The position numbers and the translations under genes were made by a program. The notes below the pieces were generated by a model that searched no databases, had not been told where the DNA came from, and was given only the letters and a program-made list of their open reading frames with translations. From positions 741,527 to 805,526 of the forward strand of contig JADJIQ010000002.1 of NCBI GenBank assembly GCA_016707005.1: a DNA stretch of 64,000 bases. Reading direction: 5' to 3'. Below are positions 1 through 64,000 of this stretch, piece by piece (position 1 is the first letter of the stretch; the number at the start of each line of letters is the position of its first letter). This DNA is from Ignavibacteria bacterium (GTDB taxonomy: Bacteria; Bacteroidota; Ignavibacteria; Kapaibacteriales; Kapaibacteriaceae).

Positions 1-360
1 ATGATCGAAGATCTGCTCAGACAAACTCCGCCTGCACTTTCTCATGTCGCTATTGCATTGAGAGCTCATCTCGAGCGATTCCCGAACAACAAGACCAAAC
101 TCGGAAGACCCCAAGAACTCGTTGAAGAACTTCTTGCAAGGGGGCTCACCGAACCCGAAGATCTTGTGCAGGCTTTCATCGCCCTCGACGCCAACGTCTA
201 TGGATGGGGCGACGCACAGATCCTACGAGAACGTCGAGCTCTTGAATCAAGGCAGAGCGGCAACATCGCCACCCACATTGGCGGTGTATCACAACGAACA
301 ACGGGCCCGCACTGGCAGTGGGACCCGTTGAAGAGACGACTTGTATGGTCGGAAGAATAG
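1..360 (+). CDS. hypothetical protein, 3' fragment of a gene starting upstream of the window
   Basis: Open frame from base 1 to stop at 358-360; no recognisable motif; convergent with next gene. Confidence 0.3.
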   Translation: MIEDLLRQTPPALSHVAIALRAHLERFPNNKTKLGRPQELVEELLARGLTEPEDLVQAFIALDANVYGWGDAQILRERRALESRQSGNIATHIGGVSQRTTGPHWQWDPLKRRLVWSEE

Positions 361-368
361 TCCGGCTA

Positions 369-2486
369 TCAGCGCGAGATCACAAGAGGGACAGTAAATG
401 CACCCCGTGCATCCATGATCACAACCTGATACATGCCAGCCGACAGTGATTCCAATTGCAAATTCACCATCGAACTCCCCGCAGGGATAGTGAAGCGAGA
501 AGATACATTTCCCTGCAGATCCACGATCGTACACGAAACGGCGCTTTGAAGCGGGCTTGGAAGAACTAGTTTCGCGATATCGGCCGATGGAGTTGGGATG
601 ATGGAGGCCGACGTGATCATCGGCAATTCCTGATCTTCATCCACATCGGAGATTAGTCCATCGCAACCCTCTATCTGAACGGACAACAATTCATGCGTCT
701 GCGCAGAGAAGCCGGTTGAAGAGGTGAATCCTAGATACGCCGCACCATCCTCGCGAAGCCGAAGGATCTGATTCATATCGATGCTATCAACGGTGAGCAC
801 CGGCGTTTCCAATACCGGCGTTGTCCCACAATACACATGCAGGAGCTTACCCTCGAGCTTCACACGTGCATGATACACCGTACCATCGGCAACAAATGGC
901 GGGAATCCCTCCGAGGTGATCCCCTTGAGATATGGCGCCACGTGCCACGGCCTGAGAATGTTTCCATCACCAACCTGCACCGCGATATGACTCGGTGTAG
1001 GATCTGAAAACGCAGCATTCCGATACGCATCGAATTCAATAGCAAGACCATGCGGGATCTCGTTGTATCCGATCCCATCTCCAGGAAGTCCGACTGCAGC
1101 GCGTGTTTCATTCTGAAGAACCATCACCACTCCATCAGCACCCTGAGGGCCATTATCTATCTGCCCATTGTCACTTCCATTGGAAAGTCTGAATGAGAAC
1201 CGTACATCAAAACCACTGGCAACAGGAACGCGATCGCGAACCCAAGCAGCCCCTGCCTGATATGGAATAGACTGCGTCATCTCAAGCCGAGGCGCTTTAT
1301 AGATTGTGCTCCCTATGCGTCGCATCGTTGAAAGCGCAATAGTCGAGCTACCGGCACAGCTATCTTCAAGAACTTCGATGGTAGGGGTGTTCCTGGTAGA
1401 ATAGTCGTTAACAGGAGACAAACCAGAAATGACGAAGGCTCTTGTGCGTCCACTAGCAACTCTAACAACAATCATTTGGGAAAATGCACGCGCATAATTG
1501 AGGGAAGGTGCTACAGACGAGGTATTTGTTGTGAGATCCAACCACTCACATGAGCTACCATACCTTACGTTGTCAAGTAGTCCAGAAGTCACCAACGCCC
1601 GAGAGTCACCCCATGCACCCAATGTGTGCCATTGGCGTCCTTCGATCAAGGTCGGTCCTTTCGCTACCTCTCCTAGGTAGTTAACGATCCAGGTTTTCCT
1701 CGATGTTGTAAAGGGATTTTCACCTGTTGCGCCACTGCAGACAAGCACAGATCCATCTGTTAGTACCGTCAACTTCGGAGCTACAGGTGCATCATCAAAC
1801 TCTAGATCCAATGGCCATGAATCTGTTTGCGAACTGTATCGAATAGACTGCCTTTGCCGGTCGGAATTGGGGCCATAAGCTCGGAACCCCCAGAACGAGG
1901 GTCCTCGCCCTTCTGGATTTATCGATACGGCGGAATTCGCCATTGACGGGAGGTTGGCAATCTTCCGCGATTGGCCGGTTGAAATCGTAAAGATCTCCGC
2001 GCTAGAAGAGCCAAATCCGCCGATGATAAGGACTTCGTCTTCGTTTAGGAAGTCTGCACTGTGTTGTCGTCTGCCATCTTCCATTTGACCTATCACTGAC
2101 CAAGTATTGGTTGCGACATCATAGCGCTCTACAACTTTCGACGGTCCCAAGTTTGAGTTTCCACCGAACACAAGGATATCTCCATCCGGAAGATCCAACG
2201 CGGGGAACTCTGTTCTATATGTGGCCATACTTGGCCCAGGAGTAACTTGACCCGTTTGTAGATCCACGATCTCAGTAGTGTTCGTCGGATTACCATCTAG
2301 GATGCCATAGGAGCCAACATATCCGCCTATGACCAATATTTTGTCGCCATTCAGATATCTTGCGACATGATGGTGCCTACCTTGTTCAAGGTTTGCGAAC
2401 ACCCTCCATTGATCCTGAGCGCTAACGGCTACTGCGAAGAAGCCCAATGCCAAAAGGATACCGATTTGCTTGAATTTCTTTTGCAC
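369..2486 (-). CDS. secreted Kelch-repeat / lectin-like (concanavalin-type) domain protein with T9SS C-terminal sorting domain
   Basis: N-terminal signal peptide MQKKFKQIGILLALGFFAVAVSAQ; Kelch-like repeats (DKILVIGGY..., DGDILVFGGN..., DEVLIIGGF...); central lectin/LamG-like block (GPQGADGVVMVLQNE...GLAIEFDAY...); C-terminal approx 80 aa beta-sandwich typical of type-9 secretion CTD (SAGMYQVVIMDARGAFTVPLVISR). Confidence 0.7.
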   Translation of the reverse strand: MQKKFKQIGILLALGFFAVAVSAQDQWRVFANLEQGRHHHVARYLNGDKILVIGGYVGSYGILDGNPTNTTEIVDLQTGQVTPGPSMATYRTEFPALDLPDGDILVFGGNSNLGPSKVVERYDVATNTWSVIGQMEDGRRQHSADFLNEDEVLIIGGFGSSSAEIFTISTGQSRKIANLPSMANSAVSINPEGRGPSFWGFRAYGPNSDRQRQSIRYSSQTDSWPLDLEFDDAPVAPKLTVLTDGSVLVCSGATGENPFTTSRKTWIVNYLGEVAKGPTLIEGRQWHTLGAWGDSRALVTSGLLDNVRYGSSCEWLDLTTNTSSVAPSLNYARAFSQMIVVRVASGRTRAFVISGLSPVNDYSTRNTPTIEVLEDSCAGSSTIALSTMRRIGSTIYKAPRLEMTQSIPYQAGAAWVRDRVPVASGFDVRFSFRLSNGSDNGQIDNGPQGADGVVMVLQNETRAAVGLPGDGIGYNEIPHGLAIEFDAYRNAAFSDPTPSHIAVQVGDGNILRPWHVAPYLKGITSEGFPPFVADGTVYHARVKLEGKLLHVYCGTTPVLETPVLTVDSIDMNQILRLREDGAAYLGFTSSTGFSAQTHELLSVQIEGCDGLISDVDEDQELPMITSASIIPTPSADIAKLVLPSPLQSAVSCTIVDLQGNVSSRFTIPAGSSMVNLQLESLSAGMYQVVIMDARGAFTVPLVISR

Positions 2487-2537
2487 GATGTCTACCCCTC
2501 GATTGTGCGATAATCTGAACTAAAGGACCTTTAATAC

Positions 2538-3419
2538 ATGCTTACCGGATTGCTCAGATCAATCACCAGATTGTTCCCGATCGAACGAGGGAAGTTTAGG
2601 ATTCTAACTGAGATCTATTTCCGATATGTAGCTCCGACTAGACAAACCTTTGTCTTGACGAAATTACGTTATGGAATTCAAATGCGACTGGATATCACTG
2701 AATTCCTACAAGCTCATCTCTATCTTTTTGGGAGTTACGAGCTACCTACCGTGCGATTTATTCGTTCGGTGCTCAGATCGGGCGATACCGCCTTCGACAT
2801 CGGAGCTCAGATAGGGTACCTAACCCTTGCAATGGGCACTACTCCAGTCAAACCATTGCAAATTGTTTCATTCGAACCCGAGTCACATAACATTGAGCGA
2901 CTCCGCGAGAACGTGGGCTTGAACCCGGGCGTGAAAGTCACCATCGTCGAAAAGGCCGCTTCGAACGTTAACGGAATGTTGCGCCTGTATCTAAGCCATG
3001 ATCACAACTCCGGCACTCATAGTACCATCCAGAATGGCATGAATGTATCATCAGAGTTCGTTGAGATTCCGTCTGTCACTCTTGACACCTACGTGTCCGA
3101 GAACAACATCTCGAGCCTGCGCCTCATGAAGATCGATGTTGAAGGGGGCGAGTTAGAGGTAGTGAAGGGTGCAGCACGAGTCCTGCGCGAGCTTCGACCG
3201 ATAATCGTAATGGAAATGAGTGATGCACTTCAGGCAGCCCGGGGGTTCAGTACACCTGAATTCAAGAAGCTTCTTGCGACTGACGGTTACCACTCATTCA
3301 CTATCAATGATTCCGGGACGTTAAGGCCCTCTGATGTCAATGCGACTCATGCAATGGAGAATGTTGTGTTTCTCCATGAAAGCCAACTTGTTGAAATGGA
3401 TAAGATCATTAGACCTTGA
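2538..3419 (+). CDS. FkbM-family SAM-dependent methyltransferase
   Basis: FkbM domain signature (FDIGAQIGYLTLAMG ... VSFEPESHNIERLRENV ... MKIDVEGGELEVVKGA). Confidence 0.7.
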   Translation: MLTGLLRSITRLFPIERGKFRILTEIYFRYVAPTRQTFVLTKLRYGIQMRLDITEFLQAHLYLFGSYELPTVRFIRSVLRSGDTAFDIGAQIGYLTLAMGTTPVKPLQIVSFEPESHNIERLRENVGLNPGVKVTIVEKAASNVNGMLRLYLSHDHNSGTHSTIQNGMNVSSEFVEIPSVTLDTYVSENNISSLRLMKIDVEGGELEVVKGAARVLRELRPIIVMEMSDALQAARGFSTPEFKKLLATDGYHSFTINDSGTLRPSDVNATHAMENVVFLHESQLVEMDKIIRP

Positions 3420-4456
3420 GCATGATCAACATCCGCCTCCTTTGTCCGTTTCCTCCTCCGTTTGGCGGTGTGGCGCTTCATTGCATTCGGCTCCTAGAGT
3501 CGTTGCGGGCTCATGGAACAGTGGCAACCGGACATTCTTTAGGGGGCGTTCCTGACAACGTTCAAGGCGTAACAAAGCTCGGACTTGGGTTCTTTCTCTC
3601 TCGCACCTTGGTTCATTATCACACCGATGAGGGGAATCATCGGTGGATGCGGTTGTTCTCACGGATCTGGCGGCTGACGCGCACGCCGTACGTTGTTACG
3701 GTACATTCATTCCGATATCGCGCTGAGTTTCAGGATCCTCGGGTGCTTCGCCAACTCTCCGTTGCATTTGCGCATGCCAAGGCTGTGATCGCAATCAGCT
3801 CGGAAGTTGCGGATGCCTTGGAGTCTACACTCGGCTTTCGACACAAACGCACTCGAGTTATTCCGTCGAATCTGCCCCTCAGTGCTTGGGAAGTAGCGTC
3901 GCCACTTCCGACTGATGTGGCAGAAGCTTGGCAACGTGCGCCGGTACGGATCCTTGCCAATGCCGGACGTGTTGTAGCGTATAACGGACGTGATCTGTAC
4001 GGGCTCGATGTACTTGTCTTAGCATTCAGTTCGATCCAAGATCCGGACTCTGCACTTTGCATTGCCGTTGGTGACGTGGTCGATACCGCTCTTTGGCAGA
4101 ACGTACTTGCCATGGCTTCGAATGATGCTCGCATCACCTTTGTGCGCAGCCTCAATGGTCCACTCGCCCCCTTCGTCCAGCACGCACACATTGTGGTTCG
4201 GCCTACACGTACGGAAGGCGGCCCTTCACTCACTCTCAGCGAAGCTCTCGAACTGGGCAGATGGGCTGTTGGGTCCGATGCCGTGCAGCGACCCGACGGT
4301 ACGGTGCTCTTCCGCAATGAAGACCCAGTCGATCTCTCGCGTGCTCTACATCAGTGCATCGCAGATGCACGGCGAGGCCATATGCCCCCGGCGATCACGC
4401 CGAATACCGACGCTGTAGAGAAAATCATGAATCTCTATCAGCGCGTATCAGTGTGA
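3416..4456 (+). CDS. glycosyltransferase family 4 (GT1-type fold)
   Basis: C-terminal GT4 motif IVVRPTRTEGGPSLTLSEALELGRWAVGSD; 4-nt overlap with upstream methyltransferase (operon). Confidence 0.7.
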   Translation: MSMINIRLLCPFPPPFGGVALHCIRLLESLRAHGTVATGHSLGGVPDNVQGVTKLGLGFFLSRTLVHYHTDEGNHRWMRLFSRIWRLTRTPYVVTVHSFRYRAEFQDPRVLRQLSVAFAHAKAVIAISSEVADALESTLGFRHKRTRVIPSNLPLSAWEVASPLPTDVAEAWQRAPVRILANAGRVVAYNGRDLYGLDVLVLAFSSIQDPDSALCIAVGDVVDTALWQNVLAMASNDARITFVRSLNGPLAPFVQHAHIVVRPTRTEGGPSLTLSEALELGRWAVGSDAVQRPDGTVLFRNEDPVDLSRALHQCIADARRGHMPPAITPNTDAVEKIMNLYQRVSV

Positions 4457-4458
4457 AG

Positions 4459-5292
4459 TCAGTTCTTCGTCAAAACCACACACACGCCGGCGGAGGTGTA
4501 GATCTTCATTCCGGACATGGAGATCGGCTTGTCGCTGTAGCTGCCGTGAGCCAGGGCATGTTTGACGGTATTCATTTGCAACAGCGTGCGTGAGATCTTG
4601 CCGAGTCCTGTCTTCCCAACAATGCGGTCGTTGAAGAATGGCTCTTCATAATCACCGAAGTAGACACGCTCCCGCTCAACAAGGCCGGAGGCTTTTACGA
4701 TGCGCTCATTGAATGATGCAACGTCGTAGTGACGTTGGAAGAAGACCGGCTTTGATGTGAACTTCTCGCCGTAGACATCCTGTTGAAGAAACCAATCGCG
4801 AGCGTGGCCTTCGTTCAAGGGAGTTGTAAGCAGATAGATGCCGCCTGGCTTGAGCAGTCGAGCGCTCTTCTCCATTGCGACGGAATCAAGAGCCCCTTCA
4901 AAATGTTCGATCACACTAATGTTGGTGATCACGTCGAATGATTCGGGCTCGAGTTCGGCTTCGAGGAAGTCGCGGACAACCACATGGAATCGCTTTGGGT
5001 CGAGGCCCAATTGCCGTGCGTATTCGTTCTGCTTCTCCACCCAATTGAACTTGTCGAGGCAGGTAACGTCCCAGTTGGTTTTACTGGCTACCCACGATGG
5101 AAAGATGGACGGGCCGGTGCCGATGTCGAGGTATCGAAGGGGCTTATCGAACAACGGCTGCAACTTTTCTGCCAGCAACGGCAGTTCAATGGCGCGCTCG
5201 TAGCCGAAACCTTTGATTCGATACAGAAATCGCAGTCGCTTTGCATGGGCATCGATGCTGCGAAGAAGTTCGGCATTGATAGTAGACATCAT
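4459..5292 (-). CDS. class I SAM-dependent methyltransferase
   Basis: Motif I LDIGTGPSIF and post-I LLKPGGIYLLTTP; 4-nt overlap with surE. Confidence 0.65.
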   Translation of the reverse strand: MMSTINAELLRSIDAHAKRLRFLYRIKGFGYERAIELPLLAEKLQPLFDKPLRYLDIGTGPSIFPSWVASKTNWDVTCLDKFNWVEKQNEYARQLGLDPKRFHVVVRDFLEAELEPESFDVITNISVIEHFEGALDSVAMEKSARLLKPGGIYLLTTPLNEGHARDWFLQQDVYGEKFTSKPVFFQRHYDVASFNERIVKASGLVERERVYFGDYEEPFFNDRIVGKTGLGKISRTLLQMNTVKHALAHGSYSDKPISMSGMKIYTSAGVCVVLTKN

Positions 5293-6044
5293 ACGAATTG
5301 CTCCCGGAGCGTCTCGAGTAGCGCGAAGTTTGTGAGTTCATAATGGATGGGTGTGATCGATGCCCATCCGTTGGCAACCACGATGTCGTCGGCATCCTCA
5401 AGCTCGGTGACGGTAACGAAGTCTCCTGTGAGCCAGTAGTAGGGCTTGCCATGTGGGTCTAAGCGAACGTCATATCGGTCCTTCCACTCACTGTGCCCTT
5501 GACGGGTTACACGTAAGCCTTTGAATTCTGCTTTGGGGATCGGCGGGACGTTTACATTCAACAACGTGCCGAGTGGTAGGTCGAGGCTGTGCAGTCGGGA
5601 CGCAACGTCATAGGCCACTTCTGCCGCCACCGACATATCGGCGGATTCATCGAACGTTGCAAGAGACACAGCCATCGATGGGATGCCCATGAGTGTGCCT
5701 TCTGTTGCCGCACTCACCGTACCTGAGTAGATGGCGTTGACGCTGGTATTCGATCCGTGGTTGATGCCGCTTACGATCATGTCTGGACGCTCGTTCAAGA
5801 GCGTACTCACGCCGAGCTTCACACAGTCTGCCGGTGTGCCGTTGATCGCCCATCCGATCACTTCGCCGTCCCTGCTAAATGGAGTAGCACGTAGGGGGCT
5901 TGCCACGGTCAACGCATGTCCAACGGCACTCTGTTGTCTGTCCGGTGCGATCACAACAACATCGCCGAGCCGACGCATTGCTTGCACCAGAGCGTGAATG
6001 CCGGCCGACTCGATACCATCATCGTTCGTGACAAGAATGCGCAT
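5289..6044 (-). CDS. surE: 5'/3'-nucleotidase SurE
   Basis: N-terminus MRILVTNDDGIESAGIHALVQAMRRLGDVVVIAPDRQQSAVGHALTV matches SurE family. Confidence 0.85.
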   Translation of the reverse strand: MRILVTNDDGIESAGIHALVQAMRRLGDVVVIAPDRQQSAVGHALTVASPLRATPFSRDGEVIGWAINGTPADCVKLGVSTLLNERPDMIVSGINHGSNTSVNAIYSGTVSAATEGTLMGIPSMAVSLATFDESADMSVAAEVAYDVASRLHSLDLPLGTLLNVNVPPIPKAEFKGLRVTRQGHSEWKDRYDVRLDPHGKPYYWLTGDFVTVTELEDADDIVVANGWASITPIHYELTNFALLETLREQFV

Positions 6045-6055
6045 GCAGGAGCCCC

Positions 6056-7423
6056 TTATCGGGTGAGATCGAGATAGAAAACAAAGGCCATGAGGATCAG
6101 CAAGAGTGCGATACCAACTTGCTGGAAGCGGATCTTCACGTTGGTAGAGATCTCTCTGCGGATCACGGCTTCGATACCAACAAAGACAAGGTGTCCGCCG
6201 TCAAGTCCCGGAAGCGGGAGGAGGTTCATCACACCAAGGGAGATCGAGATCAAGGCCATGAACCTGAGGAAGGCCTCGAGTCCAAGGTCAGAGCTGCGGG
6301 AGGCCATCTTTGCGATCTGGATCGGTCCGCCAAAACTCTGCTTCACAGATACAGTACCGCGGAAGACGTGTGTGACCGAGGTGCCGATCATCGCGATGGT
6401 GTTTCCCGTCTCACTCACGGCCATGGTCAATGATTCGAAGACGGCAAAAGTCTCGGTCTTGCGCGGACCAACGTAGGAACCTTCAAGCTGAACACCGATC
6501 GTCGAGTCCGATCCAACGGTAAGGTTCACCGGCATTGGCGTTCCGTTTCGCTCAACATGGAGCGTGATCGGCTTTGATGCATGGGCGCGTACATAGCGCT
6601 GGAACTGAGGGAGAGCACGCACGGGCATGGAGTCTACGGCCAGCACAACATCTCCGGCCTGCACTCCGGCACGTCCGGCAGGCGACAGAGTAACCACACC
6701 ACCGAACACGATCTTCATGTCCGAAGGGTACAGTCCCAAGCCCTGTCCGGCAGCCATCGAACGAACAAGGTCTGCACTTGCAAGCTCGATCGTCCGAGTA
6801 ACACCCTCGCGTTGTACAACCACCTTCCGCATACCGGTGTTGGTTGAGAGACCGAGTTGTTCGGCACAATCTTCCCAAGTAGACACTGCAACACCATCAA
6901 CGGATATCACCTTGTCGCCGGAAGCGAATCCAGATGCAGCAACGGTTGAGGTTGGGTCGACCCATGCGATCTTCGTTGTGGCCATTTCTTCGTGACCATA
7001 GAAGAGCGGCAAGAGCCAGAACACGACGATGGCCAACAAGAAATTCATGATCACGCCGGCACTGAGGACGATGGCCTTCTGCCAATTCTTCTTAGAACGG
7101 AACTCATAGGGTTCGGCCGGACGTCCCGCGAAGTCGGTATCCATGGACTCATCCACCATACCGAGGATCTTCACATATCCGCCGATCGGTAGGGCGCACA
7201 GTCGATAGTCCGTACCGCCGTCGAGCTCTAGGTCTGCGGGGAGTTTGCCAAACGAGAAGCCCGTCTTGGGATTCCATCCCATCACACGCGGACCCATCCC
7301 GATGGCGAAGACATCTGCGCGCATCCCCGTCCAACGAGCCGCAAGGAAGTGCCCAAGCTCGTGAATGAAGACGAGGACGCCGATGACGATGATAAAGGCA
7401 ATTGTTGGCTGTAGAAATTCCAT
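6056..7423 (-). CDS. rseP: RIP zinc metalloprotease RseP (site-2 protease)
   Basis: HELGHFLAARWTG zinc motif near N-terminus, PDZ region, C-terminal LDGG motif; start moved to internal ATG (MEFLQPTIAFIIV...) 6 nt downstream of dxr stop; longer ORF to 7549 would overlap dxr. Confidence 0.8.
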   Translation of the reverse strand: MEFLQPTIAFIIVIGVLVFIHELGHFLAARWTGMRADVFAIGMGPRVMGWNPKTGFSFGKLPADLELDGGTDYRLCALPIGGYVKILGMVDESMDTDFAGRPAEPYEFRSKKNWQKAIVLSAGVIMNFLLAIVVFWLLPLFYGHEEMATTKIAWVDPTSTVAASGFASGDKVISVDGVAVSTWEDCAEQLGLSTNTGMRKVVVQREGVTRTIELASADLVRSMAAGQGLGLYPSDMKIVFGGVVTLSPAGRAGVQAGDVVLAVDSMPVRALPQFQRYVRAHASKPITLHVERNGTPMPVNLTVGSDSTIGVQLEGSYVGPRKTETFAVFESLTMAVSETGNTIAMIGTSVTHVFRGTVSVKQSFGGPIQIAKMASRSSDLGLEAFLRFMALISISLGVMNLLPLPGLDGGHLVFVGIEAVIRREISTNVKIRFQQVGIALLLILMAFVFYLDLTR

Positions 7424-7428
7424 GTCGA

Positions 7429-8613
7429 TCAGCTTTTCCATTGAGTACCGATGATGTATTCTGATGCCCGCCGACGCGCTTCGGCATCGATGGCAACAAC
7501 GTCGTCCAATGACGGATGACCGACGTGTTCTATGTAATTGAGCGTCCACTCAATCGTTTTAGCGATCCCCAGATACGACAACTCCCCCACCAAGAAGGAC
7601 GCTACGGCCACTTCATTGGCAGCATTGATCACGGCACCTGCAGAGCCCCCTGCCGTCAATGCGTCATAGGCAATGCGGAGGCACGGGAATCGGTTCAGAT
7701 CTGGTGCTTCAAATGTGAGACTCCCGATCGTAGCCAGGTCCATTCGAGGTATGTCAAGGGGCATGCGGTACGGGTATGTCAGAGCGTATTGTATGGGAAG
7801 CAACATTGTCGGAAGCCCCATTTGCGCCTTCACGGAACCATCCACAAACTCCACCATGGAATGCACGATCGATTGAGGGTGAATCACTACTTCGATCTTT
7901 TCACCGGGCAGGTCAAAGAGCCAGCGCGCTTCGATCACCTCAAAGCCCTTGTTCATGAGCGTTGCGGAATCGATGGTGATCTTGGCACCCATCGTCCAAT
8001 TGGGGTGTTTCAGCGCCATCGCCGGAGTAACGGAGGCCATTTCCTTGAGACTCAGCGAACGGAATGGACCGCCCGATGCAGTGATAACAAGGCGTGCCAC
8101 GTCTGATGCGCGCTCACCTGCTAGACATTGAAGAATTGCACTATGTTCGGAGTCGACGGCGATCAAGGTTGCACTGTGTTCTGCAGCGGCAGGAACGAGG
8201 ACGGCACCGGCACTGACCAACGACTCTTTGTTGGCAAGTCCGATCACATGACCGGCGCGGATCGCCGCCATCGTTGGCAAGACACCGCTGAATCCGACCA
8301 TTGCGGAGAGGACCACATCATTCTCGGCGTCCGCTGCAGCATCACAGATCCCTTCGTCGCCGCAGAGGACAGGACCTGTGAAATCCGGGAGAGCATTGCG
8401 AAAGGACTGCCATGCCGACTCTTCGCGTATGGCTACGCCATACGGTTGATACCGACGTACCTGCTCAACGAGATCTTGCCATTTGGTATTGCACGTGATC
8501 CACCGAAGTGCGAAACGTTCAGGGTCGCGCGAAACGATATCGAGACCTTGCGTTCCAATGGAACCGGTTGAACCAAGGATCGTCACGTTACGACGTGCGG
8601 CAGTTGGCATCAC
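7429..8613 (-). CDS. dxr: 1-deoxy-D-xylulose 5-phosphate reductoisomerase
   Basis: VTILGSTGSIGTQGLDIV NADPH-binding N-terminus and DXR family body; 4-nt overlap with rng. Confidence 0.9.
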   Translation of the reverse strand: MMPTAARRNVTILGSTGSIGTQGLDIVSRDPERFALRWITCNTKWQDLVEQVRRYQPYGVAIREESAWQSFRNALPDFTGPVLCGDEGICDAAADAENDVVLSAMVGFSGVLPTMAAIRAGHVIGLANKESLVSAGAVLVPAAAEHSATLIAVDSEHSAILQCLAGERASDVARLVITASGGPFRSLSLKEMASVTPAMALKHPNWTMGAKITIDSATLMNKGFEVIEARWLFDLPGEKIEVVIHPQSIVHSMVEFVDGSVKAQMGLPTMLLPIQYALTYPYRMPLDIPRMDLATIGSLTFEAPDLNRFPCLRIAYDALTAGGSAGAVINAANEVAVASFLVGELSYLGIAKTIEWTLNYIEHVGHPSLDDVVAIDAEARRRASEYIIGTQWKS

Positions 8614-10205
8614 AGGTATTGACGTGTGATGTCCTTCGTGTTCGACCCTGCATAGCAGCGGAACTCCCCTGCTTCAATGGTGTCGTCTTCACGAAGTGAA
8701 ACGGACAGGAAATACGTGCGAAGCCACCGGCGCAATGTCGATGCCTTGTTGCGCTCGATGTAGTGGATGATGTACGGATGTGTTGCAACCGTTACACGCA
8801 GGCCCCACGTTTTTGCACGATAGTTCCGTAGCCAACGGTCGATGCCTGCAACAGTGCTGGCTGCTGAGAGAACCCTACCGGTACCCATGCAGAACGGACA
8901 TTCTTCGCTCGTTCGTTCGGCCATGCTCTGACGGATACGCTGCCGCGTGATCTGCATGATGCCGAGTTGGGTGATCGGGTAGACGATGGTCTTTGCCCGG
9001 TCTCGCGAGGTCTCCTTCTTCATTTCCGCATGCAGCTTGCGCCGATTCTCTTCTTGCTGCATATCGATGAAGTCTACCAGCACCATTCCTCCGATGTCAC
9101 GAAGACGAAGTTGTTTTGCAACCTCCTTCATCGCTTCGAAGTTCGACTTCACGGCATTGGCTTCTTGTGTTCGCTCGTTTGATGCGCGACCGGAGTTCAC
9201 GTCCACCACAACCATCGCTTCTGTATGGTCGATGATCAACGATCCTCCGCTCGGAAGCGGAACTCGGCGTGAGTGCGTAAGGTGTACATCTCGTTCGATG
9301 CCGTAGACATCGAACATCGGCTTTGTATCGGCGAAGAACTCGAGCTTCCCATCAAGATGTGGGGCTGTTCGCAACACATAGGTCTTGAGATCGCGGAACA
9401 ACTTCCTGTCGTCCACAACAACCTGTGCTACATCGTCCTTGAAGAGATCTCGGATCACACTATGAGCAACACTGGCTTCTTGATGCAGCAGCATTGGCCC
9501 CTTTGCATCGCGGATCTCTTTCTCCATCTCGCGCCAATCTTCGAGGAGCGAGGCAAAGTCTCTCCCAACGTCGTCGTTTGTTAGGCCCGAAGCAGCGGTA
9601 CGAATAATGCAGCCGATGCCTTCAGGAAGTATCTCGCGAGCGATTGCCCGAAGACGCTTGCGTTCTTTCACAGAGAAGATCTTGCGAGAGACACCAACAT
9701 TCTCTTCGAATGGGAGCAGCACAACGTTTCGTCCGGTGAGGCCGACCTTTGTGGTCACTCGCACACCCTTTTGGTGGTATGCTTCGCGTGTGACCTGCAC
9801 CACAACCATCTGCTTCGCCTGCAGATTGATCGTTACTTGGCCGCTTCGTTTTGTTGTAAACGTTGGGAGGCGTTTTGTGGAACCGGCCTTGGATGTGCGA
9901 AGTGCGACATCAGCGGTTTCAACTGCATGAGAGACCGGACGGTCATCATCATCATCGTCTGTGGACATGCCCTCCATCGTTGAGTCAACATCGCTGAAAT
10001 GCAAGAATGCGTCCTGCTCAAGACCGATGTCGACAAAGGCCGCATTCATTCCCTGGATGATCTTCGTGACCCGTCCGAGGTAGATGTTACCAACGTGGTG
10101 TTCTGTGTCGGGCGTCTCGGTAAAAAGCTCAACGAGTTTACCGTCCTCCGTGATCGCGATCCGGAGGTGTGATGCCGAGGCACTAATGAGAATTCGACGT
10201 ACCAT
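8610..10205 (-). CDS. rng: ribonuclease G / RNase E-G family endoribonuclease
   Basis: N-terminal S1 domain (HHVGNIYLGRVTKIIQGMNAAFVDIG) followed by RNase E/G catalytic core; size typical of Rng. Confidence 0.8.
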   Translation of the reverse strand: MVRRILISASASHLRIAITEDGKLVELFTETPDTEHHVGNIYLGRVTKIIQGMNAAFVDIGLEQDAFLHFSDVDSTMEGMSTDDDDDDRPVSHAVETADVALRTSKAGSTKRLPTFTTKRSGQVTINLQAKQMVVVQVTREAYHQKGVRVTTKVGLTGRNVVLLPFEENVGVSRKIFSVKERKRLRAIAREILPEGIGCIIRTAASGLTNDDVGRDFASLLEDWREMEKEIRDAKGPMLLHQEASVAHSVIRDLFKDDVAQVVVDDRKLFRDLKTYVLRTAPHLDGKLEFFADTKPMFDVYGIERDVHLTHSRRVPLPSGGSLIIDHTEAMVVVDVNSGRASNERTQEANAVKSNFEAMKEVAKQLRLRDIGGMVLVDFIDMQQEENRRKLHAEMKKETSRDRAKTIVYPITQLGIMQITRQRIRQSMAERTSEECPFCMGTGRVLSAASTVAGIDRWLRNYRAKTWGLRVTVATHPYIIHYIERNKASTLRRWLRTYFLSVSLREDDTIEAGEFRCYAGSNTKDITRQYL

Positions 10206-10343
10206 TAAAAAATACAGCCAAGTTGACCGTGGCGCCTTGTACGCATGCTGACCGTTGCTTCCTTCCGGACCTGGCGGGATTGGGCTTGGTACAATCGCAC
10301 GGGACTTGGCCGTGTTGTTCTCATTGCTTGAACCACAAATATA

Positions 10344-11627
10344 CTAGGGTTTTCTGAATTCCGGCACTAAACCTTGCCAGCATTCCCAATAATCGTTTTG
10401 CAGTTCACCGGTTGTCATGGCAAATGCTGTTGGTCTCGACACAAATCGTGTTTCGAACATGAAGGCCATTGTCTCTTCCAGTTTCACCGGCTTGAGTTCC
10501 ACTTCCGTCATGCGCTTGTAGGTATCTGCATCCGGACCATGTCCGCTCATACAATTGTGCAGCGACGATCCGCCCGGAACAAAGCCTCCGCCTTCCTTGG
10601 CATCATAGACGCCGTGGATAAGCCCCATAAACTCATTCATGAAGTTTCTGTGGAACCATGGCGGTCTGAAGGTGTTCTCTGCAACCATCCAGCGTGGCGG
10701 GAAGATCGCAAAATCAATATTGGCTGTTCCTGGCGTATCGCTTGGCGATGTGAGTACCGTATAGATCGATGGATCCGGGTGATCGAACGTGACAGTGTTG
10801 ATACACTGGAACTTGCGAAGATCATACTTGTACGGTGCATAGTTCCCGTGCCATGCCACCACATTCAACGGTGAGTGATCGTAGATGCCTTTCCAGAGAT
10901 TCCCCTGGAACTTCGTGATGACCTCAAACTCTCCCGTTCGCTCTTCATACCAAGCTTCCGGGATCAGGAAGTCGCGAGGATAGGCCAAACCATTCGCACC
11001 GATCGGACCAAGATCCGGGAGTCGGAAAGGGGCTCCATAGTTCTCGATCATATACCCGCGAACCGGACCGTTCACTTCAACACGGAACTTCACGCCGCGC
11101 GGAATAACGCAGATCTCCTGAGGCTCAACGTCAACAATACCCATCTCCGTCAGGATTCTGAGCGACCCCAGTTGCGGCACGATAAGCAGCTCACCATCCG
11201 CATTGTAGAAGAACGTATCCGTCATGGACGTGTTGGCCGCATACACATGGATCGCCGATCCCGAATGTGTAGTGAGGTCTCCCCCACCAGCCATCGTTGC
11301 GATACCCTGAAGCCACGTTGTTGGCGCTGTTGGGAGCGGTAAGGGGCTCCAACGCAACTGATTTGGCGTTGTCTCTACTTCATTGAAGGGCGTAGAGCGG
11401 ATAAGTCCGTTGTCGATACGCTCGTATGGGCGATGCACAACGCTCGGACGAATACGGTACATCCACGACCGCTTGTTTGCAGACCGCGGTGCGGTAAACG
11501 CCGTACCATTGATCTGCTCAACGTACAACCCCAATGGCGGTTTCTGCGGAGAATTCTGCCCTTCCGGCAGTGCCCCCTTTACCGCCTCCGTTGCTACGTC
11601 ATTGCCGAAGCCGCTCATGTAGCCCAT
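10344..11627 (-). CDS. hmgA: homogentisate 1,2-dioxygenase
   Basis: [45 protein letters not shown] matches HGD N-terminus; ORF-track start at 11639 is GTG, first ATG at 11627. Confidence 0.85.
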
Positions 11628-11660
11628 TCCAGACCTCACTGAAGAACAACAACTATTCTG

Positions 11661-11734
11661 CGCGCCCAGCAGGATTCGAACCTGCGGCCCGCAGCTTAGA
11701 AGGCTGCTGCTCTATCCAACTGAGCTATGGGCGC
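11661..11734 (-). tRNA. tRNA-Arg (anticodon TCT)
   Basis: Cloverleaf on minus strand: GCGCCCATAGCTCAGTTGGATAGAGCAGCAGCCTTCTAAGCTGCGGGCCGCAGGTTCGAATCCTGCTGGGCGCG; anticodon loop CTTCTAA; GTTCGAATC T-loop. Confidence 0.85.
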
Positions 11735-11744
11735 AACACACGAA

Positions 11745-11880
11745 GTTACGGAGTTACGGAGTTACGGAGTTACGCAGTTACAGAGTTACGGGGTTACAGG
11801 GTTACGGGGTTACTCTAGCACTCAAACACTCTAGCAATCTCATTAGCACATTAACACACTAGCACATTAGCACATTAACT
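11745..11880. repeat. composite tandem-repeat array: GTTACGGA x about 8 followed by degenerate TAGCACTC / ATTAGCAC units
   Basis: Direct reading: gttacggagttacggagttacggagttacgcagttacagagttacggggttacagggttacggggttact then ctagcactc...ctctagcaatctcattagcacattaacacactagcacattagcacattaact; begins 10 nt from tRNA 5' end. Confidence 0.75.
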
Positions 11881-12123
11881 CGGGACTATCTCAAACGAAC
11901 TCAGCGCTTCGTCGATCACCAGGCGGACGGGGCCGTGCGGGGTAGGGAGGAGGTCGGGGTCTCCGTTTTCACCGCCGGAGAGGAAATGGGACTCTCTACG
12001 TATGTCAGACAGCCAGGCATAGAGGTCCGCGGACACTGCAACCTCCCGGGGTGCCTGTCCGTGTTCATCTACGTACCGTTCGATGGAGGCCATCAGCTCC
12101 TCGAAAGCATCGAACCATTCCAT
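11875..12123 (-). CDS. hypothetical small protein (82 aa)
   Basis: ORF only; stop codon lies inside the repeat (attaact); divergent from rpsA. Confidence 0.35.
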   Translation of the reverse strand: MEWFDAFEELMASIERYVDEHGQAPREVAVSADLYAWLSDIRRESHFLSGGENGDPDLLPTPHGPVRLVIDEALSSFEIVPS

Positions 12124-12190
12124 TTGAGCCTCACTTTCCGTGATCTGTCCGTTCCCATTGATAACAGGAAAAGTCGTGCCAAAGTTACAC

Positions 12191-12218
12191 TTGGGGATAA
12201 AAAATATTCCGTATTTTG
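12191..12218 (+). promoter_or_regulatory. putative Bacteroidota-type sigma-A promoter of rpsA (TTG ... 18 nt ... TATTTTG)
   Basis: ttggggataaaaaatattccgTATTTTG about 98 nt upstream of rpsA ATG; matches -33 TTG / -7 TAnnTTTG consensus known for Bacteroidota. Confidence 0.3.
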
Positions 12219-12315
12219 GCTGTCTTCCCCGGGCCCCAACTTTGTTGCACTATCCCTAATAGGGTCAACACGATGGCGGAGGGCCGCGCCAGCGAGTTGA
12301 CAAGGAGTTTACAAT

Positions 12316-14166
12316 ATGTCGGAACAAAACACGGGCGCAACAGAAGACATCTCTATGGAGACGGTCGCTGCTGCCTCGGAACAACCAGCACAATCAGTCC
12401 TCGGAGAACGCTCAACCAAGCGGTCGGCAATCGCCGCACTGCTCGGCGGAGAACTCGACGGCTCAGCTATGAATGATGCAGCGTTCCTTCAGCTGTTCGA
12501 CACCAAGGTGTCTACGCTCAAGGCAGACGATCTCGTTCACGGTACAGTGGTTTCGGTCACCAAGGACGAGATCCTTGTTGATATCGGTTTCAAGTCTCTC
12601 GGCGTTGTCCCACGCGCTGAATTCGTAGGCGCCGAACTTCTTGCCCCAGGCGAGACAGTAGACGTCTTCGTTGAGAAGATCGAAGACGGCGAAGGCCGCC
12701 TGATGCTCAGCCGCCGTCGCGCTGACTTCATGAAGACATGGGAAGAGATCCTCAAGCTTGCAGAAACGCAAACAGTCACTCCGGTTCGCATCCTTCGCCG
12801 CATCAAGGGCGGTATGGTTGTAGATCTTCTCGGGATCGAAGCGTTTCTTCCTGGCTCGCAGATCGACGTTCGTCCGGTACGCGACTTCGATGCATGGGTA
12901 GGCCGCACGATCGACGTACGCGTCGTGAAGGTTAACCACCCAAGTGAGAACGTTGTTGTCTCCCACAAGGTCCTCCTCGAAGAGCAACTCACGGAACAAC
13001 GCGGCAAGATCCTCGAACTGCTCGAAAAGGGTCTCGTTCTCGAAGGTACCGTCAAGGCAATCTCGGACTTCGGTGTATTCGTCGACCTCGGCGGCGTGGA
13101 CGGCCTCGTTCACATCACAGACCTTTCGTGGGGCCGCGTAGCTCATCCGAGCGAGATCGTTCAACTCGACCAACAGGTCAAGGTTGTTGTTCTCGATTTC
13201 GACGAGAACCGCAAGCGCATTTCCCTTGGCATGAAGCAGCTCACGTCGCACCCATGGGACCAGATCGGCGAGAAGTACGAGCCGGGCACAAAGGTTCGCG
13301 GAAAGGTTGTCTCCCTTACGGACTACGGTGCATTCATCGAGATCGAAAAGGGCGTGGAAGGCCTCATCCACATCAGCGAAATGAGCTGGACGCAACACGT
13401 CAAGCACCCATCACAAGTGGTTTCGCTTGGTCAAATGGTTGACGCCGTTGTCCTCAACATCGATAAGGGCGATCGCAAGCTTGCCCTCGGCATGAAGCAA
13501 CTCGAGCCGGATCCATGGAACGATCTCATGGCCAAGTATCCTATCGGATCGGTCCATAAGGGTGAAGTTCGCAACCTGACGAACTTCGGCGTCTTCATCG
13601 AACTCGAACCAGGCGTTGATGGCCTCGTGCACATCAGTGACCTCTCGTGGACGAAGAAGATCCGTCACCCGGGTGAGTTCGTGAAGAAGGGCGACAGCAT
13701 TCAAGTTGTTGTTCTTGCCGTCGATAACGAGCATCGTCGTATCTCCCTTGGTCACAAGCAGATCAGCGAAAACCCATGGGATGTGTTTGAAGGTGAATTC
13801 GGCGTTGGTACTGAGACAGAAGGCAAGATCGTCCGTCTCATCGACAAGGGTGTCATCGTCGAAATGCCGCAAGGCGTAGATGGCTTCGTCCCTGTCTCCC
13901 AACTCTCCTTCGCTCCTGTCCGCGTCATCGCCGACTTCTTCAACGTTGGAGACAATCTCCCGTTGAAGGTTGTTGAGTTCGACAAGGAACAGAAGAAGAT
14001 CGTTCTCTCTGTAGTTGAATACCTCCGCGCACGCGGCGACGAAGAAGTGGCGAAGTATAACGCCAACCATCCCGTCCCGAATGCCGACAAGTACAACGCA
14101 GATGGATCGGCCAACGCAAACACAACGATCGAAGACCTGGAAGACAGCGAACCGATCGCAGAATAA
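12316..14166 (+). CDS. rpsA: 30S ribosomal protein S1
   Basis: Six consecutive S1 RNA-binding domains (e.g. GTVVSVTKDEILVDIGFK, GTVKAISDFGVFVDLGG, GKVVSLTDYGAFIEIEKG). Confidence 0.9.
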   Translation: MSEQNTGATEDISMETVAAASEQPAQSVLGERSTKRSAIAALLGGELDGSAMNDAAFLQLFDTKVSTLKADDLVHGTVVSVTKDEILVDIGFKSLGVVPRAEFVGAELLAPGETVDVFVEKIEDGEGRLMLSRRRADFMKTWEEILKLAETQTVTPVRILRRIKGGMVVDLLGIEAFLPGSQIDVRPVRDFDAWVGRTIDVRVVKVNHPSENVVVSHKVLLEEQLTEQRGKILELLEKGLVLEGTVKAISDFGVFVDLGGVDGLVHITDLSWGRVAHPSEIVQLDQQVKVVVLDFDENRKRISLGMKQLTSHPWDQIGEKYEPGTKVRGKVVSLTDYGAFIEIEKGVEGLIHISEMSWTQHVKHPSQVVSLGQMVDAVVLNIDKGDRKLALGMKQLEPDPWNDLMAKYPIGSVHKGEVRNLTNFGVFIELEPGVDGLVHISDLSWTKKIRHPGEFVKKGDSIQVVVLAVDNEHRRISLGHKQISENPWDVFEGEFGVGTETEGKIVRLIDKGVIVEMPQGVDGFVPVSQLSFAPVRVIADFFNVGDNLPLKVVEFDKEQKKIVLSVVEYLRARGDEEVAKYNANHPVPNADKYNADGSANANTTIEDLEDSEPIAE

Positions 14167-14202
14167 TTACCGCACTCCATGCACATCTGTGCAGTCAACG
14201 AA

Positions 14203-14228
14203 GGCCCGCCATTGGCGGGCCTTTTTTT
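14203..14228 (+). terminator. rho-independent terminator after rpsA
   Basis: GGCCCGCC att GGCGGGCC followed by TTTTTTT. Confidence 0.6.
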
Positions 14229-14239
14229 ATGTTCCCACT

Positions 14240-15538
14240 ATGGACCTGAAACCCATTCTTGATGAATTGTTCGCGATGACGTTCCATGCCGGCATCAGAC
14301 CCGGCTTGGAGCGCATCACGGAGCTGTGCTCGCACCTTGATGAACCACATCTGCGCTATCCCGTCATCCACGTTGCCGGCACAAATGGCAAGGGCTCTAC
14401 CTGCTCCATGTTAGCCTCGATCCTCACCCACGCCGGGTACAAGGTTGGCCTCTACACCTCGCCGCACATCAGGCAGTTCAACGAACGTATTCGCATCAAC
14501 GGTACAATGATCTCCGATGAGGACGTGGCTCGTCTGGCTCGCCCCTTAATGGACCAGGCAAAGTCGTTCGGTGGAACGTTCTTTGAGGTCACCACAGCAA
14601 TGGCATTCCAATACTTTGCCGAGCGCAGAGTTGAGGTTGCGATCATTGAGACGGGGCTTGGCGGACGTTTTGATGCAACGAACATCGTACAGCCATTCCT
14701 GAGCATCATCACGCAGATCGATATCGACCACACGGAATACCTCGGCACAACACTTCCGCAGATCGCCGGCGAAAAGGCCGGGATCATCAAACAGGGGGCT
14801 CCTGTCGTGATCGGACATCGTTCCGGCATTGTGGTAAATGGACGGCCCGTTCCCGACATCCGAGATGTCTTCGTTCGTAAGGCAGAGTCCGCCAATACTC
14901 CGATCTCGTTCGCAGAAGACACGATCTATGTGGAAATGGATGCGATCCACCCCGACCTTACGATGACGGTGAGTGTTACGAATGACGCGGATCGCAAGTA
15001 CTACACAACCGACCTCTGTGGTCAGCATCAAACGAGCAACATCGCCACAGTGATCGCTGCCCTGCCGGCCATCAGTGAACTGTACTTCGTCGAAGAGCCA
15101 CACATACGAGAAGGACTGCTTCGCGTGAAGTCAACCTCTGGACTTTACGGACGATGCGACCTCATCAATGTAGATCCTTTCACAGTGATCGATGTATCGC
15201 ACAATCCCGGAGGCATTGCTGCCCTGCGAGACACGCTCATCGCCTCCGGCAAAACGCCGAACAGCATGCAGGTGGTCTTTGGTGCGATGTCCGATAAGGA
15301 CGTGGCTGGTATGATCGACGCCATCGCCCCGCTTGCACACACCCTACACCTATGCTCTCCTGCTCTCCCGCGCGCCCTTGCTGTGGAAGAGCTCCTCAAC
15401 CTGGCCCTGTCACGAGGCATCATGAACGCCGTAGCCCATTCGAGCGTGGCTCACGCCTACAAGGCAGCAATAGCTCATGGCCCAACCGTTGTGTGCGGGA
15501 GTTTCCATGTGATCGATGAAGTCATGCTAATGTGCTAA
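14240..15538 (+). CDS. folC: folylpolyglutamate synthase / dihydrofolate synthase
   Basis: P-loop VIHVAGTNGKGST, Mur-ligase family body; start moved to ATG at 14240 (MDLKPILDELF) right after terminator; last 4 codons and TAA stop lie inside ATGTGCTA repeat. Confidence 0.8.
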   Translation: MDLKPILDELFAMTFHAGIRPGLERITELCSHLDEPHLRYPVIHVAGTNGKGSTCSMLASILTHAGYKVGLYTSPHIRQFNERIRINGTMISDEDVARLARPLMDQAKSFGGTFFEVTTAMAFQYFAERRVEVAIIETGLGGRFDATNIVQPFLSIITQIDIDHTEYLGTTLPQIAGEKAGIIKQGAPVVIGHRSGIVVNGRPVPDIRDVFVRKAESANTPISFAEDTIYVEMDAIHPDLTMTVSVTNDADRKYYTTDLCGQHQTSNIATVIAALPAISELYFVEEPHIREGLLRVKSTSGLYGRCDLINVDPFTVIDVSHNPGGIAALRDTLIASGKTPNSMQVVFGAMSDKDVAGMIDAIAPLAHTLHLCSPALPRALAVEELLNLALSRGIMNAVAHSSVAHAYKAAIAHGPTVVCGSFHVIDEVMLMC

Positions 15539-15880
15539 TGTGCTAATGTGCTAATGTGCTAATGTGCTAATGTGCTAATGTGCTAATGTGCTAATGTGCT
15601 AATGTGCTAATGTGCTAATGTGCTAATGTGCTAATGTGCTAATGTGCTAATGTGCTAATGTGCTAATGTGCTAATGTGCTAATGTGCTAATGTGCTAATG
15701 TGCTAATGTGCTAATGTGCTAATGTGCTAATGTGCTAATGTGCTAATGTGCTAATGTGCTAATGTGCTAATGTGCTAATGTGCTAATGTGCTAATGTGCT
15801 AATGTGCTAATTTCGTGTATTAGCTCGTTAGCTAATTAGCACATTAGCACATTAGCACATTAGCACATTAGCACATTAAC
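15524..15880. repeat. foldback tandem array: ATGTGCTA x about 36 (15524-15810), 22-bp spacer, inverted ACATTAGC x 5 (15833-15880)
   Basis: Direct reading; right arm is exact reverse complement unit of left arm; array ends on the base before purH ATG. Confidence 0.9.
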
Positions 15881-17404
15881 ATGACCGCCCTCCTCTCCGT
15901 CTCCGACAAAACCGGCATACTTGAACTGGCTCGTGAACTTCATGGTTTAGGGGTTCGAATCATTTCTACAGGAGGCACGGCGAAGGCCATTGCCGATGCC
16001 GGCATTCCGGTGACAAAGGTTGCAGATATCACGGGATTCCCGGAGATCATGGATGGCAGAGTGAAGACGTTGCATCCGAAGATCCATGGCGGACTCCTTG
16101 CTGTGATGGATAATGAGGAACATCTGCGCCAAATGCATGAGCACGGCATTGAGAAGATCGACCTTGTGTTTGTGAATCTCTATCCGTTCGAGCAGACCGT
16201 TGCTCGAGAGGGGGCTTCGTACGACGAGATCATTGAGAACATCGACATCGGCGGTCCGGCCATGGTGCGCGCTTCTGCGAAGAATCATCGATTCACAACG
16301 ATCGTTGTCAACCCGGCACACTACAACACAGTGATCGATCATCTGCGATCGAACAATGAAGTGCCCCTTTCATTCCGACAACAACTGGCAATGGAAGCGT
16401 ACTCCCACACAGCTCATTACGACGCCTGTATTTCAGAGTACTTTGCCAAACACTTGCACTCTGGCTTTTTGTCGGAGACCGCAGTGCCATTACGTGCCGA
16501 TCAGCACCTACGGTATGGAGAGAATCCGCATCAGACCGCAATGCTGTACGGATCGTTCACAACGATCTTCCGTCAGCTCCACGGCAAAGAACTTTCCTAC
16601 AACAACATTCTCGATATCGATGCCGCATCAAAGCTGTGCCTTGAATTCGATGAGCCCACGGTTGTGATCGTCAAGCACAACAATCCATGTGGTGTTGGTT
16701 CCGGCAACGACCTGGTAGATGCCTATCGCAAGGCCTTTGCAACAGATACAGTGAGCCCGTTTGGAGGGATCATCGCCGTGAATCGCACGGTGGATCTCGC
16801 CTATGCCAACGAGGTACACTCTCTCTTTGCCGAGGTGATCATCGCACCTTCCTTCGATGAAGATGCGCTTGCAGTACTTACCAAGAAGAAGGATCGCCGC
16901 CTGATGGTGGTGGACACAGCAAAGCTTCGATCATCACTTGCGATGGATCTTCGGTCTGTTGCAGGGGGCTATCTGGCACAACACACGGATTCGATCCTCT
17001 TCAATGAGGCAGACCTTCGTGTTGTTACAGCACAGACACCAACGGACGAACAACGTCAAGCAATGCTCTACGCATGGAAGATCGCAAAACACGTTAAGAG
17101 CAATGCCATAGTGTATGCATCGCATGACCGCTCACTGGCCATTGGTGCCGGACAGATGTCGCGCATCGATTCCGCACGCATCGCTGTTCGCAAGGCGCAG
17201 GATGCCAGCATCGACCTGACGGGTTGCGCTGTTGCCTCTGACGCATTCTTCCCGTTCGCCGACGGATTGCTGCAGGCGGCAGAAGCCGGCGCATCATGCG
17301 TGATCCAGCCCGGCGGTTCGGTTCGCGATGAAGAAGTGATCGCAGCCGCCAACGAGAAGGGGCTTTCTATGATGTTCACCGGGACACGTCACTTCCGACA
17401 TTAA
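15881..17404 (+). CDS. purH: bifunctional AICAR transformylase / IMP cyclohydrolase
   Basis: MGS-like N-domain ([30 protein letters not shown]) and AICARFT domain; 507 aa. Confidence 0.9.
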
Positions 17405-17411
17405 TACGTTA

Positions 17412-17440
17412 GCACACGCATGCGTTATCGCGTGCGTGAG
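17412..17440. terminator. hairpin between convergent purH and lon-like gene (possible bidirectional terminator)
   Basis: CACGCATGCG ttatcg CGTGCGTG; stop codon of minus-strand gene sits in the loop. Confidence 0.35.
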
Positions 17441-19848
17441 GCTTCGTGCAGAACGTCGAGGTTGGACTGCACCTTGGCAAACACCGTGTTGGCCGGGAAC
17501 TTGCCATCCTTGCCGATCTTTCCTGCAGGGAGTTCCATCATAAGCTCAACGGCTTCTTCGAGTCGAGAGACTGGATAGATGGAGAACTTGCCATTCTTTA
17601 CAGCATCGATCAGCTCGTCCGACAGCATAAGGTCATCCACGTTCTGGATCGGCATCACGATACCTTGTTTGCCGGTAAGCCCCCTATCCTTACAAACCTC
17701 AAAGAAGCCGGTGATCTTTTCATTCAATCCGCCCACCGCCTGAATGTCACCCTTTTGATTGATCGATCCGGTGATAGCTCTGTCCTGTCGGACAGGAACG
17801 TTGGAGATGGCACTTAGAAGGGCAATGATCTCAGCAGCCGATGCACTGTCTCCGTCCACACCTCCGTACGATTGCTCAAAAGCAATACTGGCCGAGAAGG
17901 AGATCGACTGTGCACGCGAGAATAATGATCGAAGCAGACCGGAAAGAATGAGAACACCCTTTGAGTGGATGGGTCCGCTCATTTGAACTTCGCGCTCAAT
18001 GTTGATGATGCCGGCATTGCCAGCGCTTACTGTGGCTGTGATACGCGCCGGCTTCCCGAAGGACACAATACCGCTGCTATACACGGTGAGACCATTGATC
18101 TGACCTACGCGCGAACCCTTTACGTCGATGAGGAGGGTTCCCTTTGCGATGGTCTCGCGGATGGCTTCGTCTGCACGATTACTCCTGCGATGACGCATCG
18201 AGATAGCATGTTTGACGTGTTCTGCGCGAATGATCCGCGCTTTCTTCTGCTGTGCAAAGTGCGAGGCCTCGCGCAGAAGATCAGCCGCATAGCTGAATTG
18301 AAGAGTGATCTTCTTCTTGGACTCGGTGAATGCAACGGCCCATTCGATGATGGCAGCGGCAGCACCGCGATCACAGTGCAGGAGTTTCTCTTCCGTTGAG
18401 ATCTGTGAGATGAAGGAGCAGTAGTGCCTGATCATCTCCGTGGATCGTTTCGTCTCCGCATCAAACTCAGCATGGACCTTGAACATCTTGTGGAAGTCTT
18501 CATCTGCAGCCCACATTGCCAGGTATACAGCAGGGTCTCCAAGAAGAATGATCTTCACATCAATGTTGATGTAGTCCGGCTTGAGGTTGTTGAGCTGGAA
18601 TTGCGAGTCGAGCGATTGGATGTCGAGTCGACCATACAGCATCACCTTCTTCAGAGACATCCATATGTTGGGGTCAACCAAGACGTCCATGGCATTGAGC
18701 ACGATGTAACCGCCATCGGCTCTGAGTAGGGCTCCGGCGCGGATATGCGTGAAGTCGCTCACAGCGAACCCACGCGCATCAACGCGACGTTCAATAGTGC
18801 CAAAGAGCGACGTATACGTTGGAACGGTTTCAACGATGATCGGGGCGACCTTGGCATCGTAGTTGTCTACGATGAGGTTCACAGATGTCATTCGCTCAAG
18901 TTGTCGGGCCAGCTCTTCTGTTGCTTCATCAACAACACCGGCCTGTTTTGCTTGGTATACACGAACGTAATCTTCAAGTCGCTCAAGAATGTGCGTTGTG
19001 ATACCGTTGAGGAACTCCGTTACGCGATCACGAGGGAAACTGCCACGGATATCTTCGAAGATCGATTTCAACAGTACACCAACAGCAGCTTGATCGTGCT
19101 TCGATAGCTCCTTGCGGAAGTCAACCATCACGCGCATCGATCGTCGTCCGATCTCTGTGAGCTCATCGCGATGGGTGGCATAAGCATCATTGAGAGCCTG
19201 AGCCTTCTCCACCGCCATCTTCCCCTCTTGCACAAGAGTATCCAGCTCTTCAATAGCCACCGGTTTCCCGTCGATCAGCGGAAAGATCTCTGTTCGCGAG
19301 GTTCCGTCTTCTTCCTGCAATTGACCAACAACAAATCCTGTTGGCCGGATCTTGGTATCGAATTCCGCCAACAGTTTCTTCTCTCGAGCTTGATATCGTT
19401 GGATGATCTCCTTCCGCTCAGATTGGAACTGCTCTTCTTCAAACAATTGCGGGATCCGACGTCGGACCACTGTGAGTGCCTCGTCGATCATGCGTGTGAA
19501 GACGCGTCCTTCACCGGCTGAGAATCGAAGCAGGACAGGAGCTTCAGGCTGACGGAAGTTGTTGACGTAGGCAAAGTCATGCAGCGTTACCTTCTGATGC
19601 TTGAGGTCATCCAGGATCTGCCGTACGGTTGTCATTCGCCCCGTACCTACAACGCCCGATGCCCAGATGTTATAGCCCTGACTTCTCAGGCGAGCGCCCA
19701 ACTCTAGTGCTTCAATGGCACGTTCTTGTCCTACGATCCTACCAAGGGGCTTGAGTTCCTTTGTCGACGTCTTAAATGGCAAGGACGACGGAGCACACTT
19801 CCAACGAAGGTCGGAAGGTAGTAGTTGTTTAGGCGTTTGACGTTTCAT
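17425..19848 (-). CDS. Lon-related ATP-dependent protease (AAA+ domain with large helical insert plus S16 peptidase domain)
   Basis: Walker A ASGVVGTGRMT, Lon C-terminal protease domain (PIHSKGVLILSGLL...DGDSASAAEIIALLSAISNVPVRQDRAITGSINQKGDIQAVGGLNEKI with catalytic Ser and Lys). Confidence 0.7.
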   Translation of the reverse strand: MKRQTPKQLLPSDLRWKCAPSSLPFKTSTKELKPLGRIVGQERAIEALELGARLRSQGYNIWASGVVGTGRMTTVRQILDDLKHQKVTLHDFAYVNNFRQPEAPVLLRFSAGEGRVFTRMIDEALTVVRRRIPQLFEEEQFQSERKEIIQRYQAREKKLLAEFDTKIRPTGFVVGQLQEEDGTSRTEIFPLIDGKPVAIEELDTLVQEGKMAVEKAQALNDAYATHRDELTEIGRRSMRVMVDFRKELSKHDQAAVGVLLKSIFEDIRGSFPRDRVTEFLNGITTHILERLEDYVRVYQAKQAGVVDEATEELARQLERMTSVNLIVDNYDAKVAPIIVETVPTYTSLFGTIERRVDARGFAVSDFTHIRAGALLRADGGYIVLNAMDVLVDPNIWMSLKKVMLYGRLDIQSLDSQFQLNNLKPDYINIDVKIILLGDPAVYLAMWAADEDFHKMFKVHAEFDAETKRSTEMIRHYCSFISQISTEEKLLHCDRGAAAAIIEWAVAFTESKKKITLQFSYAADLLREASHFAQQKKARIIRAEHVKHAISMRHRRSNRADEAIRETIAKGTLLIDVKGSRVGQINGLTVYSSGIVSFGKPARITATVSAGNAGIINIEREVQMSGPIHSKGVLILSGLLRSLFSRAQSISFSASIAFEQSYGGVDGDSASAAEIIALLSAISNVPVRQDRAITGSINQKGDIQAVGGLNEKITGFFEVCKDRGLTGKQGIVMPIQNVDDLMLSDELIDAVKNGKFSIYPVSRLEEAVELMMELPAGKIGKDGKFPANTVFAKVQSNLDVLHEASRTR

Positions 19849-22800
19849 TGTTCGGCGTTCTCTTGGTCAATAGGTTGTTCGATCACGCCCCAATGTTCAC
19901 GTCGGCACAAATCCGGATAGGAGCAGTAGGTACACGCCTCCTTCGAGGGACGCACGGGATATGCACCGCTACGAAGATCGATGAAAGCCGGGGATATCCG
20001 TTGAATGATGACCTCCACCTGTTCTGCAAGGGGCAAGGGGGGCGGGTCCTTCTTTGATCTGCGGATCGGGATCGGGAAACTCTCGTCGGCCAGCATCACT
20101 TGATACATCGACTTCTCCGGTGACCGCAGTGCCGTGCCGAACATTCGATACACAGCAGCAGCAGGACGAGCGTCGATCTCCTTCTCGCGGAAGAAGGCGG
20201 CCACCGCGGCGAGATACATCGGCATTTGTGTTGCCTTGCCGGCCTTGATCAATGGACGTGTTGCCGTTCCCGGAAGGTTTGCTTTGTAGTCGTTGACAAC
20301 AAACTCAAGCACGGAATCCACCATGGCAACATCCACTCTGTCGATGCGGGTCTTGACCTTCATCTTCTGCATCACATCGCCTACCGGAACGTCGATCTCC
20401 GTATCGATCTCGATCTCAAAGAGGACAGGCAAGAACCCTGTTGTTTGCTGATACGCGATCTCATTGGCAAGCCATCGACGCAGGAGACCAACGCGCATGC
20501 TTGTGCCAACGAGGGCTCGACGCTCAACTTCGGCATAGAGATGGTCCGGACGCATTTCGTGGAGAAGCTCATCAAGTAGATCGCAAAGTCTCTTCCAATG
20601 ATCTTCGAAAGGGGCTTTCCGGAGATCGACGCAATAAGCGGATAGTTCTTCGGCACTCGCGAATTGTAGTTCTTCATTGGGTTGGTAAGATCGATAGAAC
20701 CGCTGGACGAGTTCGTGCAACAAGATGCCGCGTTCGATCGACGTCATCTGCGTGTCGTTCTCACCACCATCGTCCTCCAGACGGAGAGTCTTGCTCGCAT
20801 GATACTTGAACGGACACTGGATCACCACGTCGAGGCGTGAAGGACTCATGGGTCTGTTCACGTCCTCATCAAATAGAGCAGCAGTTTCTTCATCAAGTCC
20901 GACTCGAACTTCACCTTCCTGCGAATCGTCGATAAAGGGCGAGAATTCACTTCGAATTCGCAGATCGCGTTGATCGAGCAGGATCGTTCGTTGCGGATCA
21001 AGCGACTCCCAGTGTTCGTTTGGTTCCGAGACCGTTGATACGCGATCAAGAAGTGATGACGAGAGAACCATCGACCCATCCAACGATTCAGGATAGGTAC
21101 AAAGAAGCATACCATCCGATGCAACCGATGCCACAATGTCTGCCATTGACTCAATGGCCATAGCCTCGCGAAGTCCGGGCACAAGATCTTCATCGAGCAT
21201 GTCCTGCGATGTCCGTGGAAACTCTCCCTCGATACAACCCACGACAACAACAAGTTTGCGCTTACGTCCGCGAAGTTCAGCCGGACGAACGATGCTGAGT
21301 CCGGTCGAAAATCCACTCTCTGACGATACGCTCACACTTTGAACAAGCATCCACCACACCCGGGTATGCTCCGCGAATGGTACGGGTGGCAGCCGGTGAT
21401 CCTTTGCTACAGCACAATACGAGGAAAGTGACTCTTCCAATGCCGCAACTGCCACACGTTCATACGTCGCAGCAGCGTCGAAGATCCCTAGACCGTTCCC
21501 GATATTCTGCCGAATGATCGACGAGAATCGTTCCGCATCCATGGCGTGTTCTGCTTGCACTTCGAGTCTGCTACGCAGAGACGAGATCGCACGTATCGCG
21601 CGCTCATATCGCGTGCGCTTTGCCTCCCACTCTTCGGCATTATCCGGATCTGCGCGCGCGAACGAGATCGCGTCGGAACGTTTGCGCTCACATCGTTGAT
21701 GCCAAGCGTTCGGCCCCTCGCCCCCTACGATACGATCCTCCCTCGCAACACGAAGAAGATGCGCCACATCGGGCACGGCATCACGAACGAACGGATCGCG
21801 CAACAGTCTTTCAACATCACTGCGAAGCCATCCACCACCGATGACTGTGCATGCCGAAAGCACAGCCGATGCTGCGCGTGTTGATGCAAGTGAGATGTCG
21901 GCATCAAGATCGATCGGGATACCGCTCGATGTGGCGAGTTCCCGAATGATTCGCATATAGTCAGATGAGCCCGGGACACATATCGCCATTTCAGAAAGAG
22001 GAGTCCCACGTCCTAGTGCTTCCTTGATAAGAGCCAGTGCACGACGGACCTCTTCACTGCGGGTCGAGAACGAGCGTTGAAGAAGTGTTGAATCGGAGTT
22101 CACATTGATTATGGATGCCGTTGGAGTACTACTGATCCATCCATGGGAAACGAACCACATGTGGTCTGTGCGGGACCTCCGAGAAGCCCCTTCTTCTACT
22201 CCGGGCAATTCAGGAGAGAATGCGATTGCAACATCCCAGTCACATCTACAAAGCGCATGAAGCAACATCCTGTCCACAAAGGTCACACCATGCGTATCGA
22301 GCACGAGCAAACGATCAACAACGGCACCGGATGGACGGAGGAGTTTGAAAGAGCTGCGACGGGAGATCTCGTCTGCTACAAAACCGCTATAGGTTCCTCT
22401 GTCGCATGCACGTCGTCCGACCAGATCGAGGAGTTCGAACCACACGTTTGCTACTGTCTGAAGGTGTTTCCTTCGTCGTTGTCCTTCTACTCGCCCCGAC
22501 AACTGTCGAACGAGTCCGGGCGAGAGTCCCTCTTGCGCCCAGCGTGCAAGACGCGATGCTTGCATTCTAACAGCGCCCGGACGTGTCTTTGCCGCATAAG
22601 CAGCATAACGAAGAAGAACATCGACCGACGCATCGGGCATGATCCGCGGACCATCCGGCAACACTTGCTGTCCAACCGCTCTGATGAATCCTGCCATTGT
22701 GAGGATCTCAGGGGGCTCCCCTCTGCCATGAGCTTGAGCCCAAGCAACCAGCACCTCGCTCCGTTGCCTCGCCGTTGGCACAACGATCACAAGCGGCCCC

Positions 22801-22892
22801 TCCGGCAACGCCGCTATCCGCGATGTCAACGTTTGTGCCTGTACAACGGGCTGCAGTACAGAGTTGGGGATCGAAGTGGTCCAAAGCGGCAT
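19845..22892 (-). CDS. PD-(D/E)XK nuclease superfamily protein, AddB/RexB-like (inactive-helicase N-region plus C-terminal RecB-type nuclease with Cys cluster)
   Basis: 1015 aa; C-terminus ...CTYCSYPDLCRREHW (Fe-S Cys motif typical of AddB nuclease domain); 4-nt overlap with Lon-related gene. Confidence 0.55.
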   Translation of the reverse strand: MPLWTTSIPNSVLQPVVQAQTLTSRIAALPEGPLVIVVPTARQRSEVLVAWAQAHGRGEPPEILTMAGFIRAVGQQVLPDGPRIMPDASVDVLLRYAAYAAKTRPGAVRMQASRLARWAQEGLSPGLVRQLSGRVEGQRRRKHLQTVANVWFELLDLVGRRACDRGTYSGFVADEISRRSSFKLLRPSGAVVDRLLVLDTHGVTFVDRMLLHALCRCDWDVAIAFSPELPGVEEGASRRSRTDHMWFVSHGWISSTPTASIINVNSDSTLLQRSFSTRSEEVRRALALIKEALGRGTPLSEMAICVPGSSDYMRIIRELATSSGIPIDLDADISLASTRAASAVLSACTVIGGGWLRSDVERLLRDPFVRDAVPDVAHLLRVAREDRIVGGEGPNAWHQRCERKRSDAISFARADPDNAEEWEAKRTRYERAIRAISSLRSRLEVQAEHAMDAERFSSIIRQNIGNGLGIFDAAATYERVAVAALEESLSSYCAVAKDHRLPPVPFAEHTRVWWMLVQSVSVSSESGFSTGLSIVRPAELRGRKRKLVVVVGCIEGEFPRTSQDMLDEDLVPGLREAMAIESMADIVASVASDGMLLCTYPESLDGSMVLSSSLLDRVSTVSEPNEHWESLDPQRTILLDQRDLRIRSEFSPFIDDSQEGEVRVGLDEETAALFDEDVNRPMSPSRLDVVIQCPFKYHASKTLRLEDDGGENDTQMTSIERGILLHELVQRFYRSYQPNEELQFASAEELSAYCVDLRKAPFEDHWKRLCDLLDELLHEMRPDHLYAEVERRALVGTSMRVGLLRRWLANEIAYQQTTGFLPVLFEIEIDTEIDVPVGDVMQKMKVKTRIDRVDVAMVDSVLEFVVNDYKANLPGTATRPLIKAGKATQMPMYLAAVAAFFREKEIDARPAAAVYRMFGTALRSPEKSMYQVMLADESFPIPIRRSKKDPPPLPLAEQVEVIIQRISPAFIDLRSGAYPVRPSKEACTYCSYPDLCRREHWGVIEQPIDQENAEQ

Positions 22893-22951
22893 CGTGATGG
22901 CTGTGCGGTGAGGGGTCGGTATCTTCGTGCACTTCTGTGCACGGACTCAAT

Positions 22952-23623
22952 ATGACCGCCCCTTTCCACCTGTGCAAATCATACATTCTCAGCGCACCTG
23001 CTGCACTGCTCATCATGGCTCTGGCCGGCTGCGGTTCCGGTCAGCCCGTGCGCGTACTCTCCGAAGGAGAGACAACGATCAATGCCTCCCTTGGCGGACC
23101 GATCGTTCCGTCAAGCTCACCGGTGGGCTTTGTTCCGTACATCACCGCCGGTGCTACTCACGGCCTCAACAATGACATCTCTGTCCACGGGAACCTACAC
23201 CTGTTGATGTCGGCATTTGCCGTGGGTGGACTCGACCTTGGTGCCAGCGCCCGTCTGATCCGTCAAGACAACGTTATCCCGGAGCTCACTCTGGGCGCGC
23301 GACTCATCGGCTTCATGAAGTTCGGCGACCCTGTTGCCCCTCGATTGTATCCGGACGTCTCTCTCAATGGCAGCTGGGAGATCGCTGATCGAACACTTGT
23401 CTATGCCGGTGCGCACGGCACATTTCAATGGAAGCCTGGCGCATTCTACCTCAGTCCGTTCGTTGGCCTACAGTTTCCTCTTTCTACCTCCTTCAGCCTT
23501 CAAACAGAACTCATCTGGCAGGCATCGAATCATGATACACGCGTAGGGATCTTTGAAGGGGAATCATCCATTGGCGGCATGGGCTCATTCGGCGCCTTTG
23601 TAGCAGGAGTGATCACGCTATGA
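22952..23623 (+). CDS. hypothetical lipoprotein
   Basis: Lipobox LIMALAG-C after ATG at 22952; no other motif. Confidence 0.4.
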   Translation: MTAPFHLCKSYILSAPAALLIMALAGCGSGQPVRVLSEGETTINASLGGPIVPSSSPVGFVPYITAGATHGLNNDISVHGNLHLLMSAFAVGGLDLGASARLIRQDNVIPELTLGARLIGFMKFGDPVAPRLYPDVSLNGSWEIADRTLVYAGAHGTFQWKPGAFYLSPFVGLQFPLSTSFSLQTELIWQASNHDTRVGIFEGESSIGGMGSFGAFVAGVITL

Positions 23624-24444
23624 GAACTCTACTGCTGTCTCTTGCTACATGCTTCATCGCAACGTCCTGCACGATGGACAGTTTTCTGTTCAATGCAGAG
23701 CCCCTTACCGAATACGTTCTCCGCACCACAGTCATCCCCGACACCAGTAGAGTAGAAGTAGCACTCCTATCCGATGGTGAAACGATCTACGGATATTTTG
23801 TGCGTCAGACAGATTCGTTGCGGGTGAAGCCCCATCCCACGATCATCTACCATCATGGCAACCGCGATCACCTGCAGTACTATTGGGACCGTGTTGAACT
23901 TCTGTATCAGGCAGGATTCGATGTCTTCATCTACGACTATCGTGGCTTTGGTAAGAGCACCGGAACCAGCTCCGAACAAGGCTTGAGGGCCGATGCACGT
24001 GCCGCACTCTCCTACGTGATGAGCAGAGCCGATGTAGATACAACGCAGATCGTCCACTACGGATTTTCGCTAGGGGGCTTCCCTGCGCTCTATTCTGCAA
24101 CTGAACTTCACAGTCCAAAGACGTTGATCACAGAGAGCATTTTTGCCTCCGGCGAAACACTCGTTCAAAGCGGCACACTCCTCAATGTTCCCGGTTCCTA
24201 CCTTTTGGAGGGGGCGTTTGACAATATGGTCCCGATGCAGAAAAGAACATGTCCGGTTCTGATCATCCATGGAACAAACGACACCTTTATCGGTGTTGAC
24301 GCCAATGGTCAACGACTGTACGATGTGGCACGTCAGCCACGGAGCTTCGTGCGCATCGAAGGTGCAGACCATAACAACGTTCCGTACGTCTATGGGACGC
24401 AGAACTATATCGACCTCATCACCACATTCATCCGAGGCAACTGA
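23620..24444 (+). CDS. alpha/beta hydrolase (dienelactone hydrolase / S9-like)
   Basis: HGNRDH...YDYRGFGKSTG, nucleophile elbow GFSLGG, C-terminal HG...D...H triad elements. Confidence 0.7.
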   Translation: MRTLLLSLATCFIATSCTMDSFLFNAEPLTEYVLRTTVIPDTSRVEVALLSDGETIYGYFVRQTDSLRVKPHPTIIYHHGNRDHLQYYWDRVELLYQAGFDVFIYDYRGFGKSTGTSSEQGLRADARAALSYVMSRADVDTTQIVHYGFSLGGFPALYSATELHSPKTLITESIFASGETLVQSGTLLNVPGSYLLEGAFDNMVPMQKRTCPVLIIHGTNDTFIGVDANGQRLYDVARQPRSFVRIEGADHNNVPYVYGTQNYIDLITTFIRGN

Positions 24445-24446
24445 GC

Positions 24447-25043
24447 GTGTTCACAGGATTGATCGAAGAGACAGGCGTGGTCACGTCAACGGTTGACCAA
24501 GCAGATGGCAAGCGCATCACGATCGCCGCTTCGCTAACGTTGGAAGATCTTGAGATCGACAACAGTATCGCCGTCAACGGAGTCTGCCTTACAGTGGTGG
24601 AGCGAACACCGAACACCTTTGATGTTGACGTGGTTGCTGAGACGCTGCGAAAGACAACCATCGGAATGCTTCGTCCGGATTCCGCTGTGAACCTCGAACG
24701 CGCCGTACGACTCAGCGATCGCCTTGGTGGTCACATCGTGCAAGGGCATGTAGATGCAACCGGCATCGTTGACACCATCCGCACCGGCGACGCAGGCTGG
24801 GAGATGTGGATCAGATTCCCTGCCGAGTATCGCAAGTGGCTTATTCCCGTTGGATCCGTCTGTATCAACGGCATTTCGTTGACCGTGGCAGAACTCGAGC
24901 CAGAACGATTCAAGGTGGCCATCATTCCACACACACTTTCCGTTACAACGCTCTCAACGTTGAACGAGAAGGACTCCGTCAATCTCGAATTCGACGTCCT
25001 CGCCAAATACATCGAAAACATCGCCACCTACAGAACATCATGA
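24447..25043 (+). CDS. ribE: riboflavin synthase (alpha subunit)
   Basis: MFTGLIEETGVV... duplicated lumazine-binding halves (SIAVNGVCLTVV / SVCINGISLTVA); GTG start. Confidence 0.85.
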   Translation: MFTGLIEETGVVTSTVDQADGKRITIAASLTLEDLEIDNSIAVNGVCLTVVERTPNTFDVDVVAETLRKTTIGMLRPDSAVNLERAVRLSDRLGGHIVQGHVDATGIVDTIRTGDAGWEMWIRFPAEYRKWLIPVGSVCINGISLTVAELEPERFKVAIIPHTLSVTTLSTLNEKDSVNLEFDVLAKYIENIATYRTS

Positions 25044-26536
25044 GCCTCCCAACAACGATCGGCGAGCTGAAGGCAGCAGGATATCAATACGAGTCTGTGA
25101 AGGACGAGCTACGTCGCAACGTGATCGAACGACTGCGAACCAACACGCCCATCTTCTCCGGCATCATCGGATTCGATGACACCGTGATACCGCAGATCGT
25201 GAACGCCATTCTTGCAAAGCACGATATTCTCTTGCTCGGTCTACGCGGTCAGGCAAAGACGCGCATCGCACGTCAACTCACCACGCTACTCGACGAATTC
25301 ATCCCTGTTGTCAAGGGCTCCGAGATCAACGATCATCCGTTGCGCCCCGTGTCCTACCAGGCCGTGCAGCTCGTTGCCGAACACGGAGATGCTACACCGA
25401 TCGAATGGCGTCCGCGCGAGGAACGCTATGGCGAGAAGCTTGCAACTCCAGACGTTAGTGTGGCCGACCTCATCGGAGACATCGATCCGATCAAGGCTGC
25501 CTCGCAACGTCTGCATTATGCACATGAGGGCGCCATCCACTTTGGGATCATTCCGCGCTCCAACCGAGGCATCTTTGTCATCAACGAAGTACCCGATCTT
25601 CAGCCTCGCATTCAAGTAGCGTTGTTCAACATTCTACAAGAGCGCGATATTCAGATAAGGGGCTTTAATGTTCGCCTCCCGATGGACATCGTGATGGTGT
25701 TCACGGCCAACCCTGAAGACTACACCAATCGTGGATCCATCGTTACGCCACTTAAGGACCGCATTCAGTCGCAGATCCTCACGCACTATCCGCGCAGCAT
25801 CGAAGACGGCATGGCCATCACTGCACAAGAATCATGGGTTGAGCGCTCGGGAATGCCCCTTATCATCCCTACGTATCTCAGCCAGGTTGTTGAGTCCGTT
25901 GCCATGATCGCTCGCACGAGCGAATACATCGATCAAACCAGCGGCGTTAGTGCGCGACTCACCATCTCCACGATGGAGAACATGGTCTCCAATGCCGAAC
26001 GTCGCGCCTACATCACCGGCGAGATGATCGTAGCCCCCCGACTCTGCGACCTTGGTCAGGCACTTGCAGGCATCACCGGCAAGGTGGAACTCGTCTTTGA
26101 GGGCGAAGAAGAAGGACCGCAGAAGGTTGCACGAGCACTCATCGGCAAGGCCGTGCGCGAGGTCTTCCGTCTTTCCATGCCTGATCCGAATGTGCGCAGA
26201 GCTCGTAAGGGAACTGCTGAAGAGAAACCCGATCCCTATCAGGCCATCGTCCGGTGGTTCGAACAAGGTCACGTTGTGAACATCGATGACCGAATGACAA
26301 ACGAGGAATTCTACAACGCCCTCATCGCCGTCCCCACACTCGCTCAGCTCGCATCCGTCTCGTTCCATGTAGAGACGTCAGACACTATTCGTCTAGCAAC
26401 CGCTATGGAATTCATTCTGGATGCACTGCATCAACATTCCAAGCTTGCAAAAGACGACAACAGCATGCAGACCACGTACAGAGATCTGGTGGGAAGCATT
26501 TTTACGCCGCCTTTGTCGATGACAGAGGACGAATAG
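25040..26536 (+). CDS. AAA+ ATPase, Mg-chelatase/Lon-related N-domain-like (no protease domain)
   Basis: ATG overlaps ribE stop (ATGA); Walker A LLLGLRGQAKTRIARQL, Walker B GIFVINEVPDL, sensor region; architecture resembles N-terminal ATPase part of the Lon-related protein at 17425; stop TAG is first triplet of the TAGTTAC array. Confidence 0.5.
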   Translation: MSLPTTIGELKAAGYQYESVKDELRRNVIERLRTNTPIFSGIIGFDDTVIPQIVNAILAKHDILLLGLRGQAKTRIARQLTTLLDEFIPVVKGSEINDHPLRPVSYQAVQLVAEHGDATPIEWRPREERYGEKLATPDVSVADLIGDIDPIKAASQRLHYAHEGAIHFGIIPRSNRGIFVINEVPDLQPRIQVALFNILQERDIQIRGFNVRLPMDIVMVFTANPEDYTNRGSIVTPLKDRIQSQILTHYPRSIEDGMAITAQESWVERSGMPLIIPTYLSQVVESVAMIARTSEYIDQTSGVSARLTISTMENMVSNAERRAYITGEMIVAPRLCDLGQALAGITGKVELVFEGEEEGPQKVARALIGKAVREVFRLSMPDPNVRRARKGTAEEKPDPYQAIVRWFEQGHVVNIDDRMTNEEFYNALIAVPTLAQLASVSFHVETSDTIRLATAMEFILDALHQHSKLAKDDNSMQTTYRDLVGSIFTPPLSMTEDE

Positions 26537-26627
26537 TTACTAGTTACTGGTTACTAGTTACTAGTTACTGGTTACTGGTTACTAGTTACTAGTTACTGGT
26601 TACTAGTTACTGGTTACTATTTACTAG
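26534..26627. repeat. tandem array TAGTTAC / TGGTTAC x about 13 (left arm of 4HB cassette 1)
   Basis: Direct reading tagttactagttactggttactagttac... Confidence 0.85.
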
Positions 26628-26691
26628 GTCTGGCGAAGGAGAAGTTTATTGAGGCGTGTCACGTACTGACGTGTTGAGAGCACGTAGCAGG

Positions 26692-27090
26692 ATGGGTCAT
26701 GAACGAGATATCATAAAAGAGCGACTTGTCGCTAGTCCACTGCACATCCTTTCAATCGAGTTTTCTCGAGAGGTGCGCAGTCTTGTACGGAAGGCATTCC
26801 AACATCAGGTTGTTGAGCGAATGCCACTTGATCAACTGTATCGTTCGGGGTCCTCGGTTGGAGCGAATATCCGTGAGAGCAGATATGCAGAATCTCCAAA
26901 GGACTTTGTACATAAGCTCAAGATCGCGGAGAAAGAGCTGGGTGAATTCTTCTATTGGATTGGATTGCTGTCGTCGAAACACGACATTTTTGATGAAGAC
27001 GCTGCCGCTGCCTGCGTCAACAAAGGCACACAAGTCCAAAAGCTACTTTCTTCGATCATTGTAACAACGAAACGCAACAACAGTTTGTAA
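26692..27090 (+). CDS. four-helix-bundle protein (TIGR02436 / 23S rRNA intervening-sequence protein family)
   Basis: Family core ...VVERMPLDQLYRSGSSVGANIRESRYAESPKDFVHKLKIAEKELGEFFYWIGLL; first ATG at 26692 (ORF-track start 26656 is GTG). Confidence 0.65.
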   Translation: MGHERDIIKERLVASPLHILSIEFSREVRSLVRKAFQHQVVERMPLDQLYRSGSSVGANIRESRYAESPKDFVHKLKIAEKELGEFFYWIGLLSSKHDIFDEDAAAACVNKGTQVQKLLSSIIVTTKRNNSL

Positions 27091-27123
27091 TCTCTTACGA
27101 ATTGCAATTCAACGAGGTATGGT

Positions 27124-27152
27124 GTAACTAGTAACTAGAAACTAGTAACTAG
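27124..27152. repeat. inverted array GTAACTA x 4 (right arm of 4HB cassette 1)
   Basis: gtaactagtaactagaaactagtaactag = reverse complement of left-arm unit; ends 2 nt before stop codon of convergent peptidase gene. Confidence 0.85.
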
Positions 27153-27154
27153 AC

Positions 27155-28705
27155 TTACTCTTCAAATCCCGCCGGAACATACGTTCCTCTTGGCATCTGA
27201 GTGGCAGTCCACATAACGTGGGTTGCGAGGCGTGTGATGCCAACGAGATCTGCCATGTTGATCTTCGATATCTCGTCGCCGGGCTTATGATAGTCTTTGT
27301 GTTCGCCGGTGAAGTAGAAGATCACGGGGATGCGTTTCATTGCAAAGGATGCTTGATCGCTGCGGAAGAAGTACTGCTCGATGTCGTAGGCAAGGTTGAA
27401 GGGTTTGGCGAGTGATGTGTTTGCTTCTTCATTGAGCTTCATGAGATCCGGACAGCGTTCGTTGCCGCCGATGGAGAGTTTGTTCGTTTCGCATCTGCCG
27501 ATCATGTCCATGTTGGACATCGCAACACACTTCGAGAGTGGAAGGGGCGAAGCACGCACATAGGCTTTGGAGCCGAGGAGCCCCTTTTCTTCGCCGGAGA
27601 AGGCAACGTAGACAATACTTCGTGACGGACGCTGAGTGCTTGCTGCGAGTGCTTGTGCCGAAAGCAGGAGTCCGGTAGTGCCGGAGCCGTTATCATCCGC
27701 TCCGTTATAGATAGAGTCACCTTCTGCATTGGCCTTCCCTACACCAACGTGATCATAATGCGCACCGATCACGGCATATTCGTCCGGTGTTTCGGAGCCG
27801 CGTAGGAGACCAACAACATTGCGGACCTTTACGATCTCGTGGTCAAGGGCAACAGAACATGAGAAACGAACTCCGGCGATCTCTCGTGAGCGCGGGATGA
27901 GGGTTGAGTCGATCGCACGTGTTATCGATACTACACCGGCGAGGGAGTCAAACAACAGAATAGCCGGGCGTTCTCCGATGTGGATGGACGGGATACGTTT
28001 TGTGCTATCCGGCAATTGTAGGGGGCGGGATGCACGCGAGAGGTTTGGGAAGACCGATGGCCATGGATATCCGGAAACGAATGGTTTGCGGAGCGTGCGA
28101 AGGGCATCGATGACGAGCAGTCCTACTGCGCCTTTGGAACGTGCGAGTTTTAGCTTCTCACTGTTTGAGCCGTGGCGGGTGAATTGTTTGCCACGGAAAC
28201 GGGTGGTGTCTGCATTGTCGGGCTCGCCTCGCAAGACAACGACCACTGCCCCCTTTACATCGATACCGGCGTAGTCATCGTATGAATACTCCGGTGCAGT
28301 GATCCCATATCCGGCAAATACAACACGTGCGTTGGTGATGACTCCTTCGCCCGTCTGTTCAAAGGGCATAAAATCGGTCTTGACGGAGAACGCAAAAGTG
28401 TCTGTGCCTCTTGTGAAATACATCGATGTTGGGAGACGAAGATCGAGGCGTTCGAGATCGTAGACCTGATCATAGGAACCATTGATCGGCTCAAGACCGA
28501 TACGTTTGAATTCCGATACGATGTAATCGGCGGCCTGCTCGAGTTCTCGTGAAGGTGTGTCTCTGCCGCGCATTTCGTCTGAGGACAGAAATGCAAGGTG
28601 ACGTCTTGCAGCAACCGTATCGAAATACAGCTCTGCATCCGGTGGGAATGGTCGGGGCTCTGATGCGCCACCGATGGCCAATGCGAGGAGAAGAGAGAGG
28701 ATCAT
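27155..28705 (-). CDS. M28-family peptidase with PA domain (aminopeptidase)
   Basis: Zn ligand motifs IGAHYDHVG, NGADDNGSGTTGLL, VAFSGEEKGLLGS; signal peptide. Confidence 0.8.
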   Translation of the reverse strand: MILSLLLALAIGGASEPRPFPPDAELYFDTVAARRHLAFLSSDEMRGRDTPSRELEQAADYIVSEFKRIGLEPINGSYDQVYDLERLDLRLPTSMYFTRGTDTFAFSVKTDFMPFEQTGEGVITNARVVFAGYGITAPEYSYDDYAGIDVKGAVVVVLRGEPDNADTTRFRGKQFTRHGSNSEKLKLARSKGAVGLLVIDALRTLRKPFVSGYPWPSVFPNLSRASRPLQLPDSTKRIPSIHIGERPAILLFDSLAGVVSITRAIDSTLIPRSREIAGVRFSCSVALDHEIVKVRNVVGLLRGSETPDEYAVIGAHYDHVGVGKANAEGDSIYNGADDNGSGTTGLLLSAQALAASTQRPSRSIVYVAFSGEEKGLLGSKAYVRASPLPLSKCVAMSNMDMIGRCETNKLSIGGNERCPDLMKLNEEANTSLAKPFNLAYDIEQYFFRSDQASFAMKRIPVIFYFTGEHKDYHKPGDEISKINMADLVGITRLATHVMWTATQMPRGTYVPAGFEE

Positions 28706-29118
28706 CAGCGGAAGTATTTGATCATGACCGTCGTGCCCGGATCGGCGCGACGGAATTCGACCACATCAGCGAGGTGGCGAATGAGAAAAACCCCTCTGCC
28801 CCCTTCACGAAGGAGATTTTCGGGGAGTCGAGGGTCGGGTACGGCGTCAGCATCAAAACCACTACCGAAATCGCGGACCAACACGATGATCTCGTGAGCG
28901 GAGATCTGAATGTCCACGTGTACAGCGATCTCAGCGATGCAGTGGTGTGCGTGGATGATGGCATTATTCACCGCTTCCGTAACGGCAACATGCATATCGT
29001 GGAAGCGGCTGGGTCCAAGCGATTGCAGTTCGTTGACGGAACGCAGGAATGGCTCCACCATCGTGATACAGGAGCGTTCACTTGGCACACGAAGGGAATA
29101 TGTGTTGACCTGGCTCAT
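28705..29118 (-). CDS. anti-sigma regulatory factor, RsbW-type Ser/Thr kinase (GHKL ATPase)
   Basis: EAVNNAIIHA (N-box), VRDFGSGF, GGRGVFLI (G-boxes); start at ATG 29118 rather than ORF-track 29181. Confidence 0.65.
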   Translation of the reverse strand: MSQVNTYSLRVPSERSCITMVEPFLRSVNELQSLGPSRFHDMHVAVTEAVNNAIIHAHHCIAEIAVHVDIQISAHEIIVLVRDFGSGFDADAVPDPRLPENLLREGGRGVFLIRHLADVVEFRRADPGTTVMIKYFR

Positions 29119-29122
29119 GGTA

Positions 29123-31033
29123 TCAGAGTCGAACGACAGCTCGCAATAAAAGGTTCGGCAATTCCCGTCGCCCCGTGACATTTATGCGTTGAAATTCGTA
29201 CCACCCCGTGAGTGAAAGCAGCGATCCATCGTTGGCAATGAACCGAAGAACCACTTCCGGACCAACAGATTCCACGGAACCGATGCTGACCGGTGGTGCT
29301 CCGGCAAGAATGGACCGTTGGTTCATGGTATAGAGTCGAACTCCGGCTCCAATGCTCCATTGCCTGCTGGGCTGGGAGAAGATAAGCAGTTTGGCAAGGT
29401 ACTCAAGGCTTCCGGTCTCGGGAGTTTCTGCGAATTCCGACCATTGCAAGGTAGCGCGTTCATAGTAGCGAAGCAGGATCTGGGATTCGGCGTGCAAAAC
29501 AGGCGTGAGTTGAACGCGGATGGAGTCGCGGTACGACAGCTGCCTGAAGCTGAACGACCGCACCGACGAGGCGGTGCCCTCGTAGTCATAGACCGTGTAG
29601 TTGGCAAGGATCTCGAACTGTGGCTGCATCCGAACCACGCTGCCGGTCACATGGAACGATGGGGAAAACCGTAATACGCGGTTCTCGTTGTTCAAGGCGC
29701 TGCGTGTTGCTTTCAGGAAGACAAGGTGCAGGTATTGCCCTGACAAGCCAAGGCTCATAGAGAGGATGTCCGATAGTCTGCGTGCATAGGTGATCGTTGC
29801 CACCGTGGCCAGTTCGTCGCGATCATCGTCATTGGATTGGCTCGGAGTATCATACCGAAGCAGCCAGCCGGTCACGTCAAGCCGGACCGTATCGATATCT
29901 GAGGGATACCACTCGCCCCTTCCAAACATCCTACTCCTGAACGTCTCATTATCGCGTTGAAACTCTTGGGATCGGATCGCTTCCAGATCGTCCTCCGAAA
30001 GTCCGTGAAGATTGGACACACCATTCTGTTCGCTTCGCTGATAGACAGCTCCACCCGCCATAAACGTCAGCCTCGGCAGATGGATCTGAGCATAGGCTTC
30101 TACATCGAACAGCAGCTCTCGAAGCTGACGTTCAACGGCTGTGAGGGAGATAGTTGACACCGCCTCTTCGTACGAGCGATTCACACCAGCCGAGGAAAGG
30201 GACGTGATCAGACCTAGCGTTAAAGAGGAAGTAACGGCATAGGACACGTCGCCACCGAAGACCAACCGGCGTTCTGATCGTTGCTCTACGTCGAGTGGCT
30301 GTGTGGGGTCGATCACCGTGTAGAACTCACGTCCAAGATTCACCGACTCTATGGAAAGTCGGAGCGTAGACCCTTCGGCAAGAGACCGCACCACTTGGGC
30401 ACGCAGGTCGAGATCGGTATTGGTGCGTTGGGCATCCAGGAGTTGCCAATCCGCCAGCCCCGTACCGCTGATCATCCAATCTTCCGCGTCAAAGTTGGAG
30501 AGTCGACCCGATATCCCGGCTAGGGGGCCTGTGGCTCGCACACCCAGCTGGGAAGAGGCCTCTACGCCGGCGATCGCCTCCACCATTGCCACCGGACTAG
30601 GCTCATAGTGCAGTCCGGCGGCGATATTCAGTCGCTCCAGCGAGTTCAGCCCCACGCTGCGGGAATCTCGGGAGAGGATCCAGCCTTGTCGGGCCACTGC
30701 CTGCAGACCATCCCCTATCGGATGCATCCACGAGAGCTGCATTTGCTGGTCGTCTCGGGTGGCCAAGGTACTTGTCCGAAAGGCCGAGGAACGGTAGACA
30801 TTGTACAATCGGAACTGGCCCAGATCCGTGCTGACATCGACATCCGCATTGCCGATCCACACAAACGTGTTGGTGATCTTGTCCACGCCGAACTCAATCC
30901 CCTTGCCAAAACGGGTCTCTGGGGCATGTAACAAAGGGGCGATTTGTTGAGCATATCCGGATAGGGGGCTGAATAGGTAAAAACCCAGTAAGACAGCCAA
31001 TAGAGGCCAAATTCGACTGTTTCGGCCACTCAC
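29123..31033 (-). CDS. hypothetical outer-membrane beta-barrel protein
   Basis: Signal peptide only if translation starts at GTG 31033 (SGRNSRIWPLLAVLLGFYLFSPLSGYAQQ); alternating amphipathic beta-strand pattern; upstream 450 nt of track ORF rejected. Confidence 0.5.
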   Translation of the reverse strand: MSGRNSRIWPLLAVLLGFYLFSPLSGYAQQIAPLLHAPETRFGKGIEFGVDKITNTFVWIGNADVDVSTDLGQFRLYNVYRSSAFRTSTLATRDDQQMQLSWMHPIGDGLQAVARQGWILSRDSRSVGLNSLERLNIAAGLHYEPSPVAMVEAIAGVEASSQLGVRATGPLAGISGRLSNFDAEDWMISGTGLADWQLLDAQRTNTDLDLRAQVVRSLAEGSTLRLSIESVNLGREFYTVIDPTQPLDVEQRSERRLVFGGDVSYAVTSSLTLGLITSLSSAGVNRSYEEAVSTISLTAVERQLRELLFDVEAYAQIHLPRLTFMAGGAVYQRSEQNGVSNLHGLSEDDLEAIRSQEFQRDNETFRSRMFGRGEWYPSDIDTVRLDVTGWLLRYDTPSQSNDDDRDELATVATITYARRLSDILSMSLGLSGQYLHLVFLKATRSALNNENRVLRFSPSFHVTGSVVRMQPQFEILANYTVYDYEGTASSVRSFSFRQLSYRDSIRVQLTPVLHAESQILLRYYERATLQWSEFAETPETGSLEYLAKLLIFSQPSRQWSIGAGVRLYTMNQRSILAGAPPVSIGSVESVGPEVVLRFIANDGSLLSLTGWYEFQRINVTGRRELPNLLLRAVVRL

Positions 31034-31160
31034 CAAATTCGCACAACCACGCCAGTTTGCAGCTTGTAACAAAACGGAGCAATTCGTAGCGGTGTTGGAG
31101 AATAGGCCCGGTAAATTGCATTCAGAATTACAGCCCAATCCGTTCGAGTCCGAGAAGCAC

Positions 31161-32255
31161 ATGTCACAGTCACCCCGCACAATCCTGCTGATCGATGCTG
31201 ATGCATCGCGTCGCACTGAGACCGCCCGCCAGATCATGGTGCACGACGTTTCTGTCCTGCTGGCTTCAGACATGGTAACGGCACAATCCCTCGTACGCCA
31301 CCACCGGCCGTCAGCCGTGGTCGTCGATGCTGCCTTCATCCGGCAACCGGACCTGCGTGAAAAACTGTACATCCATGGCCTTAACATTGACACACCCTTC
31401 ATCGTCTTGGCAGACGAACGCGAGCCCCTTGCAGAGACATCAGCCCCGTATGGAGTGATCTCTCGTCCGCTCACCGACGCCGGCATTCAGTCTCTGCTCA
31501 CCATTCAAGGCCTGCCGGTATACGGCGAAACGCCTCCCTTGGTGAATCAGAATCAGTCCACACAGCCTTCCTTGTTGTATGCGCTGCCACACGAATATCG
31601 CACGCCACTGACGGACATCATCGGTCAGGCATCATTTCTTCACGGTCATGCCACAGAAGTTCCGGTAGAAGACATCCGCGACGTGAGTGCTGAGATCCTC
31701 TCCGCCGCCCGCAGATTGCTCCGCACAACAGACAACTTCCTCATGTATGCCCAGATCGAGACACTTGCCGAGAGTCCGCTCCATGTTGAGCGGATGCGTC
31801 AATGTACATCGCGCGAGCCAGCCATGATCGTCTACGACGCTGCGATCCAGCGTGCGTTGGCACATCAGCGTCAGGGCGACATGTCGGTTGCTCTTGATAT
31901 TGAGGGAGTGCCCCTTGCTATGATGGAGCAGCATCTCGACAAGATCATGACCGAACTCGTCGACAACGCCTTGTACTACAGTCGCCTTGGCACCCCGGTC
32001 AGCGTAAACGCCACCGCCACCACCCGCGACGTAGTCTTCACCATCCGCGACCACGGTGTTGGGATGCAAGAACAAGAACTCATGCAGATCGGCGCCTACC
32101 GTCAGTTCCGCCGTCAGTCACAGGAACAACAAGGCATCGGCCTTGGCCTCATCATAGCCAAGCGCCTCGTTGAACTCCACGGCGGAACGTTCACGGTAAG
32201 CAGCGCCTTGGGTATGGGGACGAGTGTGACGTTCTCGATACCTAGAGCCGCTTAG
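31161..32255 (+). CDS. hybrid response-regulator receiver / histidine kinase
   Basis: REC domain (ILLIDADASRR ... AVVVDAAF), H-box LPHEYRTPLTDI, HATPase_c (LVDNALYYS, IRDHGVGM, GIGLGLIIAKRLV); stop TAG at 32253. Confidence 0.7.
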   Translation: MSQSPRTILLIDADASRRTETARQIMVHDVSVLLASDMVTAQSLVRHHRPSAVVVDAAFIRQPDLREKLYIHGLNIDTPFIVLADEREPLAETSAPYGVISRPLTDAGIQSLLTIQGLPVYGETPPLVNQNQSTQPSLLYALPHEYRTPLTDIIGQASFLHGHATEVPVEDIRDVSAEILSAARRLLRTTDNFLMYAQIETLAESPLHVERMRQCTSREPAMIVYDAAIQRALAHQRQGDMSVALDIEGVPLAMMEQHLDKIMTELVDNALYYSRLGTPVSVNATATTRDVVFTIRDHGVGMQEQELMQIGAYRQFRRQSQEQQGIGLGLIIAKRLVELHGGTFTVSSALGMGTSVTFSIPRAA

Positions 32256-32389
32256 GCTTTTTAAGCGCCTTTGTAAGCGCCTTCTTCAAGCGCCTTTGTA
32301 AGCGCCTTTGTAAGCGCCTTCTTCAAGCGCCTTTGTAAGCGCCTTTGTAAGCGCCTTTGTAAGCGCCTTCTTCAAGCGCCTTTGTAAGC
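32256..32389. repeat. tandem array of 12/13-bp units AAGCGCCTTTGT / AAGCGCCTTCTTC x about 10 (left arm of 4HB cassette 2)
   Basis: Direct reading. Confidence 0.85.
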
Positions 32390-32440
32390 TGAGTCACGTT
32401 TAAGGGTTGTGAGAGTACGAAGAGGTTTTAGGGGAACCCT

Positions 32441-32899
32441 ATGTCTCTTCTTCAACTCCGCATGTATAAACGGGCCGGCGAGATCTCTGATGAGGTTGCT
32501 CTGTTTGCAAGTGCATGGCCGCACATCCATCGGAACACGATCGGAGATCAGATCATTAGAGCGGCGGATTCGATCTCAAACAACATTGCTGAAGGGTATG
32601 GCAGAACAGCAACAGGAGAACGCATCCAGTTTCTGATGTATGCCGATGGCTCGATCTCAGAAACAAGAAACTGTCTACATAGAGCATTCGGCCGGAACCT
32701 CATCGACGCAGACACCAACGCTCGACTTCAACAGCGCCTCGTATCATTGTCGATTAGTATCGTAGAGTTCGCACATGCTATAATTGAAAGAGACCCATCA
32801 TACAAGGGTCCATTCCGCGAACGAATCGCAAAACGCCGCGCCTGGCTTGTGAAGAAGCTCGCCAAGAACGGCGCAGCTCCCCCAAACGAACAATCTTAA
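32441..32899 (+). CDS. four-helix-bundle protein (TIGR02436 / 23S rRNA intervening-sequence protein family)
   Basis: Canonical family motif ...IIRAADSISNNIAEGYGRTATGERIQFLMYADGSISETRNCLHRAF...; ATG start; 152 aa. Confidence 0.8.
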   Translation: MSLLQLRMYKRAGEISDEVALFASAWPHIHRNTIGDQIIRAADSISNNIAEGYGRTATGERIQFLMYADGSISETRNCLHRAFGRNLIDADTNARLQQRLVSLSISIVEFAHAIIERDPSYKGPFRERIAKRRAWLVKKLAKNGAAPPNEQS

Positions 32900-33160
32900 A
32901 GAAGGCGCTTGCAGAAGGCGCTTGCAGAAGGCGCTTGAATAAGGCGCTTGAATAAGGCGCTTGAACAATGCGCTTGAACAAGGCGCTTGAACAAGGCGCT
33001 TGAACAAGGCGCTTGAACAAGGCGCTTGAACAAGGCGCTTGAACAAGGCGCTTAACGAAGGCGCTTAGAGAAGGCGCTTGAACAAGGCGCTTAGAGAAGG
33101 CGCTTGAACAAGGCGCTTGAACAAGGCGCTTAACGAAGGCGCTTGCAGAAGGCGCTTACA
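32900..33160. repeat. inverted tandem array of 13-bp units (A/G)AAGGCGCTTGAAC and variants x about 20 (right arm of 4HB cassette 2)
   Basis: Reverse complement GTTCAAGCGCCTT matches left-arm unit family; last unit overlaps the pcrA stop codon (cttaca). Confidence 0.85.
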
Positions 33161-35468
33161 AAGCCTCCAGCCTAGCAAACGCAACCATCAACTGCTTCCT
33201 TTGACCGTTATCAAACAGCACGGTGGCCTTTTCACTCTGACCTGTGCCGCTTACGGAGCTGATGGTGCCGGCGCCGAACATGGGGTGTTTGACGCGCTGA
33301 CCTACCTTGACGGATGAAGGGCCTTCTGGGGCCGGACCTTGCACGCCACGGGCCTTGGGTTGGCTGACGCTGGTATAGCGCTTTGGCATTGGCAGCTGTG
33401 AATACGACTCACCCTGCGCCACCTGAGAATACGAGGATTGTTTTGGTGATGAGGGGGCTGTTCGTGGCGCTGCTTCCCGTGCATTGTTGCCGGTCATACT
33501 GCGTGCAGATGGTGCAAGGGTGTCCTTGTCGATCTCACCTAAGAACATGGATGGACGGGAGAAGACGAGTTCGCCAAAACGGTACCGACGTTCTGCGTAG
33601 GAAAGAACGAGCTGCTCACGTGCGCGTGTGATGCCCACATAAAGGAGTCTGCGTTCTTCCTCCTGCTCCATCATGTCGGTCTCTGCCTTTGCCAACGGGA
33701 ACAAACCTTGTTCGAGTCCGGCAATAACAACGAGGGGAAACTCAAGCCCCTTAGCAGCATGCATGGTCATCATGGCGATACGTTCTGTTCCAAGCTTTGG
33801 ATCATCAGCATCACTGAGCAAGGCGATCTGCTCGAGGTAGTTGATGAGGGTCATGTTCTCATCAAGCTCTTGCTGCTCGGCGATGTGATCGAGGAGACGT
33901 TCAATGTTGTTCCATCGATCGAGTGCTTCTTCCGACTGTTGAAGCTTGTACATCTGGGGGAGCCCCGTTGCCTCGATATAGGCCTGGGCAAGTGATGCAG
34001 GAGCAAGCTCGGGCATCATCTCCTGGTAACGAGCGATGATCCCAACGAAGTCCTTGACGGCCTTTGCCGTGCGGGCCTGCATCATGGGGACGGTTTCGAT
34101 GTTTGATAGGACTTCGAAGACCGGACTGTTGGTTCGGACAGCAAACTCTTGAACGCGTTCAAGGGTTGTAGCGCCAATACCACGCGCAGGCTCATTGATG
34201 ACGCGGAGGATGCTCTCGGTGTCGTTGGGGTTGACGAGGAGTCGCAGATAGGCGAGGACGTCTTTCACTTCCTTACGCTTATAGAAACTCACTCCGCTCA
34301 CGATATGGTATGGAGTGTTCCCTCTACGCAGTGCATCTTCCAATGCTTGCGATTGAGCGTTGGTGCGATACAGAATGGCCACGTCCTTGTACGAGTATCC
34401 GTACTTCTCAACGCGTGAACGTATCGTCCGTGCGATCATGTCGGCTTCTTCGCGGTCATCTCTGCACGCAAGAACAGTGATCTTTTCGCCTTCGATGTTG
34501 TCGGTGAAGAGCGACTTCTTCAGCTGCTTGGTGTTGCGCTTGATCACGCTATCTGCCGCCGCAAGAATGGTCTTGGTTGACCGGTAGTTTTGCTCGAGAC
34601 GGACAACCTTTGATTCGGGATAGTCGCGCTCAAAGTCGAGGATGTTGCGGATATCCGCACCACGCCACCGGTAGATACTCTGCGCGTCATCGCCCACAAC
34701 ACAAAGGTTGCGGTACTTCCGCGCCAACATCGTCACCACTTGATACTGTGCACGGTTGGTGTCTTGATACTCATCCACCAGCAGATATCGGAATCTATCC
34801 TGCAACGACTCGAGCACGTCGGGATGATGTTCAAGAAGTCTGATGGTATTGAGCAACAGATCATCAAAGTCCATCGCATTACTCTGCGCCAGACGTTTCT
34901 CGTACTCCTCAAAGATCTGTCCGGTCTGCTTCTCAAGAACAGAGTCTGCACTTCGCACATACTCCTGCCACGAGATCATGGAGTTCTTCGCACTCGAGAT
35001 CCGTCCACGTACACCATTCACCGGCACAACCTGCTGCGAAACACCAAGCTGATTCATCACAGCCTTGATCGCTGCGGCTTGATCGTCGGTATCGTAGATC
35101 GTGAACGATGATGTGTAGCCGATCCTATCAGCGAACTGACGAAGGATCCTTGCGAACACCGAGTGGAATGTACCGGCCATCATTGATCGTGCTATGCCCC
35201 CTCCCACAAGATGAGAGATGCGTTCCTTCATCTCCTGGGCGGCCTTGTTGGTAAAGGTCAGCGCAAGAACGTGAGATGGGTTCACACCCAAACGCAAAAG
35301 GTAGGCGATGCGGAAGGTGAGAACGCGTGTTTTACCGGAGCCCGCACCGGCAATGATGAGGACCGGACCTTCTGTGGTGCTCACGGCTTCTGCTTGAGCG
35401 GCGTTGAGTCCGTTGAGAAGATCACCGGCCGGCGTGCCATCACCCATTGGCGTTAGAGTAAGGGTCAT
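33156..35468 (-). CDS. pcrA: ATP-dependent DNA helicase PcrA/UvrD
   Basis: LNAAQAEAVSTTEGPVLIIAGAGSGKTRVLTFRIAYLL and all UvrD helicase motifs; 770 aa. Confidence 0.85.
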   Translation of the reverse strand: MTLTLTPMGDGTPAGDLLNGLNAAQAEAVSTTEGPVLIIAGAGSGKTRVLTFRIAYLLRLGVNPSHVLALTFTNKAAQEMKERISHLVGGGIARSMMAGTFHSVFARILRQFADRIGYTSSFTIYDTDDQAAAIKAVMNQLGVSQQVVPVNGVRGRISSAKNSMISWQEYVRSADSVLEKQTGQIFEEYEKRLAQSNAMDFDDLLLNTIRLLEHHPDVLESLQDRFRYLLVDEYQDTNRAQYQVVTMLARKYRNLCVVGDDAQSIYRWRGADIRNILDFERDYPESKVVRLEQNYRSTKTILAAADSVIKRNTKQLKKSLFTDNIEGEKITVLACRDDREEADMIARTIRSRVEKYGYSYKDVAILYRTNAQSQALEDALRRGNTPYHIVSGVSFYKRKEVKDVLAYLRLLVNPNDTESILRVINEPARGIGATTLERVQEFAVRTNSPVFEVLSNIETVPMMQARTAKAVKDFVGIIARYQEMMPELAPASLAQAYIEATGLPQMYKLQQSEEALDRWNNIERLLDHIAEQQELDENMTLINYLEQIALLSDADDPKLGTERIAMMTMHAAKGLEFPLVVIAGLEQGLFPLAKAETDMMEQEEERRLLYVGITRAREQLVLSYAERRYRFGELVFSRPSMFLGEIDKDTLAPSARSMTGNNAREAAPRTAPSSPKQSSYSQVAQGESYSQLPMPKRYTSVSQPKARGVQGPAPEGPSSVKVGQRVKHPMFGAGTISSVSGTGQSEKATVLFDNGQRKQLMVAFARLEAL

Positions 35469-35701
35469 TCACCTTCTCCGGAACCCGAGCCGGACTTCTT
35501 CACGTAGTCGGTATGGTAGAATCCGCCGCCCTTGTAAATGATGCCGCTTCCGCCGGTGATGCGACGTTCCACATGCCCCTTCCCTTTTTCCGGTTGATCG
35601 CAGATCTCTGCCGGACAGGTAGTAAGGGGCTCCTCCTTCATCGCTTGCATGTACTCAAAGTTCTTGCCGCACGTTGTGCAGACGTAGTCATAGGTTGGCA
35701 T
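35465..35701 (-). CDS. FmdB-family zinc-ribbon protein
   Basis: MPTYDYVCTTCG...CPAEIC double CxxC ribbon; Gly/Ser-rich tail; 4-nt overlap with pcrA. Confidence 0.65.
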   Translation of the reverse strand: MPTYDYVCTTCGKNFEYMQAMKEEPLTTCPAEICDQPEKGKGHVERRITGGSGIIYKGGGFYHTDYVKKSGSGSGEGE

Positions 35702-35713
35702 TGTGATGTGTCC

Positions 35714-36724
35714 TTACAATTCAACGAAACCGGTCTTCTTGTAGACCTTGCGAAGGACCTTACGTGCACGATCGCGTGCATGCTCGGCACCTGCCTTGAG
35801 CGTTGCCTTGAGCGACTCTTCGTCCGAGCGAAGCGCAGTGTAGCGCTCTCTCACCGGACGAATGAACGCAACCAACGCTTCGCCTACAGCTTCCTTGAAT
35901 TCCGCATAACCGAGTCCGGCAAAGTCTGCTTGAATCTCGGCGATGCTTTTTCCTGTTGTGATATGATGAATGGTCATGAGGTTGGCCACGCCCGGACGCT
36001 TTTCGGCATCGTAGACGATATCTGTTCCGCTATCGGTAACGGCGCGTTTGATCTTTGACATGATCACGTCATCGGAATCGATGAGGAAGACCGTTGCCTT
36101 GTCGTTGGCGTCCGACTTGGACATCTTCTTTTCCGGCTCCTGCAGCGACATGATCTTGGCCCCAACCTTCGGGATGAACGGTTCGGGCACGGTGAACGTA
36201 GGCGAGTAGTGGAAGTTGAATCGTTCGGCAAGATTGCGTGTGAGTTCAAGATGCTGACGTTGGTCTTCCCCTACCGGCACAAGGTCGGCGTTATAGAGCA
36301 AGATGTCAGCGGCCATCAGCACAGGATAGGTGAAGAGTCCAACATTCACATTGTCCGCATGCTGCGCACTCTTGTCCTTGAACTGCGTCATCCGAGACAC
36401 CTCACCAAACCCAGCCAGACAATTCAGGACCCATGCAAGCTGGGCGTGTTCAGGGACGTGACTCTGGATGAACAACGTAGAGACGTTCGGGTCGATCCCG
36501 GCCGCCATATACATCGCCGCCACATCCAGCGAACGCTTCCGCAGTTTGGCCGGTTCCTGGCGCACCGTGATGGCGTGTAGGTCCACCACACAGAACAGAG
36601 AATCATACTCGTGCTGCAATTCCACCCAGTTCTTGAGCGCACCGGCGTATTGGCCAAAGGTGAGGTCGTTGGTGGGCTGCATCCCCGAAAGGATCGTCTT
36701 TTTTTGTGGTGTGGTTGTTTCCAT
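35714..36724 (-). CDS. trpS: tryptophan--tRNA ligase
   Basis: SGMQPTNDLTFGQY class I motif and KMSKS; start at ATG 36724 (METTTPQKKTILSG). Confidence 0.9.
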   Translation of the reverse strand: METTTPQKKTILSGMQPTNDLTFGQYAGALKNWVELQHEYDSLFCVVDLHAITVRQEPAKLRKRSLDVAAMYMAAGIDPNVSTLFIQSHVPEHAQLAWVLNCLAGFGEVSRMTQFKDKSAQHADNVNVGLFTYPVLMAADILLYNADLVPVGEDQRQHLELTRNLAERFNFHYSPTFTVPEPFIPKVGAKIMSLQEPEKKMSKSDANDKATVFLIDSDDVIMSKIKRAVTDSGTDIVYDAEKRPGVANLMTIHHITTGKSIAEIQADFAGLGYAEFKEAVGEALVAFIRPVRERYTALRSDEESLKATLKAGAEHARDRARKVLRKVYKKTGFVEL

Positions 36725-36772
36725 AGCTCGCGAAAATACCGACCTCTTGAGTGAATGACGCATTTTTGCAGG

Positions 36773-37330
36773 ATGTTCACTCAAATGCGCCTTGCCGCCG
36801 CCCTTCTGATGACGTTGATAAGCGTCGGAATGTCCACCGCCCAGGAAGAAATGGGTGATGAACCCCAACCGTCAGGTTCGTGGACGATGCTCTCTGTTCA
36901 TCGTACCTGGTCACCCCAAGAACGTGACTTTCCGAACGGAGGTTTTGGGATCCAGTCCTTTGTGGATCTAGATAAGCCCCGTAGATGGTGGCTCGGTTTT
37001 GCCCTTCGCGGGACAGGCGTCTCAAAACGCGACGTGCTCTCGCTCATGATCGGTCCGGGCGTCTATCTGGCGGGTGACTCGCGCCTCGGACTCTTTGCAT
37101 ACGTGCATACCGGCCTAGCAATGGGCTCTTCGCAAGGTCTTGGTGGGTTCGACGTCTTTTCCGACCCTTCCACCACGTACGGACTTTCAACCGTGGGTGG
37201 CATTGGCGGCAACATCGAGGTCAGCAAATGGCTTCGTCTGCATGCGGCCTTGGTTGGCTCCTGGTTCACAGCCGAGCGCGGACAAACTCCCTACGGCGTT
37301 CAGATCGGCATAACCTTTGGCGGCAGATGA
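36773..37330 (+). CDS. hypothetical secreted / outer-membrane small protein
   Basis: Signal peptide MFTQMRLAAALLMTLISVGMSTAQ; Gly/aromatic-rich beta pattern. Confidence 0.45.
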   Translation: MFTQMRLAAALLMTLISVGMSTAQEEMGDEPQPSGSWTMLSVHRTWSPQERDFPNGGFGIQSFVDLDKPRRWWLGFALRGTGVSKRDVLSLMIGPGVYLAGDSRLGLFAYVHTGLAMGSSQGLGGFDVFSDPSTTYGLSTVGGIGGNIEVSKWLRLHAALVGSWFTAERGQTPYGVQIGITFGGR

Positions 37331-38772
37331 TCGACTCTCTTTCACCTACACGAACAGGATCAGATATGGCAGGGGGCTTGGGTTTCGGGTGTTATCGCGT
37401 GAGTCAGAGTGATCCCGTCCACGACGAGGCAATGCGTCAAGCACTTGCCCACGGCGTTGATATGGTGGACACCTCGTCCAACTACAGCAACGGCAAGAGC
37501 GAGATGTTGGTTGGCACGGTACTGGCCTCCATCCCGGAAGCGAAGCGTCCGACGGTAGTGACAAAACTCGGCTACATCCAAGGAGACATGCTGGATCTGG
37601 CCAAGGCACGCGCTTCCATGGGCGACGAACTCGCAGACGTTGTGAAACTCTCCGATTCTGCCTGGCACTGCATTCATCCGGACTTTCTCGAAGAAGCACT
37701 TTCCACTTCTTTTGAACGCATCGGCATCACGCCTATCGATGTAGTTCTGCTGCACAACCCCGAGTATTATCTGCAGATCGCTCATCAGAGCGGAACGTCA
37801 CTTGATGAGGCACGCACAGAATTCTACCGTCGCATAGAACTCGCCTTCGCGTGGCTGGAACGTGCTGTTACCGATGGTCGCATCAAATCCTATGGCATCT
37901 CCTCCAACACCTTTGCTAATGCAACAGACGCACCCGATGCCGTTTCTCTAGAACTCTGTTTTGCGTGTGCGGAACGAGTCGGTAATAGTGGGCATCATTT
38001 CACTACCGCCCAGATGCCAATGAATGTTGTTGAACATGGCGCTGCAACAACAACGAACCAAGCCGGAGGTACGTCCACCACGTTGGAACGAGCCGTTCAG
38101 CTGGGGGTGAAGGTCATCGTCAACCGACCGTTGAATGCGATCGTCGACAGCGACCTCATCCGACTCGTCTCCCACCCCATGCCATCGCATATCGTCCACC
38201 CCGACGATGTAGAACAACGCATACATGCCCTTGAGACCATCGAGCACGACCTCGTGAATTCCATCATGGCAGGGGGCTCCTTGTCTGAACGGGAGACGCA
38301 AGTAGCGCAGGAAGCGTTCCGCATCGCCGGCGCGTTATGTTCTGCATGGACAAAGTTCCAGGGTCTACCGCACTGGCGAGACGTGCGTGCCACCTATCTC
38401 GATCCACGGCTCGAAGCGGCAGCGATGTTCGCAGACCGCGCACCTGACCCTGCAGCTGTACACTCGTATTTGCATGACGTAGAACACGTGCTGATCGACA
38501 TCGACGTGGTGTATGCCGCGGAAGAGAATGCTTCGCTAGAAGAGCTCCGTCAGATCCTTGCTGACGAATTCGGCATGCCGATCGACACTCCCCTTCAGCA
38601 TATTGCCGTACAGTCACTACGGTGCACTCCCGGCGTGGACCATGTTCTTGTGGGAATGCGACGTCCCGAATACGTAGAAGACATTCTCTCCGTCTTTGAG
38701 TTGCCCGAACCAACCTATCATCGAGCAACATGGCAACGCGTTGCAGAACACTTGGCACGACTTTCGCAGTGA
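37327..38772 (+). CDS. aldo/keto reductase with approx 150-aa C-terminal extension
   Basis: GFGCYRV...VDMVDTSSNYSNGKSEMLVG AKR N-terminus; ATGA overlap with upstream gene. Confidence 0.7.
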   Translation: MIDSLSPTRTGSDMAGGLGFGCYRVSQSDPVHDEAMRQALAHGVDMVDTSSNYSNGKSEMLVGTVLASIPEAKRPTVVTKLGYIQGDMLDLAKARASMGDELADVVKLSDSAWHCIHPDFLEEALSTSFERIGITPIDVVLLHNPEYYLQIAHQSGTSLDEARTEFYRRIELAFAWLERAVTDGRIKSYGISSNTFANATDAPDAVSLELCFACAERVGNSGHHFTTAQMPMNVVEHGAATTTNQAGGTSTTLERAVQLGVKVIVNRPLNAIVDSDLIRLVSHPMPSHIVHPDDVEQRIHALETIEHDLVNSIMAGGSLSERETQVAQEAFRIAGALCSAWTKFQGLPHWRDVRATYLDPRLEAAAMFADRAPDPAAVHSYLHDVEHVLIDIDVVYAAEENASLEELRQILADEFGMPIDTPLQHIAVQSLRCTPGVDHVLVGMRRPEYVEDILSVFELPEPTYHRATWQRVAEHLARLSQ

Positions 38773-38794
38773 CAACAATCATAAAGCACACATC

Positions 38795-39448
38795 ATGATC
38801 CAGATCGCCCCTTCCCTCCTCGCTTCAGACCTCCTGCGCATTGGAGACGATGTGCGTGCTTGCGAACGTGCAGGTGCAGACGTGTTGCATGTGGATGTGA
38901 TGGATGGGCACTTTGTTCCTCCCATCACCTTTGGGCCTGCATTTGTTCAGCAGCTCAAGCGCATCACCTCCATGCCGCTTGATGTCCATCTGATGGTGAC
39001 GAACCCCGACCATCAGGTAGAGCAGTTTGCCGAGGCCGGTGCAGATTGGATCAGTGTTCATGCAGAGGTGGCACCACACCTCCATCGCACACTTGCACGG
39101 ATCAAGAGTCACGGCTGCAAAGCCGGCGTTGTGCTCAACCCCGCAACTCCCCTTGAGTATGCCTTTGAGGCAGCCGGAGAATCGGACTTCATCCTCCTCA
39201 TGAGCGTCAACCCCGGATATGGCGGTCAGTCATTCATCCCAAGTTTCCTTACGCGTTGCGAGCGACTCCGCGCATGGCTCGATGCCAATGGTCACAGCAA
39301 CGTTCAGATCGAAGTGGACGGCGGCATCAAGATCGACAATGCACGTCAGGCCGTTGACGCCGGCGCATCGATCCTTGTATCAGGCAGTGGCCTTTTTGCC
39401 GGAGATCTTGGGGCGAATATTGGTGAGATGAAGAAGGTTGTCGCTTAG
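38795..39448 (+). CDS. rpe: ribulose-phosphate 3-epimerase
   Basis: MIQIAPSLLASDLLRIGDDVRACERAGADVLHVDVMDGHFVP matches Rpe. Confidence 0.85.
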   Translation: MIQIAPSLLASDLLRIGDDVRACERAGADVLHVDVMDGHFVPPITFGPAFVQQLKRITSMPLDVHLMVTNPDHQVEQFAEAGADWISVHAEVAPHLHRTLARIKSHGCKAGVVLNPATPLEYAFEAAGESDFILLMSVNPGYGGQSFIPSFLTRCERLRAWLDANGHSNVQIEVDGGIKIDNARQAVDAGASILVSGSGLFAGDLGANIGEMKKVVA

Positions 39449-39515
39449 CTAAGTTGACTTCTCCTTAGCCCTTTTGCATGTTGCATGTCACGTTTCCCTT
39501 CAACGGAGGCACTAC

Positions 39516-39782
39516 ATGATCATGGTCAATATGCACACAGCAAAGTCAACCCTCTCACAGCTCGTAGAGGAAGCTCTCATGGGAGAGGATGTGGTTATTG
39601 CCCGCAACGGCAAGCCCGTCGCAAGGCTTGTGGCTTTCATTCCGGTTGACACATCGAAGCTTCGTCCCATTGGACTTGGGTGCACAGGAGTGCCGTTAAT
39701 CGACAATTCTGAGTTTGAGCTTTTGTCAGCCACAAACCCAGATGTCTACGAAGAGAACCCCAACGATCCGTTGAACGAATGA
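39516..39782 (+). CDS. type II antitoxin, Phd/YefM family
   Basis: MVNMHTAKSTLSQLVEEALMGEDVVIARNGKPVARLV; 4-nt overlap with downstream PIN gene. Confidence 0.7.
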   Translation: MIMVNMHTAKSTLSQLVEEALMGEDVVIARNGKPVARLVAFIPVDTSKLRPIGLGCTGVPLIDNSEFELLSATNPDVYEENPNDPLNE

Positions 39783-40174
39783 ACAAGTCACTTCTCGTTG
39801 ACACTCATACTCTTCTCTGGTACGACGATGAACCAGACAAGCTATCGGGTGCGGTTCGCAAGGTGCTTCGCAACCCCAATGCGACAATATTTGTTTCTCC
39901 TATAAGCCTCTACGAGATCGCTCAGAAGGTGCGTCGCCAATCATTGCCATCGGCAACGCATCTCGTCAACGAGATCCACGTTCGCCTTCGTTTGTATGGG
40001 TTTACTATTCTACCGGTCAATGATCACCATGCACTCCGAGCCGCTAACCTCGATTGGGATCACCGTGATCCATTTGATCGAATGATCGCAGCTCAAGCAC
40101 TCGAAGAACATTGCGTCCTCGTTACAAAGGATGTTGCCTTCGCGGGCGTGAGCGGGCTGAAGACACTTTGGTGA
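39779..40174 (+). CDS. vapC: type II toxin VapC (PIN-domain RNase)
   Basis: LLVDTHTLLWY (Asp1), ...SLYEI..., FDRMIAAQALEEHCVLVTKD (distal acidic residues). Confidence 0.8.
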   Translation: MNKSLLVDTHTLLWYDDEPDKLSGAVRKVLRNPNATIFVSPISLYEIAQKVRRQSLPSATHLVNEIHVRLRLYGFTILPVNDHHALRAANLDWDHRDPFDRMIAAQALEEHCVLVTKDVAFAGVSGLKTLW

Positions 40175-40198
40175 CGGAGCGCTTTACCCCCATGACTA

Positions 40199-40291
40199 CG
40201 TCATGGGCTAGCGAACTTTCGCCCCTACGGGGCTGATCGAATGTTCGCTATTCGCTATTCGCTGCCTCGACTTCGCTCGGCATGACGTTCG
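40199..40291. repeat. perfect 8-bp-stem palindrome (CCCATGAC tac GTCATGGG) followed by TAGCGAAC / hairpin GCCCCtacGGGGC / degenerate TTCGCTA x 5
   Basis: Direct reading between convergent vapC and the 40292 gene. Confidence 0.5.
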
Positions 40292-41107
40292 CTAACGCAG
40301 CATCAGCTCCATCTCATCCCTCGTTGCACTATCCAATCCGCCCCCTACCACTTGGAGGAGGGCGAGAGAGAGGTTGCGGTAGAGATCTCGTTCTTCCGGT
40401 GGGATACTCTCGAACTGACGTCGCACGCCGTCTACATCGCCGCGCATGAGGGGGCCGGTAATGGCAAAGGGGAGATTCTTCTCCAGTGCTTCGGATGCAT
40501 TCTTCAACGTGCGCTGCATGATGGGAATGAGAAAGACATCTGCGGGGATGTCTGCATCATCGGCAAGTCGGCGCGCTAACTCATACGCTGCATAGGTAAA
40601 GTTCGATGCAGCAACTGCAGCTGCATGATATCGGCGCTTCCGCTCATGAGACATGTCGGTCATCAACCACGGGATACCGCCGAGGAGCTCAACGAACTCG
40701 CGCGTACGATGCCACGCCGCATCATCACACTGCACGCCCCATCCTATCGCATCGAGGGCTGACGGATCGTCATTGCCAAATGTTTGGAACGGATGTGCGG
40801 CTGCAGCAAGTGCACCAACATCATGAACGGGGCTTAGCAATTCGGTGCCGAGTGAACCATTGACGTGGAGCACGAGAACGTTCTGAAGGTCGTTGCCGCG
40901 CTTCTCTACGATGCGATCTACCACTGCGCGGAGCACGTCGTCCTTGGTGGCAACGATGATGATGTTGCCGATGGGATCCGTGCTATTGCACCAAGCATCA
41001 AAACCATCCCGACGTACAACAGTAACCGCAACACCACGCTCGTTGAGTCGATGATGGATTGCACCACCAACTCGACCTCGACCAACGATGGTAACGTGCG
41101 TGATCAT
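40292..41107 (-). CDS. Rossmann-fold NAD(P)-binding protein (DUF2520-like putative oxidoreductase)
   Basis: N-terminal VTIVGRGRVGGAI dinucleotide-binding motif; 4-nt overlap with cysS. Confidence 0.5.
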   Translation of the reverse strand: MITHVTIVGRGRVGGAIHHRLNERGVAVTVVRRDGFDAWCNSTDPIGNIIIVATKDDVLRAVVDRIVEKRGNDLQNVLVLHVNGSLGTELLSPVHDVGALAAAAHPFQTFGNDDPSALDAIGWGVQCDDAAWHRTREFVELLGGIPWLMTDMSHERKRRYHAAAVAASNFTYAAYELARRLADDADIPADVFLIPIMQRTLKNASEALEKNLPFAITGPLMRGDVDGVRRQFESIPPEERDLYRNLSLALLQVVGGGLDSATRDEMELMLR

Positions 41108-42564
41108 GCCATTGGTTCGAGTGTGTAGGAGTCCTTCCCATCATTCATCGTCCAGCCAAGAGCAGTTAGCTGCGCACGCAGTCTGTCGCTCTCCGCCCAA
41201 TCCTTGGCCGAACGTGCAGTCCAACGCTGCTCTGCGATAGATGCTACATCATCAGGGATTACGATCACCGGACGATCAGCGATCTCGAAGACTGCAAGGA
41301 CGTCGTTGATCTCCGCGAGGACACCGAGAACAGACGACGCTTCGTCTGGAGTAAGACTTGATGCTGCGTGCTGACCGATGAACGAGAACAACGCCGCAAG
41401 TGCTTTTGGTGTGTGGAGATCGTCAGCAAGTTCGGTGAAGACAGAGGTGCGGAGCTCACTCGCAAGGGCGCTACTCCCGGAACTCGCAGTGGAGCGTTCC
41501 TTCACATCATAGATGTAGTCTTGGATCTTGGTGCGGGCAGCAGAAGCCCCTTTCACTCCATCGAACGTGAAGTTATAGACCGTGCGGTAATGTGCCTGGA
41601 GCATTGCGAAACGTACGTCGAGTGGGTCGATGCCCTTTGCTACAAGGTCTCGCATGGTGTAGAAGTTGCCAAGCGACTTCGACATCTTCTTGCCTTCTAC
41701 TTCGAGGAATTCGTTGTGCACCCAGAACGTTGCTTGGTCGTGCTCGTGATATCCAGCCGTGCACTGCGCAAGTTCATCTTCGTGATGCGGGAAACGCAGG
41801 TCTACACCGCCCGTATGGATATCGAACGGCAATCCAAGAATGTCCTTTGACATCGCAGAGCATTCGATGTGCCATCCCGGACGTCCGGGAAGGTTTGTGC
41901 CGTTAACGTCGTAGTCCCAATACGGTTCGCCTTCCTTGCGCGCCTTCCAAAGAACGAAGTCGCTCACCGACTCACGATCATATTCATCTGCATCAATGCG
42001 CACACCTTCTCGGAAGTGTTCCGTGTCGATGGCAAAGAGTCTGCCATACGCATGATCCTTAGCATAGGCGGCAACATTGAAGTACACGGAGCCATCACTT
42101 GCATACGCATACCCAGCCGCCAGGATATCGTTGATCAGCGCCTGCATCTGCGGGATGTAGTCTGTGGCAAGGGGCTGAGCAGCAAAGTGATCTTTGACGA
42201 TGTTGAACGACGCAAGATCGCGATGAAACTCCTCTGCATAGAACGCCGTGAGCATCTTCAGATTTGCGAGTGCATCTGTGGTTTGTGTGCCCATTTCTGG
42301 TCGCCACTTCTCAGAACCAACTGCGCTATCACGGATCGTTTTGTCATCGATATCTGTGATGTTCATCACCCACGAAACATCAAAGCCCCCTACCACTCGC
42401 AGTGTCCGTTGCAGCAGGTCGGGCAAAAGAAACGCCCGCATGTTTCCAATGTGTGCCACATCATAGACCGTTGGTCCGCACGAGTACATTCGCACACGAG
42501 TAGGGTCTAACGGGCTGAACGCATCAATGCGTTTGGTGAGCGTGTTGAAGAGTCGGATGTTCAT
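41104..42564 (-). CDS. cysS: cysteine--tRNA ligase
   Basis: HIGNMRAF (HIGH), KMSKSLGN, Zn-binding Cys; 486 aa. Confidence 0.9.
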   Translation of the reverse strand: MNIRLFNTLTKRIDAFSPLDPTRVRMYSCGPTVYDVAHIGNMRAFLLPDLLQRTLRVVGGFDVSWVMNITDIDDKTIRDSAVGSEKWRPEMGTQTTDALANLKMLTAFYAEEFHRDLASFNIVKDHFAAQPLATDYIPQMQALINDILAAGYAYASDGSVYFNVAAYAKDHAYGRLFAIDTEHFREGVRIDADEYDRESVSDFVLWKARKEGEPYWDYDVNGTNLPGRPGWHIECSAMSKDILGLPFDIHTGGVDLRFPHHEDELAQCTAGYHEHDQATFWVHNEFLEVEGKKMSKSLGNFYTMRDLVAKGIDPLDVRFAMLQAHYRTVYNFTFDGVKGASAARTKIQDYIYDVKERSTASSGSSALASELRTSVFTELADDLHTPKALAALFSFIGQHAASSLTPDEASSVLGVLAEINDVLAVFEIADRPVIVIPDDVASIAEQRWTARSAKDWAESDRLRAQLTALGWTMNDGKDSYTLEPMA

Positions 42565-42573
42565 GCTGCAAAG

Positions 42574-43440
42574 TTACCCCACCACAAACGATCTCATACT
42601 CACACTGCCAAGATCGATCTGTTCATTGAAGAATGTGAGGCTTTCGTTCTTCTCTGCCATCGATAGGGCGTAGATCATGGGAAGATAGTGTTCATCGGTT
42701 GGGATGGCCATCTGGGCGGCGGTGCCGAGCGAACGATAGTTGGCGAGAGAGGCGATGTCTCGTGATTCAATGAGGCGTTTGGATGTGGCGTCGAACTCCA
42801 GGGCCCAGTCGAAAGGAGCCCCTTCCATCTTCATCCGACGGAGGTTGTGGACGATGTTTCCGCTACCGATAACAAGGACACCCTTGGTTCGCAAGAGTGC
42901 GAGGTCCTTGGCAAGGTCACTGTGCTGCTGGGGTGTGAGATTCACATCGAGACTGAGCTGGAGGACGGGGATGGTGGCCTTGGGATACATGCGCACAAGA
43001 ACCGACCACGTGCCGTGATCCAAACCCCATTCGTGATCGAGCTCGATGGTCTTCTTTGTAAGCTTGGCTATCTCATCAGCAAATGCGGGTGAGCCGGGTG
43101 CAGGATATTGCACGGCGAAGAGTTCATCGGGGAAACCACCGAAGTCGTGGATGGTCTTGGGGTGCTCCATCGCCGTCACCTTGGTCCCGCGCGACTGCCA
43201 ATGTGCACTCACACAGAGAATGGCCTTGGGCATTGGAAGCTCCCTGCCAAACTTCTCCCAGACACGAGCAAACGTGTTGTCGGTGATGGCATTCATCGGA
43301 TTGCCATGTCCCACAAACATCACCGGCATGCGAGGTGTGGAAGGGGCTCCAGCAAACGTCTTAGCAAAGGTTGGGAGATCGAGCATGGATCCTGCTCCAA
43401 TGGTAACGAGTGACGTGATGATGGTGCGACGGTCGATCAC
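42574..43440 (-). CDS. class III extradiol dioxygenase, 4,5-DOPA-dioxygenase (YgiD/LigB) family, with Tat-like N-terminal extension
   Basis: MPVMFVGHGNPMNAI...LCVSAHW family signature; N-terminal MIDRRTIITSLVTIGAGSM resembles twin-arginine signal. Confidence 0.7.
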   Translation of the reverse strand: MIDRRTIITSLVTIGAGSMLDLPTFAKTFAGAPSTPRMPVMFVGHGNPMNAITDNTFARVWEKFGRELPMPKAILCVSAHWQSRGTKVTAMEHPKTIHDFGGFPDELFAVQYPAPGSPAFADEIAKLTKKTIELDHEWGLDHGTWSVLVRMYPKATIPVLQLSLDVNLTPQQHSDLAKDLALLRTKGVLVIGSGNIVHNLRRMKMEGAPFDWALEFDATSKRLIESRDIASLANYRSLGTAAQMAIPTDEHYLPMIYALSMAEKNESLTFFNEQIDLGSVSMRSFVVG

Positions 43441-44675
43441 GAGACCTCAGTGCCTCCGACCCATACACCCCAGACGTGATTGACGCCGAAGTGGTAGACG
43501 ATGTCCTTATACGATGGCACGTCATAGACCACAACATCTGCGAACTTTCCTACTTCGAGCGAACCAAGATCATTGGCAAGTCCGAGCGCAGCCGCACCAT
43601 GCAGCGTTGACGCAACAATGGCTTCCTCAATACTCATTCCCATGTTGATGCAGGAGAGTGAGAGAATGGTCTGCATGTTCTCGGTAAAACACGACCCGGG
43701 ATTACAGTCTGTAGCGAGGGCAACAACTGCCCCCTCATCGATCATCGTCCTTGCATCGGGATATGGGAGTCGGAGCGTATAGGCTGTCCCCGGCAGAAGC
43801 GTACACACAACACCGGCATCACGCAGAGCTTGTATCTCTGTGATGGTACTGTGCTCAAGATGATCGGCACTGATACATCCAACACGTGCAGCCATGGTGG
43901 ATGCACCAACAAGAGCGATTTCATCGGCGTGGATCTTGAGTCGCAACCCATGCTCCCGTGCGGCATTGAGGATGCGCTCTCCTTGAGCTTCGGCAAAGAA
44001 CCCTGCATCAACAAACACATCACAGAACGATGCTGTGCCCTGCTCACGTACACGTGGCAACATTTCGTTGACCACAAGATTCACATAGGCTTCAGGGTCG
44101 TGCTTGTATTCAGGGGGCACAGCATGGGCGCCGAGGAACGTTCCCACAACACGTGCTTCGTGACCCAATTGTAGCTGACCTATGGCGTCGAGGAGTCGGA
44201 GCTCACTCTCAACATCCAACCCATACCCACTCTTGATCTCTGCTGTGGTTGTGCCATGCTGCAGGGCCGACGTGAGGAGTGCATCCCCTACGTCGATGAG
44301 TGATTCAACATCTGCTTCGCGCACGGCACGCATGGTGGTGAGAATACCGCCGCCCTCAGCTGCGATCTCGGCGTACGAAGCACCTGCAAGCCGACGGGCA
44401 AACTCACCGGAACGTGAGCCGGCAAAGACCATGTGTGTATGCGAGTCTACAAACCCAGGCATCACGGTCTTACCCGAACAGTCAACAACCTCGACATCTG
44501 CTGATAGATGCTGTTTTGCTTCCGACGTTGGACCGATCCAAAGGATCCGCTCATCAAAGAGCATGGCGGCATTGGTGAGTTCACCCACATCTCGCATGGA
44601 TGAACCGGTCTTCGACAACGATCCATCAGCACTCACGGTCACCAGCGAGTCGATATTCATCAGAAGGGTCTTCAT
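43437..44675 (-). CDS. hutI: imidazolonepropionase
   Basis: PGFVDSHTHMVFAGSRSGEFARRLAGASYAEIAAEGGGIL matches HutI; 4-nt overlaps both sides. Confidence 0.8.
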   Translation of the reverse strand: MKTLLMNIDSLVTVSADGSLSKTGSSMRDVGELTNAAMLFDERILWIGPTSEAKQHLSADVEVVDCSGKTVMPGFVDSHTHMVFAGSRSGEFARRLAGASYAEIAAEGGGILTTMRAVREADVESLIDVGDALLTSALQHGTTTAEIKSGYGLDVESELRLLDAIGQLQLGHEARVVGTFLGAHAVPPEYKHDPEAYVNLVVNEMLPRVREQGTASFCDVFVDAGFFAEAQGERILNAAREHGLRLKIHADEIALVGASTMAARVGCISADHLEHSTITEIQALRDAGVVCTLLPGTAYTLRLPYPDARTMIDEGAVVALATDCNPGSCFTENMQTILSLSCINMGMSIEEAIVASTLHGAAALGLANDLGSLEVGKFADVVVYDVPSYKDIVYHFGVNHVWGVWVGGTEVS

Positions 44676-45007
44676 GCGTCGTCTCCTTCTGAGCGTTGGT
44701 GTTCTGCGCGAGTACGCGCCTTGGCGAGTTGACGTTCAATGATGAGCTCAGCGATCAGCTCTGGTACGTCCGGCGGGATCGCTGTTGCGAAAATCTCATT
44801 CACCACTGCTTCTTGAACATCGATGCGATAGAGAATGGCCATGAGCTTTTCAGGATTGGCATTCAACAGATGAATGATCCGACTCACAAGTTCTTCGCGG
44901 ATCTGCTGCAGGATGTCGTGCTCCGTGAGCCCATGACCTTCATCGATATCAAAGGCAATGGCGATGCGGTCTGCCGCACTGCGCGCGAGGGCATCAGAGG
45001 ACGTCAC
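44672..45007 (-). CDS. hypothetical protein (111 aa), operon-embedded
   Basis: Overlaps hutI start by 4 nt and the upstream gene stop by 14 nt; no motif. Confidence 0.4.
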   Translation of the reverse strand: MTSSDALARSAADRIAIAFDIDEGHGLTEHDILQQIREELVSRIIHLLNANPEKLMAILYRIDVQEAVVNEIFATAIPPDVPELIAELIIERQLAKARTRAEHQRSEGDDA

Positions 45008-46073
45008 GTCTGCCCTCCGCTCGTAGTGTGGTGACGATCTTCTTCACATCCTGCGCACGGTCCTTGGGACAGATCAACGTTGCATCATTCGTTACCACCA
45101 CGACCAAGTCTTCGATACCAATGGTCGTTACGACATGCGAGCCGCTATGAGCATTGACGATCACCGAACCTTCCGAATCGATCACCACCGACTCACCTTG
45201 CACAACATTGCGATGGTCATCAAGGGGTTGCATACGCTCCAAAGCATCCCACGACCCAACATCATCCCACGGGAAGGAGGCCGGCACAACGAACACGTTC
45301 TTTGCACGCTCCATGATTCCGTAGTCGATGGAGATGTCCGGCATCTCTGCAAAGGTTGCAGCCAAGGAACCTCTGTCTCCCGCAGCGATCGATGCAGCCA
45401 TCACCTCGATCTTTTTTCCTACGTCGGGAAGCAGTGCGAACATTGCTTCACGCAACGTGTTGGTGCGCCAGAAGAACATCCCGCTGTTCCACACATACCG
45501 TCCGCTCAGTACATACTCACGAGCTGTTTCGAAATTTGGTTTCTCTTTGAACGCCGCCACACGCGACACTTCACCTTCAGCGATACGTTCCGCAACGTTG
45601 ATATAGCCATAGCCCGTCTCTGGCCTTGTTGGCGGAATACCCATCGTCACCAACGCATTATGCGTCTCTGCATAGGTCAACGCCGTTGACACATCATTAC
45701 GGAATGCACTAGCATTTCCGATGAAATGATCCGCCGTGAGAACGGCCATTAGTGCATCGCCCCCTTCACGCTGATCGATCACACTGCAGGCCAATGCCAA
45801 ACACGGCGCGGTGTTGCGTTTTGATGGTTCGGCAATGACGTTGTTCGGCGGGAGTTTCGGCAGCGCGTCAATGATCGGCTGTCTCAACACCTCACTCGTG
45901 ATGATCAAGATCCTCTCAAGCGGGATAAGGGGCTCCACACGCGCGATGGCCTCTTCCAACATTGTGATGTCGGGCGAAGTAAGCTTGAGAAGTTGCTTTG
46001 GCCTCTTCATGCGTGAGAGCGGCCAGAAACGTTCGCCGGATCCGCCGGCCATGATGACAACGTAGGAGTTCAT
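44994..46073 (-). CDS. mannose-1-phosphate guanylyltransferase (nucleotidyltransferase domain only)
   Basis: VVIMAGGSGERFWPLSRMKRPKQLL. Confidence 0.8.
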   Translation of the reverse strand: MNSYVVIMAGGSGERFWPLSRMKRPKQLLKLTSPDITMLEEAIARVEPLIPLERILIITSEVLRQPIIDALPKLPPNNVIAEPSKRNTAPCLALACSVIDQREGGDALMAVLTADHFIGNASAFRNDVSTALTYAETHNALVTMGIPPTRPETGYGYINVAERIAEGEVSRVAAFKEKPNFETAREYVLSGRYVWNSGMFFWRTNTLREAMFALLPDVGKKIEVMAASIAAGDRGSLAATFAEMPDISIDYGIMERAKNVFVVPASFPWDDVGSWDALERMQPLDDHRNVVQGESVVIDSEGSVIVNAHSGSHVVTTIGIEDLVVVVTNDATLICPKDRAQDVKKIVTTLRAEGRRDVL

Positions 46074-47053
46074 TGGCGCTCTGCTAGTGTTTCAAGGATC
46101 TGAACCGCGTTTGTTGCAGCCCCTTTTCGAAGATTGTCGGCCACGATCCACATCAAGACGCCGTTCTCAACGGATTCGTCCTTGCGGATACGTCCAACAT
46201 AGACCGGATCCGTATCGTTGGAGACCTTTGGCGTTGGGTAGACGGCATGGACGGGATTGTCCATCACAACGATGCCGGGAGTGGACGAGAGAAGAGCGCG
46301 CACATCAACATCGGTGCATGGACGCAACGTCTCAACCGCTACAGATTCTCCGTGACCGCCCAAGACCGGCACTCGAACACACGTTACGGCAAGGGGCAGA
46401 TCCGGCAGGTGCATGATGCGTCGTGTCTCGCGGATCATCTTTGTTTCTTCTTCCGACGATTCTCCAACACCACCGATGGTGTGGAAGACCGTATTCCCGG
46501 CCAGCGTATGACCGGTGATGCGAACTGTTGGCTCGTTACCGGCAAGTTCTGCATTGAGCTGGTCAAGCCCCTTCTGTCCAGCACCGCTTGGTGTTTGATA
46601 CGTACTCACAACAACACGCTTGAGTCCAAAAGCATCGCTGATCGGTTTCAGAGCAACAACCATCTGGATCGTACTGCAGTTCGGATTGGCGATGATGCCC
46701 TTGTGGAGGAAGGCATCTGAGGCATTCACCTCCGGGACAACCAACGGAACATCTGGGTCCATCCGCCAAGCGCTTGAGTTGTCGATCACCGTGCACCCTG
46801 CGGCCGCAGCTATCGGCGCATATTCCTTGCTAAGAGCACCACCGGCACTGAACAGCGCAACGTCGAGGCCGTTGAAGCTCTCAGGTTTGAGCTCCTTCAC
46901 AACCAGGTCCTGACCACGGAACGGTATCACCGTGCCGGCACTTCTGCCCGAGGCGAGCAAGGTGAGGGAGGAAAGTGGCGTTTCTCGCTCTTCGAGAACG
47001 CGGATCATGGTTCGGCCAACAAGTCCTGTTGCGCCTACGATAGCGATGTTCAT
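46070..47053 (-). CDS. asd: aspartate-semialdehyde dehydrogenase
   Basis: MNIAIVGATGLVGRTMIRVLEER and the catalytic Cys region; start at ATG 47053. Confidence 0.85.
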   Translation of the reverse strand: MNIAIVGATGLVGRTMIRVLEERETPLSSLTLLASGRSAGTVIPFRGQDLVVKELKPESFNGLDVALFSAGGALSKEYAPIAAAAGCTVIDNSSAWRMDPDVPLVVPEVNASDAFLHKGIIANPNCSTIQMVVALKPISDAFGLKRVVVSTYQTPSGAGQKGLDQLNAELAGNEPTVRITGHTLAGNTVFHTIGGVGESSEEETKMIRETRRIMHLPDLPLAVTCVRVPVLGGHGESVAVETLRPCTDVDVRALLSSTPGIVVMDNPVHAVYPTPKVSNDTDPVYVGRIRKDESVENGVLMWIVADNLRKGAATNAVQILETLAERQ

Positions 47054-47082
47054 AGCTGACGAAGATACGGTCACCACTACAT

Positions 47083-47808
47083 TTGCACATGCACCGACTC
47101 TTGCTCGTCGTCCTCTTCGCTACAACCTGCTCCCTCTCGGCACAAGACTGCGGCAACCTCCCATGGGAGGCCAACCTCACGTATCGAGCGAACAGCATCG
47201 AAAGCGCCTTTCTACGGGACATGTCCAAGGTAACCTCCGATGCTCTGCTGCCCCTTGCCATTGGTGTACCGGTTGGACTCTATGTGTACGGCATGATCGC
47301 ACCGGAAGGGAGCAACCTTGCAGACAAACGGTATGCTGCGGAATCCGGACTCCAGACGTTTGTGACCATGGGCCTCACGTATGGCGTTGTGATCGTTCTG
47401 AAGAACGTGATCGACAGACCAAGGCCGTATGAAGCGTATCCCGGATGCATTCAGAACTACCGTAATGATTCCGACGGATCCATGCCTTCCGGACACTCTG
47501 CCGGCTCGGCGGCCCTTGCCACCTCGCTCATTCTCAGATATCCGCAGTGGTATGTGGTAGCCCCTTCCGTTGCCTATGCCCTCTATACCGGTTTTGCCCG
47601 ACTCAATCTTGGCATGCATTATCTCACCGATGTGCTCGTGGGCTACGCAATCGGCATAGGAATCGCGCTTGGTGTGAACGCCCTCAACAATGAGTTGTTT
47701 GACCTGGCCGATCCAATTCTGCCCAATGCCGCTAACTCACAAACGATATTGTTGAACTTCACGCCAACACAGTCCATTCCTGTCTTCTCGATGAGCATCC
47801 CGCTATGA
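47083..47808 (+). CDS. PAP2-family phosphatase
   Basis: KxxxxxxRP (KNVIDRPRP), PSGHS, SRxxxxxHxxxD (ARLNLGMHYLTD). Confidence 0.7.
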   Translation: MHMHRLLLVVLFATTCSLSAQDCGNLPWEANLTYRANSIESAFLRDMSKVTSDALLPLAIGVPVGLYVYGMIAPEGSNLADKRYAAESGLQTFVTMGLTYGVVIVLKNVIDRPRPYEAYPGCIQNYRNDSDGSMPSGHSAGSAALATSLILRYPQWYVVAPSVAYALYTGFARLNLGMHYLTDVLVGYAIGIGIALGVNALNNELFDLADPILPNAANSQTILLNFTPTQSIPVFSMSIPL

Positions 47809-48593
47809 TGCGCCTCGCTACCGTACAGTTCTGTCCCGCGTACAGAGATCCGGATGCCAATACCGACTTCATTGTGGAGACCATTGCCAGTACTGAAGCG
47901 GACGTCATCGTCTTTCCCGAACTCGCCACCAGCGGATATTTCTTTGTCACCCGCGAAGAAGTAGGGGGCATTGCAGAGCCCCTTACCGGACCTCATATCA
48001 CCCGCATCATCAACGCTGCAAAAACTCACGGTCGCATAGTGATCTGCGGTTTTGCTGAGCGTGATGGAGACCGTCTCTTCAACTCAGCGGTGATTGCCGG
48101 ACCGAACATCGAAACACAGGTCTATCGCAAAACGCATCTGTTCTACAAGGAGACGCTGTGTTTTGACGAGGGCGATAGCGGTTTCTCCGTTGTTCATCTA
48201 CCCCATCTCGATTGCAATCTCGGCGTGATGATCTGCTACGACTGGCGTTTTCCTGAAAGTGCCCGGACCCTTGCACTCAAGGGAGCTGACGTGATCGCCT
48301 GCCCATCAAACCTCGTCACCCACATCTGGCGCATGGCCATGCCCGTACGCGCCCTCGAGAACAAGGTCTACCTGGCAGTGGCCAACCGCTACGGCACAGA
48401 ATCCAACACCGAAGAAGACGTCACCTTCAACGGCCAAAGCGTGATCTACTCCTACAACGGAGACGTACTGGCAAGCGCCGATGCAGTTGGCACAACCACA
48501 CTCATCACCGAGATCGACCCCACCGCCACCCGCAACAAGACATTCAATTCTGTTAATGACATCCTTGCCGATCGCCGCCCAGAGAGATACTAG
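47805..48593 (+). CDS. carbon-nitrogen hydrolase (nitrilase superfamily)
   Basis: Glu in FPELATSGY, Lys, Cys in ICYDWRFPE; ATGA overlap with PAP2 gene; stop TAG is first triplet of the downstream repeat. Confidence 0.8.
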   Translation: MMRLATVQFCPAYRDPDANTDFIVETIASTEADVIVFPELATSGYFFVTREEVGGIAEPLTGPHITRIINAAKTHGRIVICGFAERDGDRLFNSAVIAGPNIETQVYRKTHLFYKETLCFDEGDSGFSVVHLPHLDCNLGVMICYDWRFPESARTLALKGADVIACPSNLVTHIWRMAMPVRALENKVYLAVANRYGTESNTEEDVTFNGQSVIYSYNGDVLASADAVGTTTLITEIDPTATRNKTFNSVNDILADRRPERY

Positions 48594-48717
48594 TTACTGG
48601 TTACTAGTTACTGGTTACTAGTTACTTGTAACTGGTAACTGGTAACTACTAACTAGTAACTAGTAACTAGTAACTGGCAACTAGTAACTAGTACTTAGTA
48701 ACTAGTAACTTGCAACT
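48591..48717. repeat. foldback tandem array: TAGTTAC/TGGTTAC x 5 then inverted TNGTAAC x about 13, no cargo
   Basis: Direct reading; centre at about 48626; ends on base before murC ATG; same unit family as array at 26534. Confidence 0.9.
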
Positions 48718-50085
48718 ATGACGTTTTCCTCCGTTCGACACATCCACTTCGTTGGCATTGGTGGCATTGGCATGAGCGGGATCGCCGAGATCCTTCTTTC
48801 GCAGGGGTTTGTTGTCAGTGGCTCAGACCTTAACCGAAGTGAAGTAACGGACCACCTTGCAACTCTTGGGGCGCGCATCTGCATTGGGCATGATGCACAA
48901 CACGTAGATAACGCCGAGGTAGTGGTCTACTCCAGTGCCGTTCGTCCACAGGAGAACCCCGAGACGTTGTTCGCCTTGGAGCGCAAGATCCCGATCATCC
49001 GTCGGGCAGAGATGCTCAGCGAGGTCTCCCGACTGAAGTATTGTCTGGCCATTGCCGGCACTCACGGCAAGACAACCACCACGTCCATGTGTGGCATCGT
49101 GATGATGAAGGCTGGCATGGACCCAACGGTCATTGTTGGCGGACGTCTCAAGGGACTTGGTGGCACGAATGCCCGGCTTGGACAGGGCGACTGGATCGTA
49201 CTCGAGGCCGATGAATACGACCGTTCCTTCCTCCAGCTCTTGCCCACCATTGCTGTGATCACGAATGTAGAGGCGGATCACCTTGACATCTATAGTGACC
49301 TCGACGATATAAAGGGGGCGTTCATCGAGTTCTCAAACAAGGTGCCGTTCTATGGCACTGCAGTGGTCTGCTTAGATGATCCGGGCGTGCGCGCCATCCT
49401 GCCGTCCATCAAACGGGTGGTTGTCACCTACGGCATGTCTGCGCAGTGTGATGTGCGCGCTGCAGACATCAGCTACAACGAACGCTCCTCCACCTATACA
49501 CTCGTACACAAGGGGAGCCCCCTTGGAGAGATCGAGCTTCACGTACCGGGTGACCACAACGTCCGCAATTCCCTTGCTGCTTGCGCAACTGCTCTTTTGT
49601 GCGGTGTTCCGTTCGATGTGATCAGGGATGGTCTTGCAGAGTTCGGAGGCGTGTTCCGTCGGTTCGAAGTCAAGGGAGAGGTAGGGGGCATCCTGGTCGT
49701 AGACGACTATGCCCACCACCCTACCGAGATCCGCTCAACGCTCACCGCGGCCCGACGTGGTTGGAAGCGTCGGATCGTTGCCGTGTTCCAGCCGCACACC
49801 TATACCCGAACCAGGGATTTCTACGCCGAGTTCGCCACTTCCTTTGACGAGGCCGATGTTTTGATCCTCACAGACGTTTATCCGGCACGCGAAGAGCCAA
49901 TTCCGGGGGTCAATGGGAAGCTTATCGCGGACGCTGCCAGGGATGCCGGACACCGCAACGTGCACTATGTAGAAGCGCCTGCAGACATCCCGGCACTGCT
50001 CAAGACCCTGGTTTTGGAGGGCGATATGGTGCTCACAATGGGTGCCGGAGATATATGGAAAGTAGGGTCGGCACTGCTCGCCTGA
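48718..50085 (+). CDS. murC: UDP-N-acetylmuramate--L-alanine ligase
   Basis: HFVGIGGIGMSGIAEIL and Mur ligase motifs. Confidence 0.9.
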   Translation: MTFSSVRHIHFVGIGGIGMSGIAEILLSQGFVVSGSDLNRSEVTDHLATLGARICIGHDAQHVDNAEVVVYSSAVRPQENPETLFALERKIPIIRRAEMLSEVSRLKYCLAIAGTHGKTTTTSMCGIVMMKAGMDPTVIVGGRLKGLGGTNARLGQGDWIVLEADEYDRSFLQLLPTIAVITNVEADHLDIYSDLDDIKGAFIEFSNKVPFYGTAVVCLDDPGVRAILPSIKRVVVTYGMSAQCDVRAADISYNERSSTYTLVHKGSPLGEIELHVPGDHNVRNSLAACATALLCGVPFDVIRDGLAEFGGVFRRFEVKGEVGGILVVDDYAHHPTEIRSTLTAARRGWKRRIVAVFQPHTYTRTRDFYAEFATSFDEADVLILTDVYPAREEPIPGVNGKLIADAARDAGHRNVHYVEAPADIPALLKTLVLEGDMVLTMGAGDIWKVGSALLA

Positions 50086-50149
50086 CTATTTTTGTGGTTC
50101 GGGCGTCTGTGACCCCCGTATCCACTCACAATCCCAGTGTACCCATTTC

Positions 50150-52288
50150 ATGACGATCTCCGCCATGACGACGAATTCTCGTGTTCTCTCGATCGCTCTC
50201 GGTCTTGTGTGCATCGCTTCTATCGCGTCAGCCCAGAAAAGCAAAAAGTCGGCAACACCGGCAAAAACGTCAACCCCTTCCACCGTGATCGCCACGGTTG
50301 GAACAGAGAAGATCCTTCTCTCCGACGTTGAGCGCGCATTTCAAAAAAACTTGTCGCGTCGGGATACGAAGCTTACTTCAGTGCCACGAGACACCGCCCT
50401 TGAATTCCTGCGCCTCTACACGAACTATCGATTGAAGGTGCAGGACGCACACGATCGTGGTCTCGACAAGGACTCCGCAGTGAAGGTAGACCTTGCGAAC
50501 AATCGCAAGCTCCTTTCAGAGACGTTCTTCTATGACAAGGCAGTAGCTGACTCGCGAGTGGATCAGCTGTCACGTCGTAGAATGAAGGAGCTCCAGATCG
50601 GCATCATCTTGTGCGCGATCGCCGATCCGCAGACCAAACAATGGGATACGGTTGGAAGCAAGCTCAAGGCAGAACGTCTTATCGCACAACTCAACGCCGG
50701 TGCTGACTTCGAGAAGATCGCTCGTGATTCATCGGACGATAAGGAGACCGCTGCGAACGGAGGGATCCTTCCGTGGATCTCCGGCGGTTCGATCATCAAG
50801 GCCGTAGAAGACGAAGCATATTCTTTGAAGGCTGGGCAAGTGAGCCCGAAGCCCGTGAACTCGCGTTTCGGATACTTCGTGGTGAAGGTCTTCCGTGAGG
50901 AGCCCCGTGACCAAGTGAAGTTCCGTCACATCCTTCTTTCCGCAAAAGATGGCAGAGACTCAGCCGCAACAGATCGTTTTGCAGACACGCTCATCACCAT
51001 CCTCAAGATGAAGCCGGCTCAACAAGCAGCTGCATTGCGTGCGATGAAGATCGAGCCAACGGGCGATGCCTTTTCTGACCTGGCAAAGGCCGTGTCGGAC
51101 GACAAGACGTCCGCTGCCAAGGGCGGCTTCCTCGGCTCATCATATTCCCGCTCCGGCGGAATGGATGCCAATGGTTCCCGTCTTGTACCGGCCTTTGAGA
51201 ACGCGGTGTTTGCACTCAAGGATGGCGAGCTCTCCGGCAAGGTCAAGACGATCTACGGAACACACATCATGATCCGTGATTCCACCAAGAAGCCTGATGC
51301 TGTGGCGGAGCGCGACGCGGCAAAGCGCACCTATCGCAGACTTTACTTCGAAGAAGACAAGAGGATCGTTCTCGATTCTGTGAAGAAGCACCTTGGATAT
51401 CAGTGGATGGATCAAACATTGATCATGTTTATGAGTGCGATCGATACCACGAAGAACACACAAGACACAACGTGGTCACGCTCACTCACACCGTATCAAT
51501 CAGAACAGATCATCTACAAGATGCCACGCGGCCCGATCACAGTAGGCCAATTCCGCGACTCACTTCGCCTGCGCATCGATATGCGAGGATACTCGCTCAA
51601 CCGTGCCGGGCTTGAGCGTGCAATGAATCGCATCGCAGACCCACTTGCCCTAGAGCAGGCCACTGCAGACCTCGAAACGAAGTATCCGGAGTTTGCCTCG
51701 TTGATGCAAGAATTCAATGACGGCATCTTGCTCTTCAAGGTAGAAGAGAAGGAAGTCTGGAGCAAGCTACGATTTGACACTACCGATGCGCGGGTCTTCT
51801 ATGACTCAACCAAGTCGCGTTGGATGACCGAGCAGAAGTACGACCTCACCGAGCTCTACGTACTCAGCGACTCCCTTGCAAAGGCCTTGAGCGATAGAAT
51901 CAAGAAGGGCGAGAACATTGCCACACTTGCCGCACAACACACGCAACGCGAAGGTGGCAGGGATAAGAACGGCGCTGTGAAGTCGGCATCACCTAAGACC
52001 TCAAAGGTTGCAGCGAAGATCACTGCCACAACAAAGGTTGGGGACATCATCGGTCCGTTTGCAGCCGACGCCGGTTGGGCGGTCATCCGCCTTGATGCCG
52101 TTGTTCCGCCACAACAGAAGTCCTTTGAAGCAGCACTCAGTGAGCTCGCTCCGGCCTATCAGGATGCGCTGCAGAAGCGTCTCACCGAGAACTGGCTCTC
52201 CGGTGTGCGCAAGCTTCACCCTGTTGTGTATGACACCGCTGTTATCGACAAGATATGGGGCAAGGCCTCGTCAGTGAAAACGAAATGA
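50150..52288 (+). CDS. periplasmic peptidyl-prolyl isomerase, SurA/PpiD-like with several parvulin domains
   Basis: Signal peptide; repeated parvulin cores (FGYFVVKV, YGTHIMIRD, ...). Confidence 0.7.
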   Translation: MTISAMTTNSRVLSIALGLVCIASIASAQKSKKSATPAKTSTPSTVIATVGTEKILLSDVERAFQKNLSRRDTKLTSVPRDTALEFLRLYTNYRLKVQDAHDRGLDKDSAVKVDLANNRKLLSETFFYDKAVADSRVDQLSRRRMKELQIGIILCAIADPQTKQWDTVGSKLKAERLIAQLNAGADFEKIARDSSDDKETAANGGILPWISGGSIIKAVEDEAYSLKAGQVSPKPVNSRFGYFVVKVFREEPRDQVKFRHILLSAKDGRDSAATDRFADTLITILKMKPAQQAAALRAMKIEPTGDAFSDLAKAVSDDKTSAAKGGFLGSSYSRSGGMDANGSRLVPAFENAVFALKDGELSGKVKTIYGTHIMIRDSTKKPDAVAERDAAKRTYRRLYFEEDKRIVLDSVKKHLGYQWMDQTLIMFMSAIDTTKNTQDTTWSRSLTPYQSEQIIYKMPRGPITVGQFRDSLRLRIDMRGYSLNRAGLERAMNRIADPLALEQATADLETKYPEFASLMQEFNDGILLFKVEEKEVWSKLRFDTTDARVFYDSTKSRWMTEQKYDLTELYVLSDSLAKALSDRIKKGENIATLAAQHTQREGGRDKNGAVKSASPKTSKVAAKITATTKVGDIIGPFAADAGWAVIRLDAVVPPQQKSFEAALSELAPAYQDALQKRLTENWLSGVRKLHPVVYDTAVIDKIWGKASSVKTK

Positions 52289-53577
52289 AAAGCCCCATGC
52301 GCACACTCAACATCTTCTTCATGTGCCTCCTTGTACTTGGCATCCCTACCTCTGTTTGGGCCCAAGACTCCATGGAAGGTATCATTGCCATCGTTGGTCG
52401 TGAGATCGTTCTCAAGTCCGATGTAGACGGTCAGATGGAGATGTTGGCCCAGCGTGATCCGCGCGTAGACCGCAAGGACGTCAAACTGCGTCAAGCAATC
52501 CTCGATCAGCTCATCAACGAGCGCCTCATCATGACCAAGGCCATAGAGGACAGCATTGAGGTAACAGATGAAGAGATCACGCAGCGCATGGAATATCAGA
52601 TCCAAACACTGATCCAGCAATTCGGCTCAGAGAAGCGTATCGAAGACATGTACGGCATGAGCATGATGCGCATCCGACGTGAATTCCGCGATGAGATCCG
52701 CAAACGTCTTCTCGTGGAGAAGATGCAACAGAAGCAATTCGGTCAGGTCAAGGCCTCCCGTGCAGATGTGGAAGCGTTCTACGCCAAATACCGCGACTCC
52801 TTGCCTAAGGTACCGGAACGTGTAGACCTCTTCCACATCGTGAAGTACGTGAAGGCCTCCGACGAAAAGAACAAGGAAGCATACACCCTTGCCATGCGTA
52901 TCAGAGACTCCATCGTAAAAGGGGGCTCCTTCAGCGACTTCGCACGCAGGTATTCCGGAGATCCGATCTCTGCATCGAACGGTGGCGACCTCGGAACCGT
53001 TGATCGCGGCAAATTTGTCCCGGCTTTCGAAACCGCTGCATTCAACCTGTCCCCTGATGAGATCTCTCAACCAGTCGAGACGCCGTTCGGATGGCACGTT
53101 ATTCAGCTCATCAGCAAGACAGCAACCTCGATGACTGCGCGACACATCCTCATTCGCGTAGGTCAGAGCGACGAAGACCGAGAACGCGTTAAGACCGAAC
53201 TCGTTGCACTCAAACAACGTGTTGAAAAGGGCGAGAACTTTGAGACACTCGCTCGTGAATTCAGTGATGAAAAAGAGACCCAAGGCTTCGGTGGATCAAT
53301 GGGTCAGATCGAACTCGCCCGTCTTCCGGAAGAGATGCAAACATCTCTCAATGCCATGAAGGACGGTGCTGTCTCCGACCCTTCACCGTATGCCGCAGAC
53401 CCAACTAAGCCCGGCTTCCACATCCTCTACCGCAAGCGCATCATCCCTGCTCACACCCCGTCCGTCGACGAAGACTACAAACAACTCGAACAAATGGCAT
53501 CCTTCGAAAAGAAGCAACGCCTCGAACAAGAGTGGGTGCAGAAGCTGCGGAAAGAGTTGTATTGGGAAACGCGTTAG
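52285..53577 (+). CDS. surA: SurA-type chaperone / peptidyl-prolyl isomerase
   Basis: Signal peptide MKSPMRTLNIFFMCLLVLGIPTSVWAQ; SurA N-domain plus two parvulin domains (FGWHVIQLI, GFHILYRK); ATGA overlap; stop TAG is in the repeat. Confidence 0.75.
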   Translation: MKSPMRTLNIFFMCLLVLGIPTSVWAQDSMEGIIAIVGREIVLKSDVDGQMEMLAQRDPRVDRKDVKLRQAILDQLINERLIMTKAIEDSIEVTDEEITQRMEYQIQTLIQQFGSEKRIEDMYGMSMMRIRREFRDEIRKRLLVEKMQQKQFGQVKASRADVEAFYAKYRDSLPKVPERVDLFHIVKYVKASDEKNKEAYTLAMRIRDSIVKGGSFSDFARRYSGDPISASNGGDLGTVDRGKFVPAFETAAFNLSPDEISQPVETPFGWHVIQLISKTATSMTARHILIRVGQSDEDRERVKTELVALKQRVEKGENFETLAREFSDEKETQGFGGSMGQIELARLPEEMQTSLNAMKDGAVSDPSPYAADPTKPGFHILYRKRIIPAHTPSVDEDYKQLEQMASFEKKQRLEQEWVQKLRKELYWETR

Positions 53578-53618
53578 AGTGCTAGAGTGCTAGATTGTTA
53601 GAGTGCTAGATTGTTAGA
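53573..53618. repeat. tandem array of units TAGAGTGCTAGATTGT x about 3 (arm of 4HB cassette 3)
   Basis: gttagagtgctagagtgctagattgttagagtgctagattgttag. Confidence 0.85.
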
Positions 53619-53621
53619 CCC

Positions 53622-53990
53622 TCATCTGGTTTTTGGGGGTCGTTGTTGATTGCGAACTGCGGTAGATATAGACGAACTCATCAGCCGTCCAAGCTCATCA
53701 AGAAGACCATCGATCGTTTGTTTCCATGAGCTTGGCACTCCATTTCTTTCGGTGAAATGGATAGAGAGAGATTCGGCTTCTCGTAACTCCTTATGAGCAA
53801 GCTTCAGTTTGTGTATGAGGTCTCGCCGACTTTGGCAGCTCTGCGCTTCAGAGATGTTATTCATGACAGCTAGGGCGACACCCTCCGTCTGATTTCCAAG
53901 ACGAAACAGATGTTGACTGTTTACGATCCTCACAACTTCTAACAGATAGATCGATAACAGACGCGATTTTATCATTGATGGGGACGTCAT
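53622..53990 (-). CDS. four-helix-bundle protein (TIGR02436-like, divergent)
   Basis: ...NSQHLFRLGNQTEGVALAVMNNISEAQSCQSRRDLIHKLKLAHKELREAESL aligns with the NIAEG...F..L.IA.GS..E motif region of the other two copies; track start 54032 is a GTG inside the repeat, first ATG at 53990. Confidence 0.55.
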   Translation of the reverse strand: MTSPSMIKSRLLSIYLLEVVRIVNSQHLFRLGNQTEGVALAVMNNISEAQSCQSRRDLIHKLKLAHKELREAESLSIHFTERNGVPSSWKQTIDGLLDELGRLMSSSISTAVRNQQRPPKTR

Positions 53991-54024
53991 CCTTCTATGT
54001 GCTACTAACACCACAGAACGTGAC

Positions 54025-54068
54025 TCTAGCACTCTAACAATCTAGCACTCTAACAATCTAGCACTCTA
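54025..54068. repeat. inverted array CTCTAGCACTCTAACAAT x about 2.5 (other arm of 4HB cassette 3)
   Basis: Exact reverse complement of 53573 array unit; ends 6 nt before stop of OMP gene. Confidence 0.85.
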
Positions 54069-54074
54069 TCGAGA

Positions 54075-56042
54075 TTACCAACTTCGAGAAACAGTGAGAC
54101 GCACAATGCTCTCCTGATACCCTCCACCCAACACCGGTGGTGTGAGGCGTTCGTTGAAGAGGGTGCGTTCTGCACGGAGGTCTACGTCTGCGAAGTTGCC
54201 GAGGCGGGCGGTAACGCCGAGGAAGAAGCCGGTGCGGTCTCCGTAGGTGTCATCAAGTGCAAGGGTGAGTCCACCACTGGCGGTGAGGATGTCGGAGAGG
54301 ATGTACGAAGCGGAGCCATCGATGGTGATGATAGTTGTGCTTGGAGATGCCACTGCTTCTTGATGGATCCATCCGATGCCGGCTGTGAGCGAGAGAGGGA
54401 TGAGCAACGTGACGGATTGACTGGCGATCACGGATGTGACGGCATAATCATAGAGGTTGTTCTTTGTTGCCGCGTCCTGTCGAGCAAAGGTAACGTTGGT
54501 GCTAGCACTGAGATCGCCGATGCGATATGCATAGCCCCCTGACGCATTCCACATGGTCGTACGATTCACGTATTGGAGAAGAGTGTCGGTTGCGTCACTT
54601 TGTTGAACGTACGGTGAGTACGAAACGCGGAGATATGGCAGTCCGCGGAAGTTGAGACCAAGTGTTGCGCCGATAGAGAGCAAGGTAGAAGTAGAACGCT
54701 TGATCGGAATGAGATTGTCGCGATCCTGCCGGGCAAAGAGTCCGATCGACATTTGGCGTTTCAGAAGTGCCTGATCCACTTTTACATCAAAACGCAGTAC
54801 GTCCACACGGAGGTTTGGGACTCCCAGCGCTCGATATCCGGCACCGATGCGGCGGATACTGCCACTAAACCGTGTGCCACTGCTTCGAATGTTCACGGCA
54901 GTACTTGCAGTTGCAGACCAATCAACATACGATGAAGCATTGGAGTCTGCTACATTCAAGAGGAAGTCAGGAACACTCGTTGTTCCAAACTGAGGTGCAT
55001 TAAGATCTCCGATGGTAAGGGAGCCCCCTACTTCACCTTCAAATGACCATATACCCGGGATGAGTTCTACACGGAAATCGATCGTTGAGAGGATGTTTTT
55101 TTGAGGCGTAAGAGCTGAGAGAGTATCAACCACGGTAAGGCTGGCCTTATCATCAATGGTATAGACTCCAGTGATTGTTACGTGGTCTGCCGTGATGGAA
55201 CCAAGGCCAATACGACCACCATAGAGTTTGCGTCCAAAGTCAGAGTTGTCAGAGGTGCGATAGATGGTTGTATCTGTGCGTGTAGAATCAATGCGCGAGA
55301 GGGGGCGTTGTGTTGTTCCATACACTGCATGCAGATAGAACGCACCGCCGGGGTTCCATTCGAGATTCCCACCAACAATACGCGCTCCGCTGAGGGTAAG
55401 TGGCGTGAACGTTGGGAAGACCGTGCCCACACCGATCTTTGGGAGCGAGGCCATCACACTCTCAACATCACTCATAACACCGATCTTGGTGAGCACATCT
55501 TCGTAGTTGGTGATGTTGCCGTTCGAGACATCGCGCAACTGTTCTACTTGTCGCATGGCCTCAAGTTGTTCGAGCTGTTCAGGATCATATTGCTTAAGAG
55601 AGTCTTTCACACTCTCGTACTCTCCCAGCATCCATCCGGCCTCAGACATCGCATAGGACTCGAGTTCGCGATACGCACGCTGCGTAACAATGCGCTTTAC
55701 GGCATCAGGATCAAGTGAAACAGAAAAGGCATTGATGTTCTGACGAATATCTTGCTGTTCAGAACTCATCAAGAGATTTGCCGTGATGGGCACGCCGTAG
55801 ATGATGGCCGATGGTGTGAATTCAACACGCCAGAAGTCAGGGGGCTTCTCCTGAAACGATCCCGACCTATTCGACGTTTGACCAAGCACACGATACCCGC
55901 CGGTGAAGATCACGGGCGCATCACCTTGGTCGGAACCAAAGACAACAAATGGTGATCCTGTTTGTGGTGCAGGCTGTGCTGTTGCGATCACCGATGCAAC
56001 TGCTAGTGTCACCAACACGATCAGGTTACTCGCACGTATCAT
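54075..56042 (-). CDS. hypothetical outer-membrane beta-barrel protein (655 aa)
   Basis: Signal peptide MIRASNLIVLVTLAVASVIATAQ; long amphipathic beta-strand rich body; 4-nt overlap with RCC1 gene. Confidence 0.5.
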   Translation of the reverse strand: MIRASNLIVLVTLAVASVIATAQPAPQTGSPFVVFGSDQGDAPVIFTGGYRVLGQTSNRSGSFQEKPPDFWRVEFTPSAIIYGVPITANLLMSSEQQDIRQNINAFSVSLDPDAVKRIVTQRAYRELESYAMSEAGWMLGEYESVKDSLKQYDPEQLEQLEAMRQVEQLRDVSNGNITNYEDVLTKIGVMSDVESVMASLPKIGVGTVFPTFTPLTLSGARIVGGNLEWNPGGAFYLHAVYGTTQRPLSRIDSTRTDTTIYRTSDNSDFGRKLYGGRIGLGSITADHVTITGVYTIDDKASLTVVDTLSALTPQKNILSTIDFRVELIPGIWSFEGEVGGSLTIGDLNAPQFGTTSVPDFLLNVADSNASSYVDWSATASTAVNIRSSGTRFSGSIRRIGAGYRALGVPNLRVDVLRFDVKVDQALLKRQMSIGLFARQDRDNLIPIKRSTSTLLSIGATLGLNFRGLPYLRVSYSPYVQQSDATDTLLQYVNRTTMWNASGGYAYRIGDLSASTNVTFARQDAATKNNLYDYAVTSVIASQSVTLLIPLSLTAGIGWIHQEAVASPSTTIITIDGSASYILSDILTASGGLTLALDDTYGDRTGFFLGVTARLGNFADVDLRAERTLFNERLTPPVLGGGYQESIVRLTVSRSW

Positions 56043-58864
56043 GGCATTGCGAGACGTTCAACACGCAGTGGTCCGATCGGTGGATCTGCAGGCACCGGTA
56101 CGAGATTGATCACGGGTCCTTCACCCATTTGTCCAAGTCCGTTCTGGCCCCACGTCCACAATGATCCGTCGGCCCGTACTGCCATGGCATGTGCACCTCC
56201 GGCAACGATGCCTTGTACGGCATCAACGCGCGACACCTTCACGGGCGTAAGTCTGCCAAGCCTTGTACCGTCACCACATTGACCGAGGATGTTGTTGCCC
56301 CACGCCCACACTACTCCTGATGAGTCGAGTGCGAGGCAGAAGGAGCCCCCTGCCGCAATGGCACGGATATTCTTGAGTGCCTCAACCTTCTTCGGAACGT
56401 GTCTGTCGGTAGTTGTTCCATCACCAAGCTGTCCACTCGCATTACTCCCCCACACGAACACTTCACCGGTGTTTGTCAATGCCATTGAGTGAGCATCACC
56501 GGCTGCGATGTCGATAACAGCCTTTACACGCTTGATGCCCGGGCTTCCGCCGAGGTCCATGGCGATCGGAAGTGGGATGGGAACGAACGGGAAGTCATCA
56601 TCGAATCCAGCCTGACCGTTGCCGTTCACTCCCCAACCGGCAACTACACCCGACATCGTTAGTGCAAGAGAATGTGAGTGGCCACAGGCAATGGCGCGGA
56701 TGCCTTTGAGCATCGGATGTTTGCGAGGTGTTGGAGGGTTATCGATCCCGTCGAGCTGTCCGGTAGTTACGTTGATCTTTCCGCCAAAGAATCCATTCTC
56801 AAACGTTCTGTTGTAGCCCCACACATAGACGTCGCCCTTACTCGTCAACGCCATTGCATGACGTGAACCGGCTGCAACATCGATCACACCCGTAAGTCCG
56901 GGGAGTGACGTTGGTTCACCCTTCGTGATCCGGTCGTTCACGCCCAGTTGCCAATAGTCGTTGAAGCCCCATCCTTTTACAACGCCGCCTTTTTCAACAG
57001 CGAATGACATGTCCATCCCTGCTGCAAGCGCCAGGACGTTGCTCACCTTGGCCAGCTTCTTCGGCTCGGATACTACGCTCGGATAGGCTTTTGTGATGGC
57101 GTAACGGAGATTATCGCCCCAGCCCCACACGATGTTCTTTGGATCGAGTGCCGCAAGTGGGAAGCCCTTCATGTAGGTGCCGGCGCCGCCTGACTGCTTC
57201 ATGTCCGTCACGTCGTAATCAACCTGACCGCCTTCTGTCTGTCCTTCTTGTTTCTGTGCCACGTAGGAACTTGCCCAACTTTTCTTTGCCTTGATGCCAG
57301 TTGCTACCTGGTTGATCGTTGCATCGGTGAAGAGGCCATTACTACCTGCTTTTAGATCGGCTGCGCTGATACTGAGTTCTTTTACGAGTTTCAGGGGGCT
57401 TTTCTCTTCCGGAGTAGCAACGAGAGAGTGTCGTTCTCCGGCGGCCATCACAAGCACGGGGAGCTTGATCGAGTCGAGCTTCTCGCGGTCAAAGAACCGG
57501 AAGTTGTCAACGTTCACATGCGCCATCTTCGAGCTGTCCTTTACTACGAGGTACGAAGCTCGATTGATGTACCGCACCACATCCCACTCCACCGGAACAA
57601 GGCGTTCGCTCGCAGCGGCGCGCGCAGATGGAAGGCCTGTAGAATATGCCAAGTAGAATTCACCGGGGAGCCCAGGCAGTTTCCGAACCGGAAGTTTGAA
57701 CGTATCCTTTGCTGTGCGCTCAACATAGAGCTCAACAGCTGCGTCGGGTGATAGAGAGCCCCCTACCACAAAACCGATCATACTTGTTTGAATGCGGAAT
57801 TCCTGCGATTGCATTCTGCCGAGTGCTTCATCGCCGATGAGCACTCCGTATGAGGTGACCCAATACCGACCGTTCTGACCTAGACTTCCAAGAACCGGGT
57901 GATCGTCCTTCACCGGATCATTCTTGAATGCTTCACCTTCTACCGTCCAACAGGCAAGCGATCCGATCTCAAAGTCCCAGTTCTCTCCGGGGCAGACATC
58001 CGTGAGTTCGGCAGCAACGGTAGGTGGCTTTGGCCTGTCTGGGGGCGTTGTATCACCGCGGAACGGACGGAAGACAAACGTCCACACCTCGCTAACGCCA
58101 AGGTTGATGATGCTCGAACCGCTTTCTTCATAGGCAGAGACCACCCATGCATACTTCTGTCCGACTGTGAACTTCCGCGCTGAAACAGGATACTGCAGGA
58201 TCGTTCGGGAGAGATCGCGTACATCCAAGAACGCCGGGTTGCGAGATACAGCGTCTTGGGGCGTCTGTGTAGCGAACATCTCATGGATGCGCACCTGATA
58301 CAGGATGCGCTGTCCGGGACCGGGAGGAACCGATGACATCCACGTGAACACCGGATAATCCATCGGCACTTCAGATTCATCGGGTGGCGCGATCAGGATC
58401 GGCTGCGAGAGCCTGTTCACAGTTGTGAACTTGCAATCTTTACCGAGGATCTGGTCTGTCTCTGCGCTGATCACTTCGCAGCAGATCTGGTAGTCGCCCG
58501 TGGGTACGGTTCCGGTACGCAGAAGGGCGTCGCGATATTTTGGGTTGTACTCCCCAATCTTCACCGGTTGAACCATGGTACCAGTTACCACAGTCTGGCC
58601 ATTCGGGATCTCGATGACCTTCGTTGTGGCGTCGGCAATGATGCCGTCAGGGATCGATGACTCCTCGGCAGTGCCATGTAAATAAACCTTAACAGGTCTG
58701 CCCGAGGTATTTGTGAGGTAGACCTTCCACAGGTCTGCAACTCGCAATTGATTGGGAGGGGGCTGAGAAAGACGGATGCTCACCATTTCGGGTGATTGTC
58801 CGAAGAGGCTACCGGCACTGCAGATGAGCACCAAGGCAATTACGAACGTCAACGTGCGAGTCAT
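56039..58864 (-). CDS. secreted RCC1-repeat (beta-propeller) domain protein, 941 aa
   Basis: Signal peptide; seven RCC1-type repeats (VWGWGDN, GWGFNDYWQLG, VYVWGYN, GWGVNGNGQAG, VFVWGSNASGQLG, WAWGNNILGQCG, WTWGQNGLGQMG). Confidence 0.7.
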   Translation of the reverse strand: MTRTLTFVIALVLICSAGSLFGQSPEMVSIRLSQPPPNQLRVADLWKVYLTNTSGRPVKVYLHGTAEESSIPDGIIADATTKVIEIPNGQTVVTGTMVQPVKIGEYNPKYRDALLRTGTVPTGDYQICCEVISAETDQILGKDCKFTTVNRLSQPILIAPPDESEVPMDYPVFTWMSSVPPGPGQRILYQVRIHEMFATQTPQDAVSRNPAFLDVRDLSRTILQYPVSARKFTVGQKYAWVVSAYEESGSSIINLGVSEVWTFVFRPFRGDTTPPDRPKPPTVAAELTDVCPGENWDFEIGSLACWTVEGEAFKNDPVKDDHPVLGSLGQNGRYWVTSYGVLIGDEALGRMQSQEFRIQTSMIGFVVGGSLSPDAAVELYVERTAKDTFKLPVRKLPGLPGEFYLAYSTGLPSARAAASERLVPVEWDVVRYINRASYLVVKDSSKMAHVNVDNFRFFDREKLDSIKLPVLVMAAGERHSLVATPEEKSPLKLVKELSISAADLKAGSNGLFTDATINQVATGIKAKKSWASSYVAQKQEGQTEGGQVDYDVTDMKQSGGAGTYMKGFPLAALDPKNIVWGWGDNLRYAITKAYPSVVSEPKKLAKVSNVLALAAGMDMSFAVEKGGVVKGWGFNDYWQLGVNDRITKGEPTSLPGLTGVIDVAAGSRHAMALTSKGDVYVWGYNRTFENGFFGGKINVTTGQLDGIDNPPTPRKHPMLKGIRAIACGHSHSLALTMSGVVAGWGVNGNGQAGFDDDFPFVPIPLPIAMDLGGSPGIKRVKAVIDIAAGDAHSMALTNTGEVFVWGSNASGQLGDGTTTDRHVPKKVEALKNIRAIAAGGSFCLALDSSGVVWAWGNNILGQCGDGTRLGRLTPVKVSRVDAVQGIVAGGAHAMAVRADGSLWTWGQNGLGQMGEGPVINLVPVPADPPIGPLRVERLAMP

Positions 58865-59023
58865 CGGGCTACCTCCCCGAAAATGAAATTGTGCGACTCA
58901 AGTTCACACACCCCTGCGAGGCTCCAAACATACAACTACCAATGAAATACGAAAAAATACTTTCAACATCTCTTTGCATTGTCCTTCGGTTGACGTTGTT
59001 TTGCCGTCTGGTTATACGGCGTC

Positions 59024-62000
59024 ATGTACCAAGGAAGGGGTGGGACAATGAACCGACAACGGCTTTCGCTCTCATCATTGAAGCGCTCGCTCGTCCCGCG
59101 GATTCCAACAGAGCAACGCTCGGTTGCCACCGTCGTGGAGCGACCAGAAGCCTTTGGGCTTTCGCGCAGACATGCGATCAAACTCGCCGGCGCACTTACT
59201 CTTGCAGCCGCACCTCTTGCCGGGATCGTCCAGGCCGCGGTCAGCACTTCGTATGTCATGGTCCGTCGCGGACGGCGCATCGTCTTCCTCGTTGCCGGCG
59301 TGGAACGCTGGTCTGTGGATCCTGACCTCTTCGATGGAACGCCAAGCGTTCACGCATCAGAGACCGATGCCGGGATCGTCGTCACGCTGCGTGATGCTCT
59401 CTTCCCCGGCACCCAGATCAGAGCCGACGTTGAAGCCCATATCTCACGAGGGATCAGCGCTCAGGCCACATTCCGCTTTGCAGCACTTGGGGCCACAGAG
59501 AGCGTTGACTTCGTTCAGTGGCTTCTCGACACGTCAGCAGCACACCTGCTGCGCACGTCTGCCATTCATTCGCACATCGGCGCAGATGCATCCGTTGCGA
59601 TCGCTTCTGGAGTGGCATCGTTCCGACCATCATGGGTTTTGACATTTGCCTCAGCATCAATGCTCACGGCAGACAAACGCACGCTCCTTGGTTCACGCTG
59701 CTCAGTAATGGCTCTGGCAAAGGATGCCCCCTCTCTCACAACCGGTGCCAATGGGAAACGGTCCTTGGTTCGCGTTGAGCGCGGAGATCAACCGTGGGAG
59801 GTAAAGATCGATCCAACCGGTCTTGCAGACTGGCAGCTCGTGTCGAACAGCACCTCGTTCGATGCGTGCTCCTTGGAGATACGATCGGACGGTCAAGCAA
59901 CTGGGATGATGGAGGCAGCACGTGAGGGGGCAACATTTCTCAACGTAGCAGAAGCCGGGATCACACTTCCTCTCCGTGACCTTCGTTACGCATGGGCTAT
60001 GACGGAGAAGGGGCGCCATGACGGCCTTGTAGCACGATATGCGAAGGGTGCCGAGTGGACACATATCGAAGGTGTCTCCGTTGAATTGGGTGACCGAGAA
60101 GGTATTCCACCGCTCGAGATCGAGCGCAGGGGCCAGGAGATCACGAGGCTTATTGTTGCGCCGGGTCTGAAGAGATATGTGATCCCCGTATCCGGGGCCG
60201 TCACGGAACCCACAACAACACATCCTCTCTACCAGCTTGCCTTGTTAACGAAGTCCGTAAAGCCCTCGGCGTTGCCTAAACCGCACATGCATCTGGCATC
60301 GCTGCAGGTGGACCTCAAACAGACGATGTCTGTGCAGTCGCAGGTAAAGGATCCAACCGTCACCGGCACGGTGAAGAAATCACTCGGAAAACTTGGCAAG
60401 GCCAAGTTCACCATGCCGAACAATCCTCGTGTTACGGTGATCCGTCCTGACGACTTGCTGGTGTTGACCTTTGAGTTTCAGAATATCACACTCAACAAAT
60501 CCGGCGGAACATTCTCCGGCGGCGGCAGCGGGTCTCGACTCATCGTTCATTTCCAACCGCAGCACATCGCCGAACGCGCATTCTTCTATACGGGTGACAA
60601 ACCCGCCGATCAATCGGCCTATCCTCCCGGAGATCAATCGAAGAAGACGAGCAGCGACGAACCATTGCTCGATCCGCCGATCGATGCAGCGATGGCTCAT
60701 CCGTCGCGGCTTTCGTTCCAGCTTCCTTCCGGGTATTCCGGCAAGTACAGTATTGAAGGTTTGCTCGACTGGAAGAAGTTCACTCTTGCTGTTTCACCGA
60801 GTGCCAAACCCCCTGCTGTTGAATCGATCTACTCTTCATTGGCATCAAGCACCTTCTTGAAGTATGCGTCTGTTGGCGACTCAGAAGTAAAGGATGCGAA
60901 GAGTTCGATGCTCTATGTAAAGAAGAAGGGCATCAGCACGGGCAAGAAGTACACGGTGAATGCCGGTGCATCAAGCAGGTTAACGTCGAAGAAACAGTCA
61001 CGCGTGAAGTCGGCGTTCGAATCACAGGCAGACCTTGCAACATCACTTGCCGACTCAACGATCAGCGACATCCTTGCTGCTGCACTCGTAAAGCCCCCTA
61101 TCAAATGGCCGGAGCTCGACGAAACAGCGATCGAATATCCGTACCGTTTGTTCCTTTCGCCGAACAAATACGCCGGATTCGCCCACCGCACGTCAAGCGG
61201 GCTTACGCCTGACCAACGCAAGGTAGAGCTGTGGCACACCCGTCTTGGTGTTCGCCACACGGACGGATCGGTGAATGAGAACGCAGAGTACTTCCGCACG
61301 GTTCGTGCTATTTGGTCGCCCGATTACGGCACAGCACGCACGATGCAGCCCATCTTCAAAGAACGTCCGTTCCGCACCTCACTCAATCGCAGAGACCGCA
61401 GTGAGATCGTAGACCTTACATCCAATTACGGGCTGAAGTTCACCGAAACCGAACCCGTCAAGGTGAAACGACTGATGCTCACGTCGCTTGGCGCATGGAT
61501 GGATGGCACCGGTTCGTGGGATCCGCATCCGGATGATGATCTCGAGGTAGAAGGTTGGGTACAACGCGGCGCACAGGGAAGAGACACGTTTGTTCGCGTT
61601 GCCTACAAAGGATACCTCTATCCGTTCGGGAACAGAGCAACGCTGATCAAGGAGACCGAACGCAAGTTCGTGCGGACACCACGCGGAGACATGGCGGCAT
61701 ATCTCATGCAGCGCATGTTCATCATTCTCAAGGAGCCCGTTCGCGAGTTTCCGGCTGACGGACTCGACGGCATGGAGTATGAAGGCAGAGAGTTCCCGTT
61801 CCGTCGCGTAACCATCACAACGAAGATGACGCCGAACTTGGAGCTCCCAAAGCCCCTTATTGAATCAGATGACACACTGTTCTCCAGCAACAGCTTCTGG
61901 CCGATGTTCAGCATTGGCGGCGGAGCGCCGCAAGATGTGCGATGGAACTGCATCGCAACGGACTGGGACAACAACACCGTTCAGTTCAGTGTGCCCCTAG

Positions 62001-64000
62001 CCTTCCTCACTTCGCCAGACTGCGCGGGTTCGGGCAGCGTGAGCAAGTTGCAAACGTTCAGTGGCAACAAGAATGGCTCTGGCGATGCAAGTTCGTATGT
62101 AAAGCAGATGTCACGCAGAACCGTAGAGATCAACGGTCAGAAGGTTGCCTTTGCTCCGTCGATCAAACGTGGCGACACCTCCTTCCCCACGGCGAAGTTC
62201 TACCTTCACGGATATGCGAACAACGAGATCCCGGTGAACACACCGCGGTTCTTCCCGCGCATGGAGAAGTCGACGGTTGCCATCGAGAAGGTCCAAGAAC
62301 TCCTCGGCACCAGCGGCACAAACACCGTCAAGTTCTACGAGAAATACCTCGCCCATGCCTTCGAGGCCGGGGCCGCCGTTGCCAAGGGCGCAAGCGTCAA
62401 CGTCAACGACATCAAGAATCCAACACAGATGTTCCTTGCGCTTCAAGACGCATTGAACATGGACTTCGGAGCTCAGTCGGATAAGGGAGGGGGCTTGGCA
62501 GCACCAAGCATTGGTGTTGATGCACTCTCTCGTTTGATGGGGCCGATCCAAGGCAAGGTGAATGACCTTGCGAACTCTGCTGCCGCAGTGGGGAACTTCG
62601 ATCCGATGGAGTATTTCGCCGGCTTGCTGAACAGCAAGATCTTGGGCGACATCACTCTCAAGGACGTCCTTGATTTTGTTCAGGGCATTCTGAACAACAT
62701 GGACAAGATGCCTGGCCTTGATAAGAAGGACGACTTCGGGATCAAGGACGACATTGATGATATCAAGGCCAAGGCAGATGAAGTAAAGGCAGAGGCGGAG
62801 AAACTCGTTGCTGATGTCGCGGCAGAAGTCAACGCCGCAAAGGCTGCACTCAAGGCCGAAGTTGATGCCGTGAAGAGCGAGATCCAAGGCTACATCAATG
62901 CAGGAAAGAAGGCCGCTGAAGATCGCATCAAGGAATGGAAAAAACGGATCGACGATAAGATCAATGAACTCAAGTCCGAGATCGATAAAGCCCTGGAGCC
63001 CCTTATCGAGGCCGGTAACGAGGCAGCAGAGAAATACAAAGAAGTTGCAGGTGCACTCGAAGGGTTGAAGAAGGGTCTTCAACTTGTGTACGAATGGCAG
63101 ACGGAGATCAAGGGTTCCCCTGGCAACATTCTGATGCCACGTGATCCGGGAGCAACCGATAAGGACGACAAAGCTATTCTGTATCTCAAGGCTGAGTTCA
63201 TCAAGAAGCTCAACCTCGATCCGCCGGAAGTGAAACTCTACGGATCGCTGTCGAACTTTATCATCAACCTCATCGGTGATGGTGCTGCACAGTTCCTCAT
63301 CATCACGTTCAACAAGCTGTCGTTCTCGGCGAAGATCGGTGAGAAACCATCGATCAACCCCGACATTGCAAGTGTGGAGTTTGCAGGCCCCCTCTCCTTT
63401 GTCAACAAGCTCAAGGATCTCATTCCAAAGGGCGGCGGCGGCGGTGGGGTTGGCTTCTCATTCGACTTCAACGTATTGCCATCAGGCATCACGGCCTCCC
63501 TTACGATCGGTCTGCCCAATGTGACCGTTGGCGTGTTCTCTCTGCAGAACATGGCCTTCATCATGAGCATCACCATTCCGTTCGATGGACGTCCGTTCTC
63601 CGCCTACTTCGCATTCTGCACCAAGGACAATCCGTTCCGCCTGACGATCATGATGTTTGCAGGGGGCGGATTCTTCGGCATCGAGATCACACCGTCCGGC
63701 GTGCGTATGCTCGAAGCTGCATTTGAATTCGGTGGCAACTTCGGATTCGACTGCGGCGTGGCCTCCGGCGGTGCAAGTGTGATGGCCGGCGTCTATTACA
63801 AACTCGAATCGAAAGAGATCGAAGGCAAGATGGTAGAACAGTCCGAACTCACGGGCTACTTCCGTCTCACGGGAAATCTTTCCATACTTGGTTTGATTCG
63901 CATAAGCCTTCTCTTTGAATTGAAGCTCACGTGGCAAAGCAACGGCAAGGTCTTTGGTGTTGCCACGATCGAAGTGGAGATCGAGATCCTCTTCATCAGC
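59024..64000 (+). CDS. giant Tat-signal protein of unknown function (more than 1658 aa, continues past window end)
   Basis: Frame-2 ORF uninterrupted from stop at 58991 to 64000, verified codon by codon; not in supplied track because no stop in window; ATG at 59024 or 59048; twin-arginine-like motif GLSRRHAIKLAGALTLAAAPLAG; long Ala/Lys/Glu coiled-coil block (aa approx 1240-1340) and Gly-rich hydrophobic C-terminal region (KGGGGGGVGFSFDF...MFAGGGFFGIEI...). Confidence 0.6.
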   Translation, partial: MYQGRGGTMNRQRLSLSSLKRSLVPRIPTEQRSVATVVERPEAFGLSRRHAIKLAGALTLAAAPLAGIVQAAVSTSYVMVRRGRRIVFLVAGVERWSVDPDLFDGTPSVHASETDAGIVVTLRDALFPGTQIRADVEAHISRGISAQATFRFAALGATESVDFVQWLLDTSAAHLLRTSAIHSHIGADASVAIASGVASFRPSWVLTFASASMLTADKRTLLGSRCSVMALAKDAPSLTTGANGKRSLVRVERGDQPWEVKIDPTGLADWQLVSNSTSFDACSLEIRSDGQATGMMEAAREGATFLNVAEAGITLPLRDLRYAWAMTEKGRHDGLVARYAKGAEWTHIEGVSVELGDREGIPPLEIERRGQEITRLIVAPGLKRYVIPVSGAVTEPTTTHPLYQLALLTKSVKPSALPKPHMHLASLQVDLKQTMSVQSQVKDPTVTGTVKKSLGKLGKAKFTMPNNPRVTVIRPDDLLVLTFEFQNITLNKSGGTFSGGGSGSRLIVHFQPQHIAERAFFYTGDKPADQSAYPPGDQSKKTSSDEPLLDPPIDAAMAHPSRLSFQLPSGYSGKYSIEGLLDWKKFTLAVSPSAKPPAVESIYSSLASSTFLKYASVGDSEVKDAKSSMLYVKKKGISTGKKYTVNAGASSRLTSKKQSRVKSAFESQADLATSLADSTISDILAAALVKPPIKWPELDETAIEYPYRLFLSPNKYAGFAHRTSSGLTPDQRKVELWHTRLGVRHTDGSVNENAEYFRTVRAIWSPDYGTARTMQPIFKERPFRTSLNRRDRSEIVDLTSNYGLKFTETEPVKVKRLMLTSLGAWMDGTGSWDPHPDDDLEVEGWVQRGAQGRDTFVRVAYKGYLYPFGNRATLIKETERKFVRTPRGDMAAYLMQRMFIILKEPVREFPADGLDGMEYEGREFPFRRVTITTKMTPNLELPKPLIESDDTLFSSNSFWPMFSIGGGAPQDVRWNCIATDWDNNTVQFSVPLAFLTSPDCAGSGSVSKLQTFSGNKNGSGDASSYVKQMSRRTVEINGQKVAFAPSIKRGDTSFPTAKFYLHGYANNEIPVNTPRFFPRMEKSTVAIEKVQELLGTSGTNTVKFYEKYLAHAFEAGAAVAKGASVNVNDIKNPTQMFLALQDALNMDFGAQSDKGGGLAAPSIGVDALSRLMGPIQGKVNDLANSAAAVGNFDPMEYFAGLLNSKILGDITLKDVLDFVQGILNNMDKMPGLDKKDDFGIKDDIDDIKAKADEVKAEAEKLVADVAAEVNAAKAALKAEVDAVKSEIQGYINAGKKAAEDRIKEWKKRIDDKINELKSEIDKALEPLIEAGNEAAEKYKEVAGALEGLKKGLQLVYEWQTEIKGSPGNILMPRDPGATDKDDKAILYLKAEFIKKLNLDPPEVKLYGSLSNFIINLIGDGAAQFLIITFNKLSFSAKIGEKPSINPDIASVEFAGPLSFVNKLKDLIPKGGGGGGVGFSFDFNVLPSGITASLTIGLPNVTVGVFSLQNMAFIMSITIPFDGRPFSAYFAFCTKDNPFRLTIMMFAGGGFFGIEITPSGVRMLEAAFEFGGNFGFDCGVASGGASVMAGVYYKLESKEIEGKMVEQSELTGYFRLTGNLSILGLIRISLLFELKLTWQSNGKVFGVATIEVEIEILFIS

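Follow-up and report, generated by a model that had tools for sequence, protein, structure and literature searches.

Inverted heptamer arrays around an intergenic four-helix-bundle gene: a probable counterpart of the 23S rRNA IVSs

What is a small gene doing between two housekeeping genes, flanked on either side by inverted arrays of one and the same 7-nt unit? The question is raised by a 619-nt cassette in a stretch of 64,000 nucleotides (the window) from an Ignavibacteria bacterium (assembly GCA_016707005.1, contig JADJIQ010000002.1). The gene encodes a four-helix-bundle (4HB) protein and the cassette, with its neighbours, is laid out as follows.

25040-26536, + strand: upstream neighbour, a MoxR/ChlI-like AAA+ ATPase of 498 aa (ORF list, Pfam AAA_5/Mg_chelatase, public gene calls)
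26534-26627, + strand: left arm, heptamer T[A/G]GTTAC in 13 tandem copies, TATTTAC being the last (TRF, unit parsing)
26628-26691, + strand: leader with bipartite motif (motif conservation across loci)
26692-27090, + strand: 4HB gene, 132 aa, TIGR02436/PF05635, Avd-like fold (HMM, AF2, Foldseek)
27091-27123, + strand: 3' spacer from the 4HB stop to the right arm (sequence)
27124-27152, + strand: right arm, 4 heptamers, reverse complement of the left unit (TRF, inverted repeats, unit list)
27155-28705, - strand: convergent neighbour, an M28 peptidase of 516 aa (ORF list; Pfam Peptidase_M28, E 1e-41)

The ATPase starts at the ATG at 25040, as in public records, and the left array opens with the gene's TAG stop (26534-26536). 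TRF finds 13.4 copies of TAGTTAC there (score 146), which parse into 12 clean TAGTTAC or TGGTTAC units and one TATTTAC. The right arm reads GTAACTA, GTAACTA, GAAACTA, GTAACTA and ends 2 nt before the M28 stop (27155-27157). An initial annotation, made from the sequence alone, had proposed about 13 units that supply the ATPase stop and four reverse-complement units ending 2 nt short of the M28 stop, and sequence, TRF and unit parsing agree with it on both arrays. Its estimate that the left arm is about three times the right describes this cassette well (13 against 4 units) but not a fixed property, as the arm at this site ranges from 4 to 23 units among relatives. The two arms are unequal and degenerate; they are complementary over 29 nt (93%), and only about 29 nt of this cassette's arms can pair. 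A 21-nt pattern of three units, with at most two mismatches, occurs 27 times in the window versus 0.00 expected from 100 shuffles, and a scan of the whole window confines these matches to the cassette and to 48584-48718.

The arrays are real rather than an assembly artefact, a concern voiced at the outset, because the 619-nt cassette is identical across independent assemblies: MAGs from long reads, a wastewater assembly built from short reads with megahit, and a JGI contig. One cassette of the same species (L003) falls short by 118 bp; its small deletions all lie in the 5' half of the 4HB gene, and it may be a genuine pseudogene or reflect an error in the consensus. An Rfam search of 26300-27400 at lax thresholds gave no fitting family and no rRNA, the only matches being sub-threshold plant and animal miRNAs caused by the quasi-palindromic array.

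The enclosed ORF exceeds the cutoffs of both family profiles, with 67.4 bits against TIGR02436 (cutoff 24) and 54.8 bits against PF05635 (cutoff 33.8). The family first proposed for it thus holds, as does its first ATG at 26692, which is the start in public records; its length was put at 133 aa and is 132 aa in the public call. A profile search matches PDB 2RLD with E 1.9e-31, and the AF2 model consists of four long helices (pLDDT 92). With this model, Foldseek retrieves 2RLD (TM 0.73/0.89) and 2GSC (TM 0.75/0.85), ranks Avd (4DWL) after both, and places Avd and the DGR ribonucleoprotein at TM 0.65-0.80, identity to Avd being 14-16%. Five chains are present in each of 2RLD and 2GSC, and a homopentamer has been cited for this protein family (PMC4990558). 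The protein has a pI of 9.1, and all three 4HB proteins of the window are basic (pI 9.1-10.6). PADLOC and PHROGs yielded zero matches for these three proteins, no transposase family matched the 132-aa ORF, which is the cassette's only one, and the viral contigs searched held no relatives of this 4HB subfamily.

Between the left arm and the gene, the leader carries GTCAC (26658-26662), then 18 nt, CACGTA (26681-26686), 5 nt and the ATG, a spacing that we infer to be compatible with the promoter of a leaderless mRNA. At 34 of 35 Ignavibacteria/Kapabacteria loci GTCACG is found immediately inside the upstream arm, versus 4 of 34 and 0 of 36 control windows, and the full bipartite motif is present at 19 of 36 loci, against six occurrences in the 285 kb of sequence used as control. 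The motif is not specific to the cassette; a Phd/PIN toxin-antitoxin pair has it upstream as well, so it may be one of the organism's ordinary promoter types. Predicted sigma-70 promoters and intrinsic terminators did not exceed shuffled expectation, and the terminator scan detected no U-tract in the arms.

The layout extends well beyond this locus. Among 76 loci with related 4HB genes from GTDB genomes, 61 have inverted 7/8-nt flanking arrays (inverted flank match score of at least 14), versus 2 of 125 shifted controls. The period is 7, 8 or a multiple in 112 of 130 arrays. There is a strand bias, with G exceeding C in left arms (54 of 65 loci) and C exceeding G in right arms (57 of 65), and in most loci the arrays begin a few nucleotides from the neighbours' stop codons, often supplying the stop. 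The units at the 61 loci are of many different sequences, which bears out the early proposal that architecture, and not a shared sequence, defines the system. That proposal had drawn on one other 4HB cassette in the window with a different unit; both further 4HB genes of the window in fact lie between inverted arrays of another unit:

32441-32899: further 4HB gene, in a cassette spanning 32257-33157
53622-54032: further 4HB gene

Their products share only 20-25% identity with that of 26692-27090, and the units named for the three cassettes are TAGTTAC, TAGAGTGC and AAGGCGCTTGAAC. Many unrelated unit sequences occur side by side in one genome. The 13-mer array of the 32257-33157 cassette differs in copy number between assemblies. 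Six of eight plasmid hits have the same layout, including those from Calothrix, Nostoc, Geminocystis and Riemerella, and also Azospirillum (L112), where the PF05635 ORF lies within a 23S rRNA gene and the arms are five heptamers on each side. The architecture is present in at least four phyla, and our literature searches retrieved no description of a PF05635 gene together with inverted arrays.

A second place in the window uses the unit of our cassette, here with no gene between the arms:

48591-48717: gene-less array pair, same unit as the 4HB cassette (sequence, pattern matches)

Five TAGTTAC/TGGTTAC units directly abut about 13 GTAACTA/GTAACTG units, and together they fill the entire gap between a CN_hydrolase gene and murC: the TAG stop of the former falls in the first unit, and the ATG of the latter comes after the last one. 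The hairpin is predicted at -68 kcal/mol (z -7.4). In relatives whose MurC is 78-85% identical, the genes at this junction overlap by ATGA and there are no arrays; in a closer relative (MurC 95%) the arrays are present, together with a 50-nt spacer resembling a 4HB leader. Judged from these junction sequences, the array pair was evidently inserted de novo in the window's lineage. The junctions show no target-site duplication.

At the ATPase/M28 site itself, one related species (L011, L012 and L101) has the interior inverted, and the long arm is still on the ATPase side; these three loci encode 100% identical 4HB proteins, and their ATPase-side arm has 6, 10 or 17 units. In another relative, L013, the orientation is that of the window and the arms have 10 and 23 units. 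The orientation is uniform within species, being one way in all readable assemblies of the window's species (L001-L010, L100) and the opposite way in L011, L012 and L101, and a phase-variable inverton was rejected on this ground. At the same site L091 and L093 carry no gene, and the short arrays there span only some 50 nt; the lineages form a trichotomy, and the gene-less state of L091 may be loss or original absence. The 4HB gene is under purifying selection (dN/dS 0.16), and its dS of 1.2 equals that of the M28 gene. The GTTAC/GTAAC core of the arms is kept in all three lineages even though synonymous sites are saturated, and this conservation, along with the purifying selection, argues that gene and arms are functional. 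As the dS of the 4HB gene matches that of its neighbours, the cassette is old and vertically inherited, its mobility at this site slow or extinct. The interior inversion, the gene-less state at this site, the gene-less insertion at 48.6 kb and the link to 23S IVSs were all absent from the initial annotation.

We propose that this is a foldback cassette of the IVS type, probably once mobile and now mostly inherited vertically, with functional arms. As part of this reading, for which our confidence is moderate, the cassette would be the intergenic counterpart of a 23S rRNA IVS, having the same ORF family between inverted termini. Its arrays change length fast and permit inversion of the interior, and they may outlast the gene, giving gene-less inverted arrays. 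In read-through transcripts, or in those from its own promoter, the arms would pair as a stem of at least 29 bp, which RNase III may cut by analogy with the rRNA IVSs. Such processing would free the 4HB mRNA and leave the neighbours with stem-capped 3' ends. The basic, probably pentameric 4HB protein is a putative reader of its own arm units, and such recognition would explain why cassettes are unit-specific and why gene-less arrays of the same unit are dispersed. In the MFE fold the arm-arm stem closes the ORF (z -4.5). Selection on RNA pairing would favor G-U over A-C between the arms, and no such bias is present on the sense strand (49 vs 52); arm-arm mismatches are mostly transversions, and RNA pairing is not supported by covariation. 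No recombinase, transposase, RT or catalytic domain adjoins the cassette in the annotated loci.

A host-serving element of the mRNA 3' end, whose hairpins terminate, insulate or stabilize the message and whose 4HB protein is an RNA-binding regulator, with no mobility at all, is an explanation that we regard as unlikely. It sits comfortably with the ATPase/M28 locus, where the neighbours are convergent housekeeping genes and inheritance has long been vertical under purifying selection, as well as with the strong predicted hairpins and the position of the arrays against stop codons in most loci. It is harder to reconcile with the array pair at 48.6 kb, which was inserted into the ATGA stop/start overlap of a conserved gene string and broke translational coupling there, or with a close relative that has no gene at the ATPase/M28 site. 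The same architecture occurs within 23S rRNA, where there is no mRNA 3' end, terminator-like sites are at chance level with arms that have no U-tract, and many unrelated units coexist in one genome.

The past insertion at 48.6 kb may also point to a retroelement satellite, in which an Avd-like 4HB protein works with an RT encoded elsewhere, so that an arm-closed RNA is copied and re-integrated and the units arise from repeated copying of the template. PF05635 is the Pfam family most commonly linked to DGRs (PMC10053308), and the fold resembles that of Avd and of the DGR ribonucleoprotein (TM 0.65-0.80), but identity to Avd is only 14-16%, the cassette has no RT, TR or VR beside it in the annotated loci, the viral contigs searched are free of relatives, and the one-unit length steps among near-identical cassettes are the pattern of replication slippage. 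We consider this idea improbable. More improbable still is that the arms are recombination sites of an inverton, where an interior that carries a promoter would flip and so direct sense or antisense transcription into one neighbour or the other. The opposite interior orientations in two related species, with arms in place, and the promoter-like leader inside the invertible segment are what such a switch would produce, but annotated loci have no invertase nearby and the 4HB gene is itself conserved as coding sequence. Functionless, slippage-prone repeats beside a small gene, or an assembly artefact, would suit the 13-mer array at 32257-33157, which varies in copy number between assemblies, but can be set aside almost entirely given arrays that are identical in independent assemblies, inverted arms at 61 of 76 loci versus 2 of 125 controls, complementary cores kept in both arms at dS >1 and a chance expectation of zero for the three-unit pattern.

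Beyond this one locus, we see the foldback reading of the cassette as a way to connect three matters that have gone unexplained for decades. To our knowledge PF05635 is a large family with no function assigned, met with solely under the names of the rRNA IVS protein (S23p) and of the DGR cofactor (Avd); we know of no established origin for 23S rRNA IVSs and of no source for the intergenic heptamer arrays of Cyanobacteria, Bacteroidota and Beggiatoaceae. A single architecture, a gene between inverted 7/8-nt arrays, would tie all three together, and the shared layout may account for many puzzling short-repeat arrays in bacterial genomes. It is tempting to speculate that PF05635 4HB proteins are putative sequence-specific binders of their own 7-8-nt arrays, and that a large, so far unrecognised superfamily of foldback mobile elements uses them as its trans-acting factor, possibly with an RNA intermediate processed by RNase III. 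The 23S IVSs, the orphan Avd-like genes of Bacteroidota, Ignavibacteriota and Cyanobacteriota, and the intergenic heptamer or octamer arrays (TAACTGA, STRR-like and long simple sequence repeats), gene-less hairpins included, would then be its forms or remnants. We hold this larger view only tentatively and think it rather doubtful. From the common architecture one would predict that 4HB oligomers bind in a unit-specific manner, that RNase III cuts within the arms, and that gene-less arrays are decayed or non-autonomous copies. For annotation, the arrays matter in that they supply neighbours' stop codons, break short-read assemblies and vary in length between strains.

Among known systems, the DGR cofactor Avd (PDB 4DWL, 8UB7) shares with our protein the four-helix-bundle fold and basic character, and the homologues 2RLD and 2GSC have five chains as in the Avd pentamer. 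Unlike a DGR, the cassette has no RT, template repeat or variable repeat; Pfam lists of all genes within 5-10 kb on either side, locus by locus, contain no RVT family, and the neighbours are housekeeping genes. We know of no description of flanking tandem arrays for DGRs.

Foldback transposons and MITEs, and REPIN/RAYT systems, offer a parallel in their inverted arms of short tandem repeats, variable in length and placed at gene ends, and in gene-carrying and gene-less copies with the same arms, one insertion being documented here. The presence/absence polymorphism of foldback elements and MITEs is seen at the 48.6-kb array pair and at the gene-less site of L091 and L093. Our cassette differs from these elements in having no transposase, no RAYT-type catalytic protein and no target-site duplication, and in keeping the same site across species.

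Other intergenic short-repeat arrays include the cyanobacterial STRR sequences and long simple sequence repeats. TAACTGA repeats have been reported between genes of Beggiatoaceae, Cyanobacteria and Bacteroidetes (MacGregor 2015, PMC4679880). All of these resemble the cassette arms in being tandem 7-nt units beside start or stop codons, with indels in 7-nt steps between strains and a patchy phylogeny. They are reported as direct repeats, without mention of an inverted partner or an enclosed PF05635 gene, whereas ours are inverted around one. The TAACTGA unit is close to our GTAACTA/G/C, and the arm of L012 contains TCAGTTA, its exact complement.

The proposed counterparts of the cassette are the 23S rRNA IVSs. 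S23p/PF05635 ORFs lie in those of Leptospira and Coxiella burnetii, and in Coxiella excision by RNase III of the S23p-encoding IVS, with its 28-bp terminal stem, has been shown experimentally (PMC4990558); the literature regards these IVSs as selfish or formerly mobile. The cassette departs from them in standing between ATPase and M28 genes and not in helix 9, 25 or 45 of 23S rRNA, in its long and unequal tandem arrays (13 vs 4 units) and in its conserved promoter-like leader, and the RNase III excision demonstrated for IVSs would extend to it by analogy. Both share the ORF family, a similar element size of about 430-620 nt and an ORF enclosed by inverted termini that pair into a long stem, and in the Azospirillum IVS those termini are themselves arrays, with five heptamers per side.

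A gene for a four-helix-bundle protein (4HB; family TIGR02436/PF05635, Avd/S23p) lies at 26534-27152 between two arms, tandem heptamer arrays that are inverted relative to each other, with neighbouring genes on either side:

25040 (real start ATG) to the first TAG of the left arm, its stop: AAA+ ATPase gene, MoxR/ChlI-like, 498 aa, upstream neighbour
26534-26627: left arm, 13 tandem heptamers (12 TAGTTAC/TGGTTAC and one TATTTAC), from TRF and unit parsing
26692-27090: 4HB ORF, 132 aa; TIGR02436 67.4 bits (cutoff 24), PF05635 54.8 bits (cutoff 33.8)
27124-27152: right arm, GTAACTA, GTAACTA, GAAACTA, GTAACTA, the reverse complement of the left unit
27155-27157: stop of the M28 peptidase gene, convergent neighbour

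The arms are complementary over 29 nt (93%), and a three-unit pattern with at most two mismatches occurs 27 times in the window versus 0.00 expected. The initial annotation had described about 13 TAGTTAC/TGGTTAC units supplying the ATPase TAG stop and four GTAACTA-type units ending 2 nt before the M28 stop; both descriptions are confirmed, and the profile score places the ORF in TIGR02436, the family against which it was to be aligned. The window derives from wastewater Ignavibacteria/Kapabacteria MAGs. Because several independent assemblies, among them one built with megahit from short reads and one JGI contig, agree base for base on the 619-nt cassette, an assembly artefact, raised by the same annotation, is ruled out as the source of the arrays. 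The long left arm can also self-fold, since its array contains the palindrome ACTAGT, and its sub-threshold miRNA matches in Rfam are spurious products of this self-folding array. In another MAG of the window's species (GCA_016705185.1, locus L003, 11551-12052), the cassette is shorter by 118 bp. Several small deletions all fall in the 5' half of the 4HB gene (67 aa as called), with no differences in the arms or in the 3' half; the alternatives are a pseudogene and an error in the consensus.

The window holds two other PF05635 genes, 20-25% identical to the focal 4HB and each between inverted arrays of its own unit, along with further arrays:

11740-11877: mixed array, three in a row, ACGGAGTT x9, ACTCTAGC x3.6 and CATTAGCA x4.6, immediately 5' of tRNA-Arg(TCT) (11660-11734, minus strand)
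15525-15878: gene-less pair, TGCTAATG x36 (copies 100% identical) then inverted ATTAGCAC x7, between a Mur-ligase gene and purH
32257-33157: second 4HB cassette (gene 32441-32899), 12/13-mer units with core AAGCGCCTT/AAGGCGCTT, between a histidine kinase gene and uvrD
48591-48717: gene-less inverted pair, 5 TAGTTAC/TGGTTAC then about 13 GTAACTA/G units, the unit of the focal cassette
53575-54068: third 4HB cassette (gene 53622-54032, minus strand), 8-mers TAGAGTGC/ACTCTAGC, the upstream SurA-like gene taking its TAG stop from the first unit

Two units of the mixed array match cassette or array arms found elsewhere in the window, and the 8-mer of the 15525-15878 pair (TAATGTGC/GCACATTA) flanks 4HB genes at many Bacteroidota loci (e.g. 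L056, L061, L075, L079 and L085).

Searching one genome per GTDB species with the family profile gave 80 loci in Ignavibacteria, Kapabacteria and many Bacteroidota, and TRF found arrays flanking nearly every one on both sides, in a wide variety of units. By the best ungapped inverted match between 300-nt flanks (score at least 14), 61 of 76 analysable 4HB loci have inverted flanks versus 2 of 125 controls taken 1.5 kb away at the same loci. The proposal that architecture, not a common sequence, defines the system thus holds up. The period is 7 or 8, or a multiple, in 112 of 130 arrays, and the arms are polar (G>C on the left in 54/65 loci, C>G on the right in 57/65). Neighbour stops fall within a few nucleotides of the outer array boundary in most surveyed loci, and likewise at seven of the eight gene-end boundaries in the window. 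Among deeper relatives the units differ, left and right arms changing together.

Plasmids carry the same arrangement. Using another of the window's 4HB proteins, not the focal one, tblastn returned 15 records; six of the eight inspected have inverted arrays around the 4HB gene. Arms are AGGGTGT/ACACCCT in Calothrix and Nostoc punctiforme, AGGGAAC/GTTCCCT in Nostoc sp. C052, AAAGGGA/TCCCTTT in Geminocystis and AAGGTTCA/TGAACCTT in Riemerella. On four cyanobacterial plasmids (L108, L110, L113, L114) the 4HB gene directly follows an integrase, TraM-like or ParA-like gene, and its flanking inverted G-rich/C-rich heptamer arrays (AGGGTGT, AGGGAAC, AAAGGGA) look like classic cyanobacterial heptamer repeats. 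The 930-1400 region of Azospirillum lipoferum 4B plasmid AZO_p2 (L112) contains a PF05635 ORF embedded in a 23S rRNA gene (1676 bits to Rfam LSU_rRNA_bacteria), and by this location it is a classic intervening sequence (IVS). This rRNA IVS has the same architecture, with five heptamers in the first arm (CAGAGGA CGGATGA CAGAGGA CGGAGGA CAGAAAG) and five in the second (TCCGTCC TCTGTCT TCTGTCA TCCGTCT TCTGAGT); the plasmid collection's gene table, which is incomplete, does not annotate the ORF.

Relatives preserve the ATPase/M28 site in different states:

L011, L012, L101 (ATPase 90%, full-length in L011/L012; M28 89%): cassette present, interior (leader and gene) inverted
L013 (ATPase 87-89%, M28 70%): same orientation as the window, with 10 and 23 units in the arms
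L091, L093 (ATPase 86-87%, M28 71%): synteny conserved, 4HB gene absent, short arrays totalling about 50 nt (GAGATGAC x2, GTAATTN x3)

In the first group the interior has thus inverted between species, with the long arm still next to the ATPase gene, and each neighbour gene ends in a TAG of the first unit. Arm length changes rapidly: the 4HB proteins of these three loci are 100% identical and their ATPase-side arms have 6, 10 and 17 units. The right arm of the 32257-33157 cassette has 19, 15 or 13 cores among assemblies of one species. In the gene-less loci the short arrays still touch both neighbour stops. As the lineages at this site form a trichotomy, the gene-less state may be either loss or primary absence; ATPase homologues at greater distance (54-58%) lack an M28 match in the 3.5 kb after the gene and show no arrays downstream.

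For the window against L012, dN is 0.20, dS 1.23 and dN/dS 0.16 in the 4HB gene; M28 has dS 1.26 and dN/dS 0.06, and the ATPase dN/dS 0.03. The similar dS of 4HB and M28 indicates that the cassette is as old at this site as its neighbours, and the dN/dS values indicate that purifying selection has kept the protein, under weaker constraint than the housekeeping genes. The GTTAC/GTAAC core persists in both arms of all three lineages with synonymous sites near saturation, variation being mainly in two positions outside the core and in copy number; judged by this comparison, the arms are constrained too.

The gene-less pair at 48591-48717 has the focal unit and forms the entire CN_hydrolase-murC gap, the CN_hydrolase TAG stop lying in the first unit and the murC ATG after the last. 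Because the two genes overlap by ATGA in three relatives (MurC 78-85% identical), with zero intergenic DNA, these arrays were inserted in the window's lineage; no target-site duplication is visible at the junctions. The closest relative, L103 (MurC 95%), has both arrays at this junction around a 50-nt spacer that can be loosely aligned to 4HB leaders, among them the leader of its own genome's ATPase/M28 cassette. The resemblance is suggestive, not proof. Probably the inserted arrays came with a gene that was later lost. Insertions of this kind at gene ends would be tolerable where the arms provide stops in all frames.

In the leader, GTCACG occurs immediately inside the upstream arm in 34/35 Ignavibacteria/Kapabacteria loci versus 4/34 and 0/36 control windows, and the bipartite motif GTCAC-N17-19-YAC...-N3-9-ATG in 19/36 loci versus 6 matches in 285 kb of control sequence; all three window cassettes have the leader motif. 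Its spacing would suit a promoter for a leaderless mRNA; sigma-70-type promoters and intrinsic terminators were not above chance in our scan. The motif is not exclusive to 4HB genes, since GTCACG-N18-CAC..ATG (39487-39524) also precedes a Phd/YefM antitoxin and PIN toxin pair (39516-40174; region 39450-40290), which is followed by TTCGCTA x3 at 40244-40263. Possibly the locus is a related cassette carrying other cargo; alternatively, promoters of this type may simply be common in the organism.

A profile built from the focal 4HB and related proteins hits PDB 2RLD (E 1.9e-31) as well as 2GSC, each of which has five chains in the crystal. The AlphaFold model (pLDDT 92) has four long helices, and Foldseek ranks 2RLD and 2GSC first, then Avd of the Bordetella phage DGR (4DWL) and the DGR ribonucleoprotein (8UB7/8UB8); PF05635 has been equated with Avd (PMC10053308). 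The protein is basic (pI 9.1; 9.8 and 10.6 for the window's other two), as are 80% of 65 homologues (pI >8). PADLOC and PHROGs gave no match for the window's 4HB proteins, and the viral contigs searched held no relatives of the subfamily.

We regard the cassette as an IVS-type element. Its arms may pair in the transcript, followed by RNase III processing as in IVSs: in the predicted fold of 26520-27165, an arm-arm stem closes the ORF (-215 kcal/mol, z -4.5), and 48591-48717 is predicted to form a long hairpin (-68 kcal/mol, z -7.4). Inter-arm mismatches across loci have no excess of G-U-compatible over A-C classes (49 vs 52), and covariation therefore gives no support for pairing in RNA of one given strand; the constraint could equally act on DNA, or on a protein site inverted at both ends. 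The 4HB, which is basic and probably a pentamer, may recognise the unit repeated in its own arms. If so, this would explain both cassette-specific units within one genome and gene-less arrays with the units of gene-carrying arrays. A rival account is a host-serving 3'-end hairpin with an RNA-binding regulator, and another is a retroelement satellite that uses reverse transcriptase in trans. An inverton is disfavoured, as orientation is fixed within species, and meaningless slippage repeats are contradicted by the controls.

The IVS-type reading has a close counterpart in Coxiella, whose IVS is a 428-nt selfish element with an S23p ORF between terminal inverted repeats, which form a 28-bp stem that RNase III cleaves (Warrier et al. 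2016, PMC4990558). That paper also cites older views in which IVSs are left over from transposition, or are mobile elements with an ORF that serves their movement. Intergenic TAACTGA heptamer arrays that differ between strains by 7-nt indels have been described, without explanation, in Beggiatoaceae, Cyanobacteria and Bacteroidetes, with no mention of an enclosed gene (MacGregor 2015, PMC4679880), and the openly accessible full-text literature searched gave no account of inverted tandem arrays enclosing PF05635 genes. Neither the protein family nor the IVS concept is new. What appears to be new is the typical setting of a PF05635 gene between inverted 7/8-nt unit arrays, a setting that extends beyond rRNA and spans phyla; the inversion of the interior by arms that also persist after the gene is gone; and the capacity of such arrays to insert at gene junctions. 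The architecture links three unexplained phenomena, PF05635 function, IVS origin and intergenic heptamer arrays, and makes them testable.

Follow-up and report, generated by a model that had tools for sequence, protein, structure and literature searches.

The window (the whole 64-kb stretch of DNA analyzed here) codes, between a histidine kinase gene and pcrA, for a small four-helix-bundle (4HB) protein of 152 aa whose gene is enclosed by two inverted arrays of a 12/13-bp unit. We call this arrangement cassette 2, and its parts are as follows.

32257..32389, + strand: upstream arm (TRF: period 12, 10.8 copies, score 190)
32393..32422, + strand: promoter-like leader GTCACG-N17-TACGAAG, within the arms, 48 nt 5' of the ATG
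32441..32899, + strand: 4HB gene, 152 aa (Pfam, NCBIfam, PDB 2GSC, structural model and fold search)
32902..33163, + strand: downstream arm, some 20 copies of AAGGCGCTT, each with a 4-nt spacer (from the sequence and inverted-repeat pairs)

The upstream arm starts 2 nt past the stop codon of the histidine kinase ORF, which ends at 32255, and is built from AAGCGCCTT followed by TGT or CTTC; it has 10 exact AAGCGCCTT cores, with TGT as the spacer in seven instances and CTTC in three. TRF delimits the downstream array at 32902-33157 (period 13, 19.7 copies, score 375), where 19 exact AAGGCGCTT cores are separated by spacers that, read as the reverse complement, are GTTC (10 instances), CTGC (3), CGTT (2), CTCT (2), and ATTC (2). 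The first-pass annotation of this DNA had counted about 10 units upstream and 20 downstream, in agreement with the TRF values, and had placed the pcrA stop codon in the last downstream unit, within which that codon (33156-33158, the pcrA ORF being on the minus strand) does fall. Its assignment of both arms to one unit family holds for a 9-bp core that is common to the two arrays and conserved across them but not for the 3- to 4-nt spacers, the two sets of which do not overlap. The cores are nearly exclusive to cassette 2, which holds 29 of their 30 occurrences in the window. That tandem arrays form the terminal inverted repeats around the gene is borne out both by TRF and by 89 inverted pairs between the arms (up to 31 nt, 94% complementarity), and folding the RNA of the cassette, a check proposed along with that claim, gave a minimum-energy structure in which the arms pair around the ORF (z = -13.9). 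As a separate observation, the unit CTTTGTAAGCGC includes the last codons and the stop codon of pcrA itself.

The embedded gene and its product

The cassette 2 protein matches PF05635 (E = 2e-22), its sole Pfam match, and TIGR02436 (E = 5e-21), and has no Y1/HUH (IS200/IS605-like) transposase domain. Its AlphaFold model (pLDDT 93.5) has a four-helix bundle followed by a fifth, basic C-terminal helix (residues 125 to 144), and the top structural matches of the model are XCC0516, BT_0352, and Avd. PDB 2GSC is matched both in sequence and in fold (TM 0.9), and the fold search also ranked the Avd structures 4DWL and 8UBE with its best matches. The 4HB gene is under strong purifying selection, with dN/dS values of 0.02 to 0.16 (0.08 for the cassette 2 gene against its counterpart in the relative L009).

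Each of the three cassettes has one copy of the leader motif, and there are no others in the window, where 0.04 occurrences are expected; the motif is conserved in all 13 Kapabacteria-type cassettes, with variable spacing to the ATG. The location of this promoter-like leader within the arms implies that the 4HB gene's own mRNA would lack the upstream arm and that the full stem would be possible only in read-through transcripts. A scan of the cassette for sigma-70 promoters and intrinsic terminators returned nothing exceeding the shuffled background. Besides a tRNA and an SRP RNA, no known RNA family reached threshold in the window, and there was no rRNA; an HgcE RNA match (20.6 bits versus a gathering score of 50) was dismissed as chance.

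The genes within about 6 kb of cassette 2 code for the histidine kinase, PcrA, a Zn-ribbon protein, TrpS, an outer membrane protein, an M28 peptidase, and similar products. These neighbors, together with the fold of the protein, bear on whether the arrays belong to an already known repeat system. Avd is a subunit of the DGR reverse transcriptase ribonucleoprotein, and its gene in the DGR of Bordetella phage is placed with VR on one side and TR on the other. The shared fold of Avd, a DGR component, and the reported presence of PF05635 genes inside cas loci (PMC3936711) could point to a CRISPR array or to DGR template/variable repeats. However, CRISPR arrays have unique spacers of about 25 to 40 nt and cas genes, whereas in cassette 2 the cores lie just 3 to 4 nt apart, and these short spacers come in only a few variants. 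Neither cas nor reverse transcriptase genes are found among the neighbors in the 6-kb surroundings, and the PADLOC defense models match none of the three 4HB proteins of the window. There is likewise no adenine-specific variation, and the repeats are inverted tandem arrays rather than a direct TR/VR pair of 100 to 150 bp. An assembly artifact would not account for the recurrence of the structure in independent assemblies. We consider these readings refuted by the spacers, the neighbors, the inverted arrays, and this recurrence, and give them practically no chance of being correct.

Cassettes and arrays in the window and in relatives

Two further cassettes and three other arrays of the window are listed below.

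11740..11877, no strand assigned: composite one-sided array by a tRNA gene, (ACGGAGTT)x9, (ACTCTAGC)x3.6, (CATTAGCA)x4.6
15525..15878, no strand assigned: gene-less hairpin array, (TGCTAATG)x36, short spacer, (ATTAGCAC)x7.5; DNA fold z = -16
26534..27152, + strand: cassette 1, (TAGTTAC)x13, leader 26658-26687, 4HB gene, (GTAACTA)x4
48589..48718, no strand assigned: gene-less hairpin array, (TAGTTAC)x5 abutting (GTAACTA)x12; DNA fold z = -7.5
53575..54068, - strand: cassette 3, arm 54023-54068 (ACTCTAGC), leader 53995-54024, 4HB gene 53622-53990, arm 53575-53618 (TAGAGTGC)

The first-pass annotation had raised the question of whether other 4HB genes lack such arrays; all three in the window sit in inverted arrays, and in each cassette examined the 4HB gene is the only ORF, with no transposase. 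The cassette 1 gene has its probable ATG at 26695 and its stop codon at 27090. Within one genome, the units differ between 4HB paralogues and reappear in gene-less arrays: the 48.6-kb array has the unit mix of cassette 1, and two unit families of the composite array also occur in cassette 3 and in the array at 15.5 kb. The 48.6-kb array takes up everything between the ATG of murC and the stop codon of a CN-hydrolase (nitrilase-like) gene; this TAGTTAC palindrome shows no length polymorphism, being 124 nt in all full assemblies. The 15.5-kb array lies between purH and a gene that we take, from reading its sequence, to be folC-like, and its units encode the last residues and the stop codon of the latter's product.

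Cassette 2 is fixed in this species, being present in each of the eight assemblies. Within the species it has 6 to 10 units upstream and 11 to 20 downstream, in orders that differ between assemblies; its arms gain and lose units like a VNTR. In relatives, one and the same intergenic site may be empty, carry only arrays, or house a different 4HB subfamily, and different cassettes have different arms. The pcrA-histidine kinase site is empty in L100, L096, L099, and L101 and contains arrays without a gene in L098; in L016, the M28-adjacent site, that of cassette 1, has a gene of the cassette 2 type. Between the same neighboring genes, the 4HB gene can lie in either orientation, being flipped in L009, whose PcrA is about 90% identical, and in L012 relative to L015. 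The polymorphism among relatives for which the first-pass annotation had suggested looking is present, in gene content and orientation, and unit number varies between assemblies of the species. In addition, the L098 unit resembles the pcrA terminus of L098 itself, and in L095 an array invades an ORF in frame.

The mobility implied by the first-pass annotation is not supported as far as transposition goes: nothing shows it, there is no transposase, and the cassette is fixed in the eight assemblies. Across many Bacteroidota, a 4HB gene is stably co-oriented in an apparent thyA-folA operon context, as judged from the junction sequences, and together with the fixation in the eight assemblies this suggests that mobility is slow at best. 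No direct repeat indicative of a target site duplication is evident at the outer edges of the cassette, and the empty sites of L096, L099, L100, and L101 are too diverged for base-by-base alignment with the cassette ends. A search of 72,556 plasmids gave a single weak match, which suggests that plasmids are not an obvious vector. The likeness to eukaryotic foldback (FB) transposons that had been proposed holds for form: these too have long terminal inverted repeats made of tandem subrepeats, with arms of unequal and variable length, and some copies have internal genes while others are bare arms. It goes no further than analogy; the cassettes reside in bacteria and are without a transposase or a definable target site duplication.

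Units and protein subfamilies across phyla

In the Kapabacteria sequence examined, all nine 4HB genes lie in arrays, although 27 of the 44 arrays there are without a 4HB neighbor and some of them are gene-less hairpins. More broadly, a single 4HB query matched more than 2,000 protein clusters, and at 80 species-representative 4HB loci arrays cover 10.6% of the flanks versus 0.70% of the remainder of the locus, a 15-fold enrichment that answers the doubt of the first-pass annotation as to whether arrays might be equally dense at other sites. Inverted 9-mers common to both flanks are found at 75% of the 80 loci but at 3% of shifted controls (p = 3e-32). Heptamer arrays flank 4HB genes of Nostoc (L081) and Xanthomonas (L190), and at other sites in two phyla the units of 4HB homologues are unrelated but the arrays are always inverted. 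Whichever locus was examined, its two arms were complementary to each other, although the unit differs from locus to locus. Cassette 2 is no local oddity but an instance of an architecture that the family shows in many phyla.

The possibility that unit sequence is tied to protein lineage was rejected for the cassette 1 and cassette 2 subfamilies, as homologues that are 46 to 80% identical have unrelated units; nothing but the leader and the length of the unit follows the protein. The period is 12 to 18 bp for the five-helix subfamily of the cassette 2 type and 7 to 8 bp for the rest (p = 0.004), and in the window 7-bp units occur in cassette 1 and the gene-less 48.6-kb array. A GT(T)CA[TC] core is strand polar (1.8 to 2.4 versus 0.3 occurrences per 150 nt), and a GT(T)CAT unit of fixed polarity is found again and again in different phyla.

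Small proteins that bind contiguous heptad or 11-bp repeat arrays cooperatively are known, namely, the omega repressor of pSM19035 and ParR on parC. By this precedent, the arms might be iterated operators (iterons) to which a 4HB oligomer binds cooperatively, repressing or looping out its own promoter, with the cassette being an ordinary resident gene and the differences between relatives being deletions. Conservation of the core while the spacers vary, the correlation of period with subfamily, and the direct abutment of the promoter-like leader on the upstream arm are all consistent with such operators. Nevertheless, the unrelated units of close homologues (proteins 60 to 80% identical) argue against sequence-specific binding, and this model offers no ready reason for the obligatory inversion of the two arrays, for the scattered gene-less hairpins with the same units, or for the presence of family members inside rRNA. 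We therefore regard operators as quite unlikely.

The arrays might instead be a neutral by-product without function or any link to the protein: 4HB genes would land in terminator hairpins, and short inverted repeats would expand by slippage and be homogenized by template switching. Arm-to-arm template switching in quasipalindromes is an established mutational process, array copy number varies freely, and arrays invade where tolerated, as in frame in the L095 ORF. The pcrA terminus contained in CTTTGTAAGCGC and the similar relationship in L098 suggest that arrays were seeded locally. Yet not all can have been, given identical unit families at separate loci of one genome (e.g., TAGTTAC at 26.5 and 48.6 kb). 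Nor would neutrality explain the cross-phylum GT(T)CAT unit with its fixed polarity, the specificity of the 15-fold enrichment for 4HB surroundings, or the different arms of different cassettes at the same site; in-locus controls, moreover, suggest that other small, horizontally inserted genes of these genomes are not equally embedded. This makes a neutral origin very unlikely.

Comparison with known systems and candidate roles of the hairpin

The closest known system is the 23S rRNA intervening sequence (IVS), known since about 1990. IVSs of the Leptospira, Coxiella, and Xanthomonas types have an S23p/PF05635 ORF in the loop of a stem formed by terminal inverted repeats and are regarded as selfish elements of unknown origin, as the cassette could likewise be. 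The resemblance to them noted in the first-pass annotation is real: in Coxiella, RNase III excises an IVS whose 28-bp inverted-repeat stem holds the PF05635-family ORF in its loop, and two or three tandem heptamers, whose number differs between strains, adjoin the ORF (PMC4990558). IVSs occupy helix 25 or 45 of 23S rRNA, whereas cassette 2 is intergenic between protein-coding genes, with arms of 130 to 260 bp of iterated units in place of the 28-bp stem. The Coxiella IVS gene is decaying, in contrast to a cassette 2 gene with its own promoter-like leader and strong purifying selection.

The rRNA IVSs are a direct precedent for a passenger gene, in which case the arms would be an IVS-style RNase III substrate and bidirectional terminator, thanks to which a selfish or domesticated gene could reside among host genes and leave them undisturbed, while the protein has an unrelated job and never touches the arms. 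The strong predicted stem, the retention of complementarity while the sequence drifts, and the placement of cassettes tight against stop codons, often between convergent genes, all fit, and hairpins of cyanobacterial STRRs have been proposed as transcript stabilizers (PMC2670836). Arms selected as sense RNA would be expected to show G-U-biased mismatches and a more stable sense stem. Across 60 loci, however, stability does not differ between the sense and the antisense stem (34 versus 26, p = 0.30), nor does G-U content; the three cassettes of the window each lean to the sense stem, though their units are not independent observations. The position of the leader inside the arms also speaks against a passenger, and this explanation leaves unaccounted for the tracking of protein subfamily by unit length, the GT(T)CAT core conserved across phyla, and the embedding of the 4HB family rather than any other. 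On balance, we think a pure passenger unlikely.

Two further systems share parts of the architecture. STRRs, with consensus sequences such as TTGGTCA, were reportedly first described in 1990, and to our knowledge intergenic heptamer arrays (STRRs and Xanthomonas GGGAATC) still have no known function. They are tandem heptamers, often in inverted hairpin-forming pairs, whose copy number varies between relatives, and their first report is traced to a cyanobacterium (cited in PMC4692102); the window's gene-less arrays belong to this type. The papers on STRRs and heptamers draw no link to any gene family, and cassette 2 differs in its 12/13-bp unit and its Kapabacteria rather than cyanobacterial type of host. 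The REPIN/RAYT system likewise comprises dispersed intergenic inverted repeats that form hairpins, have lineage-specific sequences, and flank in inverted orientation an associated gene that is chromosomal and mostly vertically inherited. It is set apart by the HUH/Y1 nuclease of RAYTs, as opposed to a four-helix bundle without that motif, and by single palindromes of 20 to 40 nt in place of tandem arrays of 7- to 18-bp units.

We tentatively favor, with somewhat less than even confidence, the reading of cassette 2 as a copy of an IVS-type hairpin cassette that is widespread and in which the protein probably acts on the arms. Stand-alone members of the family are not known to have catalytic or DNA-binding activity, which counts against this reading. 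In such a cassette, the loop of a long hairpin would hold the small gene for the Avd/XCC0516-like protein with its own promoter-like leader, and the hairpin arms would be the inverted arrays of the short unit. Arm length may change by replication slippage, and exchange between the arms, by recombination or template switching, could keep them complementary and also flip the gene. A pentameric, nucleic-acid-binding 4HB protein might recognize the iterated stem by geometry rather than exact sequence and act both on its own arms and on gene-less copies, a relationship like that of RAYT transposases to REPIN repeats that would keep gene and arrays together. In read-through transcripts from neighboring genes, the arms are predicted to form a paired stem exceeding 100 bp that RNase III, by analogy with the rRNA IVSs, would cut, insulating the neighbors from the insert.

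A wider and more doubtful proposal is that stand-alone S23p/Avd-like 4HB proteins are trans-acting partners that bind, and help maintain or propagate, cognate hairpin-forming short tandem arrays. The cyanobacterial STRRs, the Xanthomonas heptamers, and the arrays described here would then constitute one phylum-spanning class, for which the 4HB protein would play the part of RAYTs for REPINs but as a nonnuclease, pentameric nucleic acid binder. The rRNA IVSs would be copies that landed in the tips of rRNA hairpins and the DGR Avd a domesticated descendant.

In agreement with the novelty suspected in the first-pass annotation, a full-text search of the literature exclusive of Vioque 1997 and the original STRR paper found no published description linking the 4HB family to flanking arrays. 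The embedding of the 4HB gene in inverted arrays connects rRNA IVSs, intergenic heptamer repeats, and the PF05635/TIGR02436 proteins, three subjects on record for decades that have been neither explained nor explicitly linked to one another. The proteins are very numerous and have several solved structures, but we know of none with a known function. In practical terms, the inverted arrays break short-read assemblies, create hypervariable markers, can rewrite the C termini of adjoining genes, and can be taken for CRISPR-like repeats. The availability of solved structures (XCC0516 and BT_0352) and of tractable hosts (Xanthomonas, Bacteroides, Nostoc, and Pedobacter) makes the topic experimentally approachable. 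In Xanthomonas campestris, a 4HB gene whose product is 85% identical to the crystallized XCC0516 over the solved segment lies between accB and accC, with (CGGGAAT)x4.4 and (CCCATTC)x4.3 as its arms.

Inverted arrays around the four-helix-bundle genes

The ORF at 32441-32899 in cassette 2 encodes a 152-aa protein that matches PF05635 (E=2e-22) and TIGR02436 (E=5e-21). Its AlphaFold model (pLDDT 93.5) is a four-helix bundle (4HB) with a fifth, C-terminal helix, and the best structural matches are XCC0516 (2GSC), BT_0352 (2RLD), and the diversity-generating retroelement (DGR) protein Avd (4DWL, 8UBE). The extra helix, which is basic (YxGPFRERIAKRRAW, residues 125-144, window 32813-32872), characterizes the cassette-2 subfamily and is absent from other family members; the tail beyond it is variable. 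The gene is both self-contained and functional, and its dN/dS is 0.08 against the counterpart in the related locus L009, with values of 0.02-0.16 in four other lineages.

The upstream array begins 2 nt past the stop codon of a histidine kinase (HK) gene (32257-32389; period 12, 10.8 copies, score 190 in Tandem Repeats Finder [TRF]) and holds 10 AAGCGCCTT cores by sequence count. The downstream array begins 2 nt past the 4HB stop codon (32902-33157; period 13, 19.7 copies, score 375) and holds 19 AAGGCGCTT cores. The two are mutually inverted, with 89 inverted pairs of up to 31 nt and 94% complementarity, confirming the approximately 10 upstream and 20 downstream inverted units of the first-pass annotation; the minus-strand pcrA stop codon likewise falls within the final downstream unit, as it had claimed. 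The arms have a 9-bp core in common but none of their 3-4-nt spacers, and 29 of the 30 occurrences of the core in the 64-kb window lie inside cassette 2. The layout is repeated, with other units, around two further PF05635 genes in the window.

Cassettes and arrays of the window
11740-11877: composite array, three consecutive unit families, (ACGGAGTT)9, (ACTCTAGC)3.6, (CATTAGCA)4.6
15525-15878: gene-less hairpin, (TGCTAATG)36 at 100% identity, then inverted (ATTAGCAC)7.5; near-perfect fold, z=-16
26534-27152 (26.5-27.2 kb), plus strand: cassette 1, (TAGTTAC)13, 4HB gene, (GTAACTA)4
32257-33163, plus strand: cassette 2
48589-48718: gene-less hairpin, (TAGTTAC)5 abutting (GTAACTA)12; near-perfect fold, z=-7.5
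53575-54068 (53.6-54.1 kb), minus strand: cassette 3, (TAGAGTGC), 4HB gene, (ACTCTAGC)

Exactly three copies of the leader motif GTCACG-N17-HACDWRG are present in the window (expected, 0.04), one before each 4HB gene, and the motif is kept as tGTCACG-N17-(g)CAC-A in 13 of 13 Kapabacteria-type cassettes, 34 to 62 nt from the ATG. The leader is promoter-like, a distance that varies in this way being typical of promoters whose 5' UTR is short or missing. A generic sigma-70 scan did not call it, so that a promoter here would require an alternative sigma factor. The leader's position within the arms means that the 4HB gene's own transcript would bear the downstream arm only.

Arrays are not exclusive to 4HB genes: in the 222 kb of Kapabacteria sequence examined, each of the nine 4HB genes lies within arrays, and 27 of 44 arrays have no 4HB neighbor. 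Unit families common to cassettes, gene-less arrays, and the composite array indicate that families recur at separate loci. Arrays typically span from the stop codon of a neighbor to the start codon of the next gene and can supply the final residues of the 4HB protein (L009 and L012) or of a neighboring protein, as with the end of a putative folC-like protein (...MLMC*), which is read, stop codon included, from units of the 15525-15878 array. In another locus, L095, a 21-bp-period array (310-399) lies in frame inside a putative hutI-like ORF, translated as SPVPSTL/SPVPSTS repeats, and its inverted partner (1099-1160) begins at the TAG stop codon of that ORF, which implies that arrays can invade coding sequence when their period is a multiple of three.

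The 15525-15878 array lies between the folC-like gene and purH, ending 2 nt before the purH ATG. The 48589-48718 array occupies the whole spacer between the TAG stop of a CN-hydrolase (nitrilase-like) gene and the murC ATG; its unit mix is that of the cassette-1 arms, and it has the same length in all full assemblies of the species, with short-read contigs breaking there. The composite array directly adjoins a tRNA gene (11661-11734, minus strand), and a 4HB gene from a different Kapabacteria genome (L177) is likewise flanked by its ACGGAG-type unit. Between it and rpsA is an 82-aa ORF (11875-12123, minus strand), whose stop codon abuts the array and which retrieved no significant family match (best Pfam E=0.029).

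The association across the family

When the flanks of 4HB genes were examined in a species-representative genome scan, as the first-pass annotation had proposed for relatives, we recovered 80 loci from Bacteroidota, Verrucomicrobiota, Planctomycetota, Cyanobacteria, Patescibacteria, Desulfobacterota, Nitrospirota, and other taxa. TRF arrays are present on both sides of 25, on one side of 37, and on neither side of 18, and they cover 10.6% of the 300-nt flanks versus 0.70% of the remainder of the same loci. At least five inverted 9-mers are common to both flanks in 75% of the loci versus 3% of shifted controls (p=3e-32); direct 9-mers are common to the flanks in 8%. In most loci, (GTCATTN)n or (GTTCATTN)n makes up the upstream flank and its reverse complement the downstream one, often with the TGA stop of the 4HB gene as the first TGAC of the downstream array, and the core is strand-polar (1.8-2.4 versus 0.3 per 150 nt). 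Unit length follows protein subfamily, being 12-18 bp in the five-helix cassette-2 type and 7-8 bp otherwise (p=0.004).

Loci that encode a homologue of the cassette-2 protein (54-80% identity), Kapabacteria loci and a Verrucomicrobia-labelled MAG among them, each have a different unit (CGCTTCGCGGCGGGAAGC, GGGACGTAAGAT, AAGGGAGTTAGGA), always inverted, and the same is true of cassette-1 homologues. In Xanthomonas campestris (locus L190), a 4HB gene (2429-2872) that is 85% identical to the solved segment of crystallized XCC0516 lies inside the accB-accC operon between inverted (CGGGAAT)x4.4 and (CCCATTC)x4.3. These flanking units belong to the GGGAATC-type heptamers, which were catalogued genome-wide by Rehm et al. 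without a link to any gene (PMC4692102). A 97-bp x4.9 tandem repeat is also found in this locus at 4358-4827, about 1.5 kb downstream of the 4HB gene.

Occupied, empty, and inverted sites

Comparison with relatives, a further proposal of the first-pass annotation, revealed a polymorphic pcrA-HK site, which we located with PcrA as the anchor.

The pcrA-HK site in related loci (locus; PcrA; state)
L009; ~90%; cassette present with a related 24-bp double unit, gene orientation opposite
L100; 85%; no cassette, 61-nt spacer
L096; 72%; no cassette, 72-nt spacer
L097 and L098; 72%; inverted 12-bp-unit arrays AAGTAGGT.../ACCTACTT... without a gene, hairpin fold, z=-8.1
L101; 69%; no cassette, 11-nt spacer
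L099; 67%; no cassette, 11-nt spacer

The cassette-2 unit CTTTGTAAGCGC includes the last codons and stop codon of pcrA, and the L098 unit resembles the pcrA terminus of L098 itself; either the array was seeded locally, or this likeness may stem from microhomology at an insertion junction. The cassette-1 site is empty in L096 and L099 and holds a one-sided single 8-bp-unit array alone in L100, and the site between an aldo-keto-reductase gene and rpe that is occupied in L179 is empty in the window species. Next to an M28 peptidase gene, a cassette-2-type gene in L016 (4001-4444) corresponds to the cassette-1-type gene of the window (26534-27152), with opposite orientations, different arms, and ~16% identity between the two protein types; the site is a hotspot, or else cassettes replace one another.

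Among locus pairs syntenic on both sides, which are not independent, orientation is kept in 55 and flipped in 5, many of them coming from one Bacteroidota cluster. In this cluster (L021, L028, L043, L045, L047, L054, L057-L059, L064, L067, L069, L071, L072, and L085), the cassette has one shared site and is always co-oriented with its neighbors, which from the junction sequences look like thyA and folA. This implies very old and stable residence inside an operon.

An identical copy of the cassette-2 protein is present in at least eight assemblies (MAGs and metagenome contigs), one or more of them derived from wastewater, and close homologues are labelled Candidatus Kapabacteria or Ignavibacteria. 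Of the two kinds of variation anticipated among sister strains, repeat number does vary (6-10 upstream and 11-20 downstream cores, although some shorter versions are short-read assemblies and possibly collapsed), whereas presence/absence does not, the gene being present and identical in 8 of 8 assemblies of the species. The order of spacer variants differs in two of them (L004 and L005).

Known systems and possible mechanisms

The closest experimentally studied relative of cassette 2 is the 23S rRNA intervening sequence (IVS). In Coxiella, an S23p ORF occupies the loop of a stem that is formed by 28-bp inverted repeats and cut by RNase III, with two to three strain-variable tandem heptamers beside the ORF; the study describes both the origin and the mobility of the element as unknown (PMC4990558). 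The likeness to the IVS drawn by the first-pass annotation is thus borne out: cassette 2 follows the same logic of an ORF within stem-forming arms, but outside rRNA, and we class it as an intergenic element of the IVS type whose arms are strongly iterated. PF05635-type genes have been found inserted within cas operons (PMC3936711), and the Xanthomonas inverted heptamer pairs (PMC4692102) and the cyanobacterial STRR hairpins (PMC2670836) are both described as having unknown function. In the openly accessible full-text literature, we found no published link between PF05635/TIGR02436/S23p genes and flanking arrays beyond the Coxiella heptamers, in line with the earlier impression of novelty; the family-wide association is an apparently undescribed generalization. 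The genomic pattern is most like that of REPIN/RAYT systems, but the 4HB protein lacks a nuclease domain. Its predicted fold matches that of Avd, one of the subunits of the reverse-transcriptase ribonucleoprotein in DGRs.

Several observations suggest that the 4HB protein acts physically on the arrays: the near-universal embedding of 4HB genes in them, the tracking of unit length with subfamily, the conservation of the core while spacers vary, the distinct unit families of paralogues in one genome, the recurrence of the paralogues' units in gene-less arrays, purifying selection on the protein, and the Avd fold. Because close homologues have unrelated units, such binding would more likely be by geometry than by exact sequence. 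Our tentative reading combines an IVS-like hairpin cassette with a protein acting on its arms, in a REPIN/RAYT-like pattern. That the arms are instead autoregulatory iterons seems improbable, and arrays arising as a neutral by-product would be very improbable.

Folding of the arms, as had been recommended, showed that those of cassette 2 pair around the ORF as RNA (z=-13.9), as expected if a passenger gene were simply bounded by RNA insulators. We consider such a passenger arrangement unlikely, since 60 loci display no sense/antisense asymmetry of the kind that RNA-level selection on the arms would leave and the leader is internal to the arms. By the same two observations, maintenance of the arms through DNA-level processes is no less likely; the candidates are slippage, arm-to-arm recombination or template switching, and hairpin or cruciform formation.

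The downstream-arm unit AGGCGCUU (32902-33157) is self-complementary as sense RNA via two G-U pairs and not as antisense RNA or DNA, which accounts for the G-U asymmetry of cassette 2 (12 versus 1) and makes possible a predicted chain of small hairpins in the 3' UTR of the 4HB gene's own mRNA.

Follow-up and report, generated by a model that had tools for sequence, protein, structure and literature searches.

Between a nitrilase-family gene and murC, a metagenome-assembled genome (MAG) from activated sludge, labelled Kapabacteria/Ignavibacteria, carries 127 bases of repetitive DNA. What is this spacer, and how did it come to sit at the junction of two protein-coding genes? We approached the question from the 64,000-nucleotide stretch of the genome that contains the spacer (the window), from the same junction in related bacteria and from other arrays of the same design. 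The original prediction described the spacer as a foldback array without cargo that shares its repeat unit with a second locus in the window and might be the footprint of an excised cassette.

A foldback array of heptamers lies between the nitrilase-family gene and murC

The C-N hydrolase (nitrilase-family) gene, identified from the list of open reading frames (ORFs) and a profile match, occupies 47805..48593 on the + strand, and murC (UDP-N-acetylmuramate--L-alanine ligase; TIGR01082, E 4e-162) follows on the same strand at 48718..50085. The spacer (48591-48717) is a foldback built of 7-base repeats. By reading the sequence and searching it for patterns, we resolved two arms on the + strand. 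The left arm, 48591..48625, consists of five T[A/G]GTTAC units and reads TAGTTAC TGGTTAC TAGTTAC TGGTTAC TAGTTAC. It opens with the TAG (48591-48593) that ends the hydrolase ORF (...AGA TAC TAG), as had been proposed. In the right arm, 48626..48717, about 13 reverse-complement units follow, of the form TAGTAAC or a variant of it; this count also agrees with the original prediction, and the array stops one base short of the murC ATG at 48718. The first nine units are TTGTAAC, TGGTAAC twice, TACTAAC, TAGTAAC three times, TGGCAAC and TAGTAAC, and the last four are the 6-nt TAGTAC, TAGTAAC twice and TTGCAAC, with a single T after them. Degenerate units are thus found along the right arm (TTGTAAC, TACTAAC, TGGCAAC, TAGTAC and TTGCAAC). 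The arms enclose no ORF, the loop being 0-2 nt, and stop codons occur in all six frames within the array.

The array is neither a chance pattern nor an artefact of assembly. Allowing at most one mismatch, the pattern TRGTTACTRGTTAC matched 26 times in a search of the whole window, against 0.01 expected, and every match fell within 26534-27151 or 48591-48711. Tandem repeat analysis with TRF returned a single array of period 7 with 18.6 copies and a score of 141. Assembly error was ruled out by independent data: two MAGs built from long reads and four metagenome contigs built from short reads, six assemblies in all, agree on the same 181 bases with one SNP. A CRISPR array was also rejected, the units being contiguous with no spacers between them.

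With head-to-tail units of 5-11 nt, a length above chance and an intergenic position, the array has the defining properties of STRR and long SSR (LSSR) arrays. This raises an alternative account of the spacer, namely that an ordinary heptamer array expanded in place by slippage and its arms diverged by one base, with no relation to any other gene family and no function. The unit itself lends some weight to this idea. Consisting of ACTAGT and one further base, it comes close to being identical with its reverse complement; forward and inverted units consequently differ at a single position (GT[T]AC vs GT[A]AC), and pairing is also possible within either arm. The two arms could therefore stem from a single direct array through one base change per unit followed by homogenisation, and the TGG variant does occur on the same strand in both arms. 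Heptamers are moreover the commonest long SSR unit in bacteria, as stated in the part of PMC4679880 that cites Mrazek 2007. The arrays found elsewhere bear directly on this alternative.

The same unit flanks a four-helix-bundle gene 22 kb away

The second locus of the TAGTTAC family, which we call cassette 1, lies on the + strand near 26.5 kb. Its left arm (26534..26627) contains 13.4 copies of TAGTTAC/TGGTTAC, the first TAG again serving as the stop codon of the upstream gene. A gene for a four-helix-bundle (4HB) protein follows at 26692..27090 (TIGR02436 and PF05635; PDB 2RLD, E 9e-17), and the right arm, 4.1 copies of GTAACTA at 27124..27152, abuts the stop codon of a convergent peptidase gene. 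The kinship of the two loci that had been predicted was upheld, down to a 33-bp exact direct match between them. The pre-murC array can likewise be regarded as a member of the same cassette family without cargo, since cassette 1 presents a 4HB gene between 13 TAGTTAC and four GTAACTA units. Recombination between the 26.5-kb and 48.6-kb loci, which was also envisaged, would be plausible from their sequences.

Several other intergenic spacers of the window are filled by short-unit arrays. TRF identified three inverted array pairs that surround a gene, with units of seven bases (26534-26627 and 27124-27152), 12 or 13 bases (32257-32389 and 32902-33157) and eight bases (53575-53618 and 54023-54068). 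The enclosed genes encode proteins of about 130-150 aa, and all three score above the curated cut-offs for both TIGR02436, "four helix bundle protein", and PF05635, "23S rRNA-intervening sequence protein". The pre-murC array follows the same design, two arrays of one short unit in opposite orientations. Gene-less arrays also occur: 36 copies of TGCTAATG with 7.5 inverted units (15525-15878) end at the purH ATG, and three one-armed arrays stand side by side next to tRNA-Arg (11740-11877). Ten small ORFs of the window were scanned as well. No trans-acting factor was recognised among them and XisH/XisI were absent; a Phd/PIN pair was the sole find.

Inverted short-unit arrays are a general feature of four-helix-bundle genes

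To survey this arrangement outside the window, we scanned metagenome contigs with the cassette 1 protein and with the 4HB protein of L028, a relative that carries such a gene at its own nitrilase-murC junction. The scan gave 41 loci with G+C contents of 35-58%. The non-redundant loci, together with the three window cassettes and L028, made up a pool of 29 cassettes. At least 20 of the 29 have reverse-complement arrays of equal period on both sides of the gene (at most two mismatches per unit), and about five more have flanking arrays of unequal period. Arrays cover 23.7% of the 220-bp flanks of the 4HB genes, compared to 1.3% of the remainder of the same loci. Two of the units, TAATGTGC in locus L114 and AGTTACGG in locus L118, are also present in the window. 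In unit families other than TAGTTAC, the arms are truly inverted and not near-palindromic, which counts against a general origin by single-base divergence of one direct array.

The arrangement extends to plasmids of cultured bacteria. A tblastn search against plasmids returned matches mostly from Nostoc, Anabaena and Planktothrix, and also from Bernardetia and Treponema. We inspected eight regions, from Nostoc, Anabaena, Aulosira, Dolichospermum, Planktothrix, Bernardetia and Treponema, and in all eight, heptamer arrays flank a gene annotated as a four-helix-bundle protein. Clear reverse-complement array pairs are present in six of them, while the Anabaena and Treponema layouts are more complex. 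The units differ from host to host: AATTCAA-type and TTTTGAA in Nostoc flagelliforme and Aulosira, AAGTCGG and ACTTCCG in N. punctiforme, 15 copies of ATTAGTG with TCACTAA in Bernardetia, GTAATTC and AATTACG in Dolichospermum, and AAATCGT and ACGATTT in Planktothrix. Such arrays thus flank PF05635/TIGR02436 genes widely, in Kapabacteria, Bacteroidota, Cyanobacteria and a spirochaete. The original prediction turned on whether arrays of this kind are associated with 4HB genes, and that association proved strong and general. In the searchable literature, we found no paper that links PF05635/TIGR02436 to flanking tandem arrays, save for the heptamers of the Coxiella intervening sequence.

The unit sequence is only weakly linked to the 4HB protein (Spearman 0.26, Mantel p 0.002), a correlation confounded by G+C content. 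TAGTTAC arrays are also present on 14 viral contigs, in none of which they adjoin a 4HB gene (0/14), and viral matches to the 4HB protein numbered only three. A phage origin of the cassettes was rejected on these grounds. The same solo arrays fit the idea that heptamer arrays can arise in place without any 4HB gene.

Close strains carry different array families at the nitrilase-murC junction

To compare the nitrilase-murC junction, we examined 80 loci from other species that carry a nitrilase orthologue, together with contigs from nearer relatives. About 20 of these have no spacer, the two genes either sharing 4 nt at the nitrilase stop and murC start (ATGA) or directly adjoining, so the pre-murC spacer represents inserted DNA. 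Arrays at the junction are limited to a clade with at least about 64% nitrilase identity.

Within this clade, further arrays of the TAGTTAC family lie in L011, L012, L016, L017, L028, L162 and L165, as the original prediction would require. L162 (nitrilase 99%) has three forward and 13 inverted units and corresponds to the window version minus exactly TAGTTACTGGTTAC. At 96% nitrilase identity, L165 and L166 have four forward and about seven inverted units. At 88-89%, L016, L017 and L011 have 4-5 forward units, a unique 52-bp loop and 9-13 inverted units; by eye, the loop bears a weak resemblance (CCACATTTGTG) to a cassette motif (TGTCACGTTTG). In L012 (79%), ten forward [T/G]AGTTAC units are separated by 9 bp from about 15 TCGTAAC/TGGTAAC units, and the change of unit is partly matched across both arms. 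Forward units number three, four or five in strains that are 90-99% identical and change by whole units, a type of difference that slippage in place would produce. Frequent variation in copy number, the hallmark of a phase-variable contingency SSR, was not seen: the array has the same length in the six assemblies, which come from different samples, and length differences appear only between strains 96-99% identical. Phase variation is therefore unsupported.

Other close strains have unrelated units at the same position. L163 and L164 (nitrilase 98%) carry a 41-bp one-armed array of five CACATTAG units, whose end, ...CACATTAAC|ATG, is the same terminal variant that closes the window arrays at 15819-15880 and 11841-11880. 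L160 and L161 (90-95%) carry 8-mers of the form ACTCTA[AG]C, in which their contigs end, and these units belong to the family of the window arrays at 54023-54068 and 11812-11840. Three unit families thus occupy one junction among strains that are 90-99% identical, and all three are found elsewhere in the window. The C-terminus of the nitrilase changes with the unit family (..ERY*, ..LYRD* and ..LYS*), implying that the arrays were inserted in separate events at slightly different points. In farther relatives, the junction holds still other unit families, a MazEF-like pair or a DUF2442 gene.

These comparisons weigh heavily on the proposal of expansion in place. Slippage cannot give close strains wholly different unit families with different junction points in the nitrilase C-terminus, and it leaves the shared terminal variants unexplained. 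Nor does it account for a unit family that, variants included, flanks a 4HB gene 22 kb off and another at the nitrilase-murC junction of L028. In addition, one donor-recipient pair of arrays with a common internal variant pattern was seen, in the CATTAGCA family. Although whole-unit length changes, the near-palindromic unit and the solo viral arrays are all compatible with it, we consider it quite unlikely that the spacer is no more than an ordinary LSSR.

L028 (nitrilase 66%) makes a case for a different history. Its junction consists of seven TAGTTAC units, a PF05635 gene on the opposite strand, seven CCTCGTA units and nine TAGTAAC units, so that the family of the pre-murC array is here seen with its cargo. 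A 4HB cassette may once have occupied the junction in the ancestors of the window strain as well, its gene being lost or excised and its arms joined. The loops would then be graded remnants, from 52 bp (L011, L016, L017) through 9 bp (L012) to 0-2 bp (window); the ACTAGT in both arms offers direct microhomology that would permit deletion of the loop by slippage, and the junction GTTACTTGTAAC is one base off the perfect palindrome expected of such a join. A precedent exists in the Coxiella intervening sequence, whose ORF has been described as decaying (PMC4990558). Several observations stand in the way of this scenario. The 52-bp loop does not resemble cassette cargo to a significant degree: its local alignments to the L028 and cassette 1 cargo are no better than those of shuffled sequences. 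On the nitrilase tree, L028 belongs to a different clade, with spacer-less taxa in between. Its 4HB protein is 43% identical to that of cassette 1 and an extra, unpaired CCTCGTA array lies beside the gene, suggesting that the L028 cargo is a later, nested insertion into an existing foldback. ORF-less and even one-armed arrays of other families are also present at the same site in strains 90-98% identical. The data do not establish the footprint interpretation put forward originally, and we regard it as unlikely.

The arrays without ORF in strains of 90-98% identity instead indicate that arrays seem able to move or be copied without an ORF, and we lean towards the view that they can spread without a 4HB gene.

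The spacer is predicted to fold into one long hairpin

Folding predictions place a long imperfect hairpin over the whole spacer (48588..48713, + strand), with energies of -68 kcal/mol as RNA (z -7.4) and -33 kcal/mol as DNA (z -6.4). The arms, 41-64 nt long and 75-88% complementary, pair over about 55-60 bp, and the final 12 or so nucleotides ahead of the murC AUG are unpaired. Orthologous spacers with different units are also predicted to fold (L012, -92.8, z -11; L016, -72.9, z -6.9). We compared the two strands of seven ORF-less foldback sequences, six of which are versions of the nitrilase-murC junction; stability was greater for the sense than for the antisense RNA in every one, with a margin of 0.8-14.6 kcal/mol. 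Where TAG is changed to TGG, in both arms, the sense RNA gains G.U pairs.

Across the 4HB cassettes, no such strand signature was found in the wobble pairs, as G.U-compatible arm mismatches numbered 19 vs 19 on the two strands. Duplex energies of whole flanks favour the sense strand weakly (19/29, p 0.03). Arm complementarity in these cassettes is 84% overall and often perfect; given equal wobble mismatches on both strands and a weak bias in duplex energy, it could be kept at the DNA level instead of by selection on RNA. These predictions suggest selection on RNA structure at the nitrilase-murC locus, while for cassettes in general such selection is not established. Hairpins are also not obligatory, as the one-armed arrays of L163 and of window 11740-11877 illustrate.

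A regulatory role for murC was weighed against the same data. The array ends one base from the ATG, the sequence TTGCAACT beside it is conserved in the window, L014 and L165, and TAACTGA arrays just 5' of start codons in Beggiatoaceae, Cyanobacteria and Bacteroidetes have been proposed as regulator sites (PMC4679880). However, many relatives have no spacer at all and close strains have unrelated units before the same murC, which makes a cis-regulatory element unlikely. The constant length in the six assemblies indicates that the array is not hypermutable. Neither a sigma-70-type promoter at the array nor an intrinsic terminator in 48300-48900 was detected, the stem being A+T-rich with no T run after it. 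We therefore consider a regulatory element for murC very improbable. An Rfam scan of 47500-49500 gave no rRNA match; generic miRNA-hairpin matches were sub-threshold, well under the gathering scores.

A probable ORF-less relative of 23S rRNA intervening sequences

PF05635/TIGR02436 is the protein family encoded within intervening sequences (IVSs) of 23S rRNA, of the Leptospira, Coxiella and Xanthomonas type, and IVSs without an ORF also exist. In the Coxiella IVS, terminal inverted repeats pair into a 28-bp stem within which RNase III cuts, the loop of this stem houses the S23p (four-helix-bundle) ORF, and the 5' region contains three to four tandem heptamers (GACAGAT) whose number varies by strain (PMC4990558). 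The pre-murC array resembles these elements in that the inverted repeats at its ends can pair into a long stem. As in the IVS, a PF05635 ORF occupies the loop at 26692-27090 and in L028, and the pre-murC copy has none. Two differences are clear. The pre-murC array lies between protein-coding genes and not within helix 9, 25 or 45 of 23S rRNA, and cassette arms consist of 5-36 units of 7-13 nt, whereas the Coxiella stem is a unique 28-bp sequence.

Taken together, we give a probability of roughly 60% to the reading that the pre-murC spacer is an IVS-like hairpin array without an ORF, of a kind that passes from one gene junction to another by spreading or copying, and that it folds into a long hairpin in the operon transcript. 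Copying from junction to junction would proceed either through insertion akin to transposition or through templated repair or gene conversion that draws on other loci, and the loop of a copied array may or may not contain a 4HB gene. Once in place, they would lengthen and shorten through replication slippage. The nitrilase-murC transcript, or single-stranded DNA, could fold into a single long hairpin with the murC AUG outside it. By analogy with IVS stems, the long duplex in the transcript is probably cut by RNase III, and such a cut would separate the nitrilase and murC cistrons, which appear to be translationally coupled where the spacer is absent. We infer both the co-transcription of the two genes and the RNase III cleavage.

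Two further groups of elements invite comparison. Heptamer arrays lying between the genes of Beggiatoaceae, Cyanobacteria and Bacteroidetes were described by MacGregor (2015), who drew no connection between them and PF05635 genes (PMC4679880). Like STRR, LSSR and TAACTGA arrays, the pre-murC array consists of intergenic tandem heptamers, often touching start or stop codons, with several unit families per genome, a patchy distribution across lineages and a tendency to break short-read assemblies. Unlike it, those arrays are described as direct, and we found no report of paired inverted arms around a PF05635 gene. The STRR1-3 units of heterocystous cyanobacteria are CCCCAGT, TTGGTCA and CAACAGT; TAGTTAC differs from all three and the host here is a Kapabacteria/Ignavibacteria MAG, which sets the array outside the STRRs in the strict sense. 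REP/BIME and MITE-like hairpins, in turn, share with it the character of many-copy, intergenic palindromic DNA that may form mRNA hairpins between operon genes, but the pre-murC arms are made of tandem short units and other families replace the sequence at the site. No transposase, RAYT or other mobility feature tied to the array was found, and by eye no target-site duplication was apparent, the flanks (...GAGATAC| and |ATGACG) showing no direct duplication.

IVSs and STRRs are known kinds of element; hairpin arrays at gene junctions that are tied to PF05635 genes are apparently undescribed. A broader proposal, which we offer tentatively and with the odds somewhat against it as a whole, is that PF05635 genes and inverted short-unit arrays form one widespread, unrecognised class of hairpin cassettes. 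Under this proposal, the class would take in 23S IVSs and many cyanobacterial STRR or "long SSR" arrays, either as special cases or as derivatives that lack the ORF; active copying between junctions would explain the differing unit families of near-identical strains, and the target of the pentameric 4HB protein may be the repeated units or the hairpin.

A single array before murC is a modest finding, yet it brings to light an architecture that is general and apparently undescribed, and it offers a tractable example of array turnover, in which ORF-less arrays are exchanged at one essential-gene junction among strains 90-99% identical. It touches three old puzzles: how 23S IVSs arose and what their S23p/four-helix-bundle ORFs do, where the cyanobacterial STRR heptamer arrays described in 1990 came from, and why heptamer arrays are patchy in Bacteroidota and Beggiatoaceae. 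The three come together in a single architecture, in which a 4HB gene sits between inverted arrays of short units. Several long-read MAGs of one activated-sludge Kapabacteria lineage offer a system in which array movement and RNA processing can be addressed. There are practical consequences as well, as arrays of this kind break short-read assemblies, rewrite the 3' ends of genes and may yield spurious "CRISPR-associated" calls for PF05635 proteins.

Small inserts upstream of murC

The TAGTTAC-family foldback between the nitrilase-family gene and murC (window 48591-48717), which has no ORF, is one of several inserts at this position. On another contig with 58% G+C (L101), a cassette composed of a four-helix-bundle (4HB; PF05635/TIGR02436) gene with GTACTGG/CAGTACC arms lies directly upstream of murC at ~1856-2530 and is preceded by a different upstream gene. 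The 5' side of murC seems to be a recurrent site. In the relatives L029, L030, L032, L037, L038 and L014/L015, the nitrilase-murC spacer instead contains either a two-gene insert, a putative MazE/MazF-type pair judged by its translation, or a DUF2442 gene, assigned from a precomputed Pfam hit. This makes the junction a general hotspot for small inserts.

Other arrays and cassettes in the window

A second ORF-less foldback occupies the entire spacer at window 15525-15878, where 36 copies of TGCTAATG, all 100% identical, are followed by 7.5 inverted units. It gives the upstream gene its stop codon and terminates at the ATG of purH. In a metagenome locus with 35% G+C (L114), this unit also flanks a 4HB gene. 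Three adjacent arrays of differing unit families, each in a single orientation (ACGGAGTT x9, ACTCTAGC x3.6 and CATTAGCA x4.6; window 11740-11877), adjoin a minus-strand tRNA-Arg(tct) gene at 11660-11734. Two of the three families are found again at other loci in the window, and the remaining one flanks a 4HB gene in L118.

Two further PF05635/TIGR02436 genes are present, one on the plus strand (32441-32899) between inverted 12/13-mer arrays (cassette 32257-33157) and one on the minus strand (53622-54032) between inverted 8-mer arrays (cassette 53575-54068). The arrays of both cassettes touch the stop codons of both adjacent genes. Additionally, a Phd/YefM antitoxin and PIN-domain toxin pair at 39474-40174 has short 7-mer repeats at either end (39474-39488 and 40244-40263).

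4HB cassettes in other genomes

The G+C-rich 4HB cassettes have in common a conserved motif, ~rTGTCACGTTT, carried by L028, L097, L101, L102, L104-L109 and the window at 26664-26676. It directly follows the upstream array, 30-45 nt 5' of the ATG, and in some cases forms part of GTCACG-N5-CGTGAC. The motif may be a promoter or operator.

Two AT-rich relatives (L127 and L131) have orthologous 4HB cassettes at an identical site, just upstream of a putative glucose-1-phosphate adenylyltransferase gene, judged by reading its N-terminus. Their 4HB proteins are very similar but their arm units differ, showing fast unit turnover.

Similar cassettes occur on plasmids of cultured bacteria. In Anabaena cylindrica PCC 7122 (pANACY.01; L138), a 4HB gene with heptamer arrays sits between cas2 and cas1, a placement that may account for the inclusion of '23S rRNA IVP' in a list of CRISPR-linked proteins (PMC10910872). 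In Nostoc punctiforme PCC 73102 (pNPUN01; L139), xisH-xisI lies directly downstream of the cassette, with tnsA nearby; the taxonomic distribution of XisH/XisI resembles that of heptamer arrays (MacGregor 2015, PMC4679880). On Treponema saccharophilum plasmid pTS1 (L167), an annotated four-helix-bundle gene lies amid a 41-unit heptamer array and inverted arrays, and the architecture thus reaches Spirochaetota.
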